A program made the translations under genes and the position numbers. 64,000 nt of DNA from a virus, in IMG/VR virus record IMGVR_UViG_3300005563_000031, positions 1-64,000 of that record; one strand, given 5' to 3'. Numbering within the stretch: position 1 is the stretch's first letter; each line of letters opens with the position of its first letter. Below are positions 1-64,000 of this stretch, in pieces. The notes under the pieces were generated by a model. The model was not told the DNA's origin, did not search any database, and saw nothing but the letters and a program-made list of their open reading frames with translations.

Positions 1-669
1 GAACATTACTGGGGCGTTATTTCGCCGGATGAGGCGATACCAGGAAGTTAGTCGGGAGGTGTGCCGATACTCCGACGTCACAACATTACTTGCTCGAGGA
101 CTGTTTACAGCGTCGATCTCCTCGCACGGAAAAATGCTATAAGTAGTCCGCGAAACACACGGCAACCCTCGCGTATCCCTAGGATCTCAAAATGGATACC
201 ACTAGCGGGACGGCTACCGCAAAACAGTAGCCGTCCCGCGCCTTTCGTCGAAATAAGGTGTGTTTGCTAAGGGTTTACAGGTTGTAATACAGAGCCTGTA
301 TCTTGACAGTTGGTCGGAGTCCTTCCTGCTATCCGAGGCCGCCGAGCGCGCCAACTCGCAGTACTTTTTGTTAAGTGGACCGTTAGGTAGGTATAGCTCC
401 GGGTGCAATCCCTGGCACACGCTTGTTCACTGTCTTACTTAAGCGTAGCGCTGAAACATACCCACGCGACCGAACATATTCATGCGCAAATTTTGCAATG
501 TTGCAAGTCCTTTACACTTCACCCATGTCGTAAAGCTCGTGTTTCAAACACTGAAAACAGCCATAATTACCGTGTTTTTTGCAACAGTAACAATTTTTGC
601 TATTTGTTTGTCGTTGTTACTTACGGCGTACTGGTACGCACGCGATCCGCGCTGGCCGAAGGCTTTACT

Positions 670-698
670 ACGCAAAATCGTCGGATAGTCTATATAAT
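670..698 (+). promoter_or_regulatory. sigma70-like promoter with ATAGTCTATATA operator; probably gives a leaderless mRNA
   Basis: ACGCAA-N17-TATAAT; shared motif at 685-696; ATG at 706 is 7 nt after the -10. Confidence 0.6.
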
Positions 699-705
699 CG
701 GTAGC

Positions 706-978
706 ATGAATACCAATACCGAGCGCGTTGGCGCTGAATCTGTTGCGAAGTTTTTAGGCGTTACAAAAACGACCGTATATTCCCTTGCTAAAGGGGTGCG
801 CGGTTGGAAGCGCATAGAACCACTACCATACCACGTGCGTGCTAGTAATCCTGTGCGTGACCGACTGGAGTTTGATCTGAATGAAATCTCAGCGTGGCAA
901 GCACGTGTCGGGTTCCGTGTCAGCGAGCACCGGAACAGACACACTCCTCGCGTCCAACTCCAAGAAGCTACCGCCTAA
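706..978 (+). CDS. small HTH DNA-binding protein (excisionase/AlpA-like), candidate regulator
   Basis: AESVAKFLGVTKTTVYSLAK helix-turn-helix plus wing LEFDLNEISAW; start moved to ATG 706. Confidence 0.65.
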   Translation: MNTNTERVGAESVAKFLGVTKTTVYSLAKGVRGWKRIEPLPYHVRASNPVRDRLEFDLNEISAWQARVGFRVSEHRNRHTPRVQLQEATA

Positions 979-1615
979 GTTAAAGGCACTGCTGCCGCAA
1001 CTGGCCGCTTTATCCCCCGCCGAGCGCGCACTAGGCATTAGCGTACTACGCAGCCTCGGCGCCGTTCACCCCCTGCACCAACTATTGTCTGACTCCGTAC
1101 GGGCGGTTGTGGGCAACGGGGTGTTCTGTACACCCGGCAGCAGTTACGAGAAGCAAGTGGAAGTGGTGCTCGAAAAGGCCCGCGACATTGGCATAGGTGA
1201 CGGCGACCACACACGCGACGCGGCGCTAATGAACGTGATGGTGCGCGCGGCCCGAGCGCGACTGGAGCGCGATCGCATTAGTGTGTGCGCAACCTACATT
1301 GTGGAAACACTATTTGAGGACAGTTGGAAGGAGTTGGCCGACATGTTGTACCCCGGCTATGGCTTCCAGCTTATCGGGGACGTGCTATGCAAGCGAGTTT
1401 TGACTGGGAAAGAATCCTCCGAGAACTCAACATCGAGTACGTCACGCGTGGGAAGAACGTCGGCAAGGGCGAAATCAACATCAAGTGCCCCTGGTGCGGC
1501 CCAAACGACCCCTCCCACCACCTTGGAATCAACTCCGAAAAGGGCGCCTGGCGCTGCTGGCGAAACAAAACCCACCACAGTGGGTACAGTACGTCGTATC
1601 TCCTTACGAAGTTAG
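881..1615 (+). CDS. hypothetical protein
   Basis: 244-aa ORF; last ~75 aa are a low-complexity run-on over the primase start; start uncertain. Confidence 0.55.
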   Translation: MKSQRGKHVSGSVSASTGTDTLLASNSKKLPPKLKALLPQLAALSPAERALGISVLRSLGAVHPLHQLLSDSVRAVVGNGVFCTPGSSYEKQVEVVLEKARDIGIGDGDHTRDAALMNVMVRAARARLERDRISVCATYIVETLFEDSWKELADMLYPGYGFQLIGDVLCKRVLTGKESSENSTSSTSRVGRTSARAKSTSSAPGAAQTTPPTTLESTPKRAPGAAGETKPTTVGTVRRISLRS

Positions 1616-2379
1616 TTGGAAGGCAGAAGGCACTTGGAATACTCCGCAAATACGGTCTCGCAAATGTCCGAGGAACTCAGCGTGCTAATCCGCCAAGCGA
1701 TCGAGGCGGCGCTGAACGACCCACAGACTTTCGCTTCCCGCCCGGTGTATTCCCGTATGACCCCGGCTTTGACCGAGCGACTGCGAGTTACCTCGTGTCT
1801 CGTGGATTCCGCAATGACGATGTCACGGCCGTTTGCAGCACTTTCCAACTCCACGTCGGACGGTACGGCGACTATGCGTCTCGTCTTATCATTCCATATA
1901 TCGTCGGTGGTGTCGTTGCGCACTTCACCGCCCGAGCCATCGCCCCAAGCCGCCTGCGATTCAAAGCAAGCCCCTCAGACCTAGCTACTTATGATCCCAC
2001 GCAACTGGTATTCAACAGCGATGCGCTGTCGAATCCGGCTGGCGTTATACTGGTGGAAGGTCCGCTGGATGCTATCAAAGCAACTGTCTACGGTCCTTTA
2101 CCGGCTGTCGCTTTATCTACTAACACGGCCAGCCCTGCGCAAATCCTACTCCTTAAACGAGCGCGCCGCGTTATTATCCTTACCGACAACGACAATGTTA
2201 AGACACATTCTGTCGGGGACATTTCCGCACAAGCGCTGACCTTGTTCGCGCAGCTAATGCGGGCCGGCGTGCCCGTCATGTTGCAACCGATGATGCGTGG
2301 ATACAAGGACTTAGCTGAGATTCCGTGGAATTTGTACCCGGATTTGGTGAATTTAGATACATTGCTTGCACAACGGTGA
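1387..2379 (+). CDS. DNA primase (Zn finger + TOPRIM)
   Basis: CPWC...H...CWR Zn finger; TOPRIM motifs LVEGPLDA, LTDND, YKDLAE. Confidence 0.9.
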   Translation: MQASFDWERILRELNIEYVTRGKNVGKGEINIKCPWCGPNDPSHHLGINSEKGAWRCWRNKTHHSGYSTSYLLTKLVGRQKALGILRKYGLANVRGTQRANPPSDRGGAERPTDFRFPPGVFPYDPGFDRATASYLVSRGFRNDDVTAVCSTFQLHVGRYGDYASRLIIPYIVGGVVAHFTARAIAPSRLRFKASPSDLATYDPTQLVFNSDALSNPAGVILVEGPLDAIKATVYGPLPAVALSTNTASPAQILLLKRARRVIILTDNDNVKTHSVGDISAQALTLFAQLMRAGVPVMLQPMMRGYKDLAEIPWNLYPDLVNLDTLLAQR

Positions 2380-2395
2380 AAATAGTCTATATAAT
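2366..2395 (+). promoter_or_regulatory. sigma70-like promoter with shared operator
   Basis: TTGCAC-N18-TATAAT; ATAGTCTATATA at 2382-2393. Confidence 0.65.
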
Positions 2396-2440
2396 CGCCG
2401 CCCGTTTAACGTAAGCTAATTTCTAACCGGAGTTCCTCAA

Positions 2441-2635
2441 ATGGGCAAATGGTGTGCCGGCATACTCGTTCTAGTCGCTGCGCTGTGTGCAGAGATGTGG
2501 TGGGAGAGGCGTAAACACAAGCTGCACACCGAAGTGCACTGGCGGCCGTTCGATCCGGGGTTCTACACCTATATTGGCGGCAACAGCAAGCGCCGCTACT
2601 TCCGGTTTCTGTGGTGGGAGGTGATCCTGCCATGA
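2441..2635 (+). CDS. small membrane protein
   Basis: CCGGAGTT RBS; N-terminal hydrophobic stretch. Confidence 0.6.
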   Translation: MGKWCAGILVLVAALCAEMWWERRKHKLHTEVHWRPFDPGFYTYIGGNSKRRYFRFLWWEVILP

Positions 2636-2847
2636 ACGACTTTGAAAAGAACCGGCCGCAGCCGGGCGAGCATGTTACCTACGAAACCGCACGCATTGCG
2701 CTAACCGACCGAGGGCACGTGGTGCGTACGGAGGGTGATATTTGCTATTGCCGCCTTCCACAAAGCACCAACGAAACGTCCTTTATTTGGAGACATCCGG
2801 ACGGGTTGAACACACTACACGATTGGCCATCTAAACACATTGCTTAA
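2632..2847 (+). CDS. hypothetical protein
   Basis: GGAGG RBS; ATGA overlap with previous gene. Confidence 0.6.
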   Translation: MNDFEKNRPQPGEHVTYETARIALTDRGHVVRTEGDICYCRLPQSTNETSFIWRHPDGLNTLHDWPSKHIA

Positions 2848-2869
2848 CACTCCGGGGGGAGTATCGCCT

Positions 2870-4381
2870 ATGCAAGTCGCAATGGACGTGTTGCAGGGTT
2901 ATTTGACGCGACTTTACCAAAAGGACGCGTGGCGCATGCGCTCGTGGACGAGCGAAGACTACGTGCAGGAGGGCTTACTGCAGTACCTCATCATCGAGAA
3001 ACACTACCGCGACAAAGCGGTGAAACCGACCGAATCCAAAGCCGAGGCCGCGCGCCGAGCGATCGGGGAATTGCTTGCGACCGGACACCACTACACGCTC
3101 GAGGAACTGATCACCGCCAGTGGTGCTACGTCCGTGTCGACACGTACCGCACTGTCAGACCTCAAAAATTCGAAGTACTGCGCGCCCTACCACAAGCCGC
3201 TGCCTATCGTCAAAAACAACGACGGCACGTACTGTTTCTCGACGAAACGCGAGCCACAATTGATTACCGAAGCGAAGCACTTGATGGCGTTGTTTCAAAC
3301 ACATTGGTATCGCTACGTGCACGACAAAGCTGCCCGAGAATTACCTAATAATACGCTTTCCATCGAAAGCCAACACGGGGACGGCGAGCAGTATTCGCCT
3401 ACAATCGAGGCATTAGAAGCTGCCGCTACGATGGCCGACATCGAAACGACCTCCCTCCTCGACGGGTTGAATGAGGATGCGCAGGCACTCGTGGCGCTGT
3501 TTATGAGCCCTAACGAGATGCTCTCGGATATAATGAAAGGTATATCTTTTACGATTAAGCAAGCCGCTGCCATTGCGCAGGAATTGCAGAAAACGTATCC
3601 GCGCATAACAACGGAACGGGTTTTGATGGCAGCCCGTGTTTTAGCTGCCCGATTAAAGCCCGCCGTGTTTAAGCGCGGAGACACAGTAGACACTACAAAG
3701 GAACACATTATGACCACACCGATCCAGAAGCTGGCGACAGCGACGGGTCTCATTCACCAATCCAATGAACCGCGTGAGGCGTACCTCATTCGCCTCATGG
3801 AAGGCGTCAGCGCGTTGTCGGAAGCCGCCTGGGAGGGGTTGGCGGAGGACGCGAAGAAGGCATACAACGACATGGCACAAGCACACAATGACAAAAAACC
3901 ACTGGTTGGCTCCGCAGACGGCAGCGAGGAAACGCCGGCAGCGGTTGCAAGTGCTCGCACAATGCCTCGAAAGACTGCAGCGCGCACTAACGTTGACAAA
4001 GCAGCGAAGCGACAAAGCCCCACGAGTCGGGCGCGGGAAATCATCGTCCTCAACACAAACTTGACGGCGGCGCAGGTATTCGAGCAGCTGAAGTCCGAAG
4101 GCTTCGATGGTGCCTCTGTAGCTACGCTGCAGTCGATGCGCTCGGAAGCGAAAGCGATGATTGCGATTCTCACAGCACACGGCTTGTACGCGGCCAAAGA
4201 GACTGCAGCATCCCCGGCCGTTGCGGACACACCGGTGGCAGACGATGCCGGCGGCACGACGGTAGCTTCGCCTACTCCACCAGCCCCGGCGGCGCCTGCG
4301 ACGAAGCGCACGGCCGCGAAGAAAAAGGCGGCGCCGGTCGCTACGCCTGCCGTGAAGGAAGAGACCGAAACCGCAGCCTGA
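2870..4381 (+). CDS. sigma-factor-like N-terminal domain joined in frame to an Ala/Lys/Pro-rich putative DNA-binding domain
   Basis: SEDYVQEGLLQYL resembles sigma region 2; wHTH-like YTLEELITASGATSVSTRTALSDLK; internal RBS+ATG at 3710; histone-like tail PATKRTAAKKKAA. Confidence 0.55.
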   Translation: MQVAMDVLQGYLTRLYQKDAWRMRSWTSEDYVQEGLLQYLIIEKHYRDKAVKPTESKAEAARRAIGELLATGHHYTLEELITASGATSVSTRTALSDLKNSKYCAPYHKPLPIVKNNDGTYCFSTKREPQLITEAKHLMALFQTHWYRYVHDKAARELPNNTLSIESQHGDGEQYSPTIEALEAAATMADIETTSLLDGLNEDAQALVALFMSPNEMLSDIMKGISFTIKQAAAIAQELQKTYPRITTERVLMAARVLAARLKPAVFKRGDTVDTTKEHIMTTPIQKLATATGLIHQSNEPREAYLIRLMEGVSALSEAAWEGLAEDAKKAYNDMAQAHNDKKPLVGSADGSEETPAAVASARTMPRKTAARTNVDKAAKRQSPTSRAREIIVLNTNLTAAQVFEQLKSEGFDGASVATLQSMRSEAKAMIAILTAHGLYAAKETAASPAVADTPVADDAGGTTVASPTPPAPAAPATKRTAAKKKAAPVATPAVKEETETAA

Positions 4382-4389
4382 GGAAGTAC

Positions 4390-5271
4390 ATGTCATCTAC
4401 TGAGACTGCTGTCGAGGATAAAGCGGATGCCTCGACAGCACTGAAGACAGCGACGCAAGTCGCTGGGATTCCGCGACCGGTGGTAGTGGTGTTTTCGGGT
4501 GGACAAGATTCCACGACGTGTTTGTTTCACACAATCAACGCCACAGATCCCGAAACTGAAATCTACTGCATCACGATTGACTATGGGCAGACGCATTTCC
4601 GCGAGCTGAACGCGGCGGCACAAGTCGTCGACCAAGCGCGCAAGTTCTACCCAAACCGCGTAATACAACACGAGGTTGTCGCGCTGAAACACGTACTGCG
4701 CGGTACGAGCCCCCTGGTACAGGGCGGCGACAAGTTGGAGCAGTACGAGAATTGGCAGTCGCTGCCTGGCGGTATCGAGAAGACGTTTGTGCCGCTGCGC
4801 AACCAGCTCTTCCTCACTATTGCGGCAAATCGAGCAGTGTTGCTGAAATCACAACTTATCGTCACCGGTGTCTCGCAGGAAGACTACGGCGGCTATCCGG
4901 ATTGTCGCGAAAAGTTTCTCGAAGCACTGGAAGTAGCCATCAACGAATCGTTGGCCGGAATGCACGAGATCGTTATCTCAGCACCGCTCATGCACCGCTC
5001 GAAAGCGGATACCGTACGGCTGGCACAACAGCTGCACGGGTGTATGGAGGCGTTATCGTACTCGCACACAGCATACGACGGCGTATACCCGCCGATTGGT
5101 AAAGACCACGCGACATTGTTGCGGGCAAAGGGCTTTGCGGAAGCGGGGGTAGCGGATCCACTCGTCGTACGCGCGTGGCGCAACGGGCACATGCCGTTGC
5201 CTGATACCGCCAACTATGACAGTTTGCGGCCTGTAGTGGATAAGGGCATAGTGGGCAACGAAGCAACCTAA
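4390..5271 (+). CDS. queC: 7-cyano-7-deazaguanine synthase QueC
   Basis: VVVFSGGQDSTTC PP-loop, IDYGQTH, FVPLRNQLFL, GYPDCR. Confidence 0.95.
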   Translation: MSSTETAVEDKADASTALKTATQVAGIPRPVVVVFSGGQDSTTCLFHTINATDPETEIYCITIDYGQTHFRELNAAAQVVDQARKFYPNRVIQHEVVALKHVLRGTSPLVQGGDKLEQYENWQSLPGGIEKTFVPLRNQLFLTIAANRAVLLKSQLIVTGVSQEDYGGYPDCREKFLEALEVAINESLAGMHEIVISAPLMHRSKADTVRLAQQLHGCMEALSYSHTAYDGVYPPIGKDHATLLRAKGFAEAGVADPLVVRAWRNGHMPLPDTANYDSLRPVVDKGIVGNEAT

Positions 5272-5330
5272 CAATACGGTCGTACGCGATGTTTAAGGGC
5301 TGTAGACACTCCCTACAGCCCCACTTTTCT

Positions 5331-5864
5331 ATGAGACCGATTCCCACCATTTTCCTTCGTCAGTTTGAAGACGGCATCGTGCTGAATATCTGGCGCGAGT
5401 CGTGTCGATGGGTGCGGGAGGGGGAGGGGATTGCGGTTCGCAAGTGGGACGGGGAATGCTGTTTGGTACAAGACGGGCATTACTACAAACGACACGTGGT
5501 ACACCTCAATGAACAGGCGCCGCCTGAATTCGTGGCTGTTGACACTACCTACCTACAAGATACCGTTGGATGGCTTCCAGTTACAGCTTCACCAAACGAC
5601 AAGTGGTACTGTGAAGCTATCCGAAACGGGCTACCCGAGAACGGCACATACGAGCTTGTGGGTCCATGTATTAACGGCAACAAAGACGGATTTGACAAAC
5701 ACCAACTAATTCGTCATACCGGCGGCACGGACTTGGAAGCGCCCCGCACCTTCGACGGGTTGCTCACGTTCTTTTCCTACGTGCATATCGAGGGTATAGT
5801 CTGGCATCGGGGAAACGGCGACATGGCGAAAATAAAGCGCGCTGATTTCGGTTTTCCGTGGTAA
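5331..5864 (+). CDS. RNA ligase-like nucleotidyltransferase (DUF5565/RLIG1-like)
   Basis: KWDG motif I, TYELVGP, EGIVWH motif IV, MAKIK motif V. Confidence 0.7.
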   Translation: MRPIPTIFLRQFEDGIVLNIWRESCRWVREGEGIAVRKWDGECCLVQDGHYYKRHVVHLNEQAPPEFVAVDTTYLQDTVGWLPVTASPNDKWYCEAIRNGLPENGTYELVGPCINGNKDGFDKHQLIRHTGGTDLEAPRTFDGLLTFFSYVHIEGIVWHRGNGDMAKIKRADFGFPW

Positions 5865-5883
5865 ATACCAACAAGGACTGCTT

Positions 5884-6153
5884 GTGAACAAATCTGAATT
5901 GTTGAATGACCCCAATTCCTGCCTTAGCAAGGCACGCCCGCTTGAGCCTGTGTTTCTTTTGCGCGCCAATGACCCAATGGCCGCGCAAACGATTCGCTTG
6001 TGGGCGGCACAGAATGAGGGTAAGCAGCCGCCGGACAAGATCGCGGAGGCGTTGGATATCGCGGAAGCTTTTGACCTCTATCATACCAACAACGTGCCCA
6101 AGTGCACCGACAACGCCCCGCACGGTGCAAAGCCACTGCGGCCAATTCGCTAA
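5884..6153 (+). CDS. conserved phage hypothetical (EPVFLLRAxD type)
   Basis: AAGGA RBS; EPVFLLRANDPMAAQTIRLWA. Confidence 0.7.
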   Translation: MNKSELLNDPNSCLSKARPLEPVFLLRANDPMAAQTIRLWAAQNEGKQPPDKIAEALDIAEAFDLYHTNNVPKCTDNAPHGAKPLRPIR

Positions 6154-6159
6154 CCCGTC

Positions 6160-6726
6160 GTGTTAACCGTGGAGCAAATAATCCTCGAGCTGCTGCACAT
6201 GCTCGGGGAAAACCCCCGTCGCGATGGTCTGCAAGACACGCCCGCTCGCGTGGCGAAAGCATGGCGCGAGTGGACAGCGGGATACGTGGAATCGCCCGCG
6301 CAGATCCTCAAATCGTTCGAGGAACCCGATGCCAACGAGATGGTCGTGGTGCGGGATATTCCATTCTACTCGATTTGCGAACACCATTTAGCGCCGTTCT
6401 TTGGTGTCGCGCATATCGGTTACATTCCAAAAGGGCGGGTGGTGGGATTATCCAAACTCCCGCGTCTCGTACGCTGTTTCGCACGACGATTAACCATACA
6501 AGAGCGCATCGCGACGCAAACCGCCGATGCGCTCGCTAAACACCTCGATGCCAAAGGCGTCGGAGTAGTCCTCGAAGCACGCCACTTGTGCATGGAGTCG
6601 CGCGGCATTGCGACGCCCGGCGCCATTACTACGACGAGCGCGTTGCGCGGCTGCATTTCAACCGAAGCTGACGCGCGTGCCGAATTCCTCTCGCTAACAC
6701 GGAGCCGCCCCAATGTCGCAGTCTAA
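6160..6726 (+). CDS. folE: GTP cyclohydrolase I FolE
   Basis: GLQDTPARVAK, SICEHH, GLSKLPR, EARHLCMESRG. Confidence 0.97.
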   Translation: MLTVEQIILELLHMLGENPRRDGLQDTPARVAKAWREWTAGYVESPAQILKSFEEPDANEMVVVRDIPFYSICEHHLAPFFGVAHIGYIPKGRVVGLSKLPRLVRCFARRLTIQERIATQTADALAKHLDAKGVGVVLEARHLCMESRGIATPGAITTTSALRGCISTEADARAEFLSLTRSRPNVAV

Positions 6727-7147
6727 GGACTTATCAGCGGGCCTGCATGCACTTGGCAGTACGGTAGCTACTACGTTCGATCGTCCCGTAGCGGCGGTGC
6801 TGGAGCGGTTTGAAAGCCCGCTCACACAAAGTCAAAACTTTGCCGGCATGATTCGCATTACATGCCCGGAGTTTACCTCGTTGTGCCCGAAGACCGGACA
6901 GCCGGATTTCGCCACGATCCGCATTAAATACCAACCCAACAAGTGGTGCGTGGAGTCGAAGTCCCTCAAGTTGTATTTGATGGGCTACCGCAATTACGGC
7001 AGTTTCCACGAGCAGTGTGTGCAGCAGATCGCAGACGACCTTGCACAGCTAATAAAGCCGCACTGGCTGCGGGTGCGTGGGGAATTTACTCCGCGTGGCG
7101 GCATTCCGTTTTGGCCTGAGGTACAGTATTTCGGAAACGGGCGGTAA
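6713..7147 (+). CDS. queF: NADPH-dependent preQ0 reductase QueF (type I)
   Basis: PEFTSLCPKTGQPDFA; QueF motif ESKSLKLY; FHE; PRGG. Confidence 0.95.
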   Translation: MSQSKDLSAGLHALGSTVATTFDRPVAAVLERFESPLTQSQNFAGMIRITCPEFTSLCPKTGQPDFATIRIKYQPNKWCVESKSLKLYLMGYRNYGSFHEQCVQQIADDLAQLIKPHWLRVRGEFTPRGGIPFWPEVQYFGNGR

Positions 7148-7156
7148 GGATAAAAC

Positions 7157-7399
7157 ATGATCAGTCAATGGCAAGCCAAACACAACGCCCTCATGCGCGC
7201 TCGATGCGTACCGTGTCGCGGCACGGGCGCACTCGATAATGCGCAGTTGCACGGACAGTTCTTTGTGGAGTGGCCGTGTTCTACTTGTAACGGCAGCGGA
7301 TTCGCACCGCAACCAATTGAACACCAACCACCCTCCGGTGTCGTACAAGCGGCGATCAACAAGTCTCTGGACGACGACATGTCGGATTTCCATACCTAA
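7157..7399 (+). CDS. small DnaJ-type Zn-finger protein
   Basis: CVPCRGTG and CSTCNGSG repeats; AAGGA RBS. Confidence 0.7.
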   Translation: MISQWQAKHNALMRARCVPCRGTGALDNAQLHGQFFVEWPCSTCNGSGFAPQPIEHQPPSGVVQAAINKSLDDDMSDFHT

Positions 7400-8496
7400 T
7401 GAAGCAATTAGAGTGGCTGAAAAAGCCCATTGTTGAAACAAACGAGCATCCCTACATACTGCTCGATAGTGGCGCGTACTCGGTCTGGCGTTCCGGAGCT
7501 AAAGTCGATCCTACAAAGTTCGTTGAGTACTGCCGCACGGTGAAGGACTGGACGCTTGCGTGTGTGAATCTCGATACGATTCCCGGCGCCTGGGGTGCGC
7601 GGGCGTCGCCACAACAGGTCGAGGACGCGTGCCAGGAATCATTCAACATGTGGGAACGGCTGCGCGATACCGGCGCACACATGATGCCCGTTTACCACCA
7701 AACGGATCATATCTCGTGGCTACACAAGTACATCGATGCGGGTGCGAAATATATCGGGATCTCACCAACCGATTCGTTTGCACCACCGATCCGCCACCAG
7801 TGGCTGATCGACATCCACCAGTATATGCGGGATGCTGGTATACGCCTCAACAAGGATGTTTTTACTCACGGATTGGGCGTTTTCTCACCACGGGCAGTGA
7901 TGCCGGACGAAGTTGGTTCGAACATTGGTTTTTGGTCTGCCGACGCCTCTACTTTGATTCGCTACATCGCAATCAAACGCATCCTCATCCCGAAAACGGA
8001 CCCCGCATGGGACCTTAAAGGCCGGGTAACAGGTTGGATCCCGATTTACACAGGCGGGCGCGGTAACAACCACGTCACTGTTACCAACATTAACTGGAAG
8101 TTCATCCGCGAGTACGTCGAGCTGCACGAGGCGCGACTGAAGGCGGAGGGTAAGAACCCGGAATGGGTGTATTCCTTTGGCCCCGGCGGACGATTGCTAA
8201 TCGATGACTACGCGACGTTGATGTCAATCAACTTGGTGTTGGTCCGACAAGCGATGCAACAAAGCGGCGTACGGTGTTTTGTCGCCGGCCAACTGCCGCT
8301 TGCTATCTGGCAGGTCGCTGTTAAGGAACGTTATCCCTATATTTTACGCAGCTACGCAGTCATTAAAGAAACACATGGCAACACGATCAAACGCATCTAC
8401 GACCGCACCTGGGAAAGACCAGCCCGTCGCCCCGAACGGGACAAAGTGGTCACTACTCGCGGCCTGTTCCCACAGTTCGGCCATAGCGGTTGGTAA
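7399..8496 (+). CDS. divergent TGT-fold transglycosylase (DpdA-like 7-deazaguanine insertion enzyme)
   Basis: LLDSGAYS, VNLDTIPG, MPVYH, HGLG, SADAS; next to folE/queF. Confidence 0.75.
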   Translation: MKQLEWLKKPIVETNEHPYILLDSGAYSVWRSGAKVDPTKFVEYCRTVKDWTLACVNLDTIPGAWGARASPQQVEDACQESFNMWERLRDTGAHMMPVYHQTDHISWLHKYIDAGAKYIGISPTDSFAPPIRHQWLIDIHQYMRDAGIRLNKDVFTHGLGVFSPRAVMPDEVGSNIGFWSADASTLIRYIAIKRILIPKTDPAWDLKGRVTGWIPIYTGGRGNNHVTVTNINWKFIREYVELHEARLKAEGKNPEWVYSFGPGGRLLIDDYATLMSINLVLVRQAMQQSGVRCFVAGQLPLAIWQVAVKERYPYILRSYAVIKETHGNTIKRIYDRTWERPARRPERDKVVTTRGLFPQFGHSGW

Positions 8497-9445
8497 CCGG
8501 TGCCGACTCGCTTTCCACAAAGATGGCCTGCAAGCGTACGGTGGCTATATTGAGGGCTTTCTGCCAGCCTCCTTCGCAGTCGAGGCCATTGCAGCGGACG
8601 ACAAAATCCTTGCCTTCCTTTCTCTGTCCGACGAATCCACGACGCTGAAAGCCGTTAAAGACGGCACGTTTGAATTGCAGCGGGGACCAGCGAAGGTAAA
8701 GTTTACCGCCGGCAGCGAGACCGTCATGCCCAACATTCCGGCACCGCCGGAGGATGCGTTGGTGCTTGACTTACCGGGCACTGCGTTACTCGATGCGCTG
8801 ATGGACTGCGTGCCCAAAACCGGCTGGGGTGCGATGAACAACGAGATGTTAGGTGCGGTCGTAGACCCCACCGCCATTCTCGCCACGGACAACACGTCTT
8901 TGGCCTTTGCGGAGATCGACCCACAGGAGGGCCGGGCGAAGCGTGTTATCCTGCCGCGCCCCTTCTGCATGGCACTGACGCAGTGGGTGAAAGCACTCGG
9001 TGATCGGTTCGAGTTGTCCTACACCCCCGCTGCGGTGTACGCAATGTGGGAGAGCGGCGAGGTGTTGTTTGGGCAGCTGCCCGTTATTCCAGAGGATGAT
9101 GCCGGTATGCAGTTTGACGGCATACTGGAAGAGGCCTACACGGCTAAATTCACGCCTCTCCCGCAGGACTTTGCAGCGTTGTTGGCCGAGGCGGCTATCT
9201 TCAGCGACGACATTATCTTCGAGTCAAAGAACAAGCAAATCGAGTTATCTACACCCGGTCCCATTTCCTGGCATCGCACGGTAACGTGGACGGGAAACAA
9301 CACCGGTAAAGCACACGTGTTGCCTTTAAAACGGCTCGCCACGGCGCTTGAATACTGCCAATCACTTTCTATCGGTGCAAACGACCGTATGGTGTACTTG
9401 CGTAACGACGACACAGGACTGTACGTCATCATCGCCACTAAGTAA
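8375..9445 (+). CDS. dnaN: DNA sliding clamp (beta/DnaN-like)
   Basis: ~356 aa; ILATDNTSLA and VILPRPF clamp-like segments; directly upstream of the polymerase. Confidence 0.65.
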   Translation: MATRSNASTTAPGKDQPVAPNGTKWSLLAACSHSSAIAVGNRCRLAFHKDGLQAYGGYIEGFLPASFAVEAIAADDKILAFLSLSDESTTLKAVKDGTFELQRGPAKVKFTAGSETVMPNIPAPPEDALVLDLPGTALLDALMDCVPKTGWGAMNNEMLGAVVDPTAILATDNTSLAFAEIDPQEGRAKRVILPRPFCMALTQWVKALGDRFELSYTPAAVYAMWESGEVLFGQLPVIPEDDAGMQFDGILEEAYTAKFTPLPQDFAALLAEAAIFSDDIIFESKNKQIELSTPGPISWHRTVTWTGNNTGKAHVLPLKRLATALEYCQSLSIGANDRMVYLRNDDTGLYVIIATK

Positions 9446-9465
9446 GTGGCTTAAGGACAAATGGG

Positions 9466-12150
9466 ATGTCGCTATTTAACGCACCCAAAACCAAGGTGCG
9501 GGCCGCCGCTACGCGCGTGGGGTGCGCAGCCTGCACGCTAACGGAACAGTGGCCCAGCTTGCGCGGCGCGCGCCAGCCGCAGGAACTATTTGGCCGCAAG
9601 CAAGTCGATGTATATTTTATTGGCGAATCCCCGAGCGAGGCCGACGATGCGCGTGGAGTGCCATTTAGCGGAGATAGCGGGAACCTTATACGCCGTGAAC
9701 TTCGTGATTGGCACATCTCGTACGGTTTCTCAAACGTCGTTCGTTGCCATACTCCCTCCGGCCGCTCCGCACTCGGAGGGGAGGTGTCGGCTTGTTGGTC
9801 CGGTTTTGGCTTACCTGATTTACTCGAAGCCCGCCCCAAAGTCATAGTGCCCCTCGGCAACGCGGCGCTCAACCGGTTCTTTGACGGTTCGGTGTTTGAT
9901 TGGAATGCGGTCGCGGTCCCGCACAAACTAACACCCGATTACAACGCGTGGATTTTCCCGCTGCACCACCCGTCCTACTTGCAGCAGATCGAGCAGAAGG
10001 ACAATCGAGGTGAATCCGACCTAACTAAGTTATGGCGGAAAGCACTGGTAAAAATTCACGAGGATATTGCGCAGCGACAAGTACCCATAATTCCCACGGA
10101 CGAGGAGATACGAGCGGGGATACAGCTTGTACTCCCTAACAATCTCGCACATGCGCGCCGCTTGCTCCTCGAGCGTGCGCCGGGTGTGGTAAGCATCGAC
10201 CTCGAAACGACATGCCTCATGCCATGGGAAAACGGTGCGAAGATCCTCAGCGCGTCCATTACCACTGCTGAATACACAGTCTGTTGGTTGGTTGATCATC
10301 CGGAAAACCCCCATCCTAAAGCAGCCCGGCAGTTGCTTATAGACGTATGCAACGCAGCCGACGGGTTAATTGCACACAACGCGATATTTGAGCAGCGTTG
10401 GATGGGGTGGCTCGCCGGCCTGCAAGCATTCGGGTGGCGTTGGCACGACACAATGGCCCGGCCGTTTGCAGAACTCGGCATCATAAAAGGAAACCGGCAA
10501 CAAGAGGAAGGCATTCCGGGGCGACTCGCATCCCTTGGAAAACAAACGCGACTGCATTTTGGTTTCGATGTCAAACAAATCACTCACGTTGATCCCCTAC
10601 AGTGGCGCACGACACCGGTTGAAAAATTCCTGCTCTACAATGCGCTGGACAGCAAGTGGTGTCGAGCCGTTTGGTTCCAACCCCTCGACCCGGTACCTGC
10701 GATCGAGGTTGCACGACAGGGTGATGCGACTCGTGCAATGGCTGCCATCAGCTGGCGCGGGATGCTCGTTGATCCGCAAGAACTCGCGACACAGGGAGCG
10801 AAGTTAGAAACTAACATCAAAAACCTAACACAGGTCATCTCGCGCGACAAGGACGTGGTGCGCTGGGAGTCGAAGAACCGCACGATATTCAACCCCTCCT
10901 CACCCGACATGGTGGCGAAGTTTTTTGGGTTAGAAGGCGCGGATGAGGAAGCGCTGCGCGTAGTCGACACCGGACTGTCCAAACAAATCCTCGCACTGCG
11001 CAAGCAAGAGAAACTGTTCTCGACCTACATACAAGGCATCAAAACGCTGACCTACCCGGACGGGCTGTTACATCCGGAATTTGGTACAATGTTGGTGGGC
11101 ACCGGGCGCACTAACAGCCGCAACCCAAACGCGCAAAACATGCCCAAGCGCGAGAACAAAGAGCTACGGCGTGTGGTGGTTCCACCCAAAGGATTTGCCC
11201 TCGTTTCCATCGACTACGCGCAACTCGAAGCTCGTGGTATCGCTATCGCGACACGCGACCCGACCATGTTGACGTACGTATGGAACGATGAGGATATCCA
11301 CCGCGAATGGGCTGAGGCCCTTTTTCGCGCGTTTCCGGCTATCGCGGATCGACTCTGCCCAAATGCGACCGAGGAGAAAAAAATCATTGCGCGCGTGCGC
11401 GGTGAGATCAAAAATGGGTTCGTGTTTCCAAGCTTTTACGGCGCGGGTGTTCCGAAGTGCGCCGGTGAACTGCAAGTGCCGCAGGACACGCTCCGTCCTA
11501 TCCTGGACCAATTCTGGCGGAAGTATGCAGCGGCTCGTAAGTGGCAGGACGAGGTGCACGGGTTCTATGCGGAACATCTCTATGTCGAAACAATGACGCG
11601 TCGACGGCGCTACGGGCCATTGTCCTGGACCGAGCAACTCAACTCGCCCATCCAGGGTACAGGTAGCGATATTGTGGTCGATGCGAGTATTCAGCTGCTC
11701 GACCTTGCATGCGAAACAAATGATGTTTGTTTCGTCCCGATGGTTAACATCCACGACGATTTATCCTTTTACTTGCCGTTGACTGAACTCGATAGGTATA
11801 TAGAAGCAATCGCGCGTGTAATGGTGACGCCGAGGTACACCTGGTGTACCGTCCCTTTAAAAGTTGAAGTTAGTGTTGGTGAACACAATTGGAGCGATCA
11901 ACGTGAGCTTAGGTCTTACCAAACCGGCGACTTCCACCCCCTCCCCAAGACGGACCTTAATCAACAAATCGCCGCCCTCAGAGCCGTTGCCGAGCGCGCA
12001 GCCTCCCGCAACACCCACCCCGGCAATGGACGCGGCAGCGGCGAACAACGCACGGCGCCGCCGGTCGACATCAACGCCGCCCGCCGAGCCCGAATCCTCG
12101 CCGCCGCCAAAGCCGCCAACGACAAGCGTCGCACCCGTCCGCGCCCCTGA
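9466..12150 (+). CDS. polA: family A DNA polymerase with N-terminal family-4 uracil-DNA-glycosylase-like domain and 3'-5' exonuclease
   Basis: CAACTL, GESPS, NVVRC, HHPSYL (UDG); DLET, AHNAIFE, YNALD (exo); TGRTNSRNPN, DYAQLE, NIHDD (pol). Confidence 0.95.
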   Translation: MSLFNAPKTKVRAAATRVGCAACTLTEQWPSLRGARQPQELFGRKQVDVYFIGESPSEADDARGVPFSGDSGNLIRRELRDWHISYGFSNVVRCHTPSGRSALGGEVSACWSGFGLPDLLEARPKVIVPLGNAALNRFFDGSVFDWNAVAVPHKLTPDYNAWIFPLHHPSYLQQIEQKDNRGESDLTKLWRKALVKIHEDIAQRQVPIIPTDEEIRAGIQLVLPNNLAHARRLLLERAPGVVSIDLETTCLMPWENGAKILSASITTAEYTVCWLVDHPENPHPKAARQLLIDVCNAADGLIAHNAIFEQRWMGWLAGLQAFGWRWHDTMARPFAELGIIKGNRQQEEGIPGRLASLGKQTRLHFGFDVKQITHVDPLQWRTTPVEKFLLYNALDSKWCRAVWFQPLDPVPAIEVARQGDATRAMAAISWRGMLVDPQELATQGAKLETNIKNLTQVISRDKDVVRWESKNRTIFNPSSPDMVAKFFGLEGADEEALRVVDTGLSKQILALRKQEKLFSTYIQGIKTLTYPDGLLHPEFGTMLVGTGRTNSRNPNAQNMPKRENKELRRVVVPPKGFALVSIDYAQLEARGIAIATRDPTMLTYVWNDEDIHREWAEALFRAFPAIADRLCPNATEEKKIIARVRGEIKNGFVFPSFYGAGVPKCAGELQVPQDTLRPILDQFWRKYAAARKWQDEVHGFYAEHLYVETMTRRRRYGPLSWTEQLNSPIQGTGSDIVVDASIQLLDLACETNDVCFVPMVNIHDDLSFYLPLTELDRYIEAIARVMVTPRYTWCTVPLKVEVSVGEHNWSDQRELRSYQTGDFHPLPKTDLNQQIAALRAVAERAASRNTHPGNGRGSGEQRTAPPVDINAARRARILAAAKAANDKRRTRPRP

Positions 12151-13111
12151 CCCTCCGCTCGAAGTGCGACTGGGGAAGGATGCGCCGCTGCATTTGCGGT
12201 TGCGCCCCGGTACTTTCTCAGAAGTGCTTGGGCAAGACACACAAGTTGAGATGTTGCGGCGGCAAATGGAGCGCGCGGACCGCTCGCACCTGTACCTCTT
12301 CTCAGGCCCCGCCGGCACCGGCAAAACGACGATGGCGCGCATTATGGCGCGTGCACTCGGGTGTTTGACTCCGATGGAGATCGATGGCCCAAGCTACTCC
12401 GGTGTCGACGACATGCGTGAGCTGCGCGACTACGTACAATACCAGGGGCTCGACGGGCGCCCTAAAGTTGTCATTATCGACGAGTGCCACACGCTGTCGG
12501 ATAAGGCGTGGCAGGCGGGGCTGAAAGTAATGGAAGAGCCCCCCGCACACGTGTACTTCATGTTGGCTACGACGGAATACAAGAAAGTGCCCGTGGCCAT
12601 TCGTACGCGTGCTTTCGATGTAACACTCAACCACATTCCGATGGAAACACTGCTGTCCTACGGTGAGACTGTTATCGCCAAGGAAAGGCTCGAAATACCC
12701 GACGGGGGTATACGTTACATTGCAGCACAGGCGGATGGCAGTTTGCGCCAGCTGCTCGTAGACCTCAATCGCGTAAACGGAGCCACGTCGCTGAAGGAAG
12801 TTCAGCAAATCATGCAATCGCCGATTGAGGGCGATGATACGAATCCGTTCATACAGATTGCGCGCGGCATTGCTTCCGGGCGCATGGGATTCGAACAAGC
12901 GCGCAAGCTGCTCGCGAAGGCCCGCGAGAACATGCAAGCGGAAGCGGGACGTATTGCAATTGTGGAGTATTTCACGGCCGTGGTGTTGAATTCAGAGGAA
13001 CCGCCGCGCGAGTCACTGTACGCGTGGCTCAACGCGTTTGCATTACCGGTGCCTGATCGCGGCGGGTGGGCGGTGTTGTTGTGTACGCTGAAAGAGGGGT
13101 TAGGTAAATAA
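12026..13111 (+). CDS. dnaX: clamp loader AAA+ ATPase (DnaX gamma/tau-like)
   Basis: LRPGTFSEVLGQ, GPAGTGKTT, IIDECH, LKVMEEPP, GSLR; start at ATG 12026 inferred. Confidence 0.9.
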   Translation: MDAAAANNARRRRSTSTPPAEPESSPPPKPPTTSVAPVRAPDPPLEVRLGKDAPLHLRLRPGTFSEVLGQDTQVEMLRRQMERADRSHLYLFSGPAGTGKTTMARIMARALGCLTPMEIDGPSYSGVDDMRELRDYVQYQGLDGRPKVVIIDECHTLSDKAWQAGLKVMEEPPAHVYFMLATTEYKKVPVAIRTRAFDVTLNHIPMETLLSYGETVIAKERLEIPDGGIRYIAAQADGSLRQLLVDLNRVNGATSLKEVQQIMQSPIEGDDTNPFIQIARGIASGRMGFEQARKLLAKARENMQAEAGRIAIVEYFTAVVLNSEEPPRESLYAWLNAFALPVPDRGGWAVLLCTLKEGLGK

Positions 13112-13112
13112 C

Positions 13113-13436
13113 ATGGAACTGAAAGGCAACGTGAAGTGGTCCGCTGCCATAATGGACGTGTTGTCGGAGCGCACACGACAACAAGCGCAAGAGGGCGAGA
13201 ACTTTAGTGCCACACGCGACGATACGTATGTGGGCGGCGAGTTGGCATTAGCCGCTGCGTCCTACGCCATGTTTGCGCATTTTGGTGAAATAACAGCATT
13301 AGCGCTATGGCCGGAAAATTGGGACCGTAGTTGGTTAAAACACACCACCGAGCGGCGTGATCTGGTAAAGGCTGCGGCGCTCATCATTGCCGACATCGAA
13401 CGCCTTGACCGGGCAGCGGAAAGGAACAAAACATGA
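13113..13436 (+). CDS. conserved phage protein (ERxRQ...RRDLVKAAAL type)
   Basis: DVLSERTRQ, ELALAAASYA, RRDLVKAAALIIADIERLDR. Confidence 0.75.
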   Translation: MELKGNVKWSAAIMDVLSERTRQQAQEGENFSATRDDTYVGGELALAAASYAMFAHFGEITALALWPENWDRSWLKHTTERRDLVKAAALIIADIERLDRAAERNKT

Positions 13437-13915
13437 CATTCGATGAACTTGAAAAAGCGATCACGCTCACCGGAAACCTCGAGCGCGATATTGAGTCGCA
13501 AAGCAGTTTCGTATTTCAGGCGGGCATGGGCGCCGTACGCGCAGCCTCCACCGTTGACGATCTCGAGTATGAGTTGTCCTGCGTTGAAGCCCGGTTGCAA
13601 GAAACCATTCGTGCTGCGGCAACCGCAGCGGGTGAGAAGGTCACGGAGAAGTTGATTGACGCGCGTATACTCTCCCATGTAGATTATCGCAAGCTGCATA
13701 GCGAGTACCGTGCTGCTGTTGTTAAATCGAGCGAATGGAAAGCGCTCGTGAAAGCGTTCGATGCGCGCAGCCACTCGCTATATAACCTGACTGAGCTATC
13801 TAAGCGCGGTGCCGGTGATCCCTCAACAGGTATAACCGATTACAAACAAGCACGCGAAGCCGCCGCCCGCTCGCGCGCCAATAACGGTACTCGGACGCGG
13901 ATAGCACCACGGTAA
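13433..13915 (+). CDS. UvsY-like recombination mediator
   Basis: helical 160 aa with KVTEKLIDARI; upstream of SSB and RecA. Confidence 0.55.
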   Translation: MTFDELEKAITLTGNLERDIESQSSFVFQAGMGAVRAASTVDDLEYELSCVEARLQETIRAAATAAGEKVTEKLIDARILSHVDYRKLHSEYRAAVVKSSEWKALVKAFDARSHSLYNLTELSKRGAGDPSTGITDYKQAREAAARSRANNGTRTRIAPR

Positions 13916-13917
13916 CT

Positions 13918-14121
13918 ATGACACCCGGCGAATGGATTGGAGCAGCGTTAGGGCTCCTGTTTTTTATCTACATCGCGGCCCGCCTAGCAGGCAAAGCCTG
14001 GTATAGATCGCGTAGACAACATTTGTCGGAAATGGCCAAGTTATTCGGTAACGCGCCCCCGCCAAGTAAAACGCACATTCCTCGTATCAAACTTAAACCT
14101 GGAGACAACAATGGCCATTAG
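13918..14121 (+). CDS. small membrane protein
   Basis: N-terminal transmembrane helix. Confidence 0.6.
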   Translation: MTPGEWIGAALGLLFFIYIAARLAGKAWYRSRRQHLSEMAKLFGNAPPPSKTHIPRIKLKPGDNNGH

Positions 14122-15307
14122 CCGAACACCCGCACGCGGGGGCAACCGCTTCGTGTACAAGCCGCGCAGCGCGGAGACTGTGCACAACCGCATGCAACAG
14201 TATCAAAACGGCAACCGCGACAACTACATTGAAGGCAATGTGGAGGGGTTTACACCGGCGGAAGGCGATAACTGGGTGCGGTTGCTACCGCCCACGTGGA
14301 ACGACCCGCAGCACTGGGCGTTTGATATGTACATACACTACGATGTGGGTCCGGACAAAGCGTCCTACCTGTGTATCGAGAAAATGTATGACGCGATGGC
14401 CGCCGCCGGTTTCCCGATTCCCGACGAGCTGTTGACTGACGGGATACCTTTGTGCGCCATGTGCGAGGAGCTGCGTCGCGCACAGCGAGCCGGAGAGAAG
14501 GAGTACGGACGCGCGCTCGAATCCAACTTGCGGCTGGCTGCGTGGATTATCAACCGCAAAGAGGAAGCGCAAGGCCCGAAGCTGTGGCAGTATCCGATCA
14601 CAAACGATCGCGAATTTATTGCACAGGCAACGGACCGGCGCACCGGGGAGGTCGCGAACATCGATGATCCCGAGAACGGCTACGACATCGACTTCCATCG
14701 CAAGGGTAAGGCGATGCAAACGAAGTACAGCGGGTTCAAGCTCGCCCGCCAGCCGTCGCCCGTCGACCAGAAATTTGTTGACTTCGTAGTTGAGAACCCG
14801 ATTCCAAAGCTGCTGAAGTTCTATCCCTACGACCACATTATGGGCATCTTCGCCGGTCCCTCCGCCGCTGATCGAGCAGCGGAAGCTGCGCAAGCTGCGG
14901 GCGCCGCTCGTACCGCTGCGGCAGGACACGATGCTTCGCCGCCGGATGAGGACGACAAGATTCCGCATGAAGCGCCCCCGCAGAAGCCCGCTACGTCCAC
15001 GCGCCGCAGCCCCCTTGTTACCCCTAAGGAGGATCCGAAACCGGCAGAGACGCCTGCACCGGCTGCCGCAAATAACAATGCGCGGCGCCGTCAGGCTGTA
15101 ACTGCAAAATCGAAGGCCCCGGCGGCGCCAGACTTTGCAGCGTGGGATATTAACGGGCAGTTAGATTGGGCGAGCGCGTTTGGTATCGTGGTGCCCGACG
15201 ATGTGACGGATGCACAAATTCCGGAGTTCCTCACCGAACAGTTTGCGCAGCTGACTGCAGATCAACAAGCCGAGGCGAGCAAGTGGCAGCCAGCCGCCGA
15301 AGGATAA
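14111..15307 (+). CDS. gp32-like single-stranded DNA-binding protein
   Basis: NWVRLLPP, H..C...C..C Zn ligands, DPENGYDIDFHRKG..TKY; disordered C-terminal half. Confidence 0.8.
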   Translation: MAISRTPARGGNRFVYKPRSAETVHNRMQQYQNGNRDNYIEGNVEGFTPAEGDNWVRLLPPTWNDPQHWAFDMYIHYDVGPDKASYLCIEKMYDAMAAAGFPIPDELLTDGIPLCAMCEELRRAQRAGEKEYGRALESNLRLAAWIINRKEEAQGPKLWQYPITNDREFIAQATDRRTGEVANIDDPENGYDIDFHRKGKAMQTKYSGFKLARQPSPVDQKFVDFVVENPIPKLLKFYPYDHIMGIFAGPSAADRAAEAAQAAGAARTAAAGHDASPPDEDDKIPHEAPPQKPATSTRRSPLVTPKEDPKPAETPAPAAANNNARRRQAVTAKSKAPAAPDFAAWDINGQLDWASAFGIVVPDDVTDAQIPEFLTEQFAQLTADQQAEASKWQPAAEG

Positions 15308-16293
15308 GCATCGTCGCACCGGCCGCACCCGCTAAGTTCTTCTCTAGCGGGTGCGGGTTATTGGATTGTGTGCTTGGCGGCGGGTGGGCGTTGAGGAGAA
15401 TGATAAATGTCGTCGGCGACAAGTCCACAGGCAAAACTCTCCTCGCGATTGAGGCGTGTGCTAATTTCACGCGCACGTTCCCTAAGGGGCGAGTTATATA
15501 CGATGAAGTCGAGTCGGCATTTGACGTTGACTATGCGCAAACCCTCGGATTTCCCGTCAGCAATTTGGACCTTGTTGATGATCTCCGGACAGTGGAAGCG
15601 TTCTGGCTGCAAACCGACGAAACCATCAAGGAGCAGATGGATCTCGACGAGGAAGAACGGCGCGAACGACCGGTGCTGACTGTTATAGATAGTATGGACG
15701 CATTTTCCGATGCGGCGGAAATGGAGCGCGATGTAGGCGACAAGTCCTTTGGCATGGCGAAACAGAAAATTATGTCAGAGGGCTTTCGTAAGAAAGTCGG
15801 CGAGATGGCCGCCGCTAACATAACACTGTTCATCATCTCCCAAGTGCGTGATAATATCGGTGCGCAAGCGTTCAGCAAACAAGTGCGCCGGGCGGGCGGC
15901 AAGTGGCTCGACTTCTACGCCTCACAGTGTTTGTGGTTATACGAGCAGGAGAAAATAGAAAAGACCGTCAGCAACATCAAGCGCAAGATCGGCATGCGCA
16001 TTAAGTGTCGGCTCGAGAAGTCGAAAGTAGGATGGCCGTGGCGCGAGTGCGTAGTACCTGTGATTTACGGGTACGGCATGGATGATAAACGCGCAGCCCT
16101 CGACTGGTACAACACAGCGAGTCCCAAATCCATTAGCGGCATTTTTGCGGCAGCCGGAATGGGGGATGTGGACGAGAAAAACTTTGTCCGTTACATGGAC
16201 AAGCTACCGCGCGACGTGCTGGCACGAGCGTTGGTTGCGGACTGGGAGCGTATAGATCAACAATTCCGCCCCGAGGGACCCAAGTACGAGTAG
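15283..16293 (+). CDS. recA: RecA/UvsX-like recombinase
   Basis: LDCVLGGG, GDKSTGKT, VIDSMDA, ISQVRDNIG, GGKWLDFYAS; GTG start inferred. Confidence 0.93.
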   Translation: MAASRRRISIVAPAAPAKFFSSGCGLLDCVLGGGWALRRMINVVGDKSTGKTLLAIEACANFTRTFPKGRVIYDEVESAFDVDYAQTLGFPVSNLDLVDDLRTVEAFWLQTDETIKEQMDLDEEERRERPVLTVIDSMDAFSDAAEMERDVGDKSFGMAKQKIMSEGFRKKVGEMAAANITLFIISQVRDNIGAQAFSKQVRRAGGKWLDFYASQCLWLYEQEKIEKTVSNIKRKIGMRIKCRLEKSKVGWPWRECVVPVIYGYGMDDKRAALDWYNTASPKSISGIFAAAGMGDVDEKNFVRYMDKLPRDVLARALVADWERIDQQFRPEGPKYE

Positions 16294-16400
16294 GAATATG
16301 AGCACGGACAACGACGGGAATCATTGGGGGTGTGCAGTGGTGGTACTCGGTTTCTTTGCACTGTGCGCGTGGTGTGTGTGGTTGTTGTTTAGGAGTTTCC

Positions 16401-16715
16401 ATGGCTCGTGAAGAATTCTCAAACGAAGCGGAATATCTCGCCCTTAATCACCAACGCACCGAGGTGTTTGGTTACGGGTTGGAAGTGGGCATGCGCACGT
16501 GCTGCCCGTTTTGTTGTCACCCCGGTGTATGCGAGTGGCGCATTATGACAATGGAAGCGGACATGAAAAAGGGCTTTTCGTGTCCGTGCTGCAAGCGCTC
16601 TTTGTCAATTCTCGTTACGACGACCGAACACGGTAAGACGCTCGAATTCGTACAGACCGGCGGCCCGGATGTTGATCCCACGACACCATGGATTCCTGCG
16701 ATGCGCCGAGCATGA
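16401..16715 (+). CDS. Zn-ribbon hypothetical protein
   Basis: AGGAG RBS; CPFC...CPCC. Confidence 0.6.
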   Translation: MAREEFSNEAEYLALNHQRTEVFGYGLEVGMRTCCPFCCHPGVCEWRIMTMEADMKKGFSCPCCKRSLSILVTTTEHGKTLEFVQTGGPDVDPTTPWIPAMRRA

Positions 16716-17206
16716 ATTTCTCGCACAAAAGTGCTTATGTAAGTAGTGATCAGCAGTACCGATATTGGTTACGACGTGGCTGGAACCAGTGTAGAGAAAC
16801 AGCACCGTATGTGCTGTGGGTGTTGCTGAATCCCTCCACTGCTGATGCCGTGATCGATGACAACACGGTGCGCAAAGCCGCCGGCTTTTCCGACCGGTGG
16901 GGCTATAAGGCGATGATGTTTGTTAACCTCTACGCCTACCGCGCCACGAATCCGCGCGAATTAAAGCGTACGAGCGACCCGGTTGGCCCGGAGAACGATC
17001 GCCACATCACCCAGTGGCTACAAAATGCCAACATGATCGTCGCAGCCTGGGGCCAGGATCCGGTGCCCGCACTCGATCGACCGAAAACAGTATTGGCACT
17101 GCTGCGCCGGCATGGCCCGGTAATGTGCCTAGGCACCAATATTAATGGACATCCGTGCCATCCTTTGATGTTGCCGTACACTACCGAGCGAGAACAGCTT
17201 ACCTAA
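16712..17206 (+). CDS. DUF1643 family protein
   Basis: YRYWLRR, LLNPSTAD, NLYAYRATNP, AAWG, PCHPLM. Confidence 0.85.
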   Translation: MNFSHKSAYVSSDQQYRYWLRRGWNQCRETAPYVLWVLLNPSTADAVIDDNTVRKAAGFSDRWGYKAMMFVNLYAYRATNPRELKRTSDPVGPENDRHITQWLQNANMIVAAWGQDPVPALDRPKTVLALLRRHGPVMCLGTNINGHPCHPLMLPYTTEREQLT

Positions 17207-17216
17207 GGATACGTGT

Positions 17217-17735
17217 ATGCGAGCGGGTGGTGGACATGCAAAGGGTGCGGAATTCGAACGTAAATTCGCCAAAGAACTATCGCGCTGGGCCTCGCACGGG
17301 GACCGGGACGACGTGTTCTGGCGCACTCCGGGTAGCGGCAGCCGGGCAACGCGAGTGCCCGCTGTAGCCCACGGCGGGGACATTTGCGCCACGCATGAAA
17401 TCGGCCGCGCTTTCTGTGAGCACGTGCTCGTCGAGTGCAAGTGCTACAAAAAGATTGATTGGCGGTTGCTGCTGATGGATCGTAAGGGCGAGTTTTACGC
17501 CTTTTGGACCAAACTCGTAAAGGAAGCCCACGACCAACACAAAATCCCCTTAATCGTGCTGAAAGAGAACGGTCGACCGGTCGTACTCGGCACCGTGTGC
17601 GGCGAATTCAACCCCATTTTAGGTACGCGCGCCCCTTTGGTGAACTCGTGCATAGGTATGTCCGTTTACAAGCAAGAAGCACTGCTTGAACAAGCGTATG
17701 AACTGGTTTGCACACGTTTAAGGAGTTCCGCATGA
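17217..17735 (+). CDS. Holliday junction resolvase (PD-(D/E)xK, Hjc-like)
   Basis: KGAEFERKFAK, RTPGSG, GDI, VECK. Confidence 0.85.
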   Translation: MRAGGGHAKGAEFERKFAKELSRWASHGDRDDVFWRTPGSGSRATRVPAVAHGGDICATHEIGRAFCEHVLVECKCYKKIDWRLLLMDRKGEFYAFWTKLVKEAHDQHKIPLIVLKENGRPVVLGTVCGEFNPILGTRAPLVNSCIGMSVYKQEALLEQAYELVCTRLRSSA

Positions 17736-18232
17736 GAGCGATACACGTCACCCATTACGTCCCCACACCCATCATTTGCACTCCGATCGCGATCTATCGG
17801 CAGCGCTTGCTGAACGTCACGCGCGCTATCGCTGAATTCGATCATTCGCACGACAAATGGCGTGTTGGAAGGGTGTTTATGGGCGCGTACATGAAACCTT
17901 GCGGTTCCCCCGCTTGTGCATTGGGACACTACGCGCTGCGCACGGACTTGCAGGATTATTTGGTCGCAGTGCGTGGACCCCTCGGGGGCGCCATTAAGTA
18001 CAAGTACAACGGGGGTGTGGTGGGTTACGAGGGATACGAAAGCCCTCGATTGCAGGCCCATTTCAACATTACCTACGACGAGGCTAATGAGTTGTTTGCT
18101 CCGAACGGCTGCGGGGTTCCATTACCAAAATGGGCCGCAGACCACCATCCCGGCTTTTTGCCTGCGCGCGTCATTGCCTACATTCGCGCTTTCGTCGCGC
18201 GCAAGTACCCGCAGTGGGAGCGGCGCACGTGA
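17732..18232 (+). CDS. hypothetical protein
   Basis: AAGGAG RBS; CGSPACALGH. Confidence 0.65.
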   Translation: MRAIHVTHYVPTPIICTPIAIYRQRLLNVTRAIAEFDHSHDKWRVGRVFMGAYMKPCGSPACALGHYALRTDLQDYLVAVRGPLGGAIKYKYNGGVVGYEGYESPRLQAHFNITYDEANELFAPNGCGVPLPKWAADHHPGFLPARVIAYIRAFVARKYPQWERRT

Positions 18233-19260
18233 GCTGGCTCATCGCAAGCGACTTGCACTTGACCGTAAAGCCCGAACACGAGTATCGCTGGCAGTTTATG
18301 GAATGGCTGGCAGAGCAAGCCAACCGCGACGACGTAACCGCCGTGCTGCTGCTCGGGGATATCAGCGATGCAAAGGATAACCACAGCGCTTTGATGGTAA
18401 ATCGCACGGTAACGGCAATCTCGGAGCTAACCGTGTTTCGCCGCAAACCCGTACACATCCTCTTTGGCAACCACGATGGGCCGTCACAGGACCGGCCGTT
18501 TTGGCAGTTTTTGGAGCAGATACAGGACGTGCACTACCACACCAAACTCGGCATTGCACACCTCCCCGCGAAGGGGCGAGCAGTGCCGTGTTTAATGGCG
18601 CCGTGGGGTACAGAGGAAGCTGCGATTACCGAATTACGAGACCCGGAGGCGCTGGCTGTGGTGTTTGCATTCATGCATGCAAGCGTTGACGGGGTGACTG
18701 TGGAAAATGGAATGGTGTTGCCCGGACACGTACCCAACAAGTTTCTTCCTCGGGGAAAAAAGATTAAAGTGTGGAGCGGCGATATCCACCTCGCACAAAA
18801 ACTGGGTGATGTTGAGTACGTGGGCGCGCCCTATCACTGTCGATTCGGGGACAATTTCAAAGGGCGCGTGATTAAGCAAGATCCCAACAAGCCCTTCGAA
18901 TACGAGGAACTGCACTTTGGCGGCAGCCCCTCGCTGCACACGCTGAAAATCGCCGCCACTAATGCGAGTCTCCCGGAGTACCTTAAGCCAGGCGATCGCA
19001 TCAAGTTAACCGTGCAGTCCGATCGACCCTTTCTCCCAGGCGAATGGCGCGAGCATGTTAAAGCGGTCCGCGCGCAGTGTGAAAAGCGCGGCGTAGAGCT
19101 AGTGGCTGCCGCACTCGAACGCCCGACCACAAGCACTGACGCATACCAAGCACCCTCCGGCCGACGCAGCGATGAGGCTATTGTGCGCACGTATGCGCAG
19201 CAACAGAACTACGACCCAGCCACAACCGAAATTGGCGTGGGGTTGTTGAAGCCAACATGA
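18229..19260 (+). CDS. sbcD: SbcD/Mre11-like metallophosphoesterase nuclease
   Basis: SDLH, LGDISD, GNHD, SGDIH, YVGAPY. Confidence 0.9.
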   Translation: MSWLIASDLHLTVKPEHEYRWQFMEWLAEQANRDDVTAVLLLGDISDAKDNHSALMVNRTVTAISELTVFRRKPVHILFGNHDGPSQDRPFWQFLEQIQDVHYHTKLGIAHLPAKGRAVPCLMAPWGTEEAAITELRDPEALAVVFAFMHASVDGVTVENGMVLPGHVPNKFLPRGKKIKVWSGDIHLAQKLGDVEYVGAPYHCRFGDNFKGRVIKQDPNKPFEYEELHFGGSPSLHTLKIAATNASLPEYLKPGDRIKLTVQSDRPFLPGEWREHVKAVRAQCEKRGVELVAAALERPTTSTDAYQAPSGRRSDEAIVRTYAQQQNYDPATTEIGVGLLKPT

Positions 19261-19370
19261 ACACACTCACCCCATAGCCTAGGCACAACTACCGGAGCCG
19301 CCACAATGGCCGAGGTCAACACTGCAGACGAGGGATGGTTGAAGGTGCCATTTGTCATTCGGAGAATTGC

Positions 19371-19880
19371 ATGAACGAGTCAGAGCTTAAAACCTCAAAT
19401 GTACAAGTCTTGCAGCAACTCGAAGCATGGATAGAGCGCGCAAAGGGACGCCATCTGACATGCCCGCAAATCCACAACTATCCTCACTTCGGTTATGTCT
19501 GTGACTACGATGAGCGGTGCGAAGGTTGCATGATTGTTGCCGCCGTTCTCGAACTGAAGAGACCTGCTCCCGAGACGGGAGAATGTTCTGCTTGCCGTGT
19601 GCTTGATGATCTGATCGTCGAGCTTTGTGATCTGATCGGTGCGGAGCACATACCAGACCGGATCTACAAACGAGTTGAATCACGCCACAGACTACAACAG
19701 GAAACACGAGTGTGTGATTGCCCGGAAGGCGACGACGGTGATCCCAGCAAGCACGAGGGTTACTGCGATACGCAGAAAGCCGGAACGTCTCAAGCATATT
19801 GCGAGCACGGCTATCGGCCAACCTTCTGCCCAAAGTGCCCGCAGAACGATACCAACGCTATGAATGAGATAAATACATGA
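19371..19880 (+). CDS. Cys/His-rich hypothetical protein
   Basis: GGAG RBS; several CxxC/CxH clusters. Confidence 0.55.
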   Translation: MNESELKTSNVQVLQQLEAWIERAKGRHLTCPQIHNYPHFGYVCDYDERCEGCMIVAAVLELKRPAPETGECSACRVLDDLIVELCDLIGAEHIPDRIYKRVESRHRLQQETRVCDCPEGDDGDPSKHEGYCDTQKAGTSQAYCEHGYRPTFCPKCPQNDTNAMNEINT

Positions 19881-20710
19881 CCCCAAATGAACAGTTCATC
19901 GAGAGCCTGCGCCGTGGGATCAAACAGCGAGATGCGAAGATCGAGGAACAACGCCAGTTGATCCGGCGAATGAACGAACAGGCTGCAGCGCGCGATAACG
20001 GGACGAAACCAACTCGTGACTTTGCCGAGTTGAATCGGCTGATTCACGAGGGCTGGGATAAAGCTCAGCGCCTCATCGATCCCGATCAATGGTCATATAC
20101 GCAATTCACGGCGATACGTGATGAGTGGTTACTGCTGAATTCGGGGGCTAGAGATAGTAAAGAAACAAACCCGCGCATCACTCTAATGGACGACGGGCGC
20201 GCGATGGGTGGCTCGGATGTCTGTCATACCTGCGAGGCTCACTGCACAGTCATCGAGGATTTGCAGGCTGCGCTGAAATTCGTTTTGCGCGAGAGGATCA
20301 CGCTGCACGAGGGTGCATTCTTCCAGCGCGCTGAGTCGAACGCGCCAGACCCGAGGAGCGGATGGTATTCGTTCCCCTCGATGCCCGATGTAGTGAGCGC
20401 AACACTCCATCAAACACGCGATCTACTACAAGCGAAAACTACCGCGCCACAAACAATCCTTGATCGTAAAGTAATCGTCTGTGCTGCATGTCTCTGTGCG
20501 TGCTGTTGGCAGTGTGAATTCGTATGCGCGAAACGCAATACCATATCTGTCGAGAAGACGATCCGCGAGTTATACGAGCTTTCGCGCAAGGGTGTCCGCG
20601 AGGATTCGGGCTTCTGGTTCAAGGATGCCAATACCGGCAAAGTCGATTACGACGCCAAGTCGGCGGCGCTCCGCGCATGGCACGCTTCGAACGAGGGAAG
20701 TGACGCATGA
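19877..20710 (+). CDS. hypothetical protein
   Basis: ATGA-coupled 277-aa ORF. Confidence 0.6.
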   Translation: MTPNEQFIESLRRGIKQRDAKIEEQRQLIRRMNEQAAARDNGTKPTRDFAELNRLIHEGWDKAQRLIDPDQWSYTQFTAIRDEWLLLNSGARDSKETNPRITLMDDGRAMGGSDVCHTCEAHCTVIEDLQAALKFVLRERITLHEGAFFQRAESNAPDPRSGWYSFPSMPDVVSATLHQTRDLLQAKTTAPQTILDRKVIVCAACLCACCWQCEFVCAKRNTISVEKTIRELYELSRKGVREDSGFWFKDANTGKVDYDAKSAALRAWHASNEGSDA

Positions 20711-20801
20711 GTCGGGACAAAACACTGGCCGTGCTATGCCTCGTACTCGTGTTGTTGCTCGTGGGTGCGACATTGTACGACGCCATACAGGACGCGCTGC
20801 A

Positions 20802-21008
20802 ATGATACGTTTGGCTGTTGCGATACAACGCATTTGGTGGAAACGACAACGGCAAATTGATATTGATATCCTGTGGCCTGCCTGTAAGCGCTGTGCGCCC
20901 ACGCTCGAGGACGCGCATAAGATCTTTATGGTACATGCGGTTACGCAGCCGTGTTGGATGCGCGAGTACGGAGACAAATTGTGGCACGTAATACAAAGTC
21001 TCGCTTGA
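20802..21008 (+). CDS. hypothetical protein
   Basis: coupled small ORF starting MIRLAVAIQRIWW. Confidence 0.5.
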   Translation: MIRLAVAIQRIWWKRQRQIDIDILWPACKRCAPTLEDAHKIFMVHAVTQPCWMREYGDKLWHVIQSLA

Positions 21009-21220
21009 TGTTCCCGATTCCTATCGACGCGGCTAAACGCGTCGCTGAGGACTACGGTTACGATCAAGTTATCATCATTGCTCGCCGGGTAGGAGAAGCG
21101 GATGAACCGCATGGCGAGCACTGCACGACGTACGGTGTTGACCGGACCAACTGCGATGCCGCCGCCCGTATTGGTGACTTTCTCAAGTTCCGAGTAATGG
21201 GCTGGATAAAAGAAAACTGA
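21008..21220 (+). CDS. conserved phage hypothetical
   Basis: TGATG coupling; IPIDAAKRVAEDYGYDQVIIIAR. Confidence 0.65.
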   Translation: MFPIPIDAAKRVAEDYGYDQVIIIARRVGEADEPHGEHCTTYGVDRTNCDAAARIGDFLKFRVMGWIKEN

Positions 21221-21230
21221 GGTAACGCAA

Positions 21231-21464
21231 ATGGGCTGGTGTGGTGCGACTGAAATCTTTGATCCAATGGTACGGTTGATCATCGATCTTGATGTGCCGG
21301 AGGAGAAACAAGTTGAACTGGTCGCAAAGCTCATCGAGGTGCTGCGCGACGGGGATTGGGATTGCGAAAGCGACAGCGATTACTACAAAGAAAATGCAGT
21401 CGTTCGCAAAGCGTTTCTATCGCTCGACGAGCACGAGTATGACTGGGAAGATGAGGAAGACTGA
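21231..21464 (+). CDS. acidic hypothetical protein
   Basis: GAGG RBS; DGDWDCESDSDYY. Confidence 0.65.
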   Translation: MGWCGATEIFDPMVRLIIDLDVPEEKQVELVAKLIEVLRDGDWDCESDSDYYKENAVVRKAFLSLDEHEYDWEDEED

Positions 21465-23327
21465 GTGCGCCTCAAAACAATAGAAATACATAACTTCCGA
21501 GTCTTCGACCACTTCACATTCGAGTTTCCACAAGCCCCCGGACTGTACCTGCTCGCCGGCCGCAATGAGGACGCGCCGCAGCTAGGCGGCAACGGTGTTG
21601 GTAAAAGCTCGCTATTTGATGCTATAACATTTGCGTTATTCGGACAATCAGCTCGCGGTTTGTCCGGTGGTGACCTTGTGCGCGATGGCATGGGGCATAC
21701 CGATGTATTGATTACAACCGATAGTGACACGTATCGTCGTGTTTGGTCCAAAAGCAGCAAAACCGTTTTGCAGATGAACGGTACGAATGTTGGTAGCGCT
21801 GAGGTACTGGCGCGCATCGGGTTAACACACGAAATGTTTGTTACCTCGACAATCATCCCGCAAAAAGTACCCATGTTTGCCGAGCAAAAGCCGGTAACAC
21901 AGGTAGCATTATTGCAAGATTTGCTGGCGCTGGAGCGGTGGGTTGAATTTGCAACGCGGGCCGCCGCTAAATCCACCGACCTTACAAAGTCTGTAGCCGC
22001 CAAGTCCTCCATGGTCGCCTCGCTAAAGTCGCGCATTGAGGCAATCGACATCGCCGCGATTGAGCGGCGTAGCGACCTATGGAAGGAACAACAGATACAG
22101 CGTATCGAGGCCGCTGTGCGGCGGGTGCGAGAGCTGGAGCTGTCGCGCGAGCCGGCAGAGGGCGTGCAGGATATGCACACTGCACTGGCAGAAGCGCGTA
22201 GCAAGTTCGCACGGGCGAGCAACAACCAACGCGTGCTGAATAAGCAGATAGACGCGCTGCGTAATGAGAAGCACACGCTGAGCGATCAGACTACGGCGGT
22301 CAGTATTGAAATGCGCGTGCTCGAGAACAGCATGCGCACACTGAAAGAGGACAACAAGCTCCTTGAAAGCGGCGCTGGCACGTGTCCCGCCTGCCACCAA
22401 GCCATTACACCCAAACACCGCACGGCGTGCCTCAAAACGGCGGCCACGAAGCTCGCCGGCAAACAGGATGTGTGGGATGCGCGCTCGCTAACCTACAACC
22501 GTATGTTAGGTGAAATAGCTGAATTGGATAAAGGCATCACAGCCAAGCAAACACAGTTGCGCGATGCCGAGCGGTCCGCCACGGTTAACCAGGCGATCAT
22601 TTCTCAGTACGACAAACGCCTCGCTGTGGAAACAGAACGGGTGCGGATGCTCGATACCAAAATACAAGAAGCCTGCGCGTACGAGGACGACTTGCGCGAC
22701 GAAGTCAACCCGCATGCCGAAGCGTGGGAAACAGCGCAAGCAGCGCTCGTTAAGGCACAGGCCGACCTCATTGAAGCTGAAAAGGCGCTCACAGTGGTAC
22801 AAGATGAGGCGGCCCGCTTTGCGCTGTGGAGCAAGTCCTTCAAGTCCATCCGCAGCCAACTCGTGTCCGATGCACTGCACCAGTTCGCAACTGAAATCGC
22901 GATTGCGCTCGAGGACATGGGGCTGCTCGGGTGGGAATGCATGCCCATGTTTGATGCTTCGGTGTTTGAATCCGCGCGCAACGCCACCGGCTTTCGTTTC
23001 GTCGTGGAGACTGATAAGGGGATCGAACGCCCGCTAGATGCGTTTAGTGGGGGTGAGTTGGTCCGGGTGCAGTTATCGATTCAGAGCGCGTTAGGTGCTT
23101 TGATAGCCGACACACACGGCGCCCCGATGGATTTCGAGTTTTGGGACGAGCCGAGCACCTACTTGTCGAAGGAGGGAGTGGAGGGCTTGTTCGTATCGTT
23201 GCGCAATCGCGCGCAGCGGCTCGCACGACCGATTTTCATCGTCGACCACCACTACGCCCACAGCAGTGAACTCGACGGCGTATATCGCCTCGTAAAGCGT
23301 GACGGGGCAACGACACTGGAGGCTTGA
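21465..23327 (+). CDS. sbcC: SbcC/Rad50-like SMC ATPase
   Basis: NGVGKSS Walker A, CPAC Zn hook, FSGGE signature, WDEP Walker B, IVDH. Confidence 0.93.
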   Translation: MRLKTIEIHNFRVFDHFTFEFPQAPGLYLLAGRNEDAPQLGGNGVGKSSLFDAITFALFGQSARGLSGGDLVRDGMGHTDVLITTDSDTYRRVWSKSSKTVLQMNGTNVGSAEVLARIGLTHEMFVTSTIIPQKVPMFAEQKPVTQVALLQDLLALERWVEFATRAAAKSTDLTKSVAAKSSMVASLKSRIEAIDIAAIERRSDLWKEQQIQRIEAAVRRVRELELSREPAEGVQDMHTALAEARSKFARASNNQRVLNKQIDALRNEKHTLSDQTTAVSIEMRVLENSMRTLKEDNKLLESGAGTCPACHQAITPKHRTACLKTAATKLAGKQDVWDARSLTYNRMLGEIAELDKGITAKQTQLRDAERSATVNQAIISQYDKRLAVETERVRMLDTKIQEACAYEDDLRDEVNPHAEAWETAQAALVKAQADLIEAEKALTVVQDEAARFALWSKSFKSIRSQLVSDALHQFATEIAIALEDMGLLGWECMPMFDASVFESARNATGFRFVVETDKGIERPLDAFSGGELVRVQLSIQSALGALIADTHGAPMDFEFWDEPSTYLSKEGVEGLFVSLRNRAQRLARPIFIVDHHYAHSSELDGVYRLVKRDGATTLEA

Positions 23328-23590
23328 TGTTGAACGACGTGACGCACAAACGATTCGAGCGGCTGTCAGGCACGCAGTTTACGGAAGTTGAATTCGAAGA
23401 ACTCGCTTTAGGCGACGTATTTCGTGTGGTAGGTGAGGAAAAGTTCTACACTGCGATGAGCCGCCCGCATCCGGTGATCGGAACACCCGGTAAGTGGACG
23501 GTATATGCAGAACAAACCGATCCACCGGCGGGGATGCCACCACATGCAACAAGTACCTCGAGTGACTTGCACTCGCGAGCACACCATTAG
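23327..23590 (+). CDS. hypothetical protein
   Basis: coupled ORF; FEELALGDVFRV. Confidence 0.55.
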   Translation: MLNDVTHKRFERLSGTQFTEVEFEELALGDVFRVVGEEKFYTAMSRPHPVIGTPGKWTVYAEQTDPPAGMPPHATSTSSDLHSRAHH

Positions 23591-24047
23591 CTGCGGACAT
23601 CGAGTCCACAATCACGAAAGCCGCTGCGCTAATTTACACGGCCACAATTACACCATACAGATAACCTGCCAGTCCTATTTGCTTGACCAACTCGATAGTG
23701 TTGGACGAGTAGTGGACTTTTCTGTTATCAAATCTATTTGTTGCGAATGGCTCGAAAACGAATGGGACCACAAGTTCCTCATGTGGGAGGAAGACCCGTG
23801 GTATGACTTCCTCAAAGTTAACAAACTCGCGACTGCGACAGGACTCGTACCTATTCCAGGACTCATCGTCGTTCCGTTCAACCCTACTGCTGAGAATATG
23901 GCTTGTTTCCTTGTCGACAAATTCAATCAGCGGTTTGTCGACGTAAACGTACCAGTGGAATGCACCCACATCCGGGTAATTGAGACACCGAAATGCTGGG
24001 CTGATTACCACGCTGTGCCCCGCTACACCGGCATACTCCGCAAATAG
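23544..24047 (+). CDS. queD: 6-carboxytetrahydropterin synthase QueD
   Basis: CANLHGHNY, VVDFSVIK, WDH, NPTAEN, ETP. Confidence 0.93.
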   Translation: MQQVPRVTCTREHTISCGHRVHNHESRCANLHGHNYTIQITCQSYLLDQLDSVGRVVDFSVIKSICCEWLENEWDHKFLMWEEDPWYDFLKVNKLATATGLVPIPGLIVVPFNPTAENMACFLVDKFNQRFVDVNVPVECTHIRVIETPKCWADYHAVPRYTGILRK

Positions 24048-24056
24048 GCCGCGCTC

Positions 24057-25427
24057 GTGGCCAACGAGTTTACGTACCATGATGAGGTACTGGCTAGCCT
24101 TTTGACGGACGACGAGACCGCCCGCCGGCTCGTATTGTTGGTAAAAGATTACGCTTTTCCGAACGACCAGCAAGCAGCTGTGGCGGATGCGTTGCTGAAG
24201 TTCGCTGAACAGTGGAATGTCGCAGCGAAGGAACACGCCTACCAGCTCGTCGACGAGGAACACCGGCCGTATGTCCGCAAGCTGCAGGAGCTATCTAAGG
24301 GCGTGCATCGCGACTACGTGATGAGCCGCTTGGAGCAGTTCTTGCGCGAGGGCGCGATACGCAAGAACGTGTGGGCGACGCTGGACGCTGTGAACATGGG
24401 CGATTACGACGCAGCTGAAGCCAACATCACAGGCTACGTGCGCCAACAATCGATCCTCTTTAACGCCGGCACGCTGCTTAAGGGCGATGCGTTGCGCTCG
24501 ACGATGGAAGACGATGCAAACGAGGAGGTGTTTAGGACCGGTGTCGCGGCTCTCGATCGCGCGCACGTGGGGCCAGCTCCCAAAACCATGTTGGTGTTTG
24601 TGGCGCCGGCTAAGCGCGGCAAGAGCTGGGCGATGTCGCACATGGCGAAGACAAACCTAGCGGACCGCAAAACAGTGTTGCATGTGACACTCGAGATGAG
24701 TGAGCGCAAAGTCGCGCGCCGGTACGTGCAATCGGTGTTGTCACTTACGAAGCGGGAGGTGGAGGATGGAATTCCAATCAGCACACTCGAAGTCGACAAT
24801 CTCGGTCGGTTTCACGGAATTGGCGCTGATCGAGTGCGGCGGCCGAAGTTATCTGTGGATCTGTACGAACGTGCCAATCGAATATTCTCCCGTTACCGTC
24901 TTTGGATTAAGGAATTTCCGACCGGCTCGCTGACTGTTGCGGACCTGAAAGCGTTCCTCGACACGATGGAGAAAACACAACACGTGGTGCCCGACGTGTT
25001 GATTGTGGATTACGCTGACATTATGAAGCTGTCGGCGGATAACCTGCGGCTCGAAACGAGCATGTTGTACCGGGACCTTCGAGGCGTCGCGTCCGAGCGC
25101 GGCATTGCGCTGATTACCGCGAGCCAGTCGTCTCGCAAGTCGGCGGATGCGCGGTGGGTGCGCGACACAGACATCAACGAGGACTACAGCAAGATCCATA
25201 CAGCAGATGCGGTGTTGACGTACTCGCAGACGCCTGAGGAACGTCGATTGGGGTTGGCGCGGCTGTTTGTTTCTAACGCACGCGACGAGGGCGATAAGTG
25301 GGGCTGCCTCATGTCGCAGTCGTACGCGATGGGGCAGTTTTGCCTCGACTCGCTGCGGCTCGACAACGACGACAGCTATTGGCGCATCGTGGACGGACAA
25401 CCACAGCCGGAGGGCGATGCGCAGTAG
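24057..25427 (+). CDS. dnaB: replicative DnaB-like helicase
   Basis: APAKRGKS, TLEMSE, LIVDYAD, TASQ. Confidence 0.9.
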   Translation: MANEFTYHDEVLASLLTDDETARRLVLLVKDYAFPNDQQAAVADALLKFAEQWNVAAKEHAYQLVDEEHRPYVRKLQELSKGVHRDYVMSRLEQFLREGAIRKNVWATLDAVNMGDYDAAEANITGYVRQQSILFNAGTLLKGDALRSTMEDDANEEVFRTGVAALDRAHVGPAPKTMLVFVAPAKRGKSWAMSHMAKTNLADRKTVLHVTLEMSERKVARRYVQSVLSLTKREVEDGIPISTLEVDNLGRFHGIGADRVRRPKLSVDLYERANRIFSRYRLWIKEFPTGSLTVADLKAFLDTMEKTQHVVPDVLIVDYADIMKLSADNLRLETSMLYRDLRGVASERGIALITASQSSRKSADARWVRDTDINEDYSKIHTADAVLTYSQTPEERRLGLARLFVSNARDEGDKWGCLMSQSYAMGQFCLDSLRLDNDDSYWRIVDGQPQPEGDAQ

Positions 25428-25442
25428 TTGGTATATGTTGGC

Positions 25443-26147
25443 ATGACAATGCAAAGAAAATCTGTACCGGTACCAAATACTTGGTACTGGCAAGTCGTTG
25501 TAGAGCAATTAACAGGACACAAATACAGAGATGGAACTGGTCGGTGCGTATACTGTGACGTGAGTACACCTCTAACAGAAGAGGACCACTTTCCTATCCC
25601 CGCTATTTTTGGAGGAACAGAAACTGTTCCTGCCTGCGTATTCTGTCACCGATTAAAAGATCGTGTATCTCTTAGCGCGCTCCGTGACTACTATTTTTGT
25701 CATGGAGGCACTGATTCTGAGGGCACGTACATTTCTCATGGCGTGCGTTTATTTTTAGATGGTGTATTTTTTCCTTTTGGGTATTCAGAGGGTGATGGCT
25801 ACTGCTCTGTCTTAGGCGACTTATACGGATTGATACAACCTGACCATTTTAAAACGTTTAAACCCGCTACACGATTGTGGATAGCTTGTCGCATTAGGGA
25901 ACAGTTAGAAAGCATGGCACGCTACCCTGTTTATACAGCCAAACAAATTTTACCTCGTTCGACTACTAACAATAATTGGTACATAAAACACCACGATAAC
26001 GGAGATACGACATGCGAGATCACCGATGTAGGTAAGGAAGTAATGCGCGAATTTTTGCTTAGAAAGGTGGAAGAAACAAAAGATACGGAAAAGTACAATG
26101 TTGGTGATCTTGAAACCTATTTCAATAATAGATTTCGTGAATATTAA
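25443..26147 (+). CDS. HNH endonuclease
   Basis: CVYC...EEDHFPIP..GG.....ACVFCHRLK; visibly more AT-rich than flanks. Confidence 0.75.
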   Translation: MTMQRKSVPVPNTWYWQVVVEQLTGHKYRDGTGRCVYCDVSTPLTEEDHFPIPAIFGGTETVPACVFCHRLKDRVSLSALRDYYFCHGGTDSEGTYISHGVRLFLDGVFFPFGYSEGDGYCSVLGDLYGLIQPDHFKTFKPATRLWIACRIREQLESMARYPVYTAKQILPRSTTNNNWYIKHHDNGDTTCEITDVGKEVMREFLLRKVEETKDTEKYNVGDLETYFNNRFREY

Positions 26148-27712
26148 TGCAACCCAAACGCCTCATCGAGTACCCGCCCCTCAACACACTGTTTGATGCC
26201 CACGATGTCAAAAAGTTTTCAGGGCGGCGGGCCGCCTACCAAGTTGATCCGAGTTGGCGGCCCTCTGTCGTTGGAACTGTATTTGCACATCAATATTGGA
26301 ACGCGGCGTGTTTCCTACAACACGACCAGTTCATCTTTTCATCCGATACGGGGTTAGGTAAGACAAAGACCGGCTTAGACGCTATCGAGTATTGCTTTCG
26401 GGCGCGTGGTGCCAAACACGCGCTAATCCTCACCGGCCGCCCAATCTCAACGAGCGAGTGGTACGACCAGGGTAAGCGCTTTATCAACATCCCCATCCAG
26501 GATGTGCGCGGCTCGAAGTACGAGCGTGGCGAGCAGCTGCTGCGGTTTCCAATAGCCCCCATAATGGTAAGCGACTATTCCACGCTGTCACACTGTTTCA
26601 GCACTCGTGTCGCGGTCCGGGGCAAAACTGCCAGCGGTAAGCAAAAAACTCGGCTCGCGCCTGACTTAACACTCTGCTCGCAGTTCGGACGGCAGTTCGA
26701 TGTAGTCGTGTTGGACGAGCTGCACAACCTTAAGAATGTAGATACGATCCGTTTCGAGATCGTGAACGCCCTTATTCCCGAAATTCCCATTCGCTACGGC
26801 CTCACCGGTACGCTGTTTGATCGACACCCGGAGGACGCGTGGGCGCAGTTCTACTTGATTGACGGGGGCGTGTGCTTCGGGAGCCGGCACGATTTTCTAC
26901 AATACTTTTTCGATGAGAAACCCTCGCACTGGAGTAAGTGGGCGGTAGACTACCGAATAAAGTCCGAGCGCAAAGACGAGTTCAAGCGCCGCGTCCGTTC
27001 GCGTGCACTGCGCGTGTCGCTGTCGGAATGCAAAGACATCCCTCCCATGTCACTATACCCAATCAACCTCCCCGCCTCCAAAGACCAACGCGACCGGATC
27101 GTTAAGGTACAACACGACATGAAAATGGCGCGCACGAAACAGGAGCCCGTCGACAGTAAGTTCGCGTACCTACGACAGTTGGTTTCCGGTTTACTGCGCA
27201 TAAAGGAAGGTATTATCGACGAAACAGTGCGCCTGCCTGAGAACCCGAAGTTAGAATGGACGTTACATTTGATCGAGGACCTCGATGCTAAAGAACAGGT
27301 GGTGATCTTTTACGAGTTCCGGGCCTCGGGCGAGTGGTTAAATGAAGCGCTCGAATCCGCCAAGCACAAGGTAAGTTGGTTGTACGGCGGCATGACGAAA
27401 AACGAGAACGACGTACTCGAAGCGTGGAAGAGTAAAAAAACGCGTATCTTATTGACACAAACGCAGAAGGCGGCTGAATCGCTTAACTTGCAACAAGCTG
27501 CGTATCTTGTGCAATATGAATCACCGATGACGTATAGGCTCGAGAAGCAGTCACTTGCACGGGTGGGTGGCCGCATCGGGGGACGCCCCGCGATTGCGTA
27601 TAAGCTGGCCATTCGCGGGTGCGTTGAGCAACGCATTATGGCGCTGATTCGAGAGGGGCGCGAGCTGTCGTACGACTTGCTTGAAACCCTCGAAGAGGAG
27701 CAACTGTTTTGA
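26147..27712 (+). CDS. SNF2-family helicase
   Basis: DTGLGKT, LDELH, LTGT, LNLQ, QSLARVGGR. Confidence 0.9.
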   Translation: MQPKRLIEYPPLNTLFDAHDVKKFSGRRAAYQVDPSWRPSVVGTVFAHQYWNAACFLQHDQFIFSSDTGLGKTKTGLDAIEYCFRARGAKHALILTGRPISTSEWYDQGKRFINIPIQDVRGSKYERGEQLLRFPIAPIMVSDYSTLSHCFSTRVAVRGKTASGKQKTRLAPDLTLCSQFGRQFDVVVLDELHNLKNVDTIRFEIVNALIPEIPIRYGLTGTLFDRHPEDAWAQFYLIDGGVCFGSRHDFLQYFFDEKPSHWSKWAVDYRIKSERKDEFKRRVRSRALRVSLSECKDIPPMSLYPINLPASKDQRDRIVKVQHDMKMARTKQEPVDSKFAYLRQLVSGLLRIKEGIIDETVRLPENPKLEWTLHLIEDLDAKEQVVIFYEFRASGEWLNEALESAKHKVSWLYGGMTKNENDVLEAWKSKKTRILLTQTQKAAESLNLQQAAYLVQYESPMTYRLEKQSLARVGGRIGGRPAIAYKLAIRGCVEQRIMALIREGRELSYDLLETLEEEQLF

Positions 27713-27987
27713 ATATGGCCATTGCGATGGCGGACGAGTGCGCAGACAAGCTGATCAACGGAACGATTAACAACGCTGCTGAATCGTTACCGCCGGGATC
27801 TATCTTTGTTTACCTAGGTGTACAGTGTGTCGCCCTTAGGTACATTCGTTGTGACAATGCGCACTTCCACCCCGGACTCTACTACGAGTACGTAAACCGA
27901 CACGGCAAGATTGTTGAGGGTCGGTGTCGGTGGGAGGAGCTGCACGCATTCCTACAGGCGATTGTAATTCGGAGAGTCGGACAATGA
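27709..27987 (+). CDS. hypothetical protein
   Basis: GAGGAG RBS; coupled. Confidence 0.5.
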   Translation: MNMAIAMADECADKLINGTINNAAESLPPGSIFVYLGVQCVALRYIRCDNAHFHPGLYYEYVNRHGKIVEGRCRWEELHAFLQAIVIRRVGQ

Positions 27988-28526
27988 ATGTATTACCTGG
28001 TGTCACACAACCCAACCCACTCCACCCCGCCTCTAAAGTCGGAGTCGTGCGCGAGCGCGTCCGTAACATCTTTGAACAAGCGCGCGATCGGACCGGCGCC
28101 CGCCAAGCCCTCGAAGTGCGCGAGGTCCGCAGCCGCTACCACCAGCTGTACGGCCAGCCCTGTCGGCGCATCGGTGCGCACATCGATGCGATTTTCAGTG
28201 ACGGCAACATCGCCCGGCCGAACAAGGGCGTTTACATCTGGGTCGACGGGGTGCCGCAGCCGAAGAAGGTCAACCGGCTGATCGACACGGAGAACTTGCC
28301 CAAGCGCCGCAAGCCCGTCCCGAATGAGGCACACACAATGACGAGCGTGCAGGTGCGCGGTGCGCTCGCTATCCGCTACGACATCGACTTGTCGGTGAAG
28401 CTCATTGGCATGTTGGCGAAGGAGGGTGTTATACCGCACTCGCAGCCCACCGGCCCGCGTGGTGATTACCGCTATCCGCCGCGCGTCGTTCCGCTCCTCA
28501 ACAAGATTTGGTACACAGGTAAATGA
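27984..28526 (+). CDS. putative DNA-binding protein (wHTH + MerR-like HTH)
   Basis: RPNKGVY wing; LAKEGVIP...GDYRY. Confidence 0.5.
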   Translation: MNVLPGVTQPNPLHPASKVGVVRERVRNIFEQARDRTGARQALEVREVRSRYHQLYGQPCRRIGAHIDAIFSDGNIARPNKGVYIWVDGVPQPKKVNRLIDTENLPKRRKPVPNEAHTMTSVQVRGALAIRYDIDLSVKLIGMLAKEGVIPHSQPTGPRGDYRYPPRVVPLLNKIWYTGK

Positions 28527-29317
28527 ACCGCTACGGCTTCTATGAGGGGCGGCCGAATACAGATGAGAAACTGTACATCTCATCTATCTTCGAGACCATC
28601 GACGGCGAAACCAACTTGTTTCATGCCGGCACATGGTCTACGTTTATTCGCCTACAAGGTTGCCGTGTCGGCTGCCGTTGGTGTGATACGAAGTATAGCT
28701 GGGCGATCCATCGCGGCGGGGAACTGCTGACCCCGGATGAGATTATGGAGCGCGTTAAAAAGCGCGGCGCGCGCAAAGTGACGATCACAGGCGGCGAGCC
28801 CATGGAGCAGTGGGGGCCGGCACTAAATCGGCTAATAGGCGCGCTGCGGTGGCACGGCTACAACATCTCGATGGAGACCGCCGGCACCGAGTCGCTGCGC
28901 GAGATGCTGTTGGTGCATCACTACGTCAACATGATCGTAGACTTTAAGATGCAATCCGCGTGCGCGGCGAAGGGCAACTGGCAGCAAAACTGGCCACTCC
29001 TTGCAACAACCGACGTCGTGAAGTTTGTCGTAAAATTAGATGACATGCAAAAGCTTCCTGATATCGTGCGCAACATGCGGCAAGCGTGGGAATGCAAAGC
29101 GCGCATGGTATTTTCCCCTGTATGGGAGCAACAGTCGCAACTGGAGCAGTTCATGCAGCGAGCACACGTGCACAATTTTGTCGACCATAACATTGGTATA
29201 AACCTGCAGATGCACAAGTTCATCTGGCCCAATAACGTTCGGGATGAGGAAGGAGAGCAGCATGTTTCAGTGGATTCGCCGGTGGCGGGAACGCCGGGCA
29301 GCAGCAAAGCTCCCTAA
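28523..29317 (+). CDS. queE: 7-carboxy-7-deazaguanine synthase QueE (radical SAM)
   Basis: FIRLQGCRVGCRWCDTKY, TITGGEP, LQMHKFIW. Confidence 0.93.
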   Translation: MNRYGFYEGRPNTDEKLYISSIFETIDGETNLFHAGTWSTFIRLQGCRVGCRWCDTKYSWAIHRGGELLTPDEIMERVKKRGARKVTITGGEPMEQWGPALNRLIGALRWHGYNISMETAGTESLREMLLVHHYVNMIVDFKMQSACAAKGNWQQNWPLLATTDVVKFVVKLDDMQKLPDIVRNMRQAWECKARMVFSPVWEQQSQLEQFMQRAHVHNFVDHNIGINLQMHKFIWPNNVRDEEGEQHVSVDSPVAGTPGSSKAP

Positions 29318-29855
29318 GCACGATTTTACCGGTGCGCGTACCGGGCGTATTTCAAGCCAAGACGGCTGGGTGCCCCCGCCGCACAACATTTCGCCACCAC
29401 TGTCGCCTGAGGAACGTGAGCATATGCGCGTGATTCGCAGCGCGCTGATTAGTGTTGGTCCGTCATACATTAAACCAACCCCTACATTTAACCGGCGTAT
29501 CTATCCGCGCAGCGTTGGCCCCTACGTACCAACACGGCCTCAAATTCCGTTGAGCAACAGCGCTCGTATAACACCCCCGAGCGATGCGCGGCGCGACTCG
29601 CTTATGGATCCAACTGACCCGCTGTCGCCTTTGAATCCGTTGAACCCGTTTAATGCGCTGAATCCGCTCTCGCCGCTGCACCAGTCAACGTTGTCGAGCG
29701 ATCCCGCACCCTCGCACTGCGAACCCACACACCACCGCAGCGACTCCTCGTCCTCTTCGTGGTCTGACAGCAGCAGTTCGTCCTCGTGGTCTGATTCCAG
29801 TTCCAGCAGCTGCGACAGCAGTAGCTCCAGTTCCTCAGACTCCTCATCCTGGTAA
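29262..29855 (+). CDS. Pro/Ser-rich low-complexity protein
   Basis: AGGAG RBS; DPLSPLNPLNP repeats; Ser/Asp/Trp tail. Confidence 0.65.
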   Translation: MFQWIRRWRERRAAAKLPKHDFTGARTGRISSQDGWVPPPHNISPPLSPEEREHMRVIRSALISVGPSYIKPTPTFNRRIYPRSVGPYVPTRPQIPLSNSARITPPSDARRDSLMDPTDPLSPLNPLNPFNALNPLSPLHQSTLSSDPAPSHCEPTHHRSDSSSSSWSDSSSSSSWSDSSSSSCDSSSSSSSDSSSW

Positions 29856-29864
29856 CACAACAAC

Positions 29865-30902
29865 ATGAAAGCAAAAACAATCAAAGCCATCCTGCGCAAA
29901 AGGATTGACGCCTGGCTCAATACGATCGAGGACGAGGCGGTGCGCAAGCTCGTAAAGAACCGCACCATCGTAACCGGCGGTTGCATCGCCAGCATGTTGT
30001 TGCGCGAGCCGGTGAATGATTTTGATGTGTACTTCACCGACTACGAAACAACACTGGCGGTGGCGAAGTATTACGTCGACCGCTTCAAAGCCGCGCCTAA
30101 CAAAGGCATTCCGGTGTCGATGTTTGTATGCGACGGCAGCCCCGAGGATAAGTATGCGTGGGGTGATTACCCGCAAGAGATCCTCGACACCCGTGGCCGC
30201 CCGGATACGGAACCGGAAGGACACGTGCGCCGCGTACGCATCGTGGCAAAGTCAGCGGGTGTGGCGGGCGAGCTGAAAGAGGGCGAGAAGGCGAAGGATT
30301 ATCAATACTTCGAAGCGCGGCCCGACAACGAGGCGGCTGACTACGTACGCGGTGTCGTACAAGACCCCGCCGATGTGGAGGACTTGGTTGAGGACATCGA
30401 GGCGAAGCTGCCTACGGATGAGGACGACACCAAGCCTAAGTACCGGCCAGTGTTTCTTTCCACGAATGCCATCACGCTGTCGCACAAGATACAAATCGTG
30501 CTGCGGTTTTACGGTGATGCGGATGAGATCCACAAGAATTTTGACTTCGCGCACTGCACCTCGTACTGGACCTCGAAGGACGACAATTTGGTCCTGCGTC
30601 CGCACGCGATGGAAGCGCTGTTGACCAAGGAGCTGCGCTACATCGGCAGCAAGTACCCGGTGTGCTCGCTGATTCGGGTGCGCAAGTTCCTACAGCGCGG
30701 CTGGACAGTGAATGCCGGGCAGATCGTGAAGATGGCCATGCAGGTGTCGGAGTTGGATTTGACCGACGTGAAAGTCCTACAGGACCAACTCACCGGTGTG
30801 GATGTTGCCTACTTCTGCCAACTCGTGGAGCGCGTAAAAGAGAGCGATCCTGAGAAAGTTAACTCGGCCTATATAATAGAAATTATCGACCGGATGTTCT
30901 AA
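29865..30902 (+). CDS. Pol-beta superfamily nucleotidyltransferase (CCA/poly(A) polymerase-like head)
   Basis: VTGGCIASMLLREPVNDFDVYF, NFDFAHC, RVRKFLQRGW. Confidence 0.75.
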   Translation: MKAKTIKAILRKRIDAWLNTIEDEAVRKLVKNRTIVTGGCIASMLLREPVNDFDVYFTDYETTLAVAKYYVDRFKAAPNKGIPVSMFVCDGSPEDKYAWGDYPQEILDTRGRPDTEPEGHVRRVRIVAKSAGVAGELKEGEKAKDYQYFEARPDNEAADYVRGVVQDPADVEDLVEDIEAKLPTDEDDTKPKYRPVFLSTNAITLSHKIQIVLRFYGDADEIHKNFDFAHCTSYWTSKDDNLVLRPHAMEALLTKELRYIGSKYPVCSLIRVRKFLQRGWTVNAGQIVKMAMQVSELDLTDVKVLQDQLTGVDVAYFCQLVERVKESDPEKVNSAYIIEIIDRMF

Positions 30903-30903
30903 C

Positions 30904-31164
30904 ATGGTAGCTGCCGAGCGTGCTGAATTATACACGGGGTGGATGGTACTGGCGGTGCTCGCCGCGAGTGCGGTCGTAGTCGTTTACGACCGCGCGCACC
31001 CACACGCGCCCGTCGCTACCGAGCTGCAAGCAAACTGCCCGGCTTATAAAGCACGCATCCGGCAGTTGAACCAGCGCGAGGGGCTCGTTGACCTTACCAT
31101 ATCCGAGGACCGAGAGCGTGCCGCTGACTCTCAATACGTGCGCCGATGGTGCATAAGTCCTTGA
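30904..31164 (+). CDS. small membrane-anchored protein
   Basis: N-terminal TM helix. Confidence 0.55.
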   Translation: MVAAERAELYTGWMVLAVLAASAVVVVYDRAHPHAPVATELQANCPAYKARIRQLNQREGLVDLTISEDRERAADSQYVRRWCISP

Positions 31165-31199
31165 TTTAAAATCCCTTTATACGCATGCGTAATTTGGTA

Positions 31200-31228
31200 T
31201 TGCATTAGTATATAGACTATTTTACTAT
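31200..31228 (+). promoter_or_regulatory. sigma70-like promoter with the operator in inverted orientation
   Basis: TTGCAT-N17-TACTAT; spacer contains TAGTATATAGACTAT (31206-31220). Confidence 0.7.
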
Positions 31229-31268
31229 GCTCTCCACGCAACGCAGATTCACCCGGAGTTCCGCACAC

Positions 31269-31541
31269 ATGCCTACTGTCGCTCAACGCATCGTCGAGGA
31301 ATTGCAGCAACAGCGCGAGCTACTGTTGTCGTTCCGCACCGGTCCCGGCAACTACGACATCACCGGGCTGTTCAACGAGCTGACCCGGCGCAACGGACGC
31401 CCGCTCGACGCAACGGCGCTGCAGTACTGGGGCCAGCAAATTGTTGCCGTGCTGCGCGAAGTGGAAGACGCGGCGGGCCTCGCTAAAAACCAAGCCGCTT
31501 TCAAAAAGCTGTACGCAGCCGTAAAGGCAGCACAGCGATGA
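31269..31541 (+). CDS. hypothetical protein
   Basis: CCGGAGTT RBS after promoter. Confidence 0.65.
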   Translation: MPTVAQRIVEELQQQRELLLSFRTGPGNYDITGLFNELTRRNGRPLDATALQYWGQQIVAVLREVEDAAGLAKNQAAFKKLYAAVKAAQR

Positions 31542-31656
31542 TATTCAAAATCGCACAGTACCTCATGTACCTCGCTATTGCGGGCGCGTTCATCTGTATG
31601 TTTGTTGTCGCTGCCTGCTTCCCGCACTAAACCAACAGTCTACCGGAGTTCCTAAC

Positions 31657-32427
31657 ATGACCAACGACAAAGTTCTCAGCAAAATCCGCAAGATGCTAGA
31701 GCTTGCTGGCAATGCGGGCGCGACCGAGGGCGAACGCGCAAACGCGCTCTCACAAGCCCACAAGTGGATCGCGAAATACAACATCGACATGGCGACTGCC
31801 ATGCAAGGTGTCGGGGAAGCGAGGAACGCAGCGGCGGACGAAAAGCGCACGCAAACCTGCGAGAAATACTTTGGCGAGGTGTGGGCGCGGCAGGTCTCGC
31901 ACGCTATCGGGGGTCTCTTTTTCTGCAAATACTTCTTCGCGAGCCTTGGCGCCAACACCTCGAACGTGCTTCACACCTTCGTCGGACGCGAGTCCAACAC
32001 CGTCACGGCGATGGAAGTCGCGCGCTACGTCGTGAATTCGATCTACAAAGAGGCGATGACCTACAAGCGCGATCACGGCCTCCATTACAGCGACTATCGC
32101 GCGTTTGCGAACGGCGCAATGAAAAAGGTAGTCGCGCGGTGCTTTCAACTAAAGGACAAACCGGAAGTGGAGGAGGAACAAAAGCAGCTTACGAACGGAG
32201 CAGGCACCGCGCTCGTACTCGCCAACTTCTACAAAACGGAAGAGGAAGCCAACGCCGAATACGTCAAGCGGCTGTTGGGCGAACTGCGCAAGTCAAAGGG
32301 GCACACGAAAGCACTTAGGAATCGTGACGCCATTAACGCAGGTTACGCGTATGGCGATAAGGTGTCGCTGAATCCACAGCTTGGCGGTGCTAAACCGGCC
32401 GCCGAATCTCAGCGCCTCACCAAATAA
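31657..32427 (+). CDS. DUF2786-domain protein
   Basis: KVLSKIRKMLELA...EGERANALSQAHKWIAKYNID; GYAYGDKVSLN C-terminus. Confidence 0.8.
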   Translation: MTNDKVLSKIRKMLELAGNAGATEGERANALSQAHKWIAKYNIDMATAMQGVGEARNAAADEKRTQTCEKYFGEVWARQVSHAIGGLFFCKYFFASLGANTSNVLHTFVGRESNTVTAMEVARYVVNSIYKEAMTYKRDHGLHYSDYRAFANGAMKKVVARCFQLKDKPEVEEEQKQLTNGAGTALVLANFYKTEEEANAEYVKRLLGELRKSKGHTKALRNRDAINAGYAYGDKVSLNPQLGGAKPAAESQRLTK

Positions 32428-32441
32428 GGTATAACATCGCC

Positions 32442-32747
32442 ATGCCTGCCCAAACACAATCCGACATCATCTTCACCCTCCTCGGTAAGTTCATTGCCGA
32501 GGAGGTGTCGAGCAAAAGCGTAGCTCTCGCCGCCGGCAGTCCGATGGCGCAGGAGTGGCGAGACCTACGCATAGCATGTGGGGTATTCGGATACCCCACA
32601 GCCAAAGAAGTGGAGGTAAAACTACGCGAAATTCTATACGCTGGACACGAAAACAAACATGCCAAAGCACTCGTGCGCGTCGCCACGCTGATATCGTCGG
32701 GCAACGCAGCCGAGGCACTTGCTATTACACAAGAGGCCCTTAAATGA
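32442..32747 (+). CDS. hypothetical protein
   Basis: ORF with RBS in operon. Confidence 0.6.
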   Translation: MPAQTQSDIIFTLLGKFIAEEVSSKSVALAAGSPMAQEWRDLRIACGVFGYPTAKEVEVKLREILYAGHENKHAKALVRVATLISSGNAAEALAITQEALK

Positions 32748-33808
32748 GTACCAAGCACGTTACTCCTCGGGACGTCACAAAGGAACTACGACCCCTCATG
32801 CGCCTATCCCTAGATCAGGGTTGGCGACACGAACGCACATCCAACAACCACATAAAGTGGATTTCACCCACAGGAGGACTCGTACACAGCGGACAAATAC
32901 GCGGCTCGGGCGACTTTCGCGCGCTGCGCAATCTCAAGTCAGATCTCGTCAAAAACGGACTACGAGTAGAGGAGGAAGGAAGAACCGTGTCCGCCGGTTG
33001 TTGCCCGCACGGTATTAGTTACCGCGAGCTGGCGAAAGGTATAAGAATCTGCGAAGCATGCGTCGACGCGTCCAAAACACCGCTCGGCCAGACTGTGCAA
33101 GCGCTCGCTGAGGCTGGGATCGCGGGCGAGGCGGTAGCAACCGCCGGCCCCACACCCACGACGCTCGGGGAGGCGATCCGGGCCGCAATGCATCCGGAGC
33201 AAACCGTGGTCGTCGTAACGGACACAGATGCCACCGTTCTCGAACGCAACGCCACCGAAAACACGCGCACGATTGAAGTGCGTGCGGTCGTGCAGGCGGT
33301 ACTCGCAGCGCTACCCACTCGACAGTTTCGTACCGAGCAAATTATCACGCAGGCACGAGGACGGCTCGGGAACGTCGCCTCGCGCGAAGTTAGTTACGCG
33401 TTGCGTGTGCTGAAAGCGAAAGGCGTAGTTGTAAACCGCCGGCACGGCGTGTGGCAGTGGGCATGTGTGACGGAGTTCGACCTTGCCTCCATTAATGTGC
33501 CTGCCACGCCTCCCGCACTTGCTACACCCCCTCCGGTACAAACAACACTTATTGAGGAATCCACTATGGCCGCCACCGTGACACCGATAACCACAACCCA
33601 ACAACCCGTAGCCCCTGCGCCAAAAACCGCTGTAACACCCGCTGTGTCTAGCACAGACGACGATCTACGAGTCATTGACGATGCGCTCGAAGCGTTGTCG
33701 AAAGTCGAGCAGGTGTTCCGACGCTACAAGAAGCGCATCGAAAAGGGCCGGGCGATGCAAGCGGCGCTCGATGCATTTAAGGCGGCTGTCACTGAGGACG
33801 AGGAATAA
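32744..33808 (+). CDS. HicA-like N-terminal domain + wHTH + coiled-coil tail
   Basis: QGWRHERTSNNHIKWISPTG...DFRALRNLKSDL; EVSYALRVLKAKGVVVNRRHGVWQ; internal start at 33566. Confidence 0.55.
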   Translation: MSTKHVTPRDVTKELRPLMRLSLDQGWRHERTSNNHIKWISPTGGLVHSGQIRGSGDFRALRNLKSDLVKNGLRVEEEGRTVSAGCCPHGISYRELAKGIRICEACVDASKTPLGQTVQALAEAGIAGEAVATAGPTPTTLGEAIRAAMHPEQTVVVVTDTDATVLERNATENTRTIEVRAVVQAVLAALPTRQFRTEQIITQARGRLGNVASREVSYALRVLKAKGVVVNRRHGVWQWACVTEFDLASINVPATPPALATPPPVQTTLIEESTMAATVTPITTTQQPVAPAPKTAVTPAVSSTDDDLRVIDDALEALSKVEQVFRRYKKRIEKGRAMQAALDAFKAAVTEDEE

Positions 33809-33813
33809 GGTCG

Positions 33814-34056
33814 ATGCCTATGGCTCCCCACGGTGCGGGCCCTTGCTACGTGTGCGGACGTACGCACCCTGGGGAGCTTTGTGACGGAACAAAGATAAAG
33901 GTTTGCAATACCCGGCACTGTACGGTAACGGATGCAATCTTTACCTGCCAGGGCTGCGCCGCGAAGTGCTGCTGCCACACGTGCGCGGTGTCGCTTGCAG
34001 ACGGGTTATTCTGCTACGACTGCCGCCCGGCGGTAGACGACCGAATACTAGGCTAG
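33814..34056 (+). CDS. Cys-rich Zn-finger protein
   Basis: multiple CxxC. Confidence 0.55.
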   Translation: MPMAPHGAGPCYVCGRTHPGELCDGTKIKVCNTRHCTVTDAIFTCQGCAAKCCCHTCAVSLADGLFCYDCRPAVDDRILG

Positions 34057-34065
34057 ATTCTACGC

Positions 34066-34095
34066 TTGCATCCTAGATAGATAGTCTATATACTA
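34066..34095 (+). promoter_or_regulatory. sigma70-like promoter with operator
   Basis: TTGCAT-N17-TATACT; ATAGTCTATATACTA 34081-34095. Confidence 0.75.
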
Positions 34096-34237
34096 TTCCC
34101 ACAGTAACCGGAGTCCACGCCATGTTTAACGTCACCCTTCGTAGCTTGCCCATGTCCGCTTTCTCAGGTCCGCGCAAGCGTTGTGCAAAAGCAACCAAAA
34201 CCGTTGCTAAGCGCGAGAAGAAGGCAAAGGTGCGCAA

Positions 34238-34501
34238 ATGAGCACCACCCATACATTTTACGCCAGCACGTGTCCTTCATGCACTCGCATGCCGAATAGC
34301 CCCGGTCTGCAAGCTCGTAACGAGCGGGGCCGGCTAGTGCAGGGCTGCGTGGATGAATTCCATACAGGACACGTTATGGGTGAAGCTGCTATTTGGCATA
34401 ATCGTCCCGAAGCTAAAAAACTGCGCGCTGCCCTCAAATTGGGGCGGCGAGGCGGCGTCACGCTTTTTGCACCGGCTGCTAGAATCTCGCTTGCACCTTA
34501 G
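34238..34501 (+). CDS. hypothetical protein
   Basis: coupled to an upstream 39-aa basic ORF at 34122-34241. Confidence 0.55.
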   Translation: MSTTHTFYASTCPSCTRMPNSPGLQARNERGRLVQGCVDEFHTGHVMGEAAIWHNRPEAKKLRAALKLGRRGGVTLFAPAARISLAP

Positions 34502-34520
34502 GTAATTAGTCTATATACTA
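34491..34520 (+). promoter_or_regulatory. sigma70-like promoter with operator
   Basis: TTGCAC-N17-TATACT; TTAGTCTATATACTA 34506-34520. Confidence 0.75.
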
Positions 34521-34908
34521 TCCCTACGTTATCAAAACAGCCCGGAGTTACCGCCCCCATGTCCGCTAAGCACCTGCCCATCGAAAAGAACGGCAAAACC
34601 GTCCCGGCTTGCGATACGCAGAAAAAGAATACCGCACACCTGCGATTTTCTACGGACGGTCAAACTTCTTGCCGACGCTGCATGCGCGTCGCCGGCTACA
34701 ACTACAACCCTTAACGCTATTTCCACAGTAACCGGAGCCCGTATCATGTCCGTATTTGAACTAGGGTATACGCTCGACGAATTCACCGCCGAGGTGAATC
34801 GCGAGTCTCGGATCCAGTACACCACCGAGCAGACGGCACCGTTTTGGAATCGGGGCCAATCCCCCGCCCATGCACGTGCCGTGCTGTCGCGTAGGGGAGT
34901 GTAAGACC

Positions 34909-35121
34909 ATGTCCAACGTACGGCGGCCTAAACACACGGTGCAAGAATATCTTGCACTGCAAAAAGACCCGGCAGCTATGCAAGCTGCTGCAGAAACGAC
35001 GCGCCGGCTGTTTAGCGCGGTACAGCACCACGATCTCGAGTGTCCTTGCGAGCACTGCGTGGAGTACAGCGAAGCCGCTAATATCCTGTATGCGGACGTT
35101 ACAGAGGAGTTAAACGGATGA
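34909..35121 (+). CDS. hypothetical protein
   Basis: GGGGAG RBS; H..ECPCEHC. Confidence 0.55.
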   Translation: MSNVRRPKHTVQEYLALQKDPAAMQAAAETTRRLFSAVQHHDLECPCEHCVEYSEAANILYADVTEELNG

Positions 35122-35420
35122 CCGCCCCTACCTACGCCTCGGTTCTCTTTAACTGCGACAACGAGCACAAAACGATCGTCAGCGAGCTAAGTACGCTTAC
35201 GCACGGCGGTACGATTGAGCATCTTGCCGGTGCGCTCGACAACGGCTGTGACGGATTCGCTATCCGCAGCGACCAGGGCAAGCTCGCTGTATTCCAAATA
35301 CAGCGCACGCATCGCGACGCGGACAATGACGTTACGCACTGGACCTTTGAACCCACGAATGCCACGCTACGCGCTTCTCCGCGTCTTACAGGCTATATCG
35401 TAACGGTGCTCAATGACTAA
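35118..35420 (+). CDS. hypothetical protein
   Basis: GAGGAG RBS; ATGA coupling. Confidence 0.65.
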   Translation: MTAPTYASVLFNCDNEHKTIVSELSTLTHGGTIEHLAGALDNGCDGFAIRSDQGKLAVFQIQRTHRDADNDVTHWTFEPTNATLRASPRLTGYIVTVLND

Positions 35421-35853
35421 CTTCGACGCTGCGCCCCCGTGCGCAATTTGTAGTAATCACCGCGATGCGAATGTGCATTTAGCGCAGTACCGTTACAGCG
35501 GTTATCACGAGTACAGCGCGCAGCTACCTATTATCGACGCACCTGCGATTGCGCAAGAGCAATTTCCACCACCGAAGGAGTTCCCATCCATGTCCACCCC
35601 TGAAACAGTCGATTTGAGCGACGAACCGACGCGCGCTAGCAGCCCGAAACCGAGCGAATGCAAATACCCTGAAGTCGTCGTGGCGCTAGTCGGCGGCGAC
35701 GGCAACGCGTGCGCTGTGCTCGGCGCAGTGCAAAAGGCGCTGCGCCGAGCGGGCGTAGCGAGAGAGGAGATTTCGCAGTACATCGCAGAGGCGACAAATG
35801 GCGACTACGACCACCTACTTGCTACGACGATGCGATGGGTAACAGCCAAATAG
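35413..35853 (+). CDS. conserved phage protein (DGNAxAVLG...GDYDHLL type)
   Basis: LVGGDGNACAVLGAVQKALRRAG...GDYDHLL; internal RBS+ATG at 35590. Confidence 0.7.
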   Translation: MTNFDAAPPCAICSNHRDANVHLAQYRYSGYHEYSAQLPIIDAPAIAQEQFPPPKEFPSMSTPETVDLSDEPTRASSPKPSECKYPEVVVALVGGDGNACAVLGAVQKALRRAGVAREEISQYIAEATNGDYDHLLATTMRWVTAK

Positions 35854-35931
35854 GAGGTCGATTGGTCTGCACGGGTAGACGCCGCCGCCGGGCGGCGTTT
35901 TACTGAATCTCGACTTTTTTAAAATCTCCAC

Positions 35932-35960
35932 TTGCAATTAGGAAAATAGTCTATATACTA
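35932..35960 (+). promoter_or_regulatory. sigma70-like promoter with operator
   Basis: TTGCAA...TATACT; ATAGTCTATATACTA 35946-35960. Confidence 0.7.
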
Positions 35961-36002
35961 ATCCTCAGTCGATAACGTTTACCTAGTCCGGAGTTCCGTA
36001 CC

Positions 36003-36440
36003 ATGTCTTATCCGAACGTCCCCAAAGGTCTCCAAAACAAAGCCACCGGCGAACTGCGACAGATCCTTGTCAACGCGCTGCGTAAGTACAACCTTCCCGC
36101 TTCCTGGGGCAGCATCAACGGCAAAGACATCAAAAACGTCCGCAACCCAATCACACTCCTCGAGCGCATCGACGAGCTATGCAACGAGTTCGCCCTGAAT
36201 GTTAGCGATAGCGGCGAGCTGTTTCAGCCCCTCATCGATGCCAAGCGCGCGGAATGCCCTACCTACCGTATCGAAATTAGCGAGCAGCAACGCACGTTGT
36301 TGGAGCGAGCCGCGAAGGCGCTCATCAACAACGGTGTGCTCACGATACCACAACGCAATGAACTGGAAGCGTTACGCGACATGCTCGCGGCACTACCCGG
36401 CACCGGCAAACCCGGCGATCTACACGGTTTTACGCTCTAA
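36003..36440 (+). CDS. hypothetical protein
   Basis: CCGGAGTT RBS. Confidence 0.65.
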   Translation: MSYPNVPKGLQNKATGELRQILVNALRKYNLPASWGSINGKDIKNVRNPITLLERIDELCNEFALNVSDSGELFQPLIDAKRAECPTYRIEISEQQRTLLERAAKALINNGVLTIPQRNELEALRDMLAALPGTGKPGDLHGFTL

Positions 36441-36471
36441 CACACAACGACGACACCTCAGGAGACACAAC

Positions 36472-37587
36472 ATGAAAGTCGGTTCCACACTCGAGAAGAT
36501 TGAGGCGGAAATTCACCGCCGCGTCGACGCCAAGCGCGATCTCATCGTGCCGGTAACGAAGATGCACTTTGATTTCGCAACCGTCGAGGTGCCGAATTCC
36601 GAACCCGCACACAGAATCTACATGGCGGTGGGTAACGAGCAGTTTGCCATCCAGCAGCACGCGCACCAGCAGCTGATCGAGTTCACGAAGATCCCCGGCG
36701 ACTACTACAAGAAGTTGATGGCCGAGGATCCAGAGCTGCTCGTGACCAATCTCAACCGTCGCGTACCGCGCGTGCCGGAAAAGCGCCGCATGGTACGCCT
36801 ACTCGACAACAAAGTGCGCGCGGTGCTGTCGGACGGCTACCGCCGCTTTGATAACGAGGATTTTGCGGCCGCCATCGTGCCGTTGCTGAAGACAATGGAC
36901 TTGCAGGTCCTCTCGGCCGAGCTGACCGACTCGCGACTGTACTTCAAAGCTGTCGACCAGGCTATTGCGGTCGACGTACCGACCGGTGTCGCGATGGGCG
37001 ACGGGGGCCACACGATTTTTGACACGATCTGCCCGGCGCTGTCGATTGCTAACAGCGAAATCGGAATGGGCGCAGTCGTTGTTGAAACCGGCACTTACAC
37101 GAAAGCATGCACGAACCTCGCGTTGTTTGGACCCACGAACGGCGGTATCCGCCGCAATCATGCCGGCGCGCGAGCGGAATTGTCCGACGACGTGTACGCA
37201 CTGCTCACGGACGAAACGAAGCAACTTACGGACGCAGCGGTGTGGGCACAGATCCGCGATGTTATCAAGGGCGCGTGGAGCGAGGAACGTATCCGGGCGC
37301 GGGCCGCGAAGCTCGGGGAGACAACGAAGGACAAGATCGAGGACGTGGAGGAGGCGGTGGTAACACTCGCGAAGACCTACACGCTGTCACAGGACGAGCG
37401 CAAGGGCATCATGCACCAACTCATTCGCGGCGGCGATCTCACCCGCTACGGCATGCACTCGGCCGTAACGCGCTTCTCGCAGGACGTTGAGAACTACGAC
37501 CGCGCAACGTTCCTCGAACAACTCGGCGGCAAGATTATCGACCTGCCGAAGAAGGACTGGAGTGCCATTAACAGAAAGGCGGCTTAA
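36472..37587 (+). CDS. DUF932/DUF945-like phage protein
   Basis: RAVLSDGYRRFDN, IANSEIGMG, ACTNL, RRNHAG; AGGAG RBS. Confidence 0.75.
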   Translation: MKVGSTLEKIEAEIHRRVDAKRDLIVPVTKMHFDFATVEVPNSEPAHRIYMAVGNEQFAIQQHAHQQLIEFTKIPGDYYKKLMAEDPELLVTNLNRRVPRVPEKRRMVRLLDNKVRAVLSDGYRRFDNEDFAAAIVPLLKTMDLQVLSAELTDSRLYFKAVDQAIAVDVPTGVAMGDGGHTIFDTICPALSIANSEIGMGAVVVETGTYTKACTNLALFGPTNGGIRRNHAGARAELSDDVYALLTDETKQLTDAAVWAQIRDVIKGAWSEERIRARAAKLGETTKDKIEDVEEAVVTLAKTYTLSQDERKGIMHQLIRGGDLTRYGMHSAVTRFSQDVENYDRATFLEQLGGKIIDLPKKDWSAINRKAA

Positions 37588-37599
37588 CTGCAAGGCCAA

Positions 37600-37635
37600 T
37601 ACAGTGCGGAAACGGGAAATCGTTTCCGCACTGTA
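37600..37635 (+). terminator. strong hairpin after the DUF932 gene
   Basis: TACAGTGCGGAAACG-N7-CGTTTCCGCACTGTA 15-bp stem; no U tract. Confidence 0.55.
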
Positions 37636-37936
37636 AGGAGTACACACGTGGAACTCAACACACTCGGATACGCGTGGTATGCATGGCATTTGCAGTACTT
37701 CGTGAAACCGGGTTTTTGTTATAGTTTTGATATTCGTCGCAGCCCTCACCGCCACATGCACGCCCTCGGCTGCGGGTATCGCACAGCAATGGCTGTCGCA
37801 ACCTTCCGCAAGCGCCAGGTATAGTCTCAATAGCACGGGGCACACAGTGTCCGTTGTCCTGAGAATATTTCCCCCCGTATCCTTAGTAACCGTCCGGGCG
37901 ATAACGCCCGGCGTGCTCTTACACTAAGGAGACCGC

Positions 37937-38254
37937 ATGTCCAAGTGCACCTGCTTTAATGATAATGGTATGCCGCACGGGGATGGTGGATGCCTCGAAC
38001 ATCCGCGCTACATCCGTATTGCACTACTGCGTGCGAACCACCCCGACGAGCACAACCAGGTGTTTGCTTCCGAAGCACTCGTACATATGCACGACGGCAA
38101 ACGCCTTTTCTACGACGTTACAGCGCGTGTACTGTGGTGGTTTGGACCCCTTCACGAATGCATGCACCCGGTACAGCCACGTGCGCACATAACCGTCCCC
38201 ACAGCCGTGCACGTACACCTCACCCGTCACCACAAACACCCGCATGGACAGTGA
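37937..38254 (+). CDS. His/Cys-rich hypothetical protein
   Basis: AAGGAG RBS. Confidence 0.55.
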   Translation: MSKCTCFNDNGMPHGDGGCLEHPRYIRIALLRANHPDEHNQVFASEALVHMHDGKRLFYDVTARVLWWFGPLHECMHPVQPRAHITVPTAVHVHLTRHHKHPHGQ

Positions 38255-38681
38255 AACGTTTGACTATCGCTGGGGTCGTAAGCTCACCGCGTTAAAAGGT
38301 TGGGCGGAATATGTTGACCTCAATTGGTCTCCCGACCGCGCCTACGGTTACGACGCACCCAAATGCAGTTGCGTGGTAGAAAATGGCGTTGTAATGCGCC
38401 AATGTTGGAAGCATTTCAACGAAACCTATTATGGATCTAGTAGTGCATCCGGTATAGGTAAATCAACAACAACGCACACCGGAGTTCACGACGATGCCGA
38501 AGTTACACGAAATCCTCGCGGCCGAAAAAATTCCAACCGCCGCGTGGAAGACGATGGTGCAAGAAACACTCAAAAAGTTCAAAGCACCGGACAGCTTTTT
38601 CCACGGGCACAGCAAAAGCCTGACGATGCTCGATCAGGAGGACCCGAAGTCGAAGGTAATCGAAGCGCAGAACCGTTCTGA
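38244..38681 (+). CDS. hypothetical protein
   Basis: coupled start; tail runs 188 nt into the next gene. Confidence 0.45.
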   Translation: MDSETFDYRWGRKLTALKGWAEYVDLNWSPDRAYGYDAPKCSCVVENGVVMRQCWKHFNETYYGSSSASGIGKSTTTHTGVHDDAEVTRNPRGRKNSNRRVEDDGARNTQKVQSTGQLFPRAQQKPDDARSGGPEVEGNRSAEPF

Positions 38682-39276
38682 GAAGCCGGTCACGACGACA
38701 GTCGCAGAGACGTTGGAATATGCCTTCGACCTGTTCGCGCGCAACGAGGACACGCAGTTACTGAAGAACCTCGGCAACGCCGAAGCACGCGGCACCATCT
38801 ATTTGCACGGTGCGGTGCTCGCTGCCGATGTGCCAGTTGATTCGTTGCTCGGTATCGAGAGCCGGCTGCAGGAAGTGAAGCAGCTGTTGCTCGCCATGCC
38901 TACACTCGATGCGACCAAGCACTGGGACCGCGCCGACCACATCGGCGAGTATGTGTGGGAGATAAAGTACCCGGAGGAATCGGCAAAAACAGCGAAGACC
39001 GCCAAGGCGGTCACACTGTCGCCGGCCACGAAGGAACACCCGGCGAACGTACAGTTGGTGCACGAGGATGTGCCGGTGGGCAAGTTCACGACCATCGCGC
39101 GCTCGGGCGAGTGCACGGCGGCGGAGAAAGCGGAAGCGATCAAGAACATCGACCTGATCATCACTGAGGTGAAGCGGGCACGGGTGCGCACCAACGAGAT
39201 CGAGGTGAAGGTGGCGACCATCGGCGATAAGCTGGTAAAAGCCATTCTCGAGCCGTTGCGGCGCGTGAATTTGTAA
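38494..39276 (+). CDS. uncharacterised elongated coiled-coil protein adjacent to a tRNA-like ncRNA
   Basis: CCGGAGTT RBS; MPKLHEILAAEK, MPTLD, PATKEHPANV, VKRARVRTN; strong phage codon bias. Confidence 0.85.
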   Translation: MPKLHEILAAEKIPTAAWKTMVQETLKKFKAPDSFFHGHSKSLTMLDQEDPKSKVIEAQNRSEKPVTTTVAETLEYAFDLFARNEDTQLLKNLGNAEARGTIYLHGAVLAADVPVDSLLGIESRLQEVKQLLLAMPTLDATKHWDRADHIGEYVWEIKYPEESAKTAKTAKAVTLSPATKEHPANVQLVHEDVPVGKFTTIARSGECTAAEKAEAIKNIDLIITEVKRARVRTNEIEVKVATIGDKLVKAILEPLRRVNL

Positions 39277-39278
39277 CG

Positions 39279-39565
39279 AGTTGGTAGCGATAGCGTTTGT
39301 GATTGTGAACCTGAGTCGCGGTTGAAGAAACCGTAATTTGAGATTTACCAACACTGCGTTAGCGCGAGGCGCGAAATAGCCCTAAAAACATACTATCTCG
39401 GTAGACGCGGGTTCGAATCCCGTCCCCCGCCCCATATCACTATGCGGGGGTGGTGCAGCGGTTTAGCACAACTGGGTTAACTGTGATTGCGACAAACAAG
39501 GTAATTTCGCGGGTGCCCCCAGGGGCGGGTTCGTAACTACGGTAAATGATACGGATTCCGCCCCT
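39279..39565 (+). ncRNA. ncRNA with circularly permuted tRNA-like core (YrlA-like topology) and 6-nt periodic flanks
   Basis: T arm 39407-39423, acceptor 39424-39430/39444-39450, CCA 39432-39434, D arm 39453-39469, closing stem 39397-39402/39471-39476; terminal hairpin 39521-39565. Confidence 0.8.
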
Positions 39566-39591
39566 CTATTAAGATAAGAGAGATACCAATA

Positions 39592-39927
39592 ATGACAGTT
39601 AAAATTCTACCTCCTCTGAAACTGTGCACCCCACAGCAGCGCAAGTTTCTTACACAACGCCTCCACCAATCGCGTACGCCGTCGCACTACATCAGCTGGC
39701 GTGACAACGACCGTGACGCCGAAATGCCAAAGGACGTGCGCGCGGCGAAACGACTTCTGTTGCAGTGGCAAAAGCAGCGGCAGCGGATGGCCGACGCATC
39801 GAAAACTATCTTTAATCGCGCACACGAGGAGGCTAAAACAGCCATCCTGTTTAAAGGACCAGACGAGGCCCTACACGCAGTCGAGCGATACGAGCGGATG
39901 TGCCTCGAGGCGCGCGAGAAGGACTAG
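39592..39927 (+). CDS. basic hypothetical protein
   Basis: 111-aa ORF converging on the spanin gene. Confidence 0.6.
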   Translation: MTVKILPPLKLCTPQQRKFLTQRLHQSRTPSHYISWRDNDRDAEMPKDVRAAKRLLLQWQKQRQRMADASKTIFNRAHEEAKTAILFKGPDEALHAVERYERMCLEAREKD

Positions 39928-40415
39928 CGCTGCGGCTCTACTTCGGCTTGCAAAGCGCTGCACTGTCGATAGTGCTCCCAGTACTCGGCGGCAACGCGCA
40001 CAAGTAGGCCGTTAATTCGTCTATCGCTGCCGTCGACAACGGTCGCATCAGTGGCTGGTCCACGACCGGTTTCGGGCAAGGCAATACTTGGGGGGCTGAT
40101 ATGCGTGGTGCGGTGGAGCAACCGATTAACGAGTTCGCCAGTAGCACCGAGGTTAGCCACATCCGCTGCGTGTTTCTTTGAAAGATCATCAATGACCTGC
40201 CTGTTATTCGCAAGCGTTGTATCTCGATCTGAGATCTGCCGAGCTAACGTCAGTGTAGCAAGTTTCTGGTCGGCGAGCTGTTGTGCGAGGTGCTGATTTT
40301 CGAGCGCCGTGTATTTGTTATGCCACCCATTCCCCCATACGTACAACGCCGTGAATGAGCCTATGAGCGTTGTAAGTGCGATCGCAGCCGCGATAAGCCG
40401 CGCTTGTGTGAACAT
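39924..40415 (-). CDS. i-spanin (Rz-like)
   Basis: N-terminal TM, periplasmic coiled coil, C-terminal Cys; downstream of holin. Confidence 0.75.
   Translation of the reverse strand: MFTQARLIAAAIALTTLIGSFTALYVWGNGWHNKYTALENQHLAQQLADQKLATLTLARQISDRDTTLANNRQVIDDLSKKHAADVANLGATGELVNRLLHRTTHISPPSIALPETGRGPATDATVVDGSDRRINGLLVRVAAEYWEHYRQCSALQAEVEPQR
39938..40162 (-). CDS. o-spanin lipoprotein (Rz1-like), embedded in the i-spanin gene
   Basis: signal peptide MWLTSVLLANSLIG-C lipobox; Pro-rich; alternative frame inside Rz. Confidence 0.65.
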   Translation of the reverse strand: MWLTSVLLANSLIGCSTAPRISAPQVLPCPKPVVDQPLMRPLSTAAIDELTAYLCALPPSTGSTIDSAALCKPK

Positions 40416-40424
40416 ACTTACAAC

Positions 40425-40766
40425 CTATGTTTGTGATACAGGCACTGTGGTCCCCGGCGGTCCTGATACGGAAGTGGCTGTGGTTGTAGTGGACGCCACA
40501 GTAGTCACCCCGTTCCAGTCGCGCCCGCCGCGAGTGTAGGTATCAAATACGAATTTTAAAAAGCTGTTGATTGCCACAAAAGCAATGGAAGCAAAGCCCG
40601 ACGCTTCGAGTTGGTGCATGGCGGTCGGGGAGTTAATATACCACATAACGAGTATGTAATCCATCCACACCGTCCAAACAAAACACGCGCTAAGAAACAA
40701 GCGCGGGAATATCCGTAGCGAGTCAATTGTTTCCGCAATATCAAGCCAGTGATGCTTAGCTTTCAT
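40425..40766 (-). CDS. holin
   Basis: two TM segments; IDSLRIFPRLF; upstream of spanins. Confidence 0.7.
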   Translation of the reverse strand: MKAKHHWLDIAETIDSLRIFPRLFLSACFVWTVWMDYILVMWYINSPTAMHQLEASGFASIAFVAINSFLKFVFDTYTRGGRDWNGVTTVASTTTTATSVSGPPGTTVPVSQT

Positions 40767-41278
40767 CGCGTGTCCTTATATGCCCGCTCAATTCTATCAG
40801 CGAGCACAGCGACTTTCGTCGTCAGCAACCCAACCACATCGCGCATCGCATGTCGTTCGGTGCGCTCAACGGCGGCGTTATCCTGGAACTGCCGCATTGC
40901 TTCACCAAACACGCGCTTGTTGTCTTCGTGCATTTCGCGCCGTTCTATGGCCATCTTTTCGAGCTTTTTATCCAACTCCTCGCGCGTCACCATATTGCCC
41001 ATGGCGTTTTCCACGCTGTCGATTTTCTCGGAGAGTTTGTCCACACGTCCTGCATGGCGCAACACGATTAATTGAAGGCAGGTGATGAGCAGCGCCCACA
41101 AGCCGAGCGCTATGAGACTCCAACTTGGTCCGGCATCGCCCGGATTAACTGGTGTCACGTTGTGTACCGTCCTTGGTCGTCGTAGATAAAATACAGCCAC
41201 TTCGGGGTCTGTGTCGTCGCTAGGCGATGCCAGCGGCGGCCACTGATTGCTGTTGACCGATCCTTGGTCGGAATCCAC
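40763..41278 (-). CDS. membrane-anchored coiled-coil protein (lysis-associated)
   Basis: one TM plus coiled coil; GAGG RBS; start uncertain. Confidence 0.6.
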   Translation of the reverse strand: MDSDQGSVNSNQWPPLASPSDDTDPEVAVFYLRRPRTVHNVTPVNPGDAGPSWSLIALGLWALLITCLQLIVLRHAGRVDKLSEKIDSVENAMGNMVTREELDKKLEKMAIERREMHEDNKRVFGEAMRQFQDNAAVERTERHAMRDVVGLLTTKVAVLADRIERAYKDTR

Positions 41279-41374
41279 CCCACTATTTCCTCATGCCAAA
41301 GGACTCTTAGGTCCTCGCCATGCTGCCTATAGTATAATTCCACATCGAATATAACACTGGACTTTCTGCAAATC

Positions 41375-42052
41375 ATGGAACGCGAGCCCGTTGATTTTAC
41401 AAAAGGTGCTGAGGAAGTGATCCGCGTGTTGGCAGACGGGAGCAGTTCCGCACGCAAGATACTTAAGGCGCTGCTGAAGACGCAGGACCCGATGAACTCC
41501 TTCATCGACCTTGCCGACATGGAAATGCGCGGCAACCAAATTGCCGTTGCCTTCTTGTACCACGGCGGCGACATACAGCGTTTCACACAGGCGCTGCTGG
41601 ACCGCGATCCGGAAATGGTCAAGTACGTCAACGCAACCGTAACCGGCGTGCCGCCGTGTCGGCGCGGCCCGGATCAAAAGCGCATCTCGCCTGCTGACTT
41701 CGCTGTTCAGAGCGCACTGCAAGCGCAAAAGATGGACAAGGTCACCGAGCGCATGGATGAGGGCGCCGAGCACGTACACAATTTCTTCCTCGGCCTGTTG
41801 AAACAAATGCAGGCGAGCCGCAAATTCACCACCAATATGCGGGTGAACTTAGGCCTCGAGGGCGGGTACATGGGCGTGTTTGTTATCCGCCTCGCGGAGT
41901 TGGTAGATGCAGAAGGCAAGCCGTACGGGCAGCAGCCGCAGGATGAGGCGAAAGCGGTGCAAGAGACTTACGAGCAGATTGCGAAAGAACGCGGCGATGT
42001 CGCGCCGTTGCCCGAAGATGTACAAAAAGCCATAAACGAGGGTCGTTGGTAA
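41375..42052 (+). CDS. hypothetical protein
   Basis: 225-aa ORF with phage codon bias; TATAAT upstream. Confidence 0.7.
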   Translation: MEREPVDFTKGAEEVIRVLADGSSSARKILKALLKTQDPMNSFIDLADMEMRGNQIAVAFLYHGGDIQRFTQALLDRDPEMVKYVNATVTGVPPCRRGPDQKRISPADFAVQSALQAQKMDKVTERMDEGAEHVHNFFLGLLKQMQASRKFTTNMRVNLGLEGGYMGVFVIRLAELVDAEGKPYGQQPQDEAKAVQETYEQIAKERGDVAPLPEDVQKAINEGRW

Positions 42053-42351
42053 TGCTGTCAATCACTGAAATCATGTCCGCCAAAGCCTACCACGAGCGCG
42101 GATTGCCGCCGGGGGCGATGCGTCGGTGGGCCTTTCTCGTAACGCCCGAGGAGTTGGCAAGCCTCGTCGACGAGTGTGGGAAGCGACCGGAATTGGGGCT
42201 AACACTCGAACCGCAGCAAGCGGCTGATATTAAGGCCGGACGCGCAGCGCTGCATGTTAACGGGCTGATGATCATCCCGGAGTTGATGTCGCCGGAGGAC
42301 TCCAGCGCGCAGTTTGTCAGCATGATGGATCTTCCGCCGGGCAGTGCATGA
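42052..42351 (+). CDS. hypothetical protein
   Basis: TAATG coupling. Confidence 0.6.
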   Translation: MLSITEIMSAKAYHERGLPPGAMRRWAFLVTPEELASLVDECGKRPELGLTLEPQQAADIKAGRAALHVNGLMIIPELMSPEDSSAQFVSMMDLPPGSA

Positions 42352-42665
42352 ACACGTGGGTAGTATCGATTGGTATGCTTGTGTGCTGGGCGATTATTTG
42401 GTTCGTACTGCGCCCCTTTGTACAACAGGAGTTAGCGCGGCGAGCCTCGCGCCACCATCGCCCGCAGCCGCAGGAGCTGTGGTTGCAAGACCACGACATG
42501 CTGCTGTACATCACAAACGTAGGTCCGAACGGTGTGTCTATCGCCTACTACAACGGGCGAACGATTGAACAGTGGACGGATAGCTGGGGGGACTGGGAGC
42601 GGCGCTTACACGCGCGCACAGTCATTTTTACGGGCAAGAAAAGTTTGCTCGCTCCCGGCGCTTAA
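42348..42665 (+). CDS. membrane-anchored hypothetical protein
   Basis: ATGA coupling; N-terminal TM. Confidence 0.6.
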   Translation: MNTWVVSIGMLVCWAIIWFVLRPFVQQELARRASRHHRPQPQELWLQDHDMLLYITNVGPNGVSIAYYNGRTIEQWTDSWGDWERRLHARTVIFTGKKSLLAPGA

Positions 42666-42691
42666 GGTATAGCTCAGGAAGGTAAAAGAAA

Positions 42692-43927
42692 ATGGAAAAA
42701 TGGGAACGGGAGGCTAAAACCTTCGCAAAATGGTGGCACACGGGACAGTACCGTAAGTATACCAACGACACCGTGCCGTACTACCTGCACTGCGGTGCGG
42801 TTGCGCGGTTGCTGAAAACACACGTACCTAGCGCGACGCGCGAAATGATTATCGCAGCGTGGTTACACGACACGCTCGAGGACACGGATGTTACGGCGCT
42901 TGAAATCTACAATACCTTTGGCTCCGTGGTGCTACAGCACGTCGAGGATCTTACCGAGCGTAAGTACCCCGGCTGCGGTCGACGCGAACGCAAAGAGCGG
43001 GAACTCGCACGACTTTCGCAAGTCTCGATTGGATCTAAAACTATTAAGTTAGCTGATCTACTCGACAATGCGAAGGATATACTCGAGAAGGACAAGGATT
43101 TTGCGGTGGTGTACTTGCGCGAGAAACGCGACTTACTTACCTACGCGCTAAAGGACGGCGATCCGGTGCTGTGGGCGTTGTGCGATCGCGTGGTGGAAGA
43201 CGGTTTAAAACTGTTGTCAGAATTTAAGGGGATTTCCAGCATGAAAACGGGCTTAACAGATATCACGTTAATTGTCGATAGATCCGGATCGATGAATAAG
43301 ATTTACAATGACACCATTGGCGGTCTCAATTCCTTTTTGCAATCGCAGCGCGCCGTGGAAGGCGAGGCAGTGTTTTCTGCCGTACAGTTTGATGATAAGT
43401 ACGAACAGGTCGTGACAGGCATCGACATACAACGCGTAACGAATTTCACGCCTGGGTATGACTTTATGCCACGCGGTTCCACAGCACTGTACGATGCGCT
43501 GGGACGCACTATTACGGCTATTGGCGCGCGGTTGAAGGCGTTGTCTGAAGAGGCGCGGCCTGAACGCGTAATGGTCGTGATCGTTACCGACGGCAAAGAG
43601 AACGCGAGCGAGGAATTTACCAAGAAGCAGGTGTTTGATATGATTAAACACCAAACCGACGTGTACAAGTGGGACTTTACCTACATCGGCGCAAACCAGG
43701 ATTCCATGCAGTCTGGAGCTGCTATCGGCATCGCTGCGAGCAAAACGATGGATTACTCGCATACAGGTGTAGGCGCACGGGGTGCCTTCGCTGCTGCATC
43801 TAACTACACGCACAGTTTCCGGGCCGCCCCAACCCGCGAGGCTGCGAGTGCGAGTGCATTCACGGCCGAGGATCGCAAAGCGGCGGCGGGCGATAGTGCG
43901 GGACTTAAGCCGGACAGTACCGTTTAA
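42692..43927 (+). CDS. (p)ppGpp hydrolase-like HD domain fused to a vWA domain
   Basis: HTGQYRK...PYYLH, AAWLHDTLEDT, IKLADLLDN; MIDAS DRSGS, GSTALYDA, IVTDGKEN; internal start at 43241. Confidence 0.85.
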   Translation: MEKWEREAKTFAKWWHTGQYRKYTNDTVPYYLHCGAVARLLKTHVPSATREMIIAAWLHDTLEDTDVTALEIYNTFGSVVLQHVEDLTERKYPGCGRRERKERELARLSQVSIGSKTIKLADLLDNAKDILEKDKDFAVVYLREKRDLLTYALKDGDPVLWALCDRVVEDGLKLLSEFKGISSMKTGLTDITLIVDRSGSMNKIYNDTIGGLNSFLQSQRAVEGEAVFSAVQFDDKYEQVVTGIDIQRVTNFTPGYDFMPRGSTALYDALGRTITAIGARLKALSEEARPERVMVVIVTDGKENASEEFTKKQVFDMIKHQTDVYKWDFTYIGANQDSMQSGAAIGIAASKTMDYSHTGVGARGAFAAASNYTHSFRAAPTREAASASAFTAEDRKAAAGDSAGLKPDSTV

Positions 43928-43969
43928 TAACACCCGCACTCCTCCTCTCTTATCATAGAAGGGTAACGT

Positions 43970-45475
43970 ATGGTCACTGCAGTAAAGGTACAAGGTAATG
44001 CGCTCGTAGACGGCGACGGTACGCCGCTACAGCTGCGCGGTGTAAACTGTTCGGCGCTCGAATTCGTGGCGATCCAATACGCCTCCGCATCCCCCAAAAC
44101 CAACTTCGATAACTGGGGCGGCCAAAAGCCGAATCTCAGCGCTGTCAAGTCCTGGGGCGCCAACAGCATCCGTGTGCCTCTCAACGAGCAAAGTTACCTT
44201 GGACTCGTATGCACTGACCAAACCGGTGCGCAACTTTTGGCAGATCCGGGCGGTAACTACCGCAGTGCTGTGAAAGCGATCGTGGACAGTGCGACCGCAT
44301 TGGGGTTGGCGGTGATTTTGGACTTGCACAAGAACACCGCCAACTTCACACCGGCCGGCGCCAGTACGGCAGTGCCTGGCTTGTCCAACACGAGCGGACA
44401 GTCGGAGATGGCGGATGCCGACCACAGCTACGACTTCTGGTCGGCGGTTGCGAACGATTACAAAACCTACCCCAACGTGCTGTTTGACCTCTTTAACGAG
44501 CCGCATATTGACAATTTCCAAAATCCCAGCACTTTCTCACCAAACCCCGGCACTAGCTTGCCGGCAGGACTGAACACCGAAGCGGCATGGGCGTGGGCTG
44601 TGTGGCGCGACGGGGGCACCGGTAAGCTGATCTACGCCAACAACCAGACCTACTCGCAGAACTATGCCTCTGCCGGCATGCAGGCCATGTTGGATGCCGT
44701 GCGCGCGACCGGCGCCACGAACATATGCATGGCGGGCGGGGTATCGTGGGCGCAAGACCTTGCGTTGTGGACGCAGTTTTGTCCCATCGATCCGATCAAA
44801 CAACTGGCGTGCTCGTGGCATGCGTACCCGAGCCAACAGAACCCCGCCTACCCGAGCTATCCGCCGGGCACGTGGTGGGGGCAGCCGAAGGGCTCGTTTG
44901 ATTACGCAGCCGACATTCTCGCCGCCGGCTACCCGATCATTATCGGCGAAACAGGAGACGATCCCAACAACCAACTCATGCCTGTACTGTTGCCGTGGGC
45001 GGATGCGCACAAAGTATCTGTTACCGCGTGGACATGGGATGTGGGGTGGGGGAATGATTCACTCATTGCGGATGCGAGTGGCACACCTGTAAACACCGGC
45101 ATCGCGTACAAACAATGGCTTCAAACGCACACCTCCGGAGGTACTCCTGTGTCCACTACCCAAAATGCAGCCCTGTCGATCGCCTACAACAGCGTGGCCG
45201 GTTTCCCGGCGGGCAGCGTCGTTGACCACATCAACGTTGCACTTACGGCGAAAAACAACACCGCCAACACCCCGCCTGCCAAAAACGTCGCGCCCGGCAC
45301 TGCCAATGTGACCTTCACAGGACTCGCACCGGACACGTACCAAATTGCCGTGCAAGCAATGCCAGCGACGGGCAGCGGGTTTGGCACGCCGGCAAGCGGC
45401 TCGATTACCATTACGCAAGTCAACACCACTATCTCGTTGTCGCTGCCAAGCACTGTCACTGCTACACAGCCGTAA
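43970..45475 (+). CDS. glycoside hydrolase family 5 (cellulase-like) with C-terminal Ig/FN3-like domain
   Basis: LRGVN, WGANSIRVPL, VILDLH, LFNEP (acid/base), WHAY, IIIGETG (nucleophile), AWTW. Confidence 0.9.
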   Translation: MVTAVKVQGNALVDGDGTPLQLRGVNCSALEFVAIQYASASPKTNFDNWGGQKPNLSAVKSWGANSIRVPLNEQSYLGLVCTDQTGAQLLADPGGNYRSAVKAIVDSATALGLAVILDLHKNTANFTPAGASTAVPGLSNTSGQSEMADADHSYDFWSAVANDYKTYPNVLFDLFNEPHIDNFQNPSTFSPNPGTSLPAGLNTEAAWAWAVWRDGGTGKLIYANNQTYSQNYASAGMQAMLDAVRATGATNICMAGGVSWAQDLALWTQFCPIDPIKQLACSWHAYPSQQNPAYPSYPPGTWWGQPKGSFDYAADILAAGYPIIIGETGDDPNNQLMPVLLPWADAHKVSVTAWTWDVGWGNDSLIADASGTPVNTGIAYKQWLQTHTSGGTPVSTTQNAALSIAYNSVAGFPAGSVVDHINVALTAKNNTANTPPAKNVAPGTANVTFTGLAPDTYQIAVQAMPATGSGFGTPASGSITITQVNTTISLSLPSTVTATQP

Positions 45476-45738
45476 TGGGTCTTCGAACGACCGTTGCAGG
45501 ATTGGAACAGTGGGCAATCTTGCGCGACGTGTCACTGGATTTGCCCAAGCCGGGTGTGCTCAAAGCATGTCCGTTTTGCGGGCATCCGGCCGCATTTGCT
45601 GACAATAGCAAGCGCTACCAAGGACACGACAAGTACGTTATTGCCGTGTCCTGTTCCAACACGAGCTGCGGTGTGGTGACGCCGGGTCACTACACCACAC
45701 GAGAGACTGCGGCCGAGGCGTGGAACCGGCGCGTGTAA
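45475..45738 (+). CDS. Lar-family restriction alleviation protein
   Basis: LKACPFCG...C...C...AAEAWNRR. Confidence 0.8.
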   Translation: MGLRTTVAGLEQWAILRDVSLDLPKPGVLKACPFCGHPAAFADNSKRYQGHDKYVIAVSCSNTSCGVVTPGHYTTRETAAEAWNRRV

Positions 45739-45754
45739 CAATTCGGTGACATTT
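45736..45754. repeat. trailer arm of a long-range inverted repeat bounding the tRNA array
   Basis: TAACAATTCGGTGACATTT is the reverse complement of 52692-52711 except for a 1-nt bulge. Confidence 0.85.
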
Positions 45755-45759
45755 GGTGT

Positions 45760-45835
45760 TGGATCACCCGGATGGAATCGAACCATCATGTACGATGTTC
45801 AAAGCATCGTTGGGATACCAGTAACCCACAGGTGA
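45760..45835 (-). tRNA. tRNA-Gln(UUG)
   Basis: loop CTTTGAA; TTCGATT T loop; CCA. Confidence 0.85.
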
Positions 45836-45838
45836 AAA

Positions 45839-45973
45839 ATGAGTCGATTTGAACGTGTGGTGATCCAACTGCTGATCATTATCGCTAATAGGGTAGCGCG
45901 CAGTGCATCACCTGCAGACAGAATAAACATCGATCACGACGGGTGGCCGATGTACGGCGACAAACCCTTTTAA
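45839..45973 (+). CDS. 44-aa ORF filling the spacer between two antisense tRNAs
   Basis: MSRFERVVIQLLIII...; AGGTG RBS; exactly spans the spacer. Confidence 0.45.
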   Translation: MSRFERVVIQLLIIIANRVARSASPADRINIDHDGWPMYGDKPF

Positions 45974-45974
45974 A

Positions 45975-46050
45975 TGGATCAGGCGGTTGGAATCGAACCA
46001 ACGTGAACTGCGTTCAGAGCGCAGTGGGGATGCCAGCAACCCACACCTGA
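45975..46050 (-). tRNA. tRNA-Gln(CUG)
   Basis: loop CTCTGAA; CCA. Confidence 0.85.
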
Positions 46051-46058
46051 GAATTTCT

Positions 46059-46241
46059 ATGACAACAGAGAAAACTGCTATTTGCGGAGCGATCCGGCCT
46101 CAAGAAAAGCCTACGTGCCGACGTTCGCAAAAGATTGGCGGGCCGCGCTATGTTTGTGGACGCGAACCGAAGCACGAGGGGCCGTGCGGCTGCTGGCGGT
46201 TTTTGTCGCAGGTCGCTGCTGCGAAATTGGCGGGAAGGTAA
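46059..46241 (+). CDS. small Cys/His-rich ORF between antisense tRNAs
   Basis: ICGA...YVCGREPKHEGPC. Confidence 0.45.
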   Translation: MTTEKTAICGAIRPQEKPTCRRSQKIGGPRYVCGREPKHEGPCGCWRFLSQVAAAKLAGR

Positions 46242-46300
46242 GGAGTTGCACCCTACTTTTGGGGTTTGGAGTCCCATAGCTCGCTCCGAGCACCGACCCG
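46228..46300 (-). tRNA. tRNA-Trp(CCA)
   Basis: loop CTCCAAA; TGCAACT T loop; CCA. Confidence 0.75.
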
Positions 46301-46307
46301 TGAAACT

Positions 46308-46670
46308 ATGCCTATCTACGGTAGTCTAACACTACGCGCACGAATACTGGCAAACGATGAGCCGGCGTGGTTGAAAAAGCACGCACGCCGCGATTACATC
46401 GTGCAAGTACATCTTGCCACACCACGCTGGTACTCGCGTAAAGAAGTCGTACGGCTTAAGCAGAAGGCGCACGAGCTGTCGAAAGCGAAACGACGCAAGT
46501 ACGTACTGGACCACATCATCCCCCTCACACACAAGCGCGTATGCGGTTTAAACGTACACCACAATATGCAAATCATCGATGCCGGCACGAATGCGCGCAA
46601 ATCCAATCACTGGTGCGAGTGGCACGGGGAGTTATTCGCGGAACCTGAGCAGTTTCCACTGTTTCGATAG
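46308..46670 (+). CDS. HNH endonuclease
   Basis: ATPRW, LDHIIPL...VCGLNVHHNMQII....NARKSN. Confidence 0.9.
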   Translation: MPIYGSLTLRARILANDEPAWLKKHARRDYIVQVHLATPRWYSRKEVVRLKQKAHELSKAKRRKYVLDHIIPLTHKRVCGLNVHHNMQIIDAGTNARKSNHWCEWHGELFAEPEQFPLFR

Positions 46671-46758
46671 CGTGCCGGGCGCCGCGTGCCCATCGGTGCT
46701 AGGAAGTTTTGTGGCCCGCAAGCGGGGAAGATTCCTACGACGGGACGCCCATGCACTC

Positions 46759-46847
46759 TGGCGGAAGGCAGTGAACTCGAATCACAAACGCTTATCGCGT
46801 TCCATCCGCTTTCCAAGCGGCTCGAGGCCCTGCCTCGTTTACCTTCC
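46759..46847 (-). tRNA. tRNA-Ser(GGA)
   Basis: loop TTGGAAA; long variable arm; G73-CCA. Confidence 0.85.
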
Positions 46848-46852
46848 AATGT

Positions 46853-46941
46853 TGGCGGATACCGTAGGAGTCGAACCTACACGGCCCGTTAAGACCCTAA
46901 CACCGCTTTCAAGGCGGGCGAGCGCGCCAGTGCGGGTATCC
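46853..46941 (-). tRNA. tRNA-Ser(UGA)
   Basis: loop CTTGAAA; long variable arm; G73-CCA. Confidence 0.8.
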
Positions 46942-47015
46942 GAAAAGTAGGTGAGGCCCGGTGCAGCGGATAGCACTTGGACAGGTGCGTCCACACCGGG
47001 GGTCACCGAGCAGCT

Positions 47016-47059
47016 GAACCGGAACTGCGCTTGTTCCTTACTGGCCTTTCGGCCGGTTC
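47016..47059 (-). ncRNA. small three-way-junction RNA motif, copy 1
   Basis: GAACC-GGCC(GAAA)GGCC-AGTAA-hairpin-GGTTC. Confidence 0.55.
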
Positions 47060-47172
47060 GTTTGCGAGTATAAGGGCACTTGCGCGCGGGTGCAGTCGCT
47101 TACTGCACCTTGCGTCACGACCAACGCGCAGCAGGAGCGACACTGCCGCCATGGCGTCTAGCAAGTGTTTTC

Positions 47173-47260
47173 TGGCGGATGGCAATGGAGTCGAACCACA
47201 AGCGCTTGCGCACTCCATCTGTTTTCGAGGCAGTGCTGACACCGTGTCAGTTTACCATCC
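47173..47260 (-). tRNA. tRNA-Ser(CGA)
   Basis: loop CTCGAAA; long variable arm; CCA. Confidence 0.85.
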
Positions 47261-47373
47261 GTAAAATCTAAGGCGGTTAGGTTTAAGTAGGGGGCAAACC
47301 CTTACCCGGCGCCGGGCCCAGCATCACCGCAAGCCCCTACCAGTCTTGACCAGCAAGTACCGGTAGGAATGTT

Positions 47374-47462
47374 TGGCGGAAAGCAGTGTACTCGAAACAC
47401 ACACCCGTTAGGATGCCCTCTGTTTAGCAAACAGGTACGAGCGCCTGCCCGTTTTACTTTCC
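47374..47462 (-). tRNA. tRNA-Ser(GCU)
   Basis: loop TTGCTAA; long variable arm; CCA. Confidence 0.85.
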
Positions 47463-47468
47463 GTAAAT

Positions 47469-47547
47469 TGGTCCCCGCAGCAGCTTGGGGAGCTGCGACC
47501 GTCCGGTTAAAAGCCGGATGCTCTTCACCCGTGTGAGCTATACGAGG
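47469..47547 (-). tRNA. tRNA-Lys(UUU) with aberrant T loop
   Basis: loop CTTTTAA; T loop TCCCCAA; CCA. Confidence 0.7.
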
Positions 47548-47553
47548 AATGTT

Positions 47554-47629
47554 TGGTGCTCAGTGATGGAGTTGAACCATCTATCTCCGCGTTACGAATG
47601 CGGCGCATCGCCGGCAATGCTTACCGAGC
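47554..47629 (-). tRNA. tRNA-Thr(CGU)
   Basis: loop TTCGTAA; CCA. Confidence 0.85.
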
Positions 47630-47743
47630 TTATCGGAATAAGAAGACTGTACCAAACATGCTCGCACCATCGGCAGCAAAACACCGCGCGCCATCCTCGT
47701 AGTCGTTTGCCGCACTGTCTGCAGTTCATGTTGGAATTATACA

Positions 47744-47818
47744 TGGAGCCCCACGTTGGACTTGCGCCAACCCTCGCTACTTACAAGGCAGCTACACCGC
47801 TATCTGTGTTTGTAGGGC
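47744..47818 (-). tRNA. tRNA-Thr(UGU)
   Basis: loop CTTGTAA; T loop CGCAAGT; CCA. Confidence 0.8.
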
Positions 47819-47883
47819 GAAAAGTACCGCCGAGCCCCTGTGCACACGCAGGTATTGGAAAGGCCCGGCGGATTTTGCAATTA

Positions 47884-47924
47884 GAACCAGACGCTGGCGC
47901 CTTTACTGGCCTTTCGGCCGGTTC
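47884..47924 (-). ncRNA. small three-way-junction RNA motif, copy 2
   Basis: 22-nt identity to 47038-47059 with a different third helix. Confidence 0.55.
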
Positions 47925-47943
47925 AATATGCATACTAACATGT

Positions 47944-48019
47944 TGGTGCCTCACCGACGAATTGCACGTCGCGCCTCATCTTTACCAAAGATGCGTTCCG
48001 CTCGCAGAACTTGAGAGGC
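47944..48019 (-). tRNA. tRNA-Thr(GGU)
   Basis: loop TTGGTAA; CCA. Confidence 0.8.
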
Positions 48020-48026
48020 AGTAAAT

Positions 48027-48100
48027 TGGCCTCCACGGTTGGACTCGAACCAACAACAGCAAGCCTTCGGAGGGCTCGCGCCGTATCCGACGGCGTGGAG
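48027..48100 (-). tRNA. tRNA-Arg(CCG)
   Basis: loop CTCCGAA; CCA. Confidence 0.75.
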
Positions 48101-48107
48101 TTTAAAG

Positions 48108-48181
48108 TGGCACCCCCGGTTGGACTCGAACCAACATATCTGCCGTTCGTAGCGGCGGATCCTTGTTCCGAAGGCAGGGGC
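48108..48181 (-). tRNA. tRNA-Arg(ACG)
   Basis: loop CTACGAA; CCA. Confidence 0.8.
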
Positions 48182-48440
48182 GTAGAAAACTGTCCGGCGG
48201 CAGTAGGCGCGAGTACGGCTTGCGCTTTCGCCGCGCACTTACCTTAAAGGCCTGCCGGTATGGCCGTTACACCGGTTTGTAAAGGGCTTGGTAGTAAAAT
48301 AAATGGTTTAGCGTGTCTGAACACAGGCGCTCGCACACTGCCACACCACCGGCCAATAACCACCCTTTGTTTAGGTAGTCAGTGACTTCGTTATTAAAGT
48401 ACTGCAAGTTTGTGTTACTTACTACGATGTATTTCAATGT

Positions 48441-48536
48441 TGGTACTCGATGTAGGATTTGAACCTAACCCGTTGCAGCCAGTCCGACCGCTCTCGCACG
48501 CTTATAAGGCGCACCCGCACACCAGTGCTATCGAGT
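48441..48536 (-). tRNA. tRNA with UAU anticodon (Ile) and very long variable region
   Basis: loop CTTATAA; ~27-nt variable region; TTCAAAT T loop; CCA. Confidence 0.7.
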
Positions 48537-48631
48537 ATTGCTCCTTTCCGAGGGGCGGCGGGCAGTGTAGTTAGCGACGCTACACTGAGTTGGGAGCTAC
48601 CCAACCAACCCCGCAGGCCCCTCGTACTTCT

Positions 48632-48711
48632 TTGTTGCGGTAGCTGGACTTGCACCAGCCTTAAATCGGCTTATGAAACCGTGGCGAAACTACCTTCGAC
48701 CATATACCGCA
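48632..48711 (-). tRNA. tRNA-Met/Ile2(CAU), no encoded CCA
   Basis: loop TTCATAA; 3' end reads ACAA. Confidence 0.65.
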
Positions 48712-48883
48712 AAATTGTGCCCGCTTCGCTTTTCATTTCGTGGCAACGGACTAACACGCGGTGGCACCTATCAGCTCCCTACATGCATGCAACGCATTTG
48801 GGCGGGGATGGAGGCAGGGGTTAGGGAATGCGCATGTCTAGAATACGCCAATACACCTAAAGCCGTACCAACACCCCCATACC

Positions 48884-48958
48884 TGGTAGCGGGAGAGGGA
48901 TTCGAACCCCCGACCTTCTGGTTATGAGCCAGACGAGCTACCTCTGCTCTATCCCGCA
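48884..48958 (-). tRNA. initiator-like tRNA-fMet(CAU)
   Basis: loop CTCATAA; 1:72 mismatch; canonical D and T loops; CCA. Confidence 0.9.
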
Positions 48959-49023
48959 TCAAACAATGCCGCGTTCCTCTTATATACCGGATACGCGGCC
49001 AACCCGGTATTGCAATTCGAGGA

Positions 49024-49098
49024 GGTGCTGTTGGGACTATCCTACAGGAGAACAAAGGACAGACCGGACTTATGGACGCTACGTGTCCCAACAGCACC
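49024..49098 (-). ncRNA. 75-nt element closed by a perfect 14-bp stem
   Basis: GGTGCTGTTGGGAC/GTCCCAACAGCACC. Confidence 0.5.
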
Positions 49099-49128
49099 GA
49101 CAACCGAACTATACAGCGAACTTTGAAT

Positions 49129-49203
49129 TGGTGCCTCGAGAAGTGCTCGCACCTTCGTATCTGGGTTTTCAGGCCAGCGCTACTCTGTCTCAGCTATCGA
49201 GGC
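49129..49203 (-). tRNA. tRNA-Phe(GAA)
   Basis: loop CTGAAAA; atypical T loop; CCA. Confidence 0.75.
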
Positions 49204-49209
49204 AAATAC

Positions 49210-49295
49210 TGGTCCTCACGGCTGGACTTGCACCAGCACGCCGGTTAAGGCACAGCGTTCTCAACACTGCGTGTCTGCTGTTTCACCACGCGAGG
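49210..49295 (-). tRNA. tRNA-Leu(GAG)
   Basis: loop TTGAGAA; variable arm; CCA. Confidence 0.8.
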
Positions 49296-49302
49296 AATAG
49301 TT

Positions 49303-49551
49303 TCAACGGATCGTTTCAATAGTCTTACCATCCTCGTTCATAATGTAGGCGACGTTGTAGGAACAGGACTGGTCCATTCCCACTGTTACCTCTGTAGTTT
49401 CACCCGGTGCGTCGCCGCACTGTATAACCGCGCACAAGTTTTCCTTGTACGTTACGTGGACGGCTTTCGCCTCACGCACTGATATCGCTTCTGTGTATGA
49501 GGGCTTAGCGGGCGCTTCTGGCCCGTACTTATAGAATTTTACTGTCAACAT
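49303..49551 (-). CDS. hypothetical protein within the tRNA array
   Basis: AGGA RBS; AYIMNEDGKTIETI C-terminus. Confidence 0.7.
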   Translation of the reverse strand: MLTVKFYKYGPEAPAKPSYTEAISVREAKAVHVTYKENLCAVIQCGDAPGETTEVTVGMDQSCSYNVAYIMNEDGKTIETIR

Positions 49552-49581
49552 AGTCTACTCGTCCTACTACTGCTAAGAAAC

Positions 49582-49665
49582 TGGTACCTCTGGTGAGAGT
49601 TGCACTCACACACCTTGCGGCGCCGGAATTTGAAGCCGGTGCGTCTGCTGTTCCGCCACAGAGGC
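49582..49665 (-). tRNA. tRNA-Leu(CAA)
   Basis: loop TTCAAAT; variable arm; CCA. Confidence 0.8.
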
Positions 49666-49671
49666 AAAAGT

Positions 49672-49748
49672 TGGTATCCCCGGCGGGAGTTGCACCCGCA
49701 GTTGAACGGATTTTAAGTCCGCTGTGTCTGCTATTCCACCACGAGGAT
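49672..49748 (-). tRNA. tRNA-Leu(UAA) lacking the long variable arm
   Basis: loop CTTAAAA; ~6-nt variable region; CCA. Confidence 0.8.
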
Positions 49749-49751
49749 GAA

Positions 49752-49823
49752 TGGGCACCCACGGTTGGAGTCGAACCAACGCTGGTAGCTTAGGAGGCCA
49801 CTTTCGTTCCGCCGACGTGGGTA
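49752..49823 (-). tRNA. tRNA-Arg(CCU)
   Basis: loop CTCCTAA; reduced D arm. Confidence 0.7.
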
Positions 49824-49985
49824 TCACAGATGAACAGTACCTGCGACTACGGTAATGGCGAGGATAAGGCAGATCAGCAGCACCGCAATGTGCAGCAGTG
49901 GGCCCGGTTTGCCTATCATCGACATGATCGTGATGATCGCAGCGGCGATCAAAAATACGAGAACGAGAATTGCAGCAGCACTCAT
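49824..49985 (-). CDS. small two-TM membrane protein within the tRNA array
   Basis: AAGGAG RBS; MSAAAILVLVFLIAAAII. Confidence 0.65.
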   Translation of the reverse strand: MSAAAILVLVFLIAAAIITIMSMIGKPGPLLHIAVLLICLILAITVVAGTVHL

Positions 49986-50043
49986 GTTGGAAACTCCTTT
50001 TCTAACACGGGTGGGCGGTAGCAAGTAACGCTCCCGACACAGC

Positions 50044-50116
50044 TGGCACCCTCGGTTGGAGTCGAACCAACAGTCTGCGGCTTAGAAGGCGCGCTACCGA
50101 TCCGGCCGGCGAGGGC
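50044..50116 (-). tRNA. tRNA-Arg(UCU)
   Basis: loop CTTCTAA; CCA. Confidence 0.75.
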
Positions 50117-50122
50117 GAAGGG

Positions 50123-50195
50123 TGGAGCGGAAAATGGGAGTCGAACCCATCAGCGGCGTCGTTGGCAACGATACCTCACACCATGTGCATCCGCA
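50123..50195 (-). tRNA. tRNA-Gly(GCC)
   Basis: loop TTGCCAA; U73-CCA. Confidence 0.8.
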
Positions 50196-50230
50196 TGTTC
50201 AGTTCTTTCGTCCGTCCCACTGTTGCATTA

Positions 50231-50319
50231 TGGGCAACCACCCGAGAGGATTTGCCGCTACCTCTGACATCTCCCACTTAAAGGAGGGAGCGCTCTGGTG
50301 CTCTGAGCTACGAGTGTTA
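50231..50319 (-). tRNA. non-canonical tRNA-Lys(UUU)-like RNA
   Basis: loop CTTTTAA on a lengthened stem; 11-nt T loop; bulged acceptor. Confidence 0.55.
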
Positions 50320-50342
50320 TCAACAGTCGCCACGAAAGAATT

Positions 50343-50418
50343 TGGTGCATGCTGTTGGATTCGAACCAACTGCCTCCCGGTTATCAGCCGGGTGCGCATC
50401 CGTATGTGCCTCGCATGC
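50343..50418 (-). tRNA. tRNA-Ile(GAU)
   Basis: loop CTGATAA; CCA. Confidence 0.88.
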
Positions 50419-50530
50419 GAAATAGATGTGGGTATTTGTCCGGCACCCACCGAGCCGTGCGGCTATTGCAGCGTAACCGCGACACCTCCAGCGCTTGCAT
50501 TGGCACTGGACCGGGCCGTTAAAGGTGTAG

Positions 50531-50624
50531 TGAAGTAGGATGTTTGGATTTGCACCAAGACCTCTGTTATTCCGCACGTCTGCGGATTCGACAGTGCTCT
50601 TCTATGACTGAGCTAACACCCTAC
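50531..50624 (-). ncRNA. tRNA-like RNA with the anticodon loop replaced by an extended hairpin
   Basis: 8-bp acceptor, GCTC/GAGC D arm, 4-bp T stem, TCCGCA-GACG-TGCGGA hairpin; ends TTCA. Confidence 0.6.
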
Positions 50625-50645
50625 ATATTCACTATACCTTGAAGT

Positions 50646-50720
50646 TGGTCGGAGTAGTAGGAATCGAACCTACCTTGTCGTGCTCCCAAAGCACGCGATC
50701 AGCCACTGACCCACACTCCG
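50646..50720 (-). tRNA. tRNA-Pro(UGG)
   Basis: loop TTTGGGA; C1-G72; CCA. Confidence 0.88.
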
Positions 50721-50777
50721 ATGGCGAGTGTCTCTCCGCTCCTGTCACGCCTGGATCGCCCGGCGTTCGGCATTGGC

Positions 50778-50855
50778 TGGTGCGGGTAGCAGGATTTGAA
50801 CCTACGGCCCCGTGCGCCCGAGGCACGTGCTCTGACCAGACTGAGCTATACCCAC
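50778..50855 (-). tRNA. tRNA-Pro(CGG)
   Basis: loop CTCGGGC; G1-C72; CCA. Confidence 0.8.
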
Positions 50856-50865
50856 ATGTTAGAAT

Positions 50866-50942
50866 TGGAGCACCCGGCCGGACTTGCACCGACGATTTTA
50901 ACGCTTTGCAGGCGCCTGCATTTGCTGCTCTGCCACGGGTGC
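50866..50942 (-). tRNA. tRNA-Cys(GCA)
   Basis: loop CTGCAAA; U73-CCA. Confidence 0.82.
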
Positions 50943-50946
50943 GTGT

Positions 50947-51020
50947 TGGAGGGTCGTAATGGAGTCGAACCATTTATGGAGTCCGGTCACAGCGGAGTCC
51001 GGCTACCGAGCCAACGGCCC
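50947..51020 (-). tRNA. tRNA-His(GUG)
   Basis: loop CTGTGAC; U73-CCA. Confidence 0.75.
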
Positions 51021-51116
51021 ATTGTTTGTGCCTTCCCGCGCACGGCTTGCGGCCGGTCGATCGCGTGGCGCGAGTCACGGCGCACTCCGAGGTGCGCTGG
51101 GCTTGATCGACAAAGT

Positions 51117-51204
51117 TGGTACCTCTGGAGGGAATTGCACCCCCATGCCGTTTTACGGGCGCTGCGGTCTGAACGCAGTGTGTCTTCTGTTTCACCACAG
51201 AGGC
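51117..51204 (-). tRNA. tRNA-Leu(CAG)
   Basis: loop TTCAGAC; variable arm; CCA. Confidence 0.82.
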
Positions 51205-51213
51205 AAAATGAGC

Positions 51214-51345
51214 ATTAGGACAGTGCGCTGGTGCCGCGTTGGCATTCGCGCAAACCTCCGTTAGACAGCGCTATCTAACATCATCGATCCTGCTTTATAC
51301 AGCTTGCATAGCCCCACTCGATATGGGACACGGCACTGTCCTAAT
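51214..51345 (-). ncRNA. 132-nt multi-branch element closed by a perfect 13-bp stem
   Basis: ATTAGGACAGTGC/GCACTGTCCTAAT fills the Glu-Leu spacer. Confidence 0.5.
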
Positions 51346-51346
51346 T

Positions 51347-51421
51347 TGGTAGACCGTACGGGATTCGAACCCGCCTAACATGCTTGAAAGGCACGTTGCA
51401 TCACCGAGACGCATACGGTCC
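51347..51421 (-). tRNA. tRNA-Glu(UUC)
   Basis: loop CTTTCAA; CCA. Confidence 0.8.
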
Positions 51422-51596
51422 GTAAAATTTAAGTGGCTCTGGCGCATAGGGGTACTCGTGTGAGGCGCATGCGCCACTGGCGGAGACAGGTACCTGGCAC
51501 GACTTACGCACCGTTGCTGCGTCGTAACCTGCGCTGGCTTGCCAGGCGAGAGCGGTCTGTGCGGCAGAGCTACTAAGTATACCGCACGACAAACAC

Positions 51597-51674
51597 TGGT
51601 AGACGTGACGAGACTCTAACTCGTTAGGCTACGGTTGAGAACCGCACTGCGCGAGACACTTTGCATTCACGTCC
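51597..51674 (-). tRNA. tRNA-Glu(CUC)
   Basis: loop TTCTCAA; T loop TTAGAGT; CCA. Confidence 0.75.
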
Positions 51675-51682
51675 ATAAAAAT

Positions 51683-51754
51683 TGGTGGAGCTGTCGGGAG
51701 TTGAACCCGCAGGGTTTCCTTGCAAGGGAGACCCGTTGCCCGCAACACAACCCC
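51683..51754 (-). tRNA. tRNA-Ala(UGC)
   Basis: G3.U70, A73-CCA, TGC in loop. Confidence 0.78.
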
Positions 51755-51856
51755 GTGGTTCTTTGGTCTAGCCCAACATCTGACGGCTGGGCAGGCGCAC
51801 ATAACAGCAACGTCACCGGTAATTAACTGCTACATGTTGATCGCTTTTCGACTTAC

Positions 51857-51932
51857 TGGTAGGCCGCCAGGGATTCGAACCCTGGACCAACTGGTTAAGA
51901 GCCAGCTGCTCTTGCCGCTGAGCTAGCGACCT
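51857..51932 (-). tRNA. tRNA-Lys(CUU)
   Basis: loop CTCTTAA; canonical; CCA. Confidence 0.92.
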
Positions 51933-52030
51933 ATAAAGTTACGCTTCCGGTCATCTGCGCCGAATATCCCGTGGGCTAGTACCCACATGCTACAGGACAT
52001 GGACGGGCGTACAGAGCCGGACTTGCGTTC

Positions 52031-52121
52031 TGGTGCGTCGCGGATGGAATCGAACCTCGTGCCCTAAAGGGACCTGGTTTACAGCCAGGCGAGCGGCCAC
52101 CACTCCTTACTTGCGCAACGC
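52031..52121 (-). tRNA. tRNA-Tyr(GUA), atypical core
   Basis: loop CTGTAAA; variable arm; 8-bp acceptor; CCA. Confidence 0.75.
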
Positions 52122-52126
52122 ATGGT

Positions 52127-52198
52127 TGGTACCCGATGTGAGGATTGAACTCACTCCACCAACTTTGTAGGAGTCGGCGCCGTCCCAACGGTCCGGGC
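52127..52198 (-). tRNA. tRNA-Val(UAC)
   Basis: loop CCTACAA (C33); CCA. Confidence 0.7.
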
Positions 52199-52432
52199 AT
52201 AAACAAAAAGGATGACAATAGGCGTGCATCAGACGCCTCGTTTTACGTCACGGCTCGCGCCGCTTGGCTAGCTGCTCGCAGGTGGTCCGTAGACCACCAT
52301 TTTCGTCACCGCTTCTACCAGCGGCTCCTCGAACGTCGTTAGGCCGACTACCCAGCCAATTCTCGTATCCTCAAAAATCGTTGACGACCTATTTTTTATC
52401 GTGGTCAGCCGTCAGTGTTTTCCAGTCCTTTT

Positions 52433-52504
52433 TGGCGCCTCCAACGGGACTCGAACCCGTCACCCACTCGATAGACAGTCGAGTTTCACCCCAGGTGTAG
52501 AGGC
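52433..52504 (-). tRNA. tRNA-Asp(GUC)
   Basis: loop CTGTCTA (U37); G73-CCA. Confidence 0.78.
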
Positions 52505-52508
52505 AGGT

Positions 52509-52607
52509 TCTAACACTTAGCTGTAGGCCTGGGGCTCGAACCCAGCGCATCTCCGTTAACAGCGGAGCCTACACGCCCGGTGCAGTTGCCTACAGCAAAG
52601 TGTTAGA
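52509..52607 (-). tRNA. tRNA-Asn(GUU)-like RNA with extended acceptor helix, no CCA
   Basis: loop CTGTTAA; TTCGAGC T loop; acceptor continues into TCTAACACTT/AAGTGTTAGA. Confidence 0.65.
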
Positions 52608-52609
52608 TT

Positions 52610-52683
52610 TGGAGCGGACGGTGGGAATCAAACCCACCTCATTGCGTTGGAAGCGCAAGGCCCAGTCACTAGACCACGCCCGC
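52610..52683 (-). tRNA. tRNA-Gly(UCC)
   Basis: loop CTTCCAA; U73-CCA. Confidence 0.88.
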
Positions 52684-52691
52684 TCAAACCT

Positions 52692-52717
52692 AAATGTCAA
52701 CCGAATTGTTAAAGAAC
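52692..52717 (-). promoter_or_regulatory. boxA antitermination element overlapping the leader arm of the long-range inverted repeat
   Basis: minus strand GTTCTTTAACAATTCGGTTGACATTT; rrn boxA consensus is TGCTCTTTAACA. Confidence 0.75.
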
Positions 52718-52801
52718 GTCCGGTGATTTAGTTTGGGGGTGTTGGAAGGAGAGCGGTTGCTTTCCTTTTTGGCCCCCGTCCTGCACCGGGGGCAGGAGGG
52801 A

Positions 52802-52930
52802 TTAGAGCTTGGTACCTTCGAGTCGGGGCGCTGTTGGCATAATATTCCAACTATCGCGCCCAAACGTCGCCGCGACGACACATTGCTGCGCCGGATAGGC
52901 TAGACGTGAAGGTACTAAGGATCTAAACAT
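52802..52930 (-). CDS. putative leaderless 42-aa leader peptide of the tRNA operon
   Basis: ATG follows the -10 by 6 nt; MFRSLVPSRLAYPAQQCVVAATFGRDSWNIMPTAPRLEGTKL*. Confidence 0.45.
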   Translation of the reverse strand: MFRSLVPSRLAYPAQQCVVAATFGRDSWNIMPTAPRLEGTKL

Positions 52931-52966
52931 GTCTATATACTAAATTCGATTCGATACACATTGCAA
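52929..52966 (-). promoter_or_regulatory. tRNA-operon promoter with operator over -10/+1
   Basis: TTGCAA-N18-TAGTAT; ATGTCTATATACTA at 52929-52942. Confidence 0.65.
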
Positions 52967-52974
52967 GTACTTTC

Positions 52975-53006
52975 GTAAAAATGCCGGGAGTGGTCAGCTC
53001 CCGGCG
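52975..53006 (-). terminator. probable intrinsic terminator upstream of the tRNA promoter
   Basis: GCCGGGAG/CTCCCGGC stem followed by ATTTTT on the minus strand. Confidence 0.55.
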
Positions 53007-53156
53007 AAAGTTACGGACGTATAGCGCAGTGGAAAACCTCGAGAACAACAACACCGAAACTCGAGGCCCATGGTCTGTGCGCGTCAACATCCGGCAGTCG
53101 ACACCTACAAGGGAGGTCGTAAGTGTTTTACCGACTGCATTACAACTATACGCGCG

Positions 53157-53456
53157 TCACCAGTAGTAAACGTGTGGCCGGCGGTAGCTCGGGAAATTAA
53201 GGCTGTCCGGATCGCGACCCAGCTCGATAAGCCGTTCAAGTTGATTTGACCGGATACGCGCGGGGCGAATGTGCATCGTGCGATTCCACTCGCCGGAGGG
53301 CTCGGTCATAATTTGCAAACGCTTGTTGGGGTGTTGCTCATAGCGATACACATCCGGACGATACCAACACGGACGGTAGTAGCCGTAAGCAATGAGAATA
53401 CGCACACGATGTGCACGTGCAACGCGCTGCTGCCAGCGCCGTAAGGATCGCTTCAT
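53157..53456 (-). CDS. Arg-rich hypothetical protein
   Basis: GGGAG RBS; 99 aa, basic, ends YYW. Confidence 0.65.
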   Translation of the reverse strand: MKRSLRRWQQRVARAHRVRILIAYGYYRPCWYRPDVYRYEQHPNKRLQIMTEPSGEWNRTMHIRPARIRSNQLERLIELGRDPDSLNFPSYRRPHVYYW

Positions 53457-53555
53457 GTCGAAAGACTCCCGTTAGGTTATCTAATTCGACATGAAGTTCT
53501 CCTCATAGTGGTTCAAAGGTCGCAGTTTCAACGAACGCCTGCTAAGCGCAATCAA

Positions 53556-54002
53556 CTATACCGGATAGGCGCCGGTGAGCAAATAGTTAGCAAGCCGATT
53601 CGCGCGCTTTTCATGCACCTGCGTGCGCCACTTGCTGTTCAACAATTCGTCGTGCGCCGCCTTCCAGTTATGGAGCCGGATCGCGGCTCGCGTATCGACA
53701 AATCCCAGCCACCTCCCCGCACCCATGTTGAAACACAATTCAACCACCGCGTTGCGCCGACAATCCGTATCCAAGTACGGCCACTCCGGTGTCCGCTCCG
53801 CGCCCGCGAGTGCCTTCTGTAAATCCACTGTACGCCAATTATCCGCTTGCTGTTGGGTGATCGTGTACCCACTCCACTGTAGCATGGGGTCTAGTCTGTG
53901 TCCCCACCCGACGGTCCACCATCCTTCGGTGTCGACATAGGCGGTAAGTTCGCACCGCTCGCTGGTGTTGATATCCCTAATAAGCCGTGCATCGAAGTCC
54001 AT
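53556..54002 (-). CDS. endolysin (GH24, T4-lysozyme-like)
   Basis: E.....AYVDTEGWWTVGWGH, ELCFNMG, LNSKWRTQV..RANRL. Confidence 0.92.
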   Translation of the reverse strand: MDFDARLIRDINTSERCELTAYVDTEGWWTVGWGHRLDPMLQWSGYTITQQQADNWRTVDLQKALAGAERTPEWPYLDTDCRRNAVVELCFNMGAGRWLGFVDTRAAIRLHNWKAAHDELLNSKWRTQVHEKRANRLANYLLTGAYPV

Positions 54003-54238
54003 TTTCCATCCTTGCCCCGGAACCGAGCTTCTGGACGTGGGGTGTGGTGAATTACTTTCCGTGTAACAATTTCAATCGAGTGGTATTGTGGATCCAACTG
54101 CCCCTCAATCGGCTCGTGGTCGGGCGGTGCGTTATTGCGTGCAAAAGCCTGCACCTGCTCCTCGTTCGCATGATTCGTGCTCACGAAACTGTCGTGAATT
54201 ACGCCTGTGTCTTTATGGTAAAAATGAAAGTGTCTCAT
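53891..54238 (-). CDS. small tail-associated hypothetical protein
   Basis: coupled to the tail-tip gene; tail overlaps the endolysin by 112 nt. Confidence 0.55.
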   Translation of the reverse strand: MRHFHFYHKDTGVIHDSFVSTNHANEEQVQAFARNNAPPDHEPIEGQLDPQYHSIEIVTRKVIHHTPRPEARFRGKDGKWTSMHGLLGISTPASGANLPPMSTPKDGGPSGGDTD

Positions 54239-57200
54239 CGAATTACAAACTCTATATCTACGACCACCGAGCCGTAATTAATTGTTTGACTGCCGGAGGA
54301 CGGTACTACAATGGCAGTGCCGCCTGTGATGAAATTATAAAAGCCCGCTTTATACGTAAAGGGTAACATGGCTTGCAAAGTAATGGATTGGACAGCGCCG
54401 CTGCCGGTGGGAACGACTTGCAGGGGTGTAAAGAACGCGCTTTGGGCGACAGCGGGATCATTGCCTACAATGGGCGATCCGGTCGGGGAGTTAGACCACT
54501 GCCGCAGCCCCCACACACCCATTTTTATATCACCAAACGTACCTGCTACCTGCGCCGCGTTCAGTGTCGCGGTAATGATCATCGTACAGTCGTAATTGGG
54601 AGCGGGTGTTGCGTTGAGATACGAGAAGTACCACGTGCCCGCCGGATTCGTTACACCGGTGGTGGTGGTGGAAACGCCACCCGAAGCAATGAGCGTGGCC
54701 GCGTTATTGCGAATTTGTACGGTATCTTGGAAGAGTGCATCCGGTGTAGGACCGTAGTCCACGGAGTTAATAGCTGCGCCTACAGCGTAGAAACTCGTAT
54801 CCAAATACACTGCCGAGCCGGTCGGTACGCCCAGTGACGCACCGGTCGCTGAATCTAGTACCGATCCATTTTTCAAAAATCTGAAGGTAGTCCCGTCCCA
54901 CGTCACCCCCAGCACATCGGTTGTGAGGTAAGCAGCGCCCGCCGTAACGCCTGTTCCATTTTTGAAAATGTAAAGGGCACCGCTTACTGTACAATCAATC
55001 GCCGCTGTAATTGTGCTGTAACCAGAATCAAGTCCCGGCCTTACCCCCAATCCCACCATTACGTCCGTTAACGCACTTACCTTCCAAAACACGTGCGCTG
55101 TAGGATATCCCTCAAGCGAATACACATCCGCATTCCAACCCGCCGTCGTGTTGGCAAGGTTTTTAGCAAATGTGACCCCATTTACTGACGTGCCGTTGCG
55201 GGCAACAAAAGGAGTGGGGGTGGCTGGATTCAACAATCCAAAATAAACGTTGTCGAATACGAAGTTGGGCGAGTTCAACGAACAATCAAAATACAGCGAC
55301 TTACCGGGAGCCGGTATTGTTCGCCAATTAATGTTGTCGGCAAAGTAGGTAACAAATTTACCGTCGTACCGTATCTCGAGTAGCGTGTCGGTAGTAGCGG
55401 TAATGGGAATCGTATCAACCAATCCCCCATTTTCATAGATTTGGTAAAATCCACCCGACACGTACCACGCGTAATCCAGTGACGCGAAACTCTCATCGGT
55501 AAGGGGGTCTGAATTTAACCCAAACATGCCGTACAACATAGGCGTGCGCGTAACCACCCGAGCAACACAACCGCCCGAAAGCGCATCCTCGCTATAGCAA
55601 TCTGAATCCCATGCGGCGGCGGCGTTTAACTTCTTGTAAATTTGATTGCCCGTGCATACCGCGCTGTTGCGCGCCACTAACGGCAAAGCGCCCGGTGCTT
55701 CGAGCACACCTGCGTTCTGCCCTTGGAAAAAGCCCTGGTATGCAACTTCCTCTGACAGCGAGCGTACGCCTCCACCAAACAAGTTGAATGAAACAAACTT
55801 AGCCCAGAACGGCAGCCCCGCGTAACCGGGATCAAAAGCGAGCCGGAAAATGTCCTGGTCAATAACGGCAAAATTGCTGCCCGCCGGATGCGCAACAGTG
55901 TTCGTACTACCGTATTTACCACGCCGAAGGTATGTGAGCACAAACGCGTTGTCACCTAACGCCTGGGCCGTCTGATAGGAAATAATTTCTCCATCCACGA
56001 TGCACGGTGTTAGAATATTGTCCGCATCCGCCCGTGTACCTGAAGTCATTGTTAGAGGGCTAGACTGAAGTAATTGCACCGACACGCTGTTGGCGGTATC
56101 GGGGTCATTCCCCGCTGGTAGCAACTGCGTCGTCGTGCCATAACGACTTGGCGCATCCACCACACCCACACGCCAATACGTGATATTGTCGAGCGACAAG
56201 TACACCCCGCACCCGCCCCATTCGCCCCCCGCACCGCCTACCGCAATCCCCAGCTCATACCCGTTTGAAGCGGGCGCCGCGAGCGAGGGCGGGAATGTGA
56301 ACATGTAGGGTTTAGCAACAGGTCCCGGATCACCTAAGAAGTTCTGCACGTAGGCTTGTGCAAATTGATTGTTGTAAAGGGGCGCGGCGGCCGGACCAAC
56401 AACCATTTCCTCCGCGATAATTTCAATCGTGTCATCAGGATTGTCGGTAACGTCCGTAATGCGCACGAGCTGATTAACAATGCCCATCCGGCTATCGTTG
56501 ATCGCTATAAGGTCCATCGGCTCAAGCAAACAAAAATCCGCCCGCAACTTGAAAGCAAACGTATTGCGGATGTACAGATTGCGGTTACACATCAACGTGG
56601 CAATTTGATGCGCAACTGCTCGGTTCTTAATCAAATGCAGCGAAACAGCAGACTGCACCCGCAAGCCGTTTGTTGCGACGTCCAACTCGTCGCGATACTC
56701 CGCAATGGCCGTGTTGTATTGGTTTGTGCGATCAAGGAATTCTATCCGCCAACAGTTAAAGGTCTGATTGGCAGGGATAATAGACACCGTAACGGGCGCC
56801 GAGGTGCCGGTGTTAGGATCTATCGCATAGTCACTGTCGTCAATCGAGTAAAGTGGTGTTAGATTTGGAGTATAGGTAACTCCATTACCCGTAATCGCCG
56901 TATCACCATATGGAACAAATCGCAAGCCTGTACCCGGCGACCACACGCAGTTGCTATTAGTCGCTTGCAGTACTTCGTTGATAAAGTCCTGCGCGGCACG
57001 CTGCTGCTGTTCACAGGCTGAGAAAAAGAAGTTGTTGGCTGTGCAGTAGGTTTGGAACTGATCACTATCTACCGGAGCAAGATAAGGGAAATTCGCCCCG
57101 TGATTGGGATCTGTGCAATAGTCAACAAGAAACACCGCCGGATGCGCATCCATTGTGCTTGTGTAAAGGCACATACCGGATACTTCAAACGTGTAATTCG

Positions 57201-57660
57201 GTAATCCAGCCGAACTCCCAAGGTCTAAGTTCGGCGCTGCAATGTAGGCGGAGTGGTCATAGGGCAGTGCGTGATCAAGGTGGTGTTGGGTCATGTACGA
57301 CCACGGTGCTTGTGCGCCAGCACCGCTAAAAAACACCATATTCTGTGCGGCCAACGTCGTTACGCTTTGGTTGTTGAAAACCGCCGTAACGGCCGGCACC
57401 GGTCCCTCGCACAACAAACCCATGACCGAAGCGCTGTAGTCGTAGGAACTCGAAGTCTTTGACCCGCCGCCCTTGCCGCCTTGCTGTTGAGAAACGGGTG
57501 TTGCGGTGAAGTCAACATAATCAATCAAAATCATCGGCAACCGGTCTGTACCGTACAACAACGGAATGCAATTGCCGTAGGAGGACTGGTTGATCTGGAT
57601 TGAATTGAGCCGAGTAGGTGCTTTACTTTGCGGCTGTTTAGAGGAGAAAATGCCGCCCAT
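54235..57660 (-). CDS. central tail tip / host-specificity protein (lambda J, GTA megatron-like)
   Basis: SSYGNCIPLLYG, QQGGKGGG, LCEGP, LPNYTFEV, LEPMD; repeated C-terminal beta domains. Confidence 0.88.
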   Translation of the reverse strand: MGGIFSSKQPQSKAPTRLNSIQINQSSYGNCIPLLYGTDRLPMILIDYVDFTATPVSQQQGGKGGGSKTSSSYDYSASVMGLLCEGPVPAVTAVFNNQSVTTLAAQNMVFFSGAGAQAPWSYMTQHHLDHALPYDHSAYIAAPNLDLGSSAGLPNYTFEVSGMCLYTSTMDAHPAVFLVDYCTDPNHGANFPYLAPVDSDQFQTYCTANNFFFSACEQQQRAAQDFINEVLQATNSNCVWSPGTGLRFVPYGDTAITGNGVTYTPNLTPLYSIDDSDYAIDPNTGTSAPVTVSIIPANQTFNCWRIEFLDRTNQYNTAIAEYRDELDVATNGLRVQSAVSLHLIKNRAVAHQIATLMCNRNLYIRNTFAFKLRADFCLLEPMDLIAINDSRMGIVNQLVRITDVTDNPDDTIEIIAEEMVVGPAAAPLYNNQFAQAYVQNFLGDPGPVAKPYMFTFPPSLAAPASNGYELGIAVGGAGGEWGGCGVYLSLDNITYWRVGVVDAPSRYGTTTQLLPAGNDPDTANSVSVQLLQSSPLTMTSGTRADADNILTPCIVDGEIISYQTAQALGDNAFVLTYLRRGKYGSTNTVAHPAGSNFAVIDQDIFRLAFDPGYAGLPFWAKFVSFNLFGGGVRSLSEEVAYQGFFQGQNAGVLEAPGALPLVARNSAVCTGNQIYKKLNAAAAWDSDCYSEDALSGGCVARVVTRTPMLYGMFGLNSDPLTDESFASLDYAWYVSGGFYQIYENGGLVDTIPITATTDTLLEIRYDGKFVTYFADNINWRTIPAPGKSLYFDCSLNSPNFVFDNVYFGLLNPATPTPFVARNGTSVNGVTFAKNLANTTAGWNADVYSLEGYPTAHVFWKVSALTDVMVGLGVRPGLDSGYSTITAAIDCTVSGALYIFKNGTGVTAGAAYLTTDVLGVTWDGTTFRFLKNGSVLDSATGASLGVPTGSAVYLDTSFYAVGAAINSVDYGPTPDALFQDTVQIRNNAATLIASGGVSTTTTGVTNPAGTWYFSYLNATPAPNYDCTMIITATLNAAQVAGTFGDIKMGVWGLRQWSNSPTGSPIVGNDPAVAQSAFFTPLQVVPTGSGAVQSITLQAMLPFTYKAGFYNFITGGTAIVVPSSGSQTINYGSVVVDIEFVIR

Positions 57661-58109
57661 TAAAAGGGACTCCAGTAGCTATGGAACCACGGCGCCATCA
57701 TGCGCTTCTCACAAAACTCAACTCGTCCCGCGCGCCGATGCGCGTGAATGATGTACTCCTCACCCACTGCAATCGCCCCGTGCGACGCGTGCCGACCAAA
57801 CTTGTACATCAGCACGTCGCCGTCTTGCGCCAACTCCACTTTGTGCGCCCACTTCTCGAGGCCTGCCATATACAGTTCCTCGTTCTGGTGTAAGTGCCAA
57901 TTTGGGCTGTAGGGGCGCGGATCGTAAGCGGAATCAACTACACCGATGCTGCTATAAACACCAATTAACAACATGGCGCAGTCCACCGCGCCCTTATCAC
58001 CCTTTACGTAACCACAATCCACATACGGTGTATTGAGCCAGCTAAAAGCCTCGGCCACCGCTGCTTTACGCAGCTTATCAACTTCAAGCTTTGTACGTCC
58101 TTGCGCCAT
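57660..58109 (-). CDS. NlpC/P60 tail peptidase
   Basis: WLNTPY, VDCAMLL, SHGAI, IIHA. Confidence 0.88.
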   Translation of the reverse strand: MAQGRTKLEVDKLRKAAVAEAFSWLNTPYVDCGYVKGDKGAVDCAMLLIGVYSSIGVVDSAYDPRPYSPNWHLHQNEELYMAGLEKWAHKVELAQDGDVLMYKFGRHASHGAIAVGEEYIIHAHRRAGRVEFCEKRMMAPWFHSYWSPF

Positions 58110-59067
58110 TCGCCCCTCCAAACGGACTCCCCGTCTTCGGTCCCCCCTGACCACCATAATCTTGGCGCGAGCCTTGTATAACGTTACCGCCGTCGTACAG
58201 TGTTTCTGGAACCGGAATGTAAGGATAAGACCTATTTCGTTTTAGATTGTTGAATTTGACGGTACAGGTAGGAATTGTCTTATCACAACCAGGCAATGCT
58301 GTGAACCCCACACCCGCCACCGGTGCAGACGGCAACGGGTATGGCAACGTAAACACACCACCCGATCCCTGGTACGCCTTAACATTACGCGAGATACCCG
58401 CCAACACACCGGTCGTAAACGTAATACGCCCGAGGGTGAAGTAATCGTCCGGCTGCGTACTGATGTTGGTAACTACATGCAACGTATCGGAACCGGCGAG
58501 CACAACGTCTACATTGGTGTAATTAGCCGGCGATAATCCACACCCCGGATCAAACAGCGTGTGAATACATCCAGGAGCAAGGATGTTGGGCGGCATTTGC
58601 ACGTTCAACATCTCGATATCGGAATTGACCGTGACAACAGCTGAGAAACGATCGATTGTTATCTTATTAACGCGCCCCTGGAACCACGGCGTTGCACCCG
58701 GTGTCGTGTCCTTGAAGTCGTTAAGAAACATCTTAGACCAGGTAATGCGCGCGCCGTCGAGGACGCGTTCTTTGCAGGCCTGTAGAAACGGAAATCCTCC
58801 AAGCAACACCGGGGCCACCGGCGAGTCTGCTTGCGGGGAAAACGTAATATCAACCGACTGCACCTGTAGTCCCAAACTCTGTGTCGTCGCACCGCGCGTA
58901 ATAGTAAGCCCGGTTTGGTATAGTTGATTGCCAAAGGGCATTGGCAACTGTGTTGAGGTGAAGTAGTACACCTGCTTACCGCCTGCCAGCGTAATGGTGT
59001 ACAGGTCTGCCCGCTTGTACTGACCCGCGTCCAGTATTTCCCTTGCTGCAACAGAGGCTTGCTTCAT
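58084..59067 (-). CDS. tail hub protein (DUF2163/BR0599-like)
   Basis: CIHTLFDPGCGL, GCDKTIPTCTVKFNN...YPYIP. Confidence 0.88.
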   Translation of the reverse strand: MKQASVAAREILDAGQYKRADLYTITLAGGKQVYYFTSTQLPMPFGNQLYQTGLTITRGATTQSLGLQVQSVDITFSPQADSPVAPVLLGGFPFLQACKERVLDGARITWSKMFLNDFKDTTPGATPWFQGRVNKITIDRFSAVVTVNSDIEMLNVQMPPNILAPGCIHTLFDPGCGLSPANYTNVDVVLAGSDTLHVVTNISTQPDDYFTLGRITFTTGVLAGISRNVKAYQGSGGVFTLPYPLPSAPVAGVGFTALPGCDKTIPTCTVKFNNLKRNRSYPYIPVPETLYDGGNVIQGSRQDYGGQGGPKTGSPFGGANGARTYKA

Positions 59068-60503
59068 AGTATCACGCTATGGAATTTAAGCGCCTGTAGA
59101 CTCCAGAATGTTGACATGAACTGTTCAGGTGCGCTGATATCCTCATCAAACCGACAGTTGTAATAGAATTTTCCGGTCCACGTCAGCGTATGCCCACTGG
59201 CCGGCGGCGAACCGGGAGAGGGGAAAGTGACGATGCCCGTCGGACCTACCGAATAGTTTGCGGAGCTGACGAGCACACCGTTGTCGTAGATCTGGATCGC
59301 GGGAGTGGGTTGTACGGCTTGTACGATCTCAAACCCGAATGGGCCGTCTACGTTGTTATTGCCAGCAATGAGCTGGAATGTGCGAGTAATGCCGTCACCT
59401 GTTCCAAACGGGTACGCGGTGACAGAATTAAAAGCGCTGTCCTCATACAAGAACGTATTCGTTTGTCCTTGCATTTGGTTAAACAAGCCTACAATCTTAC
59501 GCAAATCGTCAATTGCCGCAGCCCGGTCCAACAACTCATAATTCAACTCCCACTCCACAATCGGGTACTGCGAGTAGGACAAGGTCGAGGTTTTGCCGGT
59601 GACCGCCTTTTGCACTGTCGTGCGCCACACGTAGCTACGCGCCCCCTCCCACGTCAACCCCTTAATGTTCTGTGGGAATACACTTGGATTACCTACCGAC
59701 AAACTACCGTCAGACAACGTAAAGGTAATCGTGCTACCTACAACAAGGTTGGTACCTGCAATAGGGAATTGCGCCAAAATCGTGTTGATGAGCTGCGCCG
59801 ACGGCAACGTGTTGGTAGAGATCGATAAACCGAGTGCTGCTACTTGAGGGCTAGCGACACTCAACAACTGCCCAACAAAATTCGGTAGCGCGTTCGCTAC
59901 CGAGATCGTATCTACAATGTCTGTGAACGAGCCAAACGGGTCACTAATTCGAGTTACAAAACCAAAGGTTCCAAACGCACTCGTGCTGCCCGTAACATGC
60001 CCTGCGCTCGTCATGGTCAAGCCGGGAGGTAGTGCACCGGAATGGATAGCAAACGTGACTAAATCCCCATCCGGATCCACAGCCACAAGTTGAATGTCTA
60101 CCGTTTGGTTGAGCGTAAAGACTGTATTAGGAAAGAACGTAGTGCCCTGGCCCCCGGCCGGCTGGGGCGGTAGATCGTTAATTGTCAGCGTGCCCTCACC
60201 CGCTAATGTGCGAGTGCCCACATAGTAGGCATCAACAGTAACTGTTTGGCGGGAACCGTCTTTGAACGCGTTGTACTCGTAGACACCGTTTTGGTCTACA
60301 CGCAGGTCATAGTTACCCGGTGCAGCTTGCATGCTCGTAATAAGCACGTCGTTCGCGGAGGGCGTCGGTGTGAGGCGCGGTACGAGGGAATCAGCGCCCA
60401 CAGGAACAGAGCCGACCACGCGCGTAGTCTTCCGACCGAGCAATGTGCGCCCGGCCATGCCGTGCGGCAGTGTTAGATAGCCGGTGTACAGTCCATGTAG
60501 CAC
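59064..60503 (-). CDS. distal tail protein (DUF2460-like) with N-terminal Ig (He_PIG) and PASTA-like domains
   Basis: FLYED, FGTGDG, LTWTGKFYYNCRFDED; DPDGD..TF....GALPPGLT; LPNFVGQLLSVA...ILAQFPIAGT. Confidence 0.8.
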   Translation of the reverse strand: MLHGLYTGYLTLPHGMAGRTLLGRKTTRVVGSVPVGADSLVPRLTPTPSANDVLITSMQAAPGNYDLRVDQNGVYEYNAFKDGSRQTVTVDAYYVGTRTLAGEGTLTINDLPPQPAGGQGTTFFPNTVFTLNQTVDIQLVAVDPDGDLVTFAIHSGALPPGLTMTSAGHVTGSTSAFGTFGFVTRISDPFGSFTDIVDTISVANALPNFVGQLLSVASPQVAALGLSISTNTLPSAQLINTILAQFPIAGTNLVVGSTITFTLSDGSLSVGNPSVFPQNIKGLTWEGARSYVWRTTVQKAVTGKTSTLSYSQYPIVEWELNYELLDRAAAIDDLRKIVGLFNQMQGQTNTFLYEDSAFNSVTAYPFGTGDGITRTFQLIAGNNNVDGPFGFEIVQAVQPTPAIQIYDNGVLVSSANYSVGPTGIVTFPSPGSPPASGHTLTWTGKFYYNCRFDEDISAPEQFMSTFWSLQALKFHSVIL

Positions 60504-60516
60504 AGTAACGTCCTTG

Positions 60517-61284
60517 TTACATGATAATTATTGTATCGCCCGAAGCGAGCGCTGCAGGTAATGCAGTTGTTGTGAAGCGCCGCCCGGCAGTTCCTGTGAT
60601 ATCCGTCAATATAACACCAACCCGCTTCAACATGCCCGTCGATGTCGTAACTAAAAAACCTTTGTTAGCATAAACAGGTGTGGAATCAGTCTCCGTAATA
60701 TCAGAACACTCGAATTGCGTGGTTGTGGGTGTAAAGCTCGCCGCACTCACAGTCCCCGTCGTACGCCCTGCCAGCTCGAGATACAGTTTGGTTGCTGCGG
60801 GACCGTTGCCATTGATCTGCGTAACGTTAACGGGCAACACCCCGCCTGCCGCCGAAATAATCACATCGCCAATCGATTCGATGTCGACCTGTGCAGACAA
60901 GTCGATGATGAATGATTGCGGCGAGCAATTAGAACCCGAGGCTTGCACTGTTACTATCAAATAGTTGGCATTAGACGGCGTCAACGCCGTGTTCAGCAAC
61001 TGCAATTCGTACATGCCAGGATGGTTTGTCATATCAACCGGACCAAACCGACACGAGGCGGCAGCCGGCGCCACGTAAGTACCAGCAGTCGCAATGGACT
61101 GGATCGCGGACCCTGTGTACGAAGTACCCGCCGCTGCGTTGTCCGCAATCACCGAAATACGCAAACCCGATGTGGCGTTGGTTAGTGTGTTGAGCGTGCC
61201 GCCTGTGGTACTGCTGTTATCCATGAGGATAAAGCGAATTACTGCATTTTGGAACGCACCGTTGATACGTGAAATAAGAGACAT
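60517..61284 (-). CDS. putative virion protein
   Basis: Thr/Ala/Ser-rich; in tail operon. Confidence 0.65.
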   Translation of the reverse strand: MSLISRINGAFQNAVIRFILMDNSSTTGGTLNTLTNATSGLRISVIADNAAAGTSYTGSAIQSIATAGTYVAPAAASCRFGPVDMTNHPGMYELQLLNTALTPSNANYLIVTVQASGSNCSPQSFIIDLSAQVDIESIGDVIISAAGGVLPVNVTQINGNGPAATKLYLELAGRTTGTVSAASFTPTTTQFECSDITETDSTPVYANKGFLVTTSTGMLKRVGVILTDITGTAGRRFTTTALPAALASGDTIIIM

Positions 61285-61290
61285 AATCCG

Positions 61291-62523
61291 TTAGCCTCCA
61301 ACAAATCCGCCTGAGAAAATACCCGCCGGCAACATCATGCCACCGGTGCCTCCGCCTCCACCCGTAATGTTCATCGTGAAGAGGTTCGTATCTGCAACCG
61401 CCGTACTCACGGTGTTGTTCGTAGCTCGGAAAAAACACAGCGCGTTTGTCGCATTCGCTACCGGAGTGCCTGAGAACACGTTGCTCGAGATGCTGAGACC
61501 AGACACTGTGAGCGAATTCACAGGTAACGTATAAATCTGTGCACCACTCGAATAGGTCTGGTCGGCGGCAACAAGAATTGTGTTTGCGGTGGCATTTGTT
61601 GCCAGCACGCGCGTTGGTGTGCCGCCGGATGTAACTTTGATGTAGCCGTTAACAGTAATTGACGCAACCGACACAACGGCAATTTCACGCACCGCTGTAC
61701 CGGCACTCGAAGTCGTCGTAGCCGCAGTGGCTGAACCTAACTGCTTAAGCGTCGCAGTGTAGGCGGCTGTCACCTCATCAAACAACGGCAGCGTGCCGCT
61801 CGTACCGAGGTTAATCGAGCTGATCGCTACACCTACAGTGTAGTTCTGCGTGGGGATCGTCGTACCCGTCATGAACGTTTCAATAGACGGATCGCTCGTA
61901 CCGGCACCAATCGTGGCAGAGGGTGTTAGGTCGTTGCTGCCTATCTGGTCTGCAACCGGTGTTTCCGCCACACCTCCCACCGTTGCGAGCTTCCAATAAC
62001 TCACCACACCTTTAATAGCGCGCGGATTGCCGCCGCCGCCAAGGTATGCCATTTCAGCATCCGACAACGCGCGAGCCCACGCGGCCATGTGTGCAGCTTG
62101 CCCGCCAATACCGAACGCGAAGTCACTCGGCCGCCCGGATACGAGCAACGCGGCCATCGCGGCGGGGGAAACAGTGGTACCGGATGTTCCCTTTACCGTA
62201 CCGTTAAGGTAGGAGGCGGCGGAGGAAGTCGACGCAAACACGGCGCCATAATGCTGCCATGTGCTCGTCGTAATCGCGCTCGTGAGTGCCTGGTTAGCAC
62301 CGCCCGAGGAACTGCGGTAGGCACACAGTTTGTTGGAAGCACTCGTGACATCCAGCAAAATGCCAAAGCAGTTTGTCTCACTGTTACTGCCGCCATTTAA
62401 CTGGAACAAGCGCCGGCCCTGACCGCCGGCGTTGTTGGTCCACATAACGAGCGTTAGCGGTACGGCGGTAGCAGGAACCGAGCTACTTGAAAGATGTAGT
62501 GTGCCTGAAAATGTTTGTGACAT
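61291..62523 (-). CDS. LamG/concanavalin-like virion protein
   Basis: TWQHYGAVF....SYLNG...WARALSDAEM. Confidence 0.75.
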   Translation of the reverse strand: MSQTFSGTLHLSSSSVPATAVPLTLVMWTNNAGGQGRRLFQLNGGSNSETNCFGILLDVTSASNKLCAYRSSSGGANQALTSAITTSTWQHYGAVFASTSSAASYLNGTVKGTSGTTVSPAAMAALLVSGRPSDFAFGIGGQAAHMAAWARALSDAEMAYLGGGGNPRAIKGVVSYWKLATVGGVAETPVADQIGSNDLTPSATIGAGTSDPSIETFMTGTTIPTQNYTVGVAISSINLGTSGTLPLFDEVTAAYTATLKQLGSATAATTTSSAGTAVREIAVVSVASITVNGYIKVTSGGTPTRVLATNATANTILVAADQTYSSGAQIYTLPVNSLTVSGLSISSNVFSGTPVANATNALCFFRATNNTVSTAVADTNLFTMNITGGGGGTGGMMLPAGIFSGGFVGG

Positions 62524-62554
62524 GTGCTTTCCCTAGCAGTCGTATCCCTGTTTT

Positions 62555-64000
62555 CTACGGGCTCGTATCCCAATTGCCCGGCGGCAATTTGTTAGTCCCA
62601 CCGTTATTGCTGTTGACCAAACTAATCATATCGGTGTACTTCATACAGAACCGCGTTGCGTAAACCCAGATCATCACCTGACACCCAAGCCCCGTATGCG
62701 CCGGTCGACTACCCGAGGCGGGGATTGCAATCCGAGTCATCACATCATTCCAAATAGCTTGGAAGTTGTTGTTGGTTGAAGTACCGAGCGGCGGCGGGCA
62801 GTTTGCGCCCGTACCGGCACCGATGCCAGGACCTTCCGTATTACCTATCAAAAACACCGTGTCTCGAATATCGCCCAATGTGCCTGTAAGCCCCGTAAGC
62901 ACGTTGAGGAACGTCGTGTACCACGCGTTGACATTCCCATGCACACCAAACAATGGGGTATCCGGTCCACCGTACCCAAACTTAGCGGGGTAAGCGTTCT
63001 GCAACGTAGTAACAAGGGTTTGGTTTGCAGACGCATCGGCCGTGCCGGCCATGTACGAAGCCGGACACCAAATAAGTCCTTTGTAATTGGTGTTAGCCGC
63101 CATCGTAAGATGCATGTTGATAAAGCGGGTGTTGTAGTTGGTTTGGTCACAAATCGCGTGCCCATTAATATCTACAACAGCCGCAATCGACTCGTCACCC
63201 GTAGCGATTATGTCAACTCGATTATCGGTATCGAGGTCGTGTACGGCTTGCAATACCCCCGCCCACATCTCATCGAGCGCATTCCATATCGCCACGTTGT
63301 CATAATCAAGCTGTTCGCGTGCGTTGGAATTGGTCTGGAAGAACAACTTCATCCAGTTCGTCGGCATCCAAGCGGGCCAGTAGCTCGAATCGGGCATCTT
63401 CATCTTGCCGAGGTAATACGTAGATCCCACCGCTCCCCAACTGCCGGTAATCGTGACGTTGTTGCCTGAGATCGCAGTGACGGGCTTAAGCGAGCCACCC
63501 GTGTTGCACTGTAACCACCCCGAACCCACCGACGTGGTGCCGTTCGGAGTAAGGGTAGCGGTGCTACCTGCAACTGAGGCAATCGTGCCTGACTGCTGGG
63601 ATGGAAACGCGCCTTGCCAGAACTTAATAGTTAAATAAATCTTCTTCGACGTTATCGCCCGCAACCGGCCGAGAATATCCGATAGGTAACTTCTGAAGTT
63701 GACAAACGTTTGCGCACCGCTCGTAAGCGTGGCGTCTGAAATAGAAACCCACGGGAATATGATAACAACACGGTTGAACAAATTAGCCGTGTTGGCAATG
63801 GTCGGAAGCGCTACATTGAGCTGCGTGGACTGATTTCCCGGCCAGGCATCGTGATTGTCGAACCAGAACCCGTGCCCCGGATGAATTTTCGTACCGTTAC
63901 CCCCGCCGCCGCTCGCCGGTTGTTTCGGTACGATGGGTAAATTGGGGCTAAGATCGGATACGTTGTTATTCGCATCGATCGCGCGCAATTGCACGTTTAC
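62555..64000 (-). CDS. virion-associated protein with possible TIM-barrel glycoside hydrolase domain (5' truncated)
   Basis: frame open toward the window edge; KIHPGH, DES, GGPD; Asn/Trp-rich. Confidence 0.55.
   Translation of the reverse strand, partial: VNVQLRAIDANNNVSDLSPNLPIVPKQPASGGGGNGTKIHPGHGFWFDNHDAWPGNQSTQLNVALPTIANTANLFNRVVIIFPWVSISDATLTSGAQTFVNFRSYLSDILGRLRAITSKKIYLTIKFWQGAFPSQQSGTIASVAGSTATLTPNGTTSVGSGWLQCNTGGSLKPVTAISGNNVTITGSWGAVGSTYYLGKMKMPDSSYWPAWMPTNWMKLFFQTNSNAREQLDYDNVAIWNALDEMWAGVLQAVHDLDTDNRVDIIATGDESIAAVVDINGHAICDQTNYNTRFINMHLTMAANTNYKGLIWCPASYMAGTADASANQTLVTTLQNAYPAKFGYGGPDTPLFGVHGNVNAWYTTFLNVLTGLTGTLGDIRDTVFLIGNTEGPGIGAGTGANCPPPLGTSTNNNFQAIWNDVMTRIAIPASGSRPAHTGLGCQVMIWVYATRFCMKYTDMISLVNSNNGGTNKLPPGNWDTSP

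What the first reader, a model, noticed from the sequence alone, without database searches (positions are those of the whole stretch)
38494..39565. Coiled-coil protein gene plus a circularly permuted, anticodon-less tRNA-like RNA: candidate new RNP system
Seen: a ~290-nt non-coding segment starts just after the stop of the 260-aa ORF and ends in a GC hairpin (39521-39565). Its centre is a full tRNA elbow in permuted order: CTCGGT (39397-39402), variable AGAC, T arm GCGGG-TTCGAAT-CCCGT, acceptor 3' strand CCCCCGC, C-CCA (39431-39434), 9-nt linker, acceptor 5' strand GCGGGGG, U8-G9, D arm GTGC-AGCGGTTTA-GCAC, A26, then ACTGGG pairing back to CTCGGT. U8-A14, G15-C48 and the D-loop GG are present. 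There is no anticodon loop; long flanks take its place. Known: this T-acceptor-D order is the topology of bacterial YrlA Y RNAs, which partner Ro60/TROVE; no Ro60 gene is visible in this window. Inference: the upstream protein is the RNA's partner. The in-register CCA suggests RNase P and 3' processing could open the loop to give a two-piece, possibly chargeable tRNA mimic. It lies 6 kb from the tRNA array and on the opposite strand, so it is a separate unit.
Basis: partly seen in the sequence, partly recalled or inferred. Interest (0 to 1): 0.92.

Follow-up and report, generated by a model that had tools for sequence, protein, structure and literature searches.

The report
Phage tRNA-mimic RNA beside DUF7873
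Right after an unstudied phage gene (DUF7873) lies a folded RNA of about 290 bases whose core is a back-to-front tRNA look-alike; the same gene-RNA pair recurs in many phages and hundreds of bacterial species, usually without the Ro60 protein that normally partners such RNAs, so it probably marks an undescribed RNA-protein system.

Summary
Window 39397-39476 is a circularly permuted tRNA-like fold: T arm, 7-bp acceptor stem closed by C-CCA plus a 9-nt linker, then the D arm, all enclosed by an anticodon-like stem. It is not chance. In 26 relatives, 93.8% of cells pair and 20 of 22 pairs show compensatory changes.

The upstream ORF is Pfam DUF7873. A model built on the core finds the RNA just downstream, on the same strand, in 78 of 84 viral sources and next to the gene in 71 of 79 bacterial loci. 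It scores far below Rfam's YrlA and tmRNA thresholds. It lacks the Ro-binding GNCGAA motif and the tmRNA G3:U70 pair.

The 105-kb phage genome has no TROVE/Ro60 gene, and neither do any of 22 complete related phage records. Where Ro60 is present, it has its own, different tRNA-like RNAs. The flanks carry 6-nt periodic repeats.

Most likely this is a YrlA-like tRNA mimic that works with DUF7873. Binding, RNase P/CCA processing and function are inferred, not shown. DUF7873 has no recognisable fold relative of known function. This scan has noted the same pair before on other DNA. I found no paper naming DUF7873.

The parts
38494..39276 (+). DUF7873 gene (260 aa), the conserved protein neighbour and proposed partner of the RNA
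   Evidence: ORF listed. Pfam PF25283 DUF7873 at E 2.2e-57 over residues 1-252. 210 or more homologues. AF2 model with pLDDT 91.5.
39280..39352 (+). 5' domain. A probable closing helix P1 (GTTGGTAG 39280-39287 with TTACCAAC 39345-39352) encloses four 6-nt repeats (GTAGCG ATAGCG TTTGTG ATTGTG, 39284-39307) and a small hairpin (CGGTT-GAAGA-AACCG, 39319-39333).
   Evidence: An equivalent helix at the same place with different sequence in relatives is seen by eye in alignment A3; it was not tested statistically. Lag-6 autocorrelation is 0.40 in this flank and 0.314 over the family, without a lag-3 signal.
39355..39373 (+). Conserved mid motif TGCGTTAGCGCGAGGCGCG (family consensus ..TAGCGTGAGGCAYG)
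   Evidence: Conserved block in alignment A3. Function unknown.
39397..39476 (+). Circularly permuted tRNA-like core. Anticodon-like stem 39397-39402 with 39471-39476; T arm 39407-39423; acceptor stem 39424-39430 with 39444-39450; D arm 39453-39469.
   Evidence: R1 hit 39393-39477, 77.9 bits, E 8e-25.
39431..39443 (+). Discriminator C, CCA (39432-39434) and the 9-nt linker ending UAU before G+1. This is the predicted site of RNase P cleavage (between 39443 and 39444) and of 3' trimming to CCA.
   Evidence: NCCA is invariant or nearly so in the 26 short-linker relatives. Linkers end YUAU. Processing is inferred from M. smegmatis YrlA (PMC4201824).
39477..39521 (+). 3' flank. The family-conserved position of further 6-nt repeats lies directly after the core; they are degenerate in this window (TTAACT GTGATT GCGACA).
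   Evidence: Lag-6 autocorrelation is 0.316 in the 45 nt after the core across 46 loci.
39522..39564 (+). Terminal GC-rich hairpin (GGGGCGG ... CCGCCCC) with a 29-nt loop holding two UACGG repeats. No U run follows it, so it is a weak terminator candidate.
   Evidence: Not called as a terminator. Relatives have a GC hairpin with a conserved ACGGCAGGYACGCACG loop at the same place.

Best explanation
Window 39277-39565 encodes one structured non-coding RNA of about 290 nt. It belongs to a widespread family that is absent from Rfam and is encoded directly after DUF7873 genes in phages and bacteria.

Shown:
- The core is a permuted, anticodon-less tRNA mimic of the YrlA (bacterial Y RNA) type.
- The flanks carry 6-nt periodic repeats, a probable closing helix and a terminal hairpin.
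- The phage has no Ro60 gene.

Inferred:
- The RNA is probably co-transcribed with the DUF7873 mRNA. No promoter-like site was found between gene and RNA.
- It folds into a tRNA-like L shape.
- Host RNase P cuts before G39444 and the 3' side is trimmed to the encoded CCA at 39434. This would give a two-piece tRNA look-alike, as in M. smegmatis YrlA.
- DUF7873, possibly as an oligomer reading the 6-nt repeats, binds the flanks.
- The particle then presents a tRNA body without an anticodon to tRNA-recognising factors. It could act in RNA quality control or repair alongside Ro60-type systems, or as an uncleavable decoy for tRNA-targeting nucleases. A decoy role would suit a phage that carries its own tRNA array.
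For: Anatomy and covariation of the core.

Gene-RNA linkage:
- A strict descriptor finds a module within 650 nt downstream in 67 of 75 loci.
- Model R1 scores 45 bits or more on the + strand downstream in 78 of 84 viral sources.
- In an independent bacterial set, 71 of 79 loci score 40 bits or more. All 120 hits lie on the gene's strand.
- Flanking genes in bacteria are unrelated to each other (AI-2E transporter, HipA, MTHFR, GH38). The conserved unit is therefore the gene plus the RNA.

Host and phage range: Ralstonia phiRSL1, Klebsiella FBKp24, Gordonia Ronaldo, Rhizobium, Vibrio and Pseudanabaena phages, 568 or more species' genomes, and 77 of 121 Streptomycetaceae.

Separation from Ro60:
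- No TROVE or vWA_Ro60 in the phage's own genome, even at E up to 10 for TROVE and up to 1 for vWA_Ro60.
- TROVE in 0 of 22 related phage records that are at least 90% complete.
- In four phage records with Ro60, the Ro60 gene has tRNA-like modules of its own. Two of them were read base by base. There the modules lie directly upstream of Ro60, are tetraloop-closed, lack CCA and carry a shared ..AGTTACTTC 5' motif. They are separate from the DUF7873-linked ones.

Flanks: 6-nt periodicity without 3-nt periodicity. Lag 6 is the top lag in 24 of 46 loci, against about 5 expected.

Processing precedent and the decoy idea for YrlA: PMC4201824 and PMC7790460.
Against: - There are no transcript, binding or processing data for any member.
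- DUF7873 is mildly acidic (pI about 6). It has no recognised RNA-binding domain and no significant structural relative.
- An early weak Cas7 resemblance (E 5e-3) vanished with the better model.
- The encoded CCA is not family-wide: among bacterial members, 19 modules have CCA and 68 do not, mostly having N-C-U loops.
- Ro60 co-occurs with DUF7873 more often than expected. It is in 24 of 42 bacterial carriers. In Streptomycetaceae the odds ratio is 2.8 with p 0.013, uncorrected for phylogeny. It is adjacent in a few genomes, so a link to Ro60, including host Ro60, is not excluded.
- Helix P1 and the repeat-protein link were not tested statistically.
Confidence: 0.55

Rival explanations
1. It is an ordinary, divergent YrlA-type Y RNA that works with Ro60 supplied by the host. 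DUF7873 is then an accessory or unrelated neighbour.
For: YrlA is the best Rfam hit, and the topology is the same. TROVE is present in 24 of 42 DUF7873-bearing bacterial genomes. The association in Streptomycetaceae has an odds ratio of 2.8. TROVE lies within a few kb of DUF7873 in some genomes (G147, G048, G046) and in one of four phage records.
Against: Scores are 21-40 bits against a gathering threshold of 69. GNCGAAN0-1G is absent here and in 28 of 30 relatives. Where both proteins occur, Ro60 has its own, differently built modules. 28 of 77 DUF7873-positive Streptomycetaceae, and 22 of 22 complete phage records, have no TROVE. The host of this phage is unknown.
Confidence: 0.15
2. It is a cis-acting 3' element of the DUF7873 mRNA, with no trans-acting RNP function. 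A tRNA-like RNase P site and a stable 3' end would set the mRNA's processing, stability or autoregulation.
For: It almost always lies immediately downstream on the same strand. No promoter-like site lies between gene and RNA. tRNA-like structures are known processing signals (general knowledge).
Against: In two Planctomycetota loci the RNA lies upstream of the gene (L112, L118). The size and elaboration of the RNA (one or two modules, periodic repeats, a conserved terminal hairpin loop) exceed what a processing signal needs. Klebsiella phage FBKp24 has an annotated promoter between gene and RNA.
Confidence: 0.15
3. It is a two-piece (permuted) tmRNA-like or otherwise aminoacylated tRNA mimic that enters the ribosome.
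For: It has the same gene order as permuted tmRNA genes (T arm, acceptor 3' strand, CCA, spacer, acceptor 5' strand). There are weak hits to cyano_tmRNA, beta_tmRNA and tmRNA_permuted. An in-register CCA is present.
Against: G3:U70 is seen in 0 of 26 relatives. The discriminator varies among U, C, G and A, and the acceptor stems vary freely. ARAGORN finds no tmRNA. No tag reading frame was seen by eye in the relatives' downstream flanks; this was not searched systematically. A full D stem is present, unlike in tmRNA. Scores are 11-40 bits against thresholds of 47-84.
Confidence: 0.04
4. It is a circularly permuted tRNA gene (as in Cyanidioschyzon) that matures into a working tRNA, or it is a decayed remnant or junction of tandem tRNA genes.
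For: All tRNA tertiary-contact bases are kept. The phage encodes 23 or more tRNAs.
Against: There is no anticodon loop. Each flank of more than 100 nt carries its own conserved motifs. Junctions of real neighbouring tRNAs in this genome score 28.5 bits or less, against 77.9 for this element. The acceptor strands are complementary in all relatives, with 7 of 7 pairs covarying. That would not hold for junctions or remnants.
Confidence: 0.02

Closest known systems
YrlA-class bacterial and phage Y RNAs with Ro60/Rsr (Rfam RF02553; Chen et al. 2014, PMC4201824)
   Same: The tRNA-like domain runs in the order T arm, closed acceptor stem, D arm, with the anticodon stem opened to the rest of the RNA. 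Each is encoded next to, and on the same strand as, a protein gene. M. smegmatis YrlA has a 7-bp acceptor stem and is cut by RNase P and given CCA, which is the processing proposed here. These RNAs often come in tandem pairs.
   Different: The score is 21 bits here against a threshold of 69. There is no GNCGAAN0-1G Ro-binding motif. The neighbour is DUF7873, not Ro60. The phage has no Ro60. NCCA is encoded in this clade. The flanks carry 6-nt periodic repeats. In genomes with both proteins, the Ro60-linked and DUF7873-linked RNAs are distinct sets.
Two-piece (circularly permuted) tmRNA genes of alpha- and beta-proteobacteria and cyanobacteria (Rfam RF01849-RF01851, RF04321)
   Same: The gene order is T arm, acceptor 3' strand, CCA, spacer, acceptor 5' strand. 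The mature form is predicted to be two RNA pieces held together by the acceptor stem.
   Different: There is no G3:U70 alanine identity pair, no tag reading frame and no pseudoknots. A full D stem is present. Scores are far below threshold.
Stable non-tRNA RNAs and ornate RNAs found within phage tRNA clusters (for example GOLLD and ROOL; PMC12286853)
   Same: They are structured RNAs of unknown function that travel with tRNA genes in phages. Many relatives of this unit sit inside tRNA arrays.
   Different: There is no sequence or model match. This RNA is much smaller, contains a tRNA mimic and is tied to one protein gene.

Membership tests
YrlA (Rfam RF02553) | tRNA-like domain in the order T arm, loop-closed acceptor stem, D arm, enclosed by an opened anticodon-like stem | tested here: met
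YrlA (Rfam RF02553) | Score at or above Rfam's gathering threshold (69 bits) | tested here: not met
   21.2 bits over model positions 23-85 only. Relatives score 29-40 bits.
YrlA (Rfam RF02553) | GNCGAAN0-1G motif near the 5' end, the presumed Ro60/Rsr contact (PMC4201824) | tested here: not met
   No match in 39277-39591. Present in 2 of 30 relatives' 5' flanks.
YrlA (Rfam RF02553) | Encoded within about 4 kb of a Ro60/TROVE gene on the same strand | tested here: not met
   No TROVE or vWA_Ro60 anywhere in the 105,784-bp genome.
YrlA (Rfam RF02553) | Bound by Ro60/Rsr | not testable with these tools
   Needs immunoprecipitation. The host, and whether it has Ro60, are unknown.
Permuted (two-piece) tmRNA | G3:U70 alanine identity pair in the acceptor stem | tested here: not met
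   The pair is G3:C70 here. It is U70/G3 in 0 of 26 relatives (pair of columns 36 and 57).
Permuted (two-piece) tmRNA | Tag reading frame and pseudoknots; detection by ARAGORN or the Rfam tmRNA models | tested here: not met
   ARAGORN finds no tmRNA. cyano_tmRNA scores 15.2 bits against 70 and tmRNA_permuted 11.4 against 47.
Circularly permuted tRNA gene (functional tRNA) | An anticodon loop can be rebuilt from the two ends | tested here: not met
   The stem 39397-39402 with 39471-39476 opens into flanks of more than 100 nt, each with its own conserved motifs.
DUF7873-linked tRNA-mimic RNA (unnamed family defined here and in earlier notes of this scan) | Permuted tRNA-like core directly downstream of, and co-oriented with, a DUF7873 gene | tested here: met
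DUF7873-linked tRNA-mimic RNA (unnamed family defined here and in earlier notes of this scan) | Flanks with 6-nt periodic repeats and a GC-rich terminal hairpin | tested here: met
   The window's lag-6 value is 0.40.
Pfam DUF7873 (PF25283), for the protein | Score above Pfam's gathering threshold (27 bits) over the full domain | tested here: met
   195 bits, residues 1-252 on profile positions 1-242 of 244.

The most novel reading that the evidence does not exclude
DUF7873 is a new kind of RNA-binding protein that assembles, probably as an oligomer reading one 6-nt repeat per subunit, on the flanks of its own downstream tRNA-mimic RNA. After RNase P and CCA processing, the result is a two-piece, Ro60-independent particle. 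It is common in Streptomyces, cyanobacteria, planctomycetes, myxobacteria and many phages. It engages tRNA-recognising machinery, for example by blocking or sensing tRNA-targeting nucleases.
Probability: 0.3. Interest if true: 0.85.

Novelty: new variant of a known kind. Interest (0 to 1): 0.72.

Why it matters
Y RNAs that mimic tRNA have so far been known only as partners of Ro60. They were searched for only in genomes that encode Ro60 (PMC4201824). Here the same kind of tRNA mimic is tied to a different protein of unknown fold. That protein is found in about two thirds of the Streptomycetaceae sampled, in at least 568 species' genomes, and in cultured phages of Klebsiella, Ralstonia, Rhizobium, Vibrio, Gordonia and cyanobacteria.

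If the pair is an RNP, it is a second, widespread family of tRNA-mimic particles. Tractable models already exist in Streptomyces, phiRSL1 and the SEA-PHAGES Gordonia phages. It would bear on how cells and phages sense, repair or shield tRNAs.

There is also a practical use. The RNA explains unannotated gaps, doubtful small ORFs and at least one doubtful 'suppressor tRNA' call in published phage genomes.

Tried and rejected
- Nucleotide search of 38400-39700 against 50,697 phage records: no match.
- PHROGs, NCBIfam and PADLOC on DUF7873: nothing beyond a DpdC hit at E 0.027.
- Profile search against PDB sequences: none.
- Foldseek against PDB and BFVD, and VIA-align, on two models: no significant relative. 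The early Cas7 resemblance (E 5e-3, probability 0.11) was attractive because Cas7 binds RNA in 6-nt steps. It disappeared with the pLDDT-91 model, so I dropped it. The best whole-chain match is 3kdq, a protein of unknown function (Z 8.1, 147 residues aligned).
- Search for longer fused forms of DUF7873: none, which is weak evidence.
- The ATG formed by the linker's last two bases and G+1 opens only a 12-codon frame here. Read by eye, it is not kept in L002, so it was not pursued.
- Automated search for helix P1 in single sequences was no better than shuffles. P1 rests on position and on covariation seen by eye only.
- RNAalifold proposed a long-range pairing of the mid motif with the terminal hairpin loop. 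It is poorly kept in the window itself, so it is left open.
- Burroughs and Aravind 2016 and Sim et al. 2020 are not held in the library and could not be read. I could not check that.
- RtcB, CCA-adding enzyme and RlaP are absent from the phage.
Full report
**What the window is.** The window is part of an IMG/VR virus record of 105,784 bp, rated 100% complete. Its GC content is about 55%. It carries an array of at least 23 tRNA genes at 45760-52683 on the minus strand.

**Checking the observation.**
- The 260-aa ORF spans 38494-39276.
- A stretch follows with no + strand ORF of 50 aa or more, up to the next gene at 39592.
- Within it the elements run in this order: CTCGGT, AGAC, T arm, acceptor 3' strand, C-CCA, a 9-nt linker, acceptor 5' strand, U8-G9, D arm, A26, ACTGGG.
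- A GC hairpin lies at 39522-39564.
- The minimum-energy fold of 39277-39591 recovers the three hairpins as a multibranch loop and is more stable than all 100 shuffles (z = -3.3).

**Known RNA families.** At gathering thresholds Rfam finds only tRNAs in the window. A sensitive scan of 39200-39650 gives YrlA as the best hit, but at 21.2 bits against a threshold of 69, and covering only the tRNA-like part of the model (positions 23-85). It also gives cyano_tmRNA at 15.2 bits against 70 and tmRNA_permuted at 11.4 against 47. ARAGORN calls nothing there.

**The protein.** The ORF is a full-length member of Pfam DUF7873 (E 2e-57). PHROGs, NCBIfam and PADLOC add nothing. No paper in the held library contains 'DUF7873'. 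A first AF2 model (pLDDT 75) gave weak Cas7 hits. A second model on a 54-sequence alignment reached pLDDT 91.5. It shows two long helical hairpins packed against a sheet with a long beta hairpin. Neither Foldseek nor VIA-align finds a significant relative. The best whole-chain match is 3kdq, itself of unknown function (Z 8.1, 147 residues). The family is mildly acidic. No longer fused forms were found.

**The gene-RNA pair is conserved.**
- A distant viral homologue (33% identity) is followed by a full-length sub-threshold YrlA match.
- I fetched 80 viral loci with DUF7873 homologues, out of 290 confirmed.
- A strict descriptor requires a T arm with a TTCRA-type loop, then a directly abutting 7-bp hairpin, then a D arm. 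It finds a module on the gene's strand within 650 nt of the gene's end in 67 of 75 loci. It gave only a few, mostly poor, hits on the opposite strand.
- Twenty-six short-linker cores align cleanly. On them the proposed structure pairs in 93.8% of cells, and 20 of 22 pairs show double changes. No shuffle out of 500 and no slid register comes close.
- A covariance model built from them (R1) scores 45 bits or more just downstream of the gene in 78 of 84 viral sources.
- In an independent set of 79 bacterial loci, 71 score 40 bits or more. All 120 hits lie on the gene's strand. Two Planctomycetota loci have the RNA upstream instead.
- Neighbouring genes in bacteria are unrelated to one another, so the conserved unit is the gene plus the RNA.
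- The family is large: at least 568 species' genomes, 77 of 121 Streptomycetaceae sampled, and cultured phages of Klebsiella, Serratia, Ralstonia, Rhizobium, Vibrio, Gordonia, Rhodococcus and cyanobacteria.
- In phiRSL1 the RNA fills an unannotated gap after ORF270. In Gordonia phage Ronaldo, small ORFs are annotated over it. In Klebsiella phage FBKp24, a 'tRNA-Sup-TTA' call overlaps the T arm of the second module.

**Anatomy beyond the core.** Many relatives carry two modules about 200 nt apart. The first has a class-II-like D arm and an acceptor helix extended into a long hairpin. The second resembles the window's module. The window's clade (L002-L012, 45-55% protein identity) has one module.

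In this clade, and in most phage members, N-CCA follows the acceptor 3' strand. Short linkers end in YUAU before G+1. Long linkers fold so that CCA pairs with UGG. In bacteria the loop is mostly N-C-U..., with 19 CCA against 68 others.

The flanks are conserved too.
- A helix forms right after the stop codon and encloses a run of 6-nt repeats (here GTAGCG ATAGCG TTTGTG ATTGTG).
- A mid motif follows (..TAGCGTGAGGCAYG).
- More repeats lie directly after the core, and then a GC hairpin with a conserved loop.
- The repeat consensus differs between clades (UAUCGU-like here, UCAGCU or UNAGNN elsewhere), but the period is kept.
- Lag-6 autocorrelation is 0.314 and lag-12 is 0.293, against 0.25-0.27 at other lags. 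There is no lag-3 or lag-9 signal, unlike coding DNA. Lag 6 is the top lag in 24 of 46 loci.

**Relation to Ro60.**
- The phage has no TROVE or Ro60-type vWA domain, even at permissive thresholds. It also has no RtcB, CCA-adding enzyme or RlaP.
- Of 44 related phage records, 4 have TROVE. None of the 22 rated at least 90% complete does.
- In those four records the Ro60 gene has tRNA-like modules of its own. In the two I read base by base (L087, L088), the modules lie directly upstream of Ro60. They are closed by tetraloops, lack CCA, share a ..AGTTACTTC 5' motif, and score higher against YrlA (42-50 bits). The DUF7873 gene in the same genome keeps its separate set.
- This is the strongest argument that the two proteins each have their own RNA.
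- The YrlA motif GNCGAAN0-1G is absent from the window's RNA and from 28 of 30 relatives.
- Against full independence, 24 of 42 DUF7873-bearing bacterial genomes also have TROVE.
- In Streptomycetaceae the two co-occur with an odds ratio of 2.8 (49/28/17/27; p 0.013, not corrected for phylogeny).
- In a few genomes the genes are neighbours.
- The two systems may therefore act in the same field of RNA surveillance or repair, and a role for host Ro60 is not excluded.

**Other rivals.**
- tmRNA-like charging is unlikely. No relative has G3:U70, the discriminator and acceptor sequences vary freely, and there is no tag frame.
- A permuted gene for a working tRNA is excluded, because there is no anticodon loop.
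- tRNA junction artefacts score 28.5 bits or less in this genome, against 77.9 for this element.
- A purely cis-acting 3' element of the DUF7873 mRNA remains possible. It fits poorly with the elaborate flanks and with the two loci where the RNA precedes the gene.

**Mechanism.**
- Shown: a conserved structured RNA with a permuted tRNA-like core and periodic flanks, tightly linked to DUF7873, in a phage without Ro60.
- Inferred, by analogy: RNase P cleavage before G39444 and a CCA 3' end at 39434. This follows M. smegmatis YrlA, the one YrlA with a 7-bp acceptor stem, which is cut by RNase P and carries CCA in vivo (PMC4201824).
- Inferred, from synteny and the repeats: DUF7873 binds the flanks.
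- Inferred, function: the tRNA body engages tRNA-recognising factors. Hughes et al. proposed that the YrlA tRNA-like domain could be a competitive inhibitor of an anticodon nuclease (PMC7790460). A similar decoy role would suit a phage with its own tRNA array.

**Earlier notes of this scan.** The same DUF7873-RNA pair has been reported many times on other genomes, with similar readings. One later check put the odds of the bold RNP reading at about 22 in 100. My own tests agree on the observation. They add three things: the single-module, CCA-bearing clade; the periodic repeats as a family trait; and the contrast with Ro60-linked modules in the same genomes. I could not read Burroughs and Aravind 2016, which one note cites as the nearest idea in print.

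**Verdict.** The element is a new variant of a known kind, a YrlA-like tRNA mimic with a different conserved protein neighbour. Its function is unproven.

Noticed in passing
window 42692-43927 (+): A 411-aa protein joins a RelA/SpoT-type HD domain (HD_4, E 1e-7) to a vWA domain (sub-threshold VWA_2 and VWA; phrog_7371). It lies 3 kb from the RNA. The vWA part does not match Pfam's Ro60-type vWA model.
   Followed up: partly
window 43970-45475 (+): A phage-encoded GH5 cellulase-family glycoside hydrolase (E 5e-33) lies next to the tRNA array.
   Followed up: no
window 45760-52683 (-): The tRNA array has 23 ARAGORN calls. Two further Rfam tRNA hits are missed by ARAGORN (47472-47547, 49132-49203), and there is one odd call with a 2-nt anticodon (50044-50116).
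   Followed up: no
L084 3513-3597 (Klebsiella phage vB_KpM_FBKp24, MW394391.1): The annotated 'tRNA-Sup-TTA' overlaps the T arm and acceptor 3' strand of the second permuted module (R1 hit 3556-3655). It is probably a false tRNA call assembled from an upstream hairpin plus half of the mimic.
   Followed up: partly
L083 3229-3698 (Gordonia phage Ronaldo, NC_048028.1): The small annotated ORFs gp124 and gp125 lie over the region that holds two or three permuted tRNA-like modules downstream of gp123 (DUF7873). They may not be genes.
   Followed up: partly
L088 14067-14312; L087 3071-3300: Ro60 genes of phages are preceded by two tandem tetraloop-closed tRNA-like modules sharing a GTGGTGYAG..AGTTACTTC 5' motif. 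They score 38-50 bits against YrlA, below Rfam's threshold of 69, so phage Y RNAs of this type would be missed by standard annotation.
   Followed up: partly
L086 9693-10730 (-): An RlaP-family nucleotidyltransferase (RNA repair) gene lies directly upstream of the phage Ro60 gene. That record also carries DUF7873 and a large tRNA array.
   Followed up: no
G147 C4:4561415-4564681; G048 C1:~854600-862300; L120 ~3426-3629: In one Streptomycetaceae genome, one Nonomuraea chromosome and one Planctomycetaceae MAG, a TROVE gene lies within 1-6 kb of the DUF7873 gene. Elsewhere in Streptomyces the two are tens of kb apart or on other contigs.
   Followed up: partly
window 39522-39564: The loop of the terminal hairpin holds two UACGG repeats 12 nt apart. 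Relatives have a conserved ACGGCAGGYACGCACG loop whose ACG triplets are complementary to the CGU of the flank repeats. RNAalifold proposed such a long-range pairing, but it is weak in the window itself.
   Followed up: partly

Follow-up and report, generated by a model that had tools for sequence, protein, structure and literature searches.

A soil phage tRNA array framed by boxA and a leader-trailer helix, probably on the plan of pre-23S rRNA

Large tRNA arrays are common in phages. One example, the tRNA cluster of phage T4, comprises about 8 tRNAs, against 7 kb of array here, and is transcribed into polycistronic precursors that are processed by host RNases, with involvement of RNase III known from older literature. 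We know of no boxA and no array-wide closing helix described for T4, and to our knowledge the escape from Rho and the maturation of kilobase untranslated phage tRNA arrays are essentially unstudied. RNase III itself requires a duplex of about two helical turns. For bacterial rrn operons, both a boxA anchoring model and the role of RNase III at leader-trailer helices have been described (PMC10250234).

Here we analyze a block of tRNA genes of ~7 kb in a soil phage with a genome of 105,784 bp (~106 kb). The window, the whole stretch of DNA that was analyzed, covers 64,000 nucleotides (positions 1 to 64,000 of IMG/VR record IMGVR_UViG_3300005563_000031), and the array is flanked in it by Lar-like, GH5, lysozyme and tail genes. 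The elements of the locus, in the direction of the tRNAs, are as follows.

52975..53005, minus strand: intrinsic-terminator-like hairpin (8 bp, 7 of them G-C) with a T run, found by scan
52937..52966, minus strand: candidate sigma-70-type promoter TTGCAA-N18-TAGTAT, directly 3' of the terminator, read from the sequence
52725..52936, minus strand: structured untranslated leader of ~210 nt, with a GC hairpin and a C-rich tract before boxA
52706..52717, minus strand: boxA-like element GTTCTTTAACAA; no other genomic site comes within one mismatch of GCTCTTTAACAA
52692..52711, minus strand: leader arm TAACAATTCGGTTGACATTT, 5' strand of the core helix, with a bulged U at 52699
52688..52724, minus strand: extended leader strand in the cofold (ACCGG, CGU, core arm, GGU)
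45760..52683, minus strand: tRNA array, Gly-TCC first and Gln-TTG last, with structured spacers
45736..45754, minus strand: trailer arm AAATGTCACCGAATTGTTA, 3' strand of the core helix, complement of the leader arm minus one T
45725..45757, minus strand: extended trailer strand in the cofold (ACC, core arm, ACG, CCGGU)
45475..45738, plus strand: convergent Lar-like ORF of 87 aa (PF14354, E = 1.4e-11)

ARAGORN called 23 tRNA genes in the array with default settings and 32 with relaxed ones, every one of them on the minus strand, and the rest of the genome yielded none. Rfam returned only tRNA-type matches within the array, with rRNA absent from the window and no rRNA gene nearby. The array opens with Gly-TCC at 52683, 8 nt beyond the leader arm, and closes with Gln-TTG, whose encoded CCA ends at 45760, 5 nt ahead of the trailer arm. 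A preliminary description had the arms bracketing ~40 tRNAs; the bracketing stands with these offsets, and the count has to be lowered to the ARAGORN range. At the far border, the TAA stop of the Lar-like ORF coincides with the outermost 3 nt of the trailer arm, and the ORF lies outside the RNA frame.

The two arms are joined by a core helix of 12 + 7 = 19 Watson-Crick pairs with one bulged U, the complementarity first described being reproduced when re-read at 52711-52692 / 45754-45736. The core is A/U-rich, and its arm motif occurs in exactly two copies in the 105,784-bp genome, the leader and the trailer. In the cofold, at a predicted energy of -41 kcal/mol, the helix grows to ~30 bp interrupted by internal loops, its segments running ACCGG/CCGGU, CGU/ACG, 12 bp, bulge, 7 bp and GGU/ACC, and the U-rich core of boxA comes to lie in an internal loop. 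With its 12 + 7 pairs, ~30 when extended, the helix reaches the length of duplex required by RNase III. The near-consensus boxA noted in the preliminary description was likewise found again and is unique in the 105.8-kb genome. It overlaps the leader arm by 6 nt, lies on the same strand as all tRNAs at 34 nt before the first of them, and matches 11 of 12 positions of the E. coli-type consensus (GCUCUUUAACAA type).

The boxA is situated ~220 nt downstream of the putative promoter, which itself follows the terminator-like hairpin. Since this hairpin would end the upstream tail/lysis operon, the array would need a promoter of its own; the one at 52937..52966 is a candidate only, as it matches 8 of 12 consensus positions and falls under the threshold of the promoter scan. 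A TTGACA within the leader arm was rejected as a -35 box, having no -10 box and a tRNA beginning 8 nt on. The 257-nt leader folds at -88 kcal/mol (z = -3.8), with none of 200 shuffles equally stable, and in isolation it is predicted to fold well alone, such that the leader arm may pair locally before the trailer is synthesized. A GC hairpin lies ~55 nt upstream of boxA, but no boxB- or boxC-like element was established.

The leader is closely matched in bacterial rrn operons. Over 16 nt (TTCTTTAACAATTCGG) it agrees at every base with the 16S-23S spacer boxA region of one Pseudomonadota genome (G072), and strings nearly identical to these 16 nt occur as multi-copy rrn elements in G399, G378, G318, G024 and G044. 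The last 11 nt of boxA, from its second base (TTCTTTAACAA), are present at the spacer boxA in 4 of 4 sampled Pseudomonadota operons, the full 12-mer was read in three of these four, and a near-variant, GTTCTTTAAAAA, stands at the 16S-leader boxA of G072. The layout is shared as well. In the sampled rrn operons, the pre-23S leader-trailer helix takes its 5' strand from the bases that overlap and directly follow boxA: in all four, the stretch beginning with AACAATT pairs with the 3' trailer of 23S, as in the phage. In G044, for example, CAATTCGTAGAGTCGA pairs with TCGACTCTACCGAATTG, and the AACAATTCGG/CCGAATTGTT pairing of the phage is the same helix base.

The same boxA also leads five more IMG/VR arrays (G559, G558, G557, G556 and L246) whose post-boxA sequences differ. 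In each, the best complement of the post-boxA sequence in 6-25 kb of downstream DNA is found just past the last tRNA of the main block, 7-77 nt after it where measured, with the trailer of G556 overlapping a tRNA call at the block end. The complement score exceeded 100 of 100 shuffles in four of the five arrays and 95 of 100 in L246. Sense-strand G.U pairs occur in 3 of the 5 helices; the non-Watson-Crick positions of the five core helices, in alignments read by eye, are four G.U against one A.C, a 4 to 1 excess too small for significance. The helices of the five lineages differ in sequence yet pair, which shows the design recurring across lineages, as distinct from covariation inside a single alignment. 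The arm and boxA sequences, their positions, the identity with the rrn spacer and the recurrence in other arrays are established.

Scans of IMG/VR and of metagenomes gave no close relative carrying both arms. One metagenome run (X5) contains contigs of a relative ~5% diverged, with indels at Lar and at several spacers. One contig (52702-53065) takes in boxA and the leader arm's first half, the inner half being spanned by none, and a second skips 45475-45731 (Lar missing or replaced) and continues for 40 nt from 45731 across the trailer arm. The closest relatives are P0002 (69%) and P0003 (58%, a 104-kb Logan contig); the array head has two further, distant relatives on truncated contigs, L197 and L166, and a search with the trailer predicted for L166 returned only its own leader. 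INPHARED phages yielded no near relatives and only tRNA-Met matches to Caulobacter phages, and IMG/VR, searched via GH5, the 99-aa ORF and the tail protein, yielded one unrelated GH5 carrier and no close relatives. Scanning IMG/VR for the exact arm gave two chance matches in unrelated coding DNA, and the extended leader string gave 17 matches (15 new loci plus L161 and L169), none of which adjoins a tRNA array. Loci retrieved with a 20-sequence tail-protein alignment were scanned for tRNAs around the tail gene (36 in IMG/VR, more from metagenomes, and 3 of 58 in genomes, 25 loci being scanned twice through duplicate records); no array lay less than 10 kb from the tail gene, and three isolated tRNAs were all that was seen. 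On the side of the host, the 22-nt arm was present in 0 of 151 genomes from the order of the best prophage-like match, and the 12 genomes from the order of G072 gave no further match. None of the sequencing runs is listed as RNA for this phage.

Taken as an inverted repeat, the pair of arms is unremarkable by score, since other exact 16-20-nt repeats occur in the phage genome. Its duplex energy is ordinary compared to random 57x60-nt pairs (P ~0.09), and duplex free energy was discarded as an uninformative statistic, such random pairs averaging -27 kcal/mol. These figures are what a chance complementarity spotted post hoc would predict, and the significance of the repeat comes instead from its position at the array borders, with both arms ≤8 nt from the array ends, which we estimate to occur by chance at ~1e-6. 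Nothing else in the 7.7 kb downstream complements the leader as well as the trailer does, whose score of 38 was attained by 0 of 100 shuffles (highest shuffled score 27), and the same arrangement recurs in the five other arrays, making coincidence very unlikely. The inverted repeat of the preliminary description fails on raw score and holds on position and on the 7.7-kb complement search. A functional boxA accompanied by pairing that is irrelevant to the tRNAs, with rrn spacer and 23S trailer borrowed separately and their complementarity inherited as baggage, has one point in its favour: real rrn spacer and trailer sequences share the innermost part of the arms (11 nt, AACAATTCGG / CCGAATTGTT), so that common origin alone could yield part of the pairing. 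The outer 8-9 bp (UGACAUUU/AAAUGUCA) have no counterpart in any of the four rrn operons examined, yet they pair, and five other arrays with lineage-specific helix sequences still pair, which implies maintenance, not decay. We give this explanation little credence.

The arms could alternatively be terminal inverted repeats at the level of DNA, either marking a mobile or invertible tRNA cassette or left as scars by the recombination that brought the cassette in, without any RNA function. Such elements typically carry an inverted repeat at each end, the array appears accessory in that it was not near the tail gene in the scanned loci, and the relative in X5 shows indels at Lar and between tRNAs. 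However, serine and tyrosine recombinases (PF00239, PF00589) are absent from the entire genome and none adjoins the array; the preliminary description, which saw no recombinase, was correct for these two families. Nor was a target-site duplication seen in the array flanks, and the joints listed in four metagenome runs include none at the arms that changes strand, the latter being weak evidence since the runs are contigs, which lose rare forms, and the joints seen are those listed. A DNA-level repeat would also leave unexplained the constant start of the inner arm within a boxA that points the same way as the tRNAs, the presence of this layout in rrn operons and the predominance of sense-strand G.U among the mismatches, and we regard it as unlikely.

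We consider it likely that the array is a single long untranslated operon on the plan of pre-23S rRNA, and the block is probably transcribed and trimmed by the rRNA machinery of the host. On the sequence evidence, the arms and boxA are a frame of the rRNA-operon style that acts at the level of RNA, by which Nus factors would be loaded and RNase III would cut. The mimicry of an rRNA operon proposed in the preliminary description was upheld, in that the boxA string, the rrn layout and the five further arrays with trailers of their own all fit; nothing supports the circularisation of the transcript that it also raised. In the mechanism we propose, transcription probably starts near 52937-52966 and, after a leader of ~220 nt, the nascent RNA would display boxA GUUCUUUAACAA, which may recruit NusB/NusE of the host, along with the remaining rrn antitermination factors, to RNA polymerase. 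Antitermination would then prevent Rho and internal hairpins from halting synthesis over 7 kb of tRNA and spacer RNA. The leader arm, which starts in boxA, would be placed to pair with the emerging trailer if it is held by polymerase as in rrnTAC anchoring, and the resulting helix of ~20-30 bp would loop out all tRNAs and serve as a substrate for RNase III, as a shield of the 3' end, or both. No phage-encoded RNase III was found in the genome, so the enzyme is assumed to be that of the host. RNase P and 3' exonucleases would then free the individual tRNAs.

More tentatively, pseudo-pre-rRNA framing of tRNA arrays could be a general strategy reached or exchanged repeatedly by many phage lineages, with the host rrnTAC hijacked both for antitermination and as a co-transcriptional chaperone, a proposition we hold as somewhat doubtful. 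On this reading, rrnTAC would keep hold of the 5' end up to the emergence of the 3' end, and only full-length array transcripts would close into a panhandle that resists exonucleases and enters the rRNA processing pathway, tying the supply of phage tRNAs to the control of host rRNA synthesis. A working rrn-style frame would represent a second phage route to Nus-factor antitermination besides lambda N and Q. It would also provide a natural leader-trailer and boxA module on non-ribosomal cargo that helps test the anchoring and chaperone model of rrnTAC, as well as a transferable architecture by which bacteria could be made to express long arrays of non-coding RNA. The signature of a host-type boxA with a closing helix could help predict which hosts uncultured phages infect and show where tRNA operons truly begin and end. 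Our literature search found no paper on a design of phage tRNA arrays that combines boxA with a closing helix.

Among known systems, the T4 cluster resembles this array in that phage tRNAs would be made as multi-tRNA precursors cut by host enzymes. As in the lambda nut site (boxA-boxB with N), a phage boxA on nascent RNA would render host polymerase resistant to termination; unlike nut, the array has no identified N-like protein or boxB hairpin, its boxA is of the rrn type whereas that of lambda is weaker, and its target is a helix-closed tRNA operon. The E. coli rrn leader, with its rrnTAC (NusA/B/E/G, SuhB and S4) and 16S leader-trailer helix, is similar: the leader strand of the helix closely follows boxA, and the helix closes only once the trailer is transcribed (PMC10250234). 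The anchoring model explains how ends 7 kb apart could meet. In E. coli, boxC comes 18-19 nt after boxA (PMC10250234), whereas in the phage the helix strand overlaps boxA, and the E. coli leader is arranged as boxB-boxA-boxC whereas equivalents of boxB and boxC are not established in the phage, where factor binding is presumed from boxA. Compared to pre-23S rRNA, the phage frame encloses 23-32 tRNAs and not 23S rRNA, its helix is shorter, at ~20-30 bp where the sampled rrn operons have 40 to >100 paired bases, and it adjoins the mature RNAs within 5-8 nt, unlike the sampled pre-23S helices. Unlike an rrn operon, it is phage-borne, has a putative promoter of its own and has no rRNA gene nearby. 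What the two frames share is the same boxA string, the 3' half of which opens the 5' strand of a long-range helix, a partner strand just past the last mature RNA, and several kb of untranslated structured RNA enclosed between them.

The source record is a 105,784-bp IMG/VR virus rated complete, of which the window covers positions 1-64000. Its tail genes are GTA-like (Phage-tail_3/Rcc01698_C, NlpC/P60), with relatives in phage contigs and in MAGs and genomes mostly of Pseudomonadota; the closest by tail protein, P0002 and P0003, were available as Logan contigs only. The host of this soil phage, which comes from a rhizosphere sample, is probably a member of the Pseudomonadota. ARAGORN called 23 tRNAs at the default threshold and 32 at a relaxed one, with none outside the array in the whole genome, and Rfam returned only tRNA-type matches and no rRNA. 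The array and its borders are laid out as follows.

53005-52983, minus strand: strong terminator-like hairpin from a scan, ending the upstream tail/lysozyme operon
52966-52937, minus strand: promoter candidate TTGCAA-N18-TAGTAT, after the terminator-like hairpin, from reading the sequence
52725-52936, minus strand: structured leader of ~210 nt ahead of boxA, from folding
45760-52683, minus strand: tRNA array with all tRNA genes of the genome (ARAGORN)
45475-45738, plus strand: convergent Lar-like ORF that terminates at a stop codon within the trailer arm

The leader was far more stable than its shuffles (z = -3.8) and contained a GC hairpin with alternative pairings and, directly 5' of boxA, a C-rich, G-poor tract. 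The products of the genes converging on the array (42692-45738, plus strand) are an HD/VWA protein, a 501-aa protein of the GH5 cellulase family and the Lar-like restriction-alleviation protein. L003, an otherwise unrelated phage contig, carries a GH5 gene 68% identical to this one. Elsewhere in the genome, repeats 40-49 nt long and up to 96% identical form a family with copies at 34053-34101, 34483-34522 and 35921-35972 and, outside the window and in inverted orientation relative to these, at genome positions 103082-103124 and 104143-104191. These are possible regulatory or recombination sites. Two array spacers share an exact 22-nt direct repeat (47038-47059, 47903-47924).

The preliminary description had placed two complementary arms around the array, and reading the sequence confirmed the coordinates and letters of both. 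Between the arms (52711-52692 and 45754-45736) there are 19 Watson-Crick pairs and a single bulged U (52699). A gap of 8 nt separates the leader arm from tRNA-Gly, and one of 5 nt separates the encoded CCA of tRNA-Gln from the trailer arm; the arm motif occurs exactly twice in the genome. The leader arm overlaps GTTCTTTAACAA (52717-52706). Allowing one mismatch to the boxA consensus, the genome contains this site alone, and neither boxB nor boxC was established beside it. When cofolded, the helix grew to ~30 bp with UCUU of boxA in an internal loop. Within the array, tRNA-Asn is flanked by a 20-nt inverted repeat (52509-52528 / 52588-52607, 95% complementary) that lengthens its acceptor stem by ~10-12 bp, drawing in 5' leader and 3' trailer sequence, and places a small closing helix inside the large one.

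It is the placement of the arms that is improbable; their raw score does not set the repeat above chance. The core of the helix is A/U-rich, its duplex energy ranked near the 9th percentile among random segment pairs, which is not unusual, and a self-BLAST of the genome returned a dozen other exact repeats of 17-20 nt. Nevertheless, nowhere else in the 7.7 kb downstream does a sequence complement the leader as well as the trailer, which scored 38 compared to at most 27 in 100 shuffles and 16 in both the reversed and direct-repeat controls, and both arms abut the borders of the array.

Relatives of this phage were found in IMG/VR and in soil sequencing. In IMG/VR, the short contigs L197 and L166 are 66-78% identical in DNA to the array head, including the first tRNA-Gly. 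In each, boxA precedes arm sequences that differ and are shorter; both contigs stop before the array end, and an exact search did not find the trailer predicted for L166. No covariation of the closing helix was established within the phage lineage. In the soil run X5, which contains a relative ~5% diverged, one contig spans boxA together with the leader arm's first half. A second contig jumps from 45475 to 45731, leaving out the Lar gene, and runs on across the trailer arm, indicating from contig coverage that the arm is kept where the neighbouring gene is not. The X5 contigs also skip four inter-tRNA spacers, two of them (among 50194-50341, 50489-50639, 51207-51346 and 51424-51625) replaced by ~31 other letters and two by only 1-4, showing that the spacers are subject to insertions and deletions and the tRNAs are retained.

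A scan of IMG/VR for GTTCTTTAACAATTYGG returned at least 105 loci. Among the matches listed, the motif lay 9-93 nt 5' of a same-strand tRNA array in ten loci, two of which (L151 and L216) have one common leader. Five arrays were analysed, four phage sequences fetched whole (G559, G558, G557 and G556) and L246, complete in its locus. The sequences after boxA differ among them (GGAUUCAG, GGAUGUUUU, GGUAUCCGCC, GGAUAUAAACUUA and GGAAUUUCUGU), and in all five the best complement of the leader within the 6-25 kb downstream sits directly 3' of the last tRNA of the main block.

G559: 77 nt past tRNA 27 of 27
L246: 20 nt past tRNA 25 of 25
G558: 7 nt past tRNA 24 of 26, then a gap of 1.2 kb
G557: 68 nt past tRNA 39 of 42, then a gap of 3.5 kb
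G556: overlapping a tRNA call at the main block end, then a gap of 8.6 kb

Against 100 shuffles each, the complement scored higher than all of them in four arrays and higher than 95 in L246. Since the five have little DNA in common with the array of the window, we treat them as separate instances of one design, not as a covarying alignment. Among the matches listed, ~90 of the 105 loci do not adjoin tRNAs (L154, L163, L172, L173, L176, L201, L202, L211 and others), many being proviruses of isolate genomes with the conserved context CTAATGTTCTTTAACAATTTGGAAAGTCGGAACAGCATACC; these may be phage nut-like boxA sites. At L245 (2234-2617, boxA forward), the same boxA precedes a 31-nt arm that pairs near-perfectly with a partner ~350 nt downstream, enclosing ~330 nt without an ARAGORN tRNA, upstream of four tRNAs, as a mini frame around an unknown RNA.

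The arms could instead be inverted repeats of a cassette acting at the DNA level, not an RNA frame. The array is clearly accessory, as the scanned relatives of the tail gene (36 IMG/VR loci, further metagenome loci and three of 58 genome loci) lack an array beside it. However, the whole genome encodes no serine or tyrosine recombinase, the array flanks carry no target duplication, and the joints listed for four metagenome runs included no strand-changing one at the arms, which is weak evidence as these runs are contigs. As read from the alignments, the core helices of the five arrays contain, on the transcribed strand, four G.U pairs (one each in G556 and G558, two in L246) versus one A.C (G557), too few for a formal test; G.U is tolerated only by an RNA helix. 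Moreover, a DNA repeat need not start inside a sense-oriented boxA, phage after phage, exactly as in rRNA (rrn) operons. We therefore consider a DNA cassette unlikely and favor the RNA frame.

In the RNA frame, transcription would start at the candidate promoter and pass through the leader, where boxA would load Nus factors into a complex like the rrn antitermination complex, so that the following 7 kb would be transcribed processively and Rho-resistant. The leader arm, tethered via boxA, would meet the trailer on its emergence to form a panhandle, presumably processed by host RNase III and then by RNase P and 3' exonucleases. PMC10250234 is the source for both the anchoring idea and the roles assigned to leader-trailer helices. 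Folding suggests that the leader could also adopt a competing local structure. In our search of the full-text literature, neither boxA nor a closing helix was described for phage tRNA arrays.

The closest likeness is to rrn operons. Among 401 sampled Pseudomonadota genomes searched with the 16-mer TTCTTTAACAATTCGG, allowing one mismatch, several complete genomes contained the query in multiple copies. It was matched exactly in G072, which additionally carries GTTCTTTAAAAAT 5' of its 16S. Rfam placed the matches in the 16S-23S spacer, 140-364 nt 5' of 23S. When each spacer was cofolded with its 23S 3' flank in four operons, the bases from AACAATT on formed the 5' strand of the pre-23S leader-trailer helix in all four, as in the sampled genome G044, where CAATTCGTAGAGTCGA pairs with TCGACTCTACCGAATTG. 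The rest of the phage arms, UGACAUUU / AAAUGUCA, matched none of the four operons read. Judged by sequence, phage AACAATTCGG / CCGAATTGTT is the base of this same helix, and the phage design is the rrn boxA and leader-trailer helix transferred to a phage tRNA operon.
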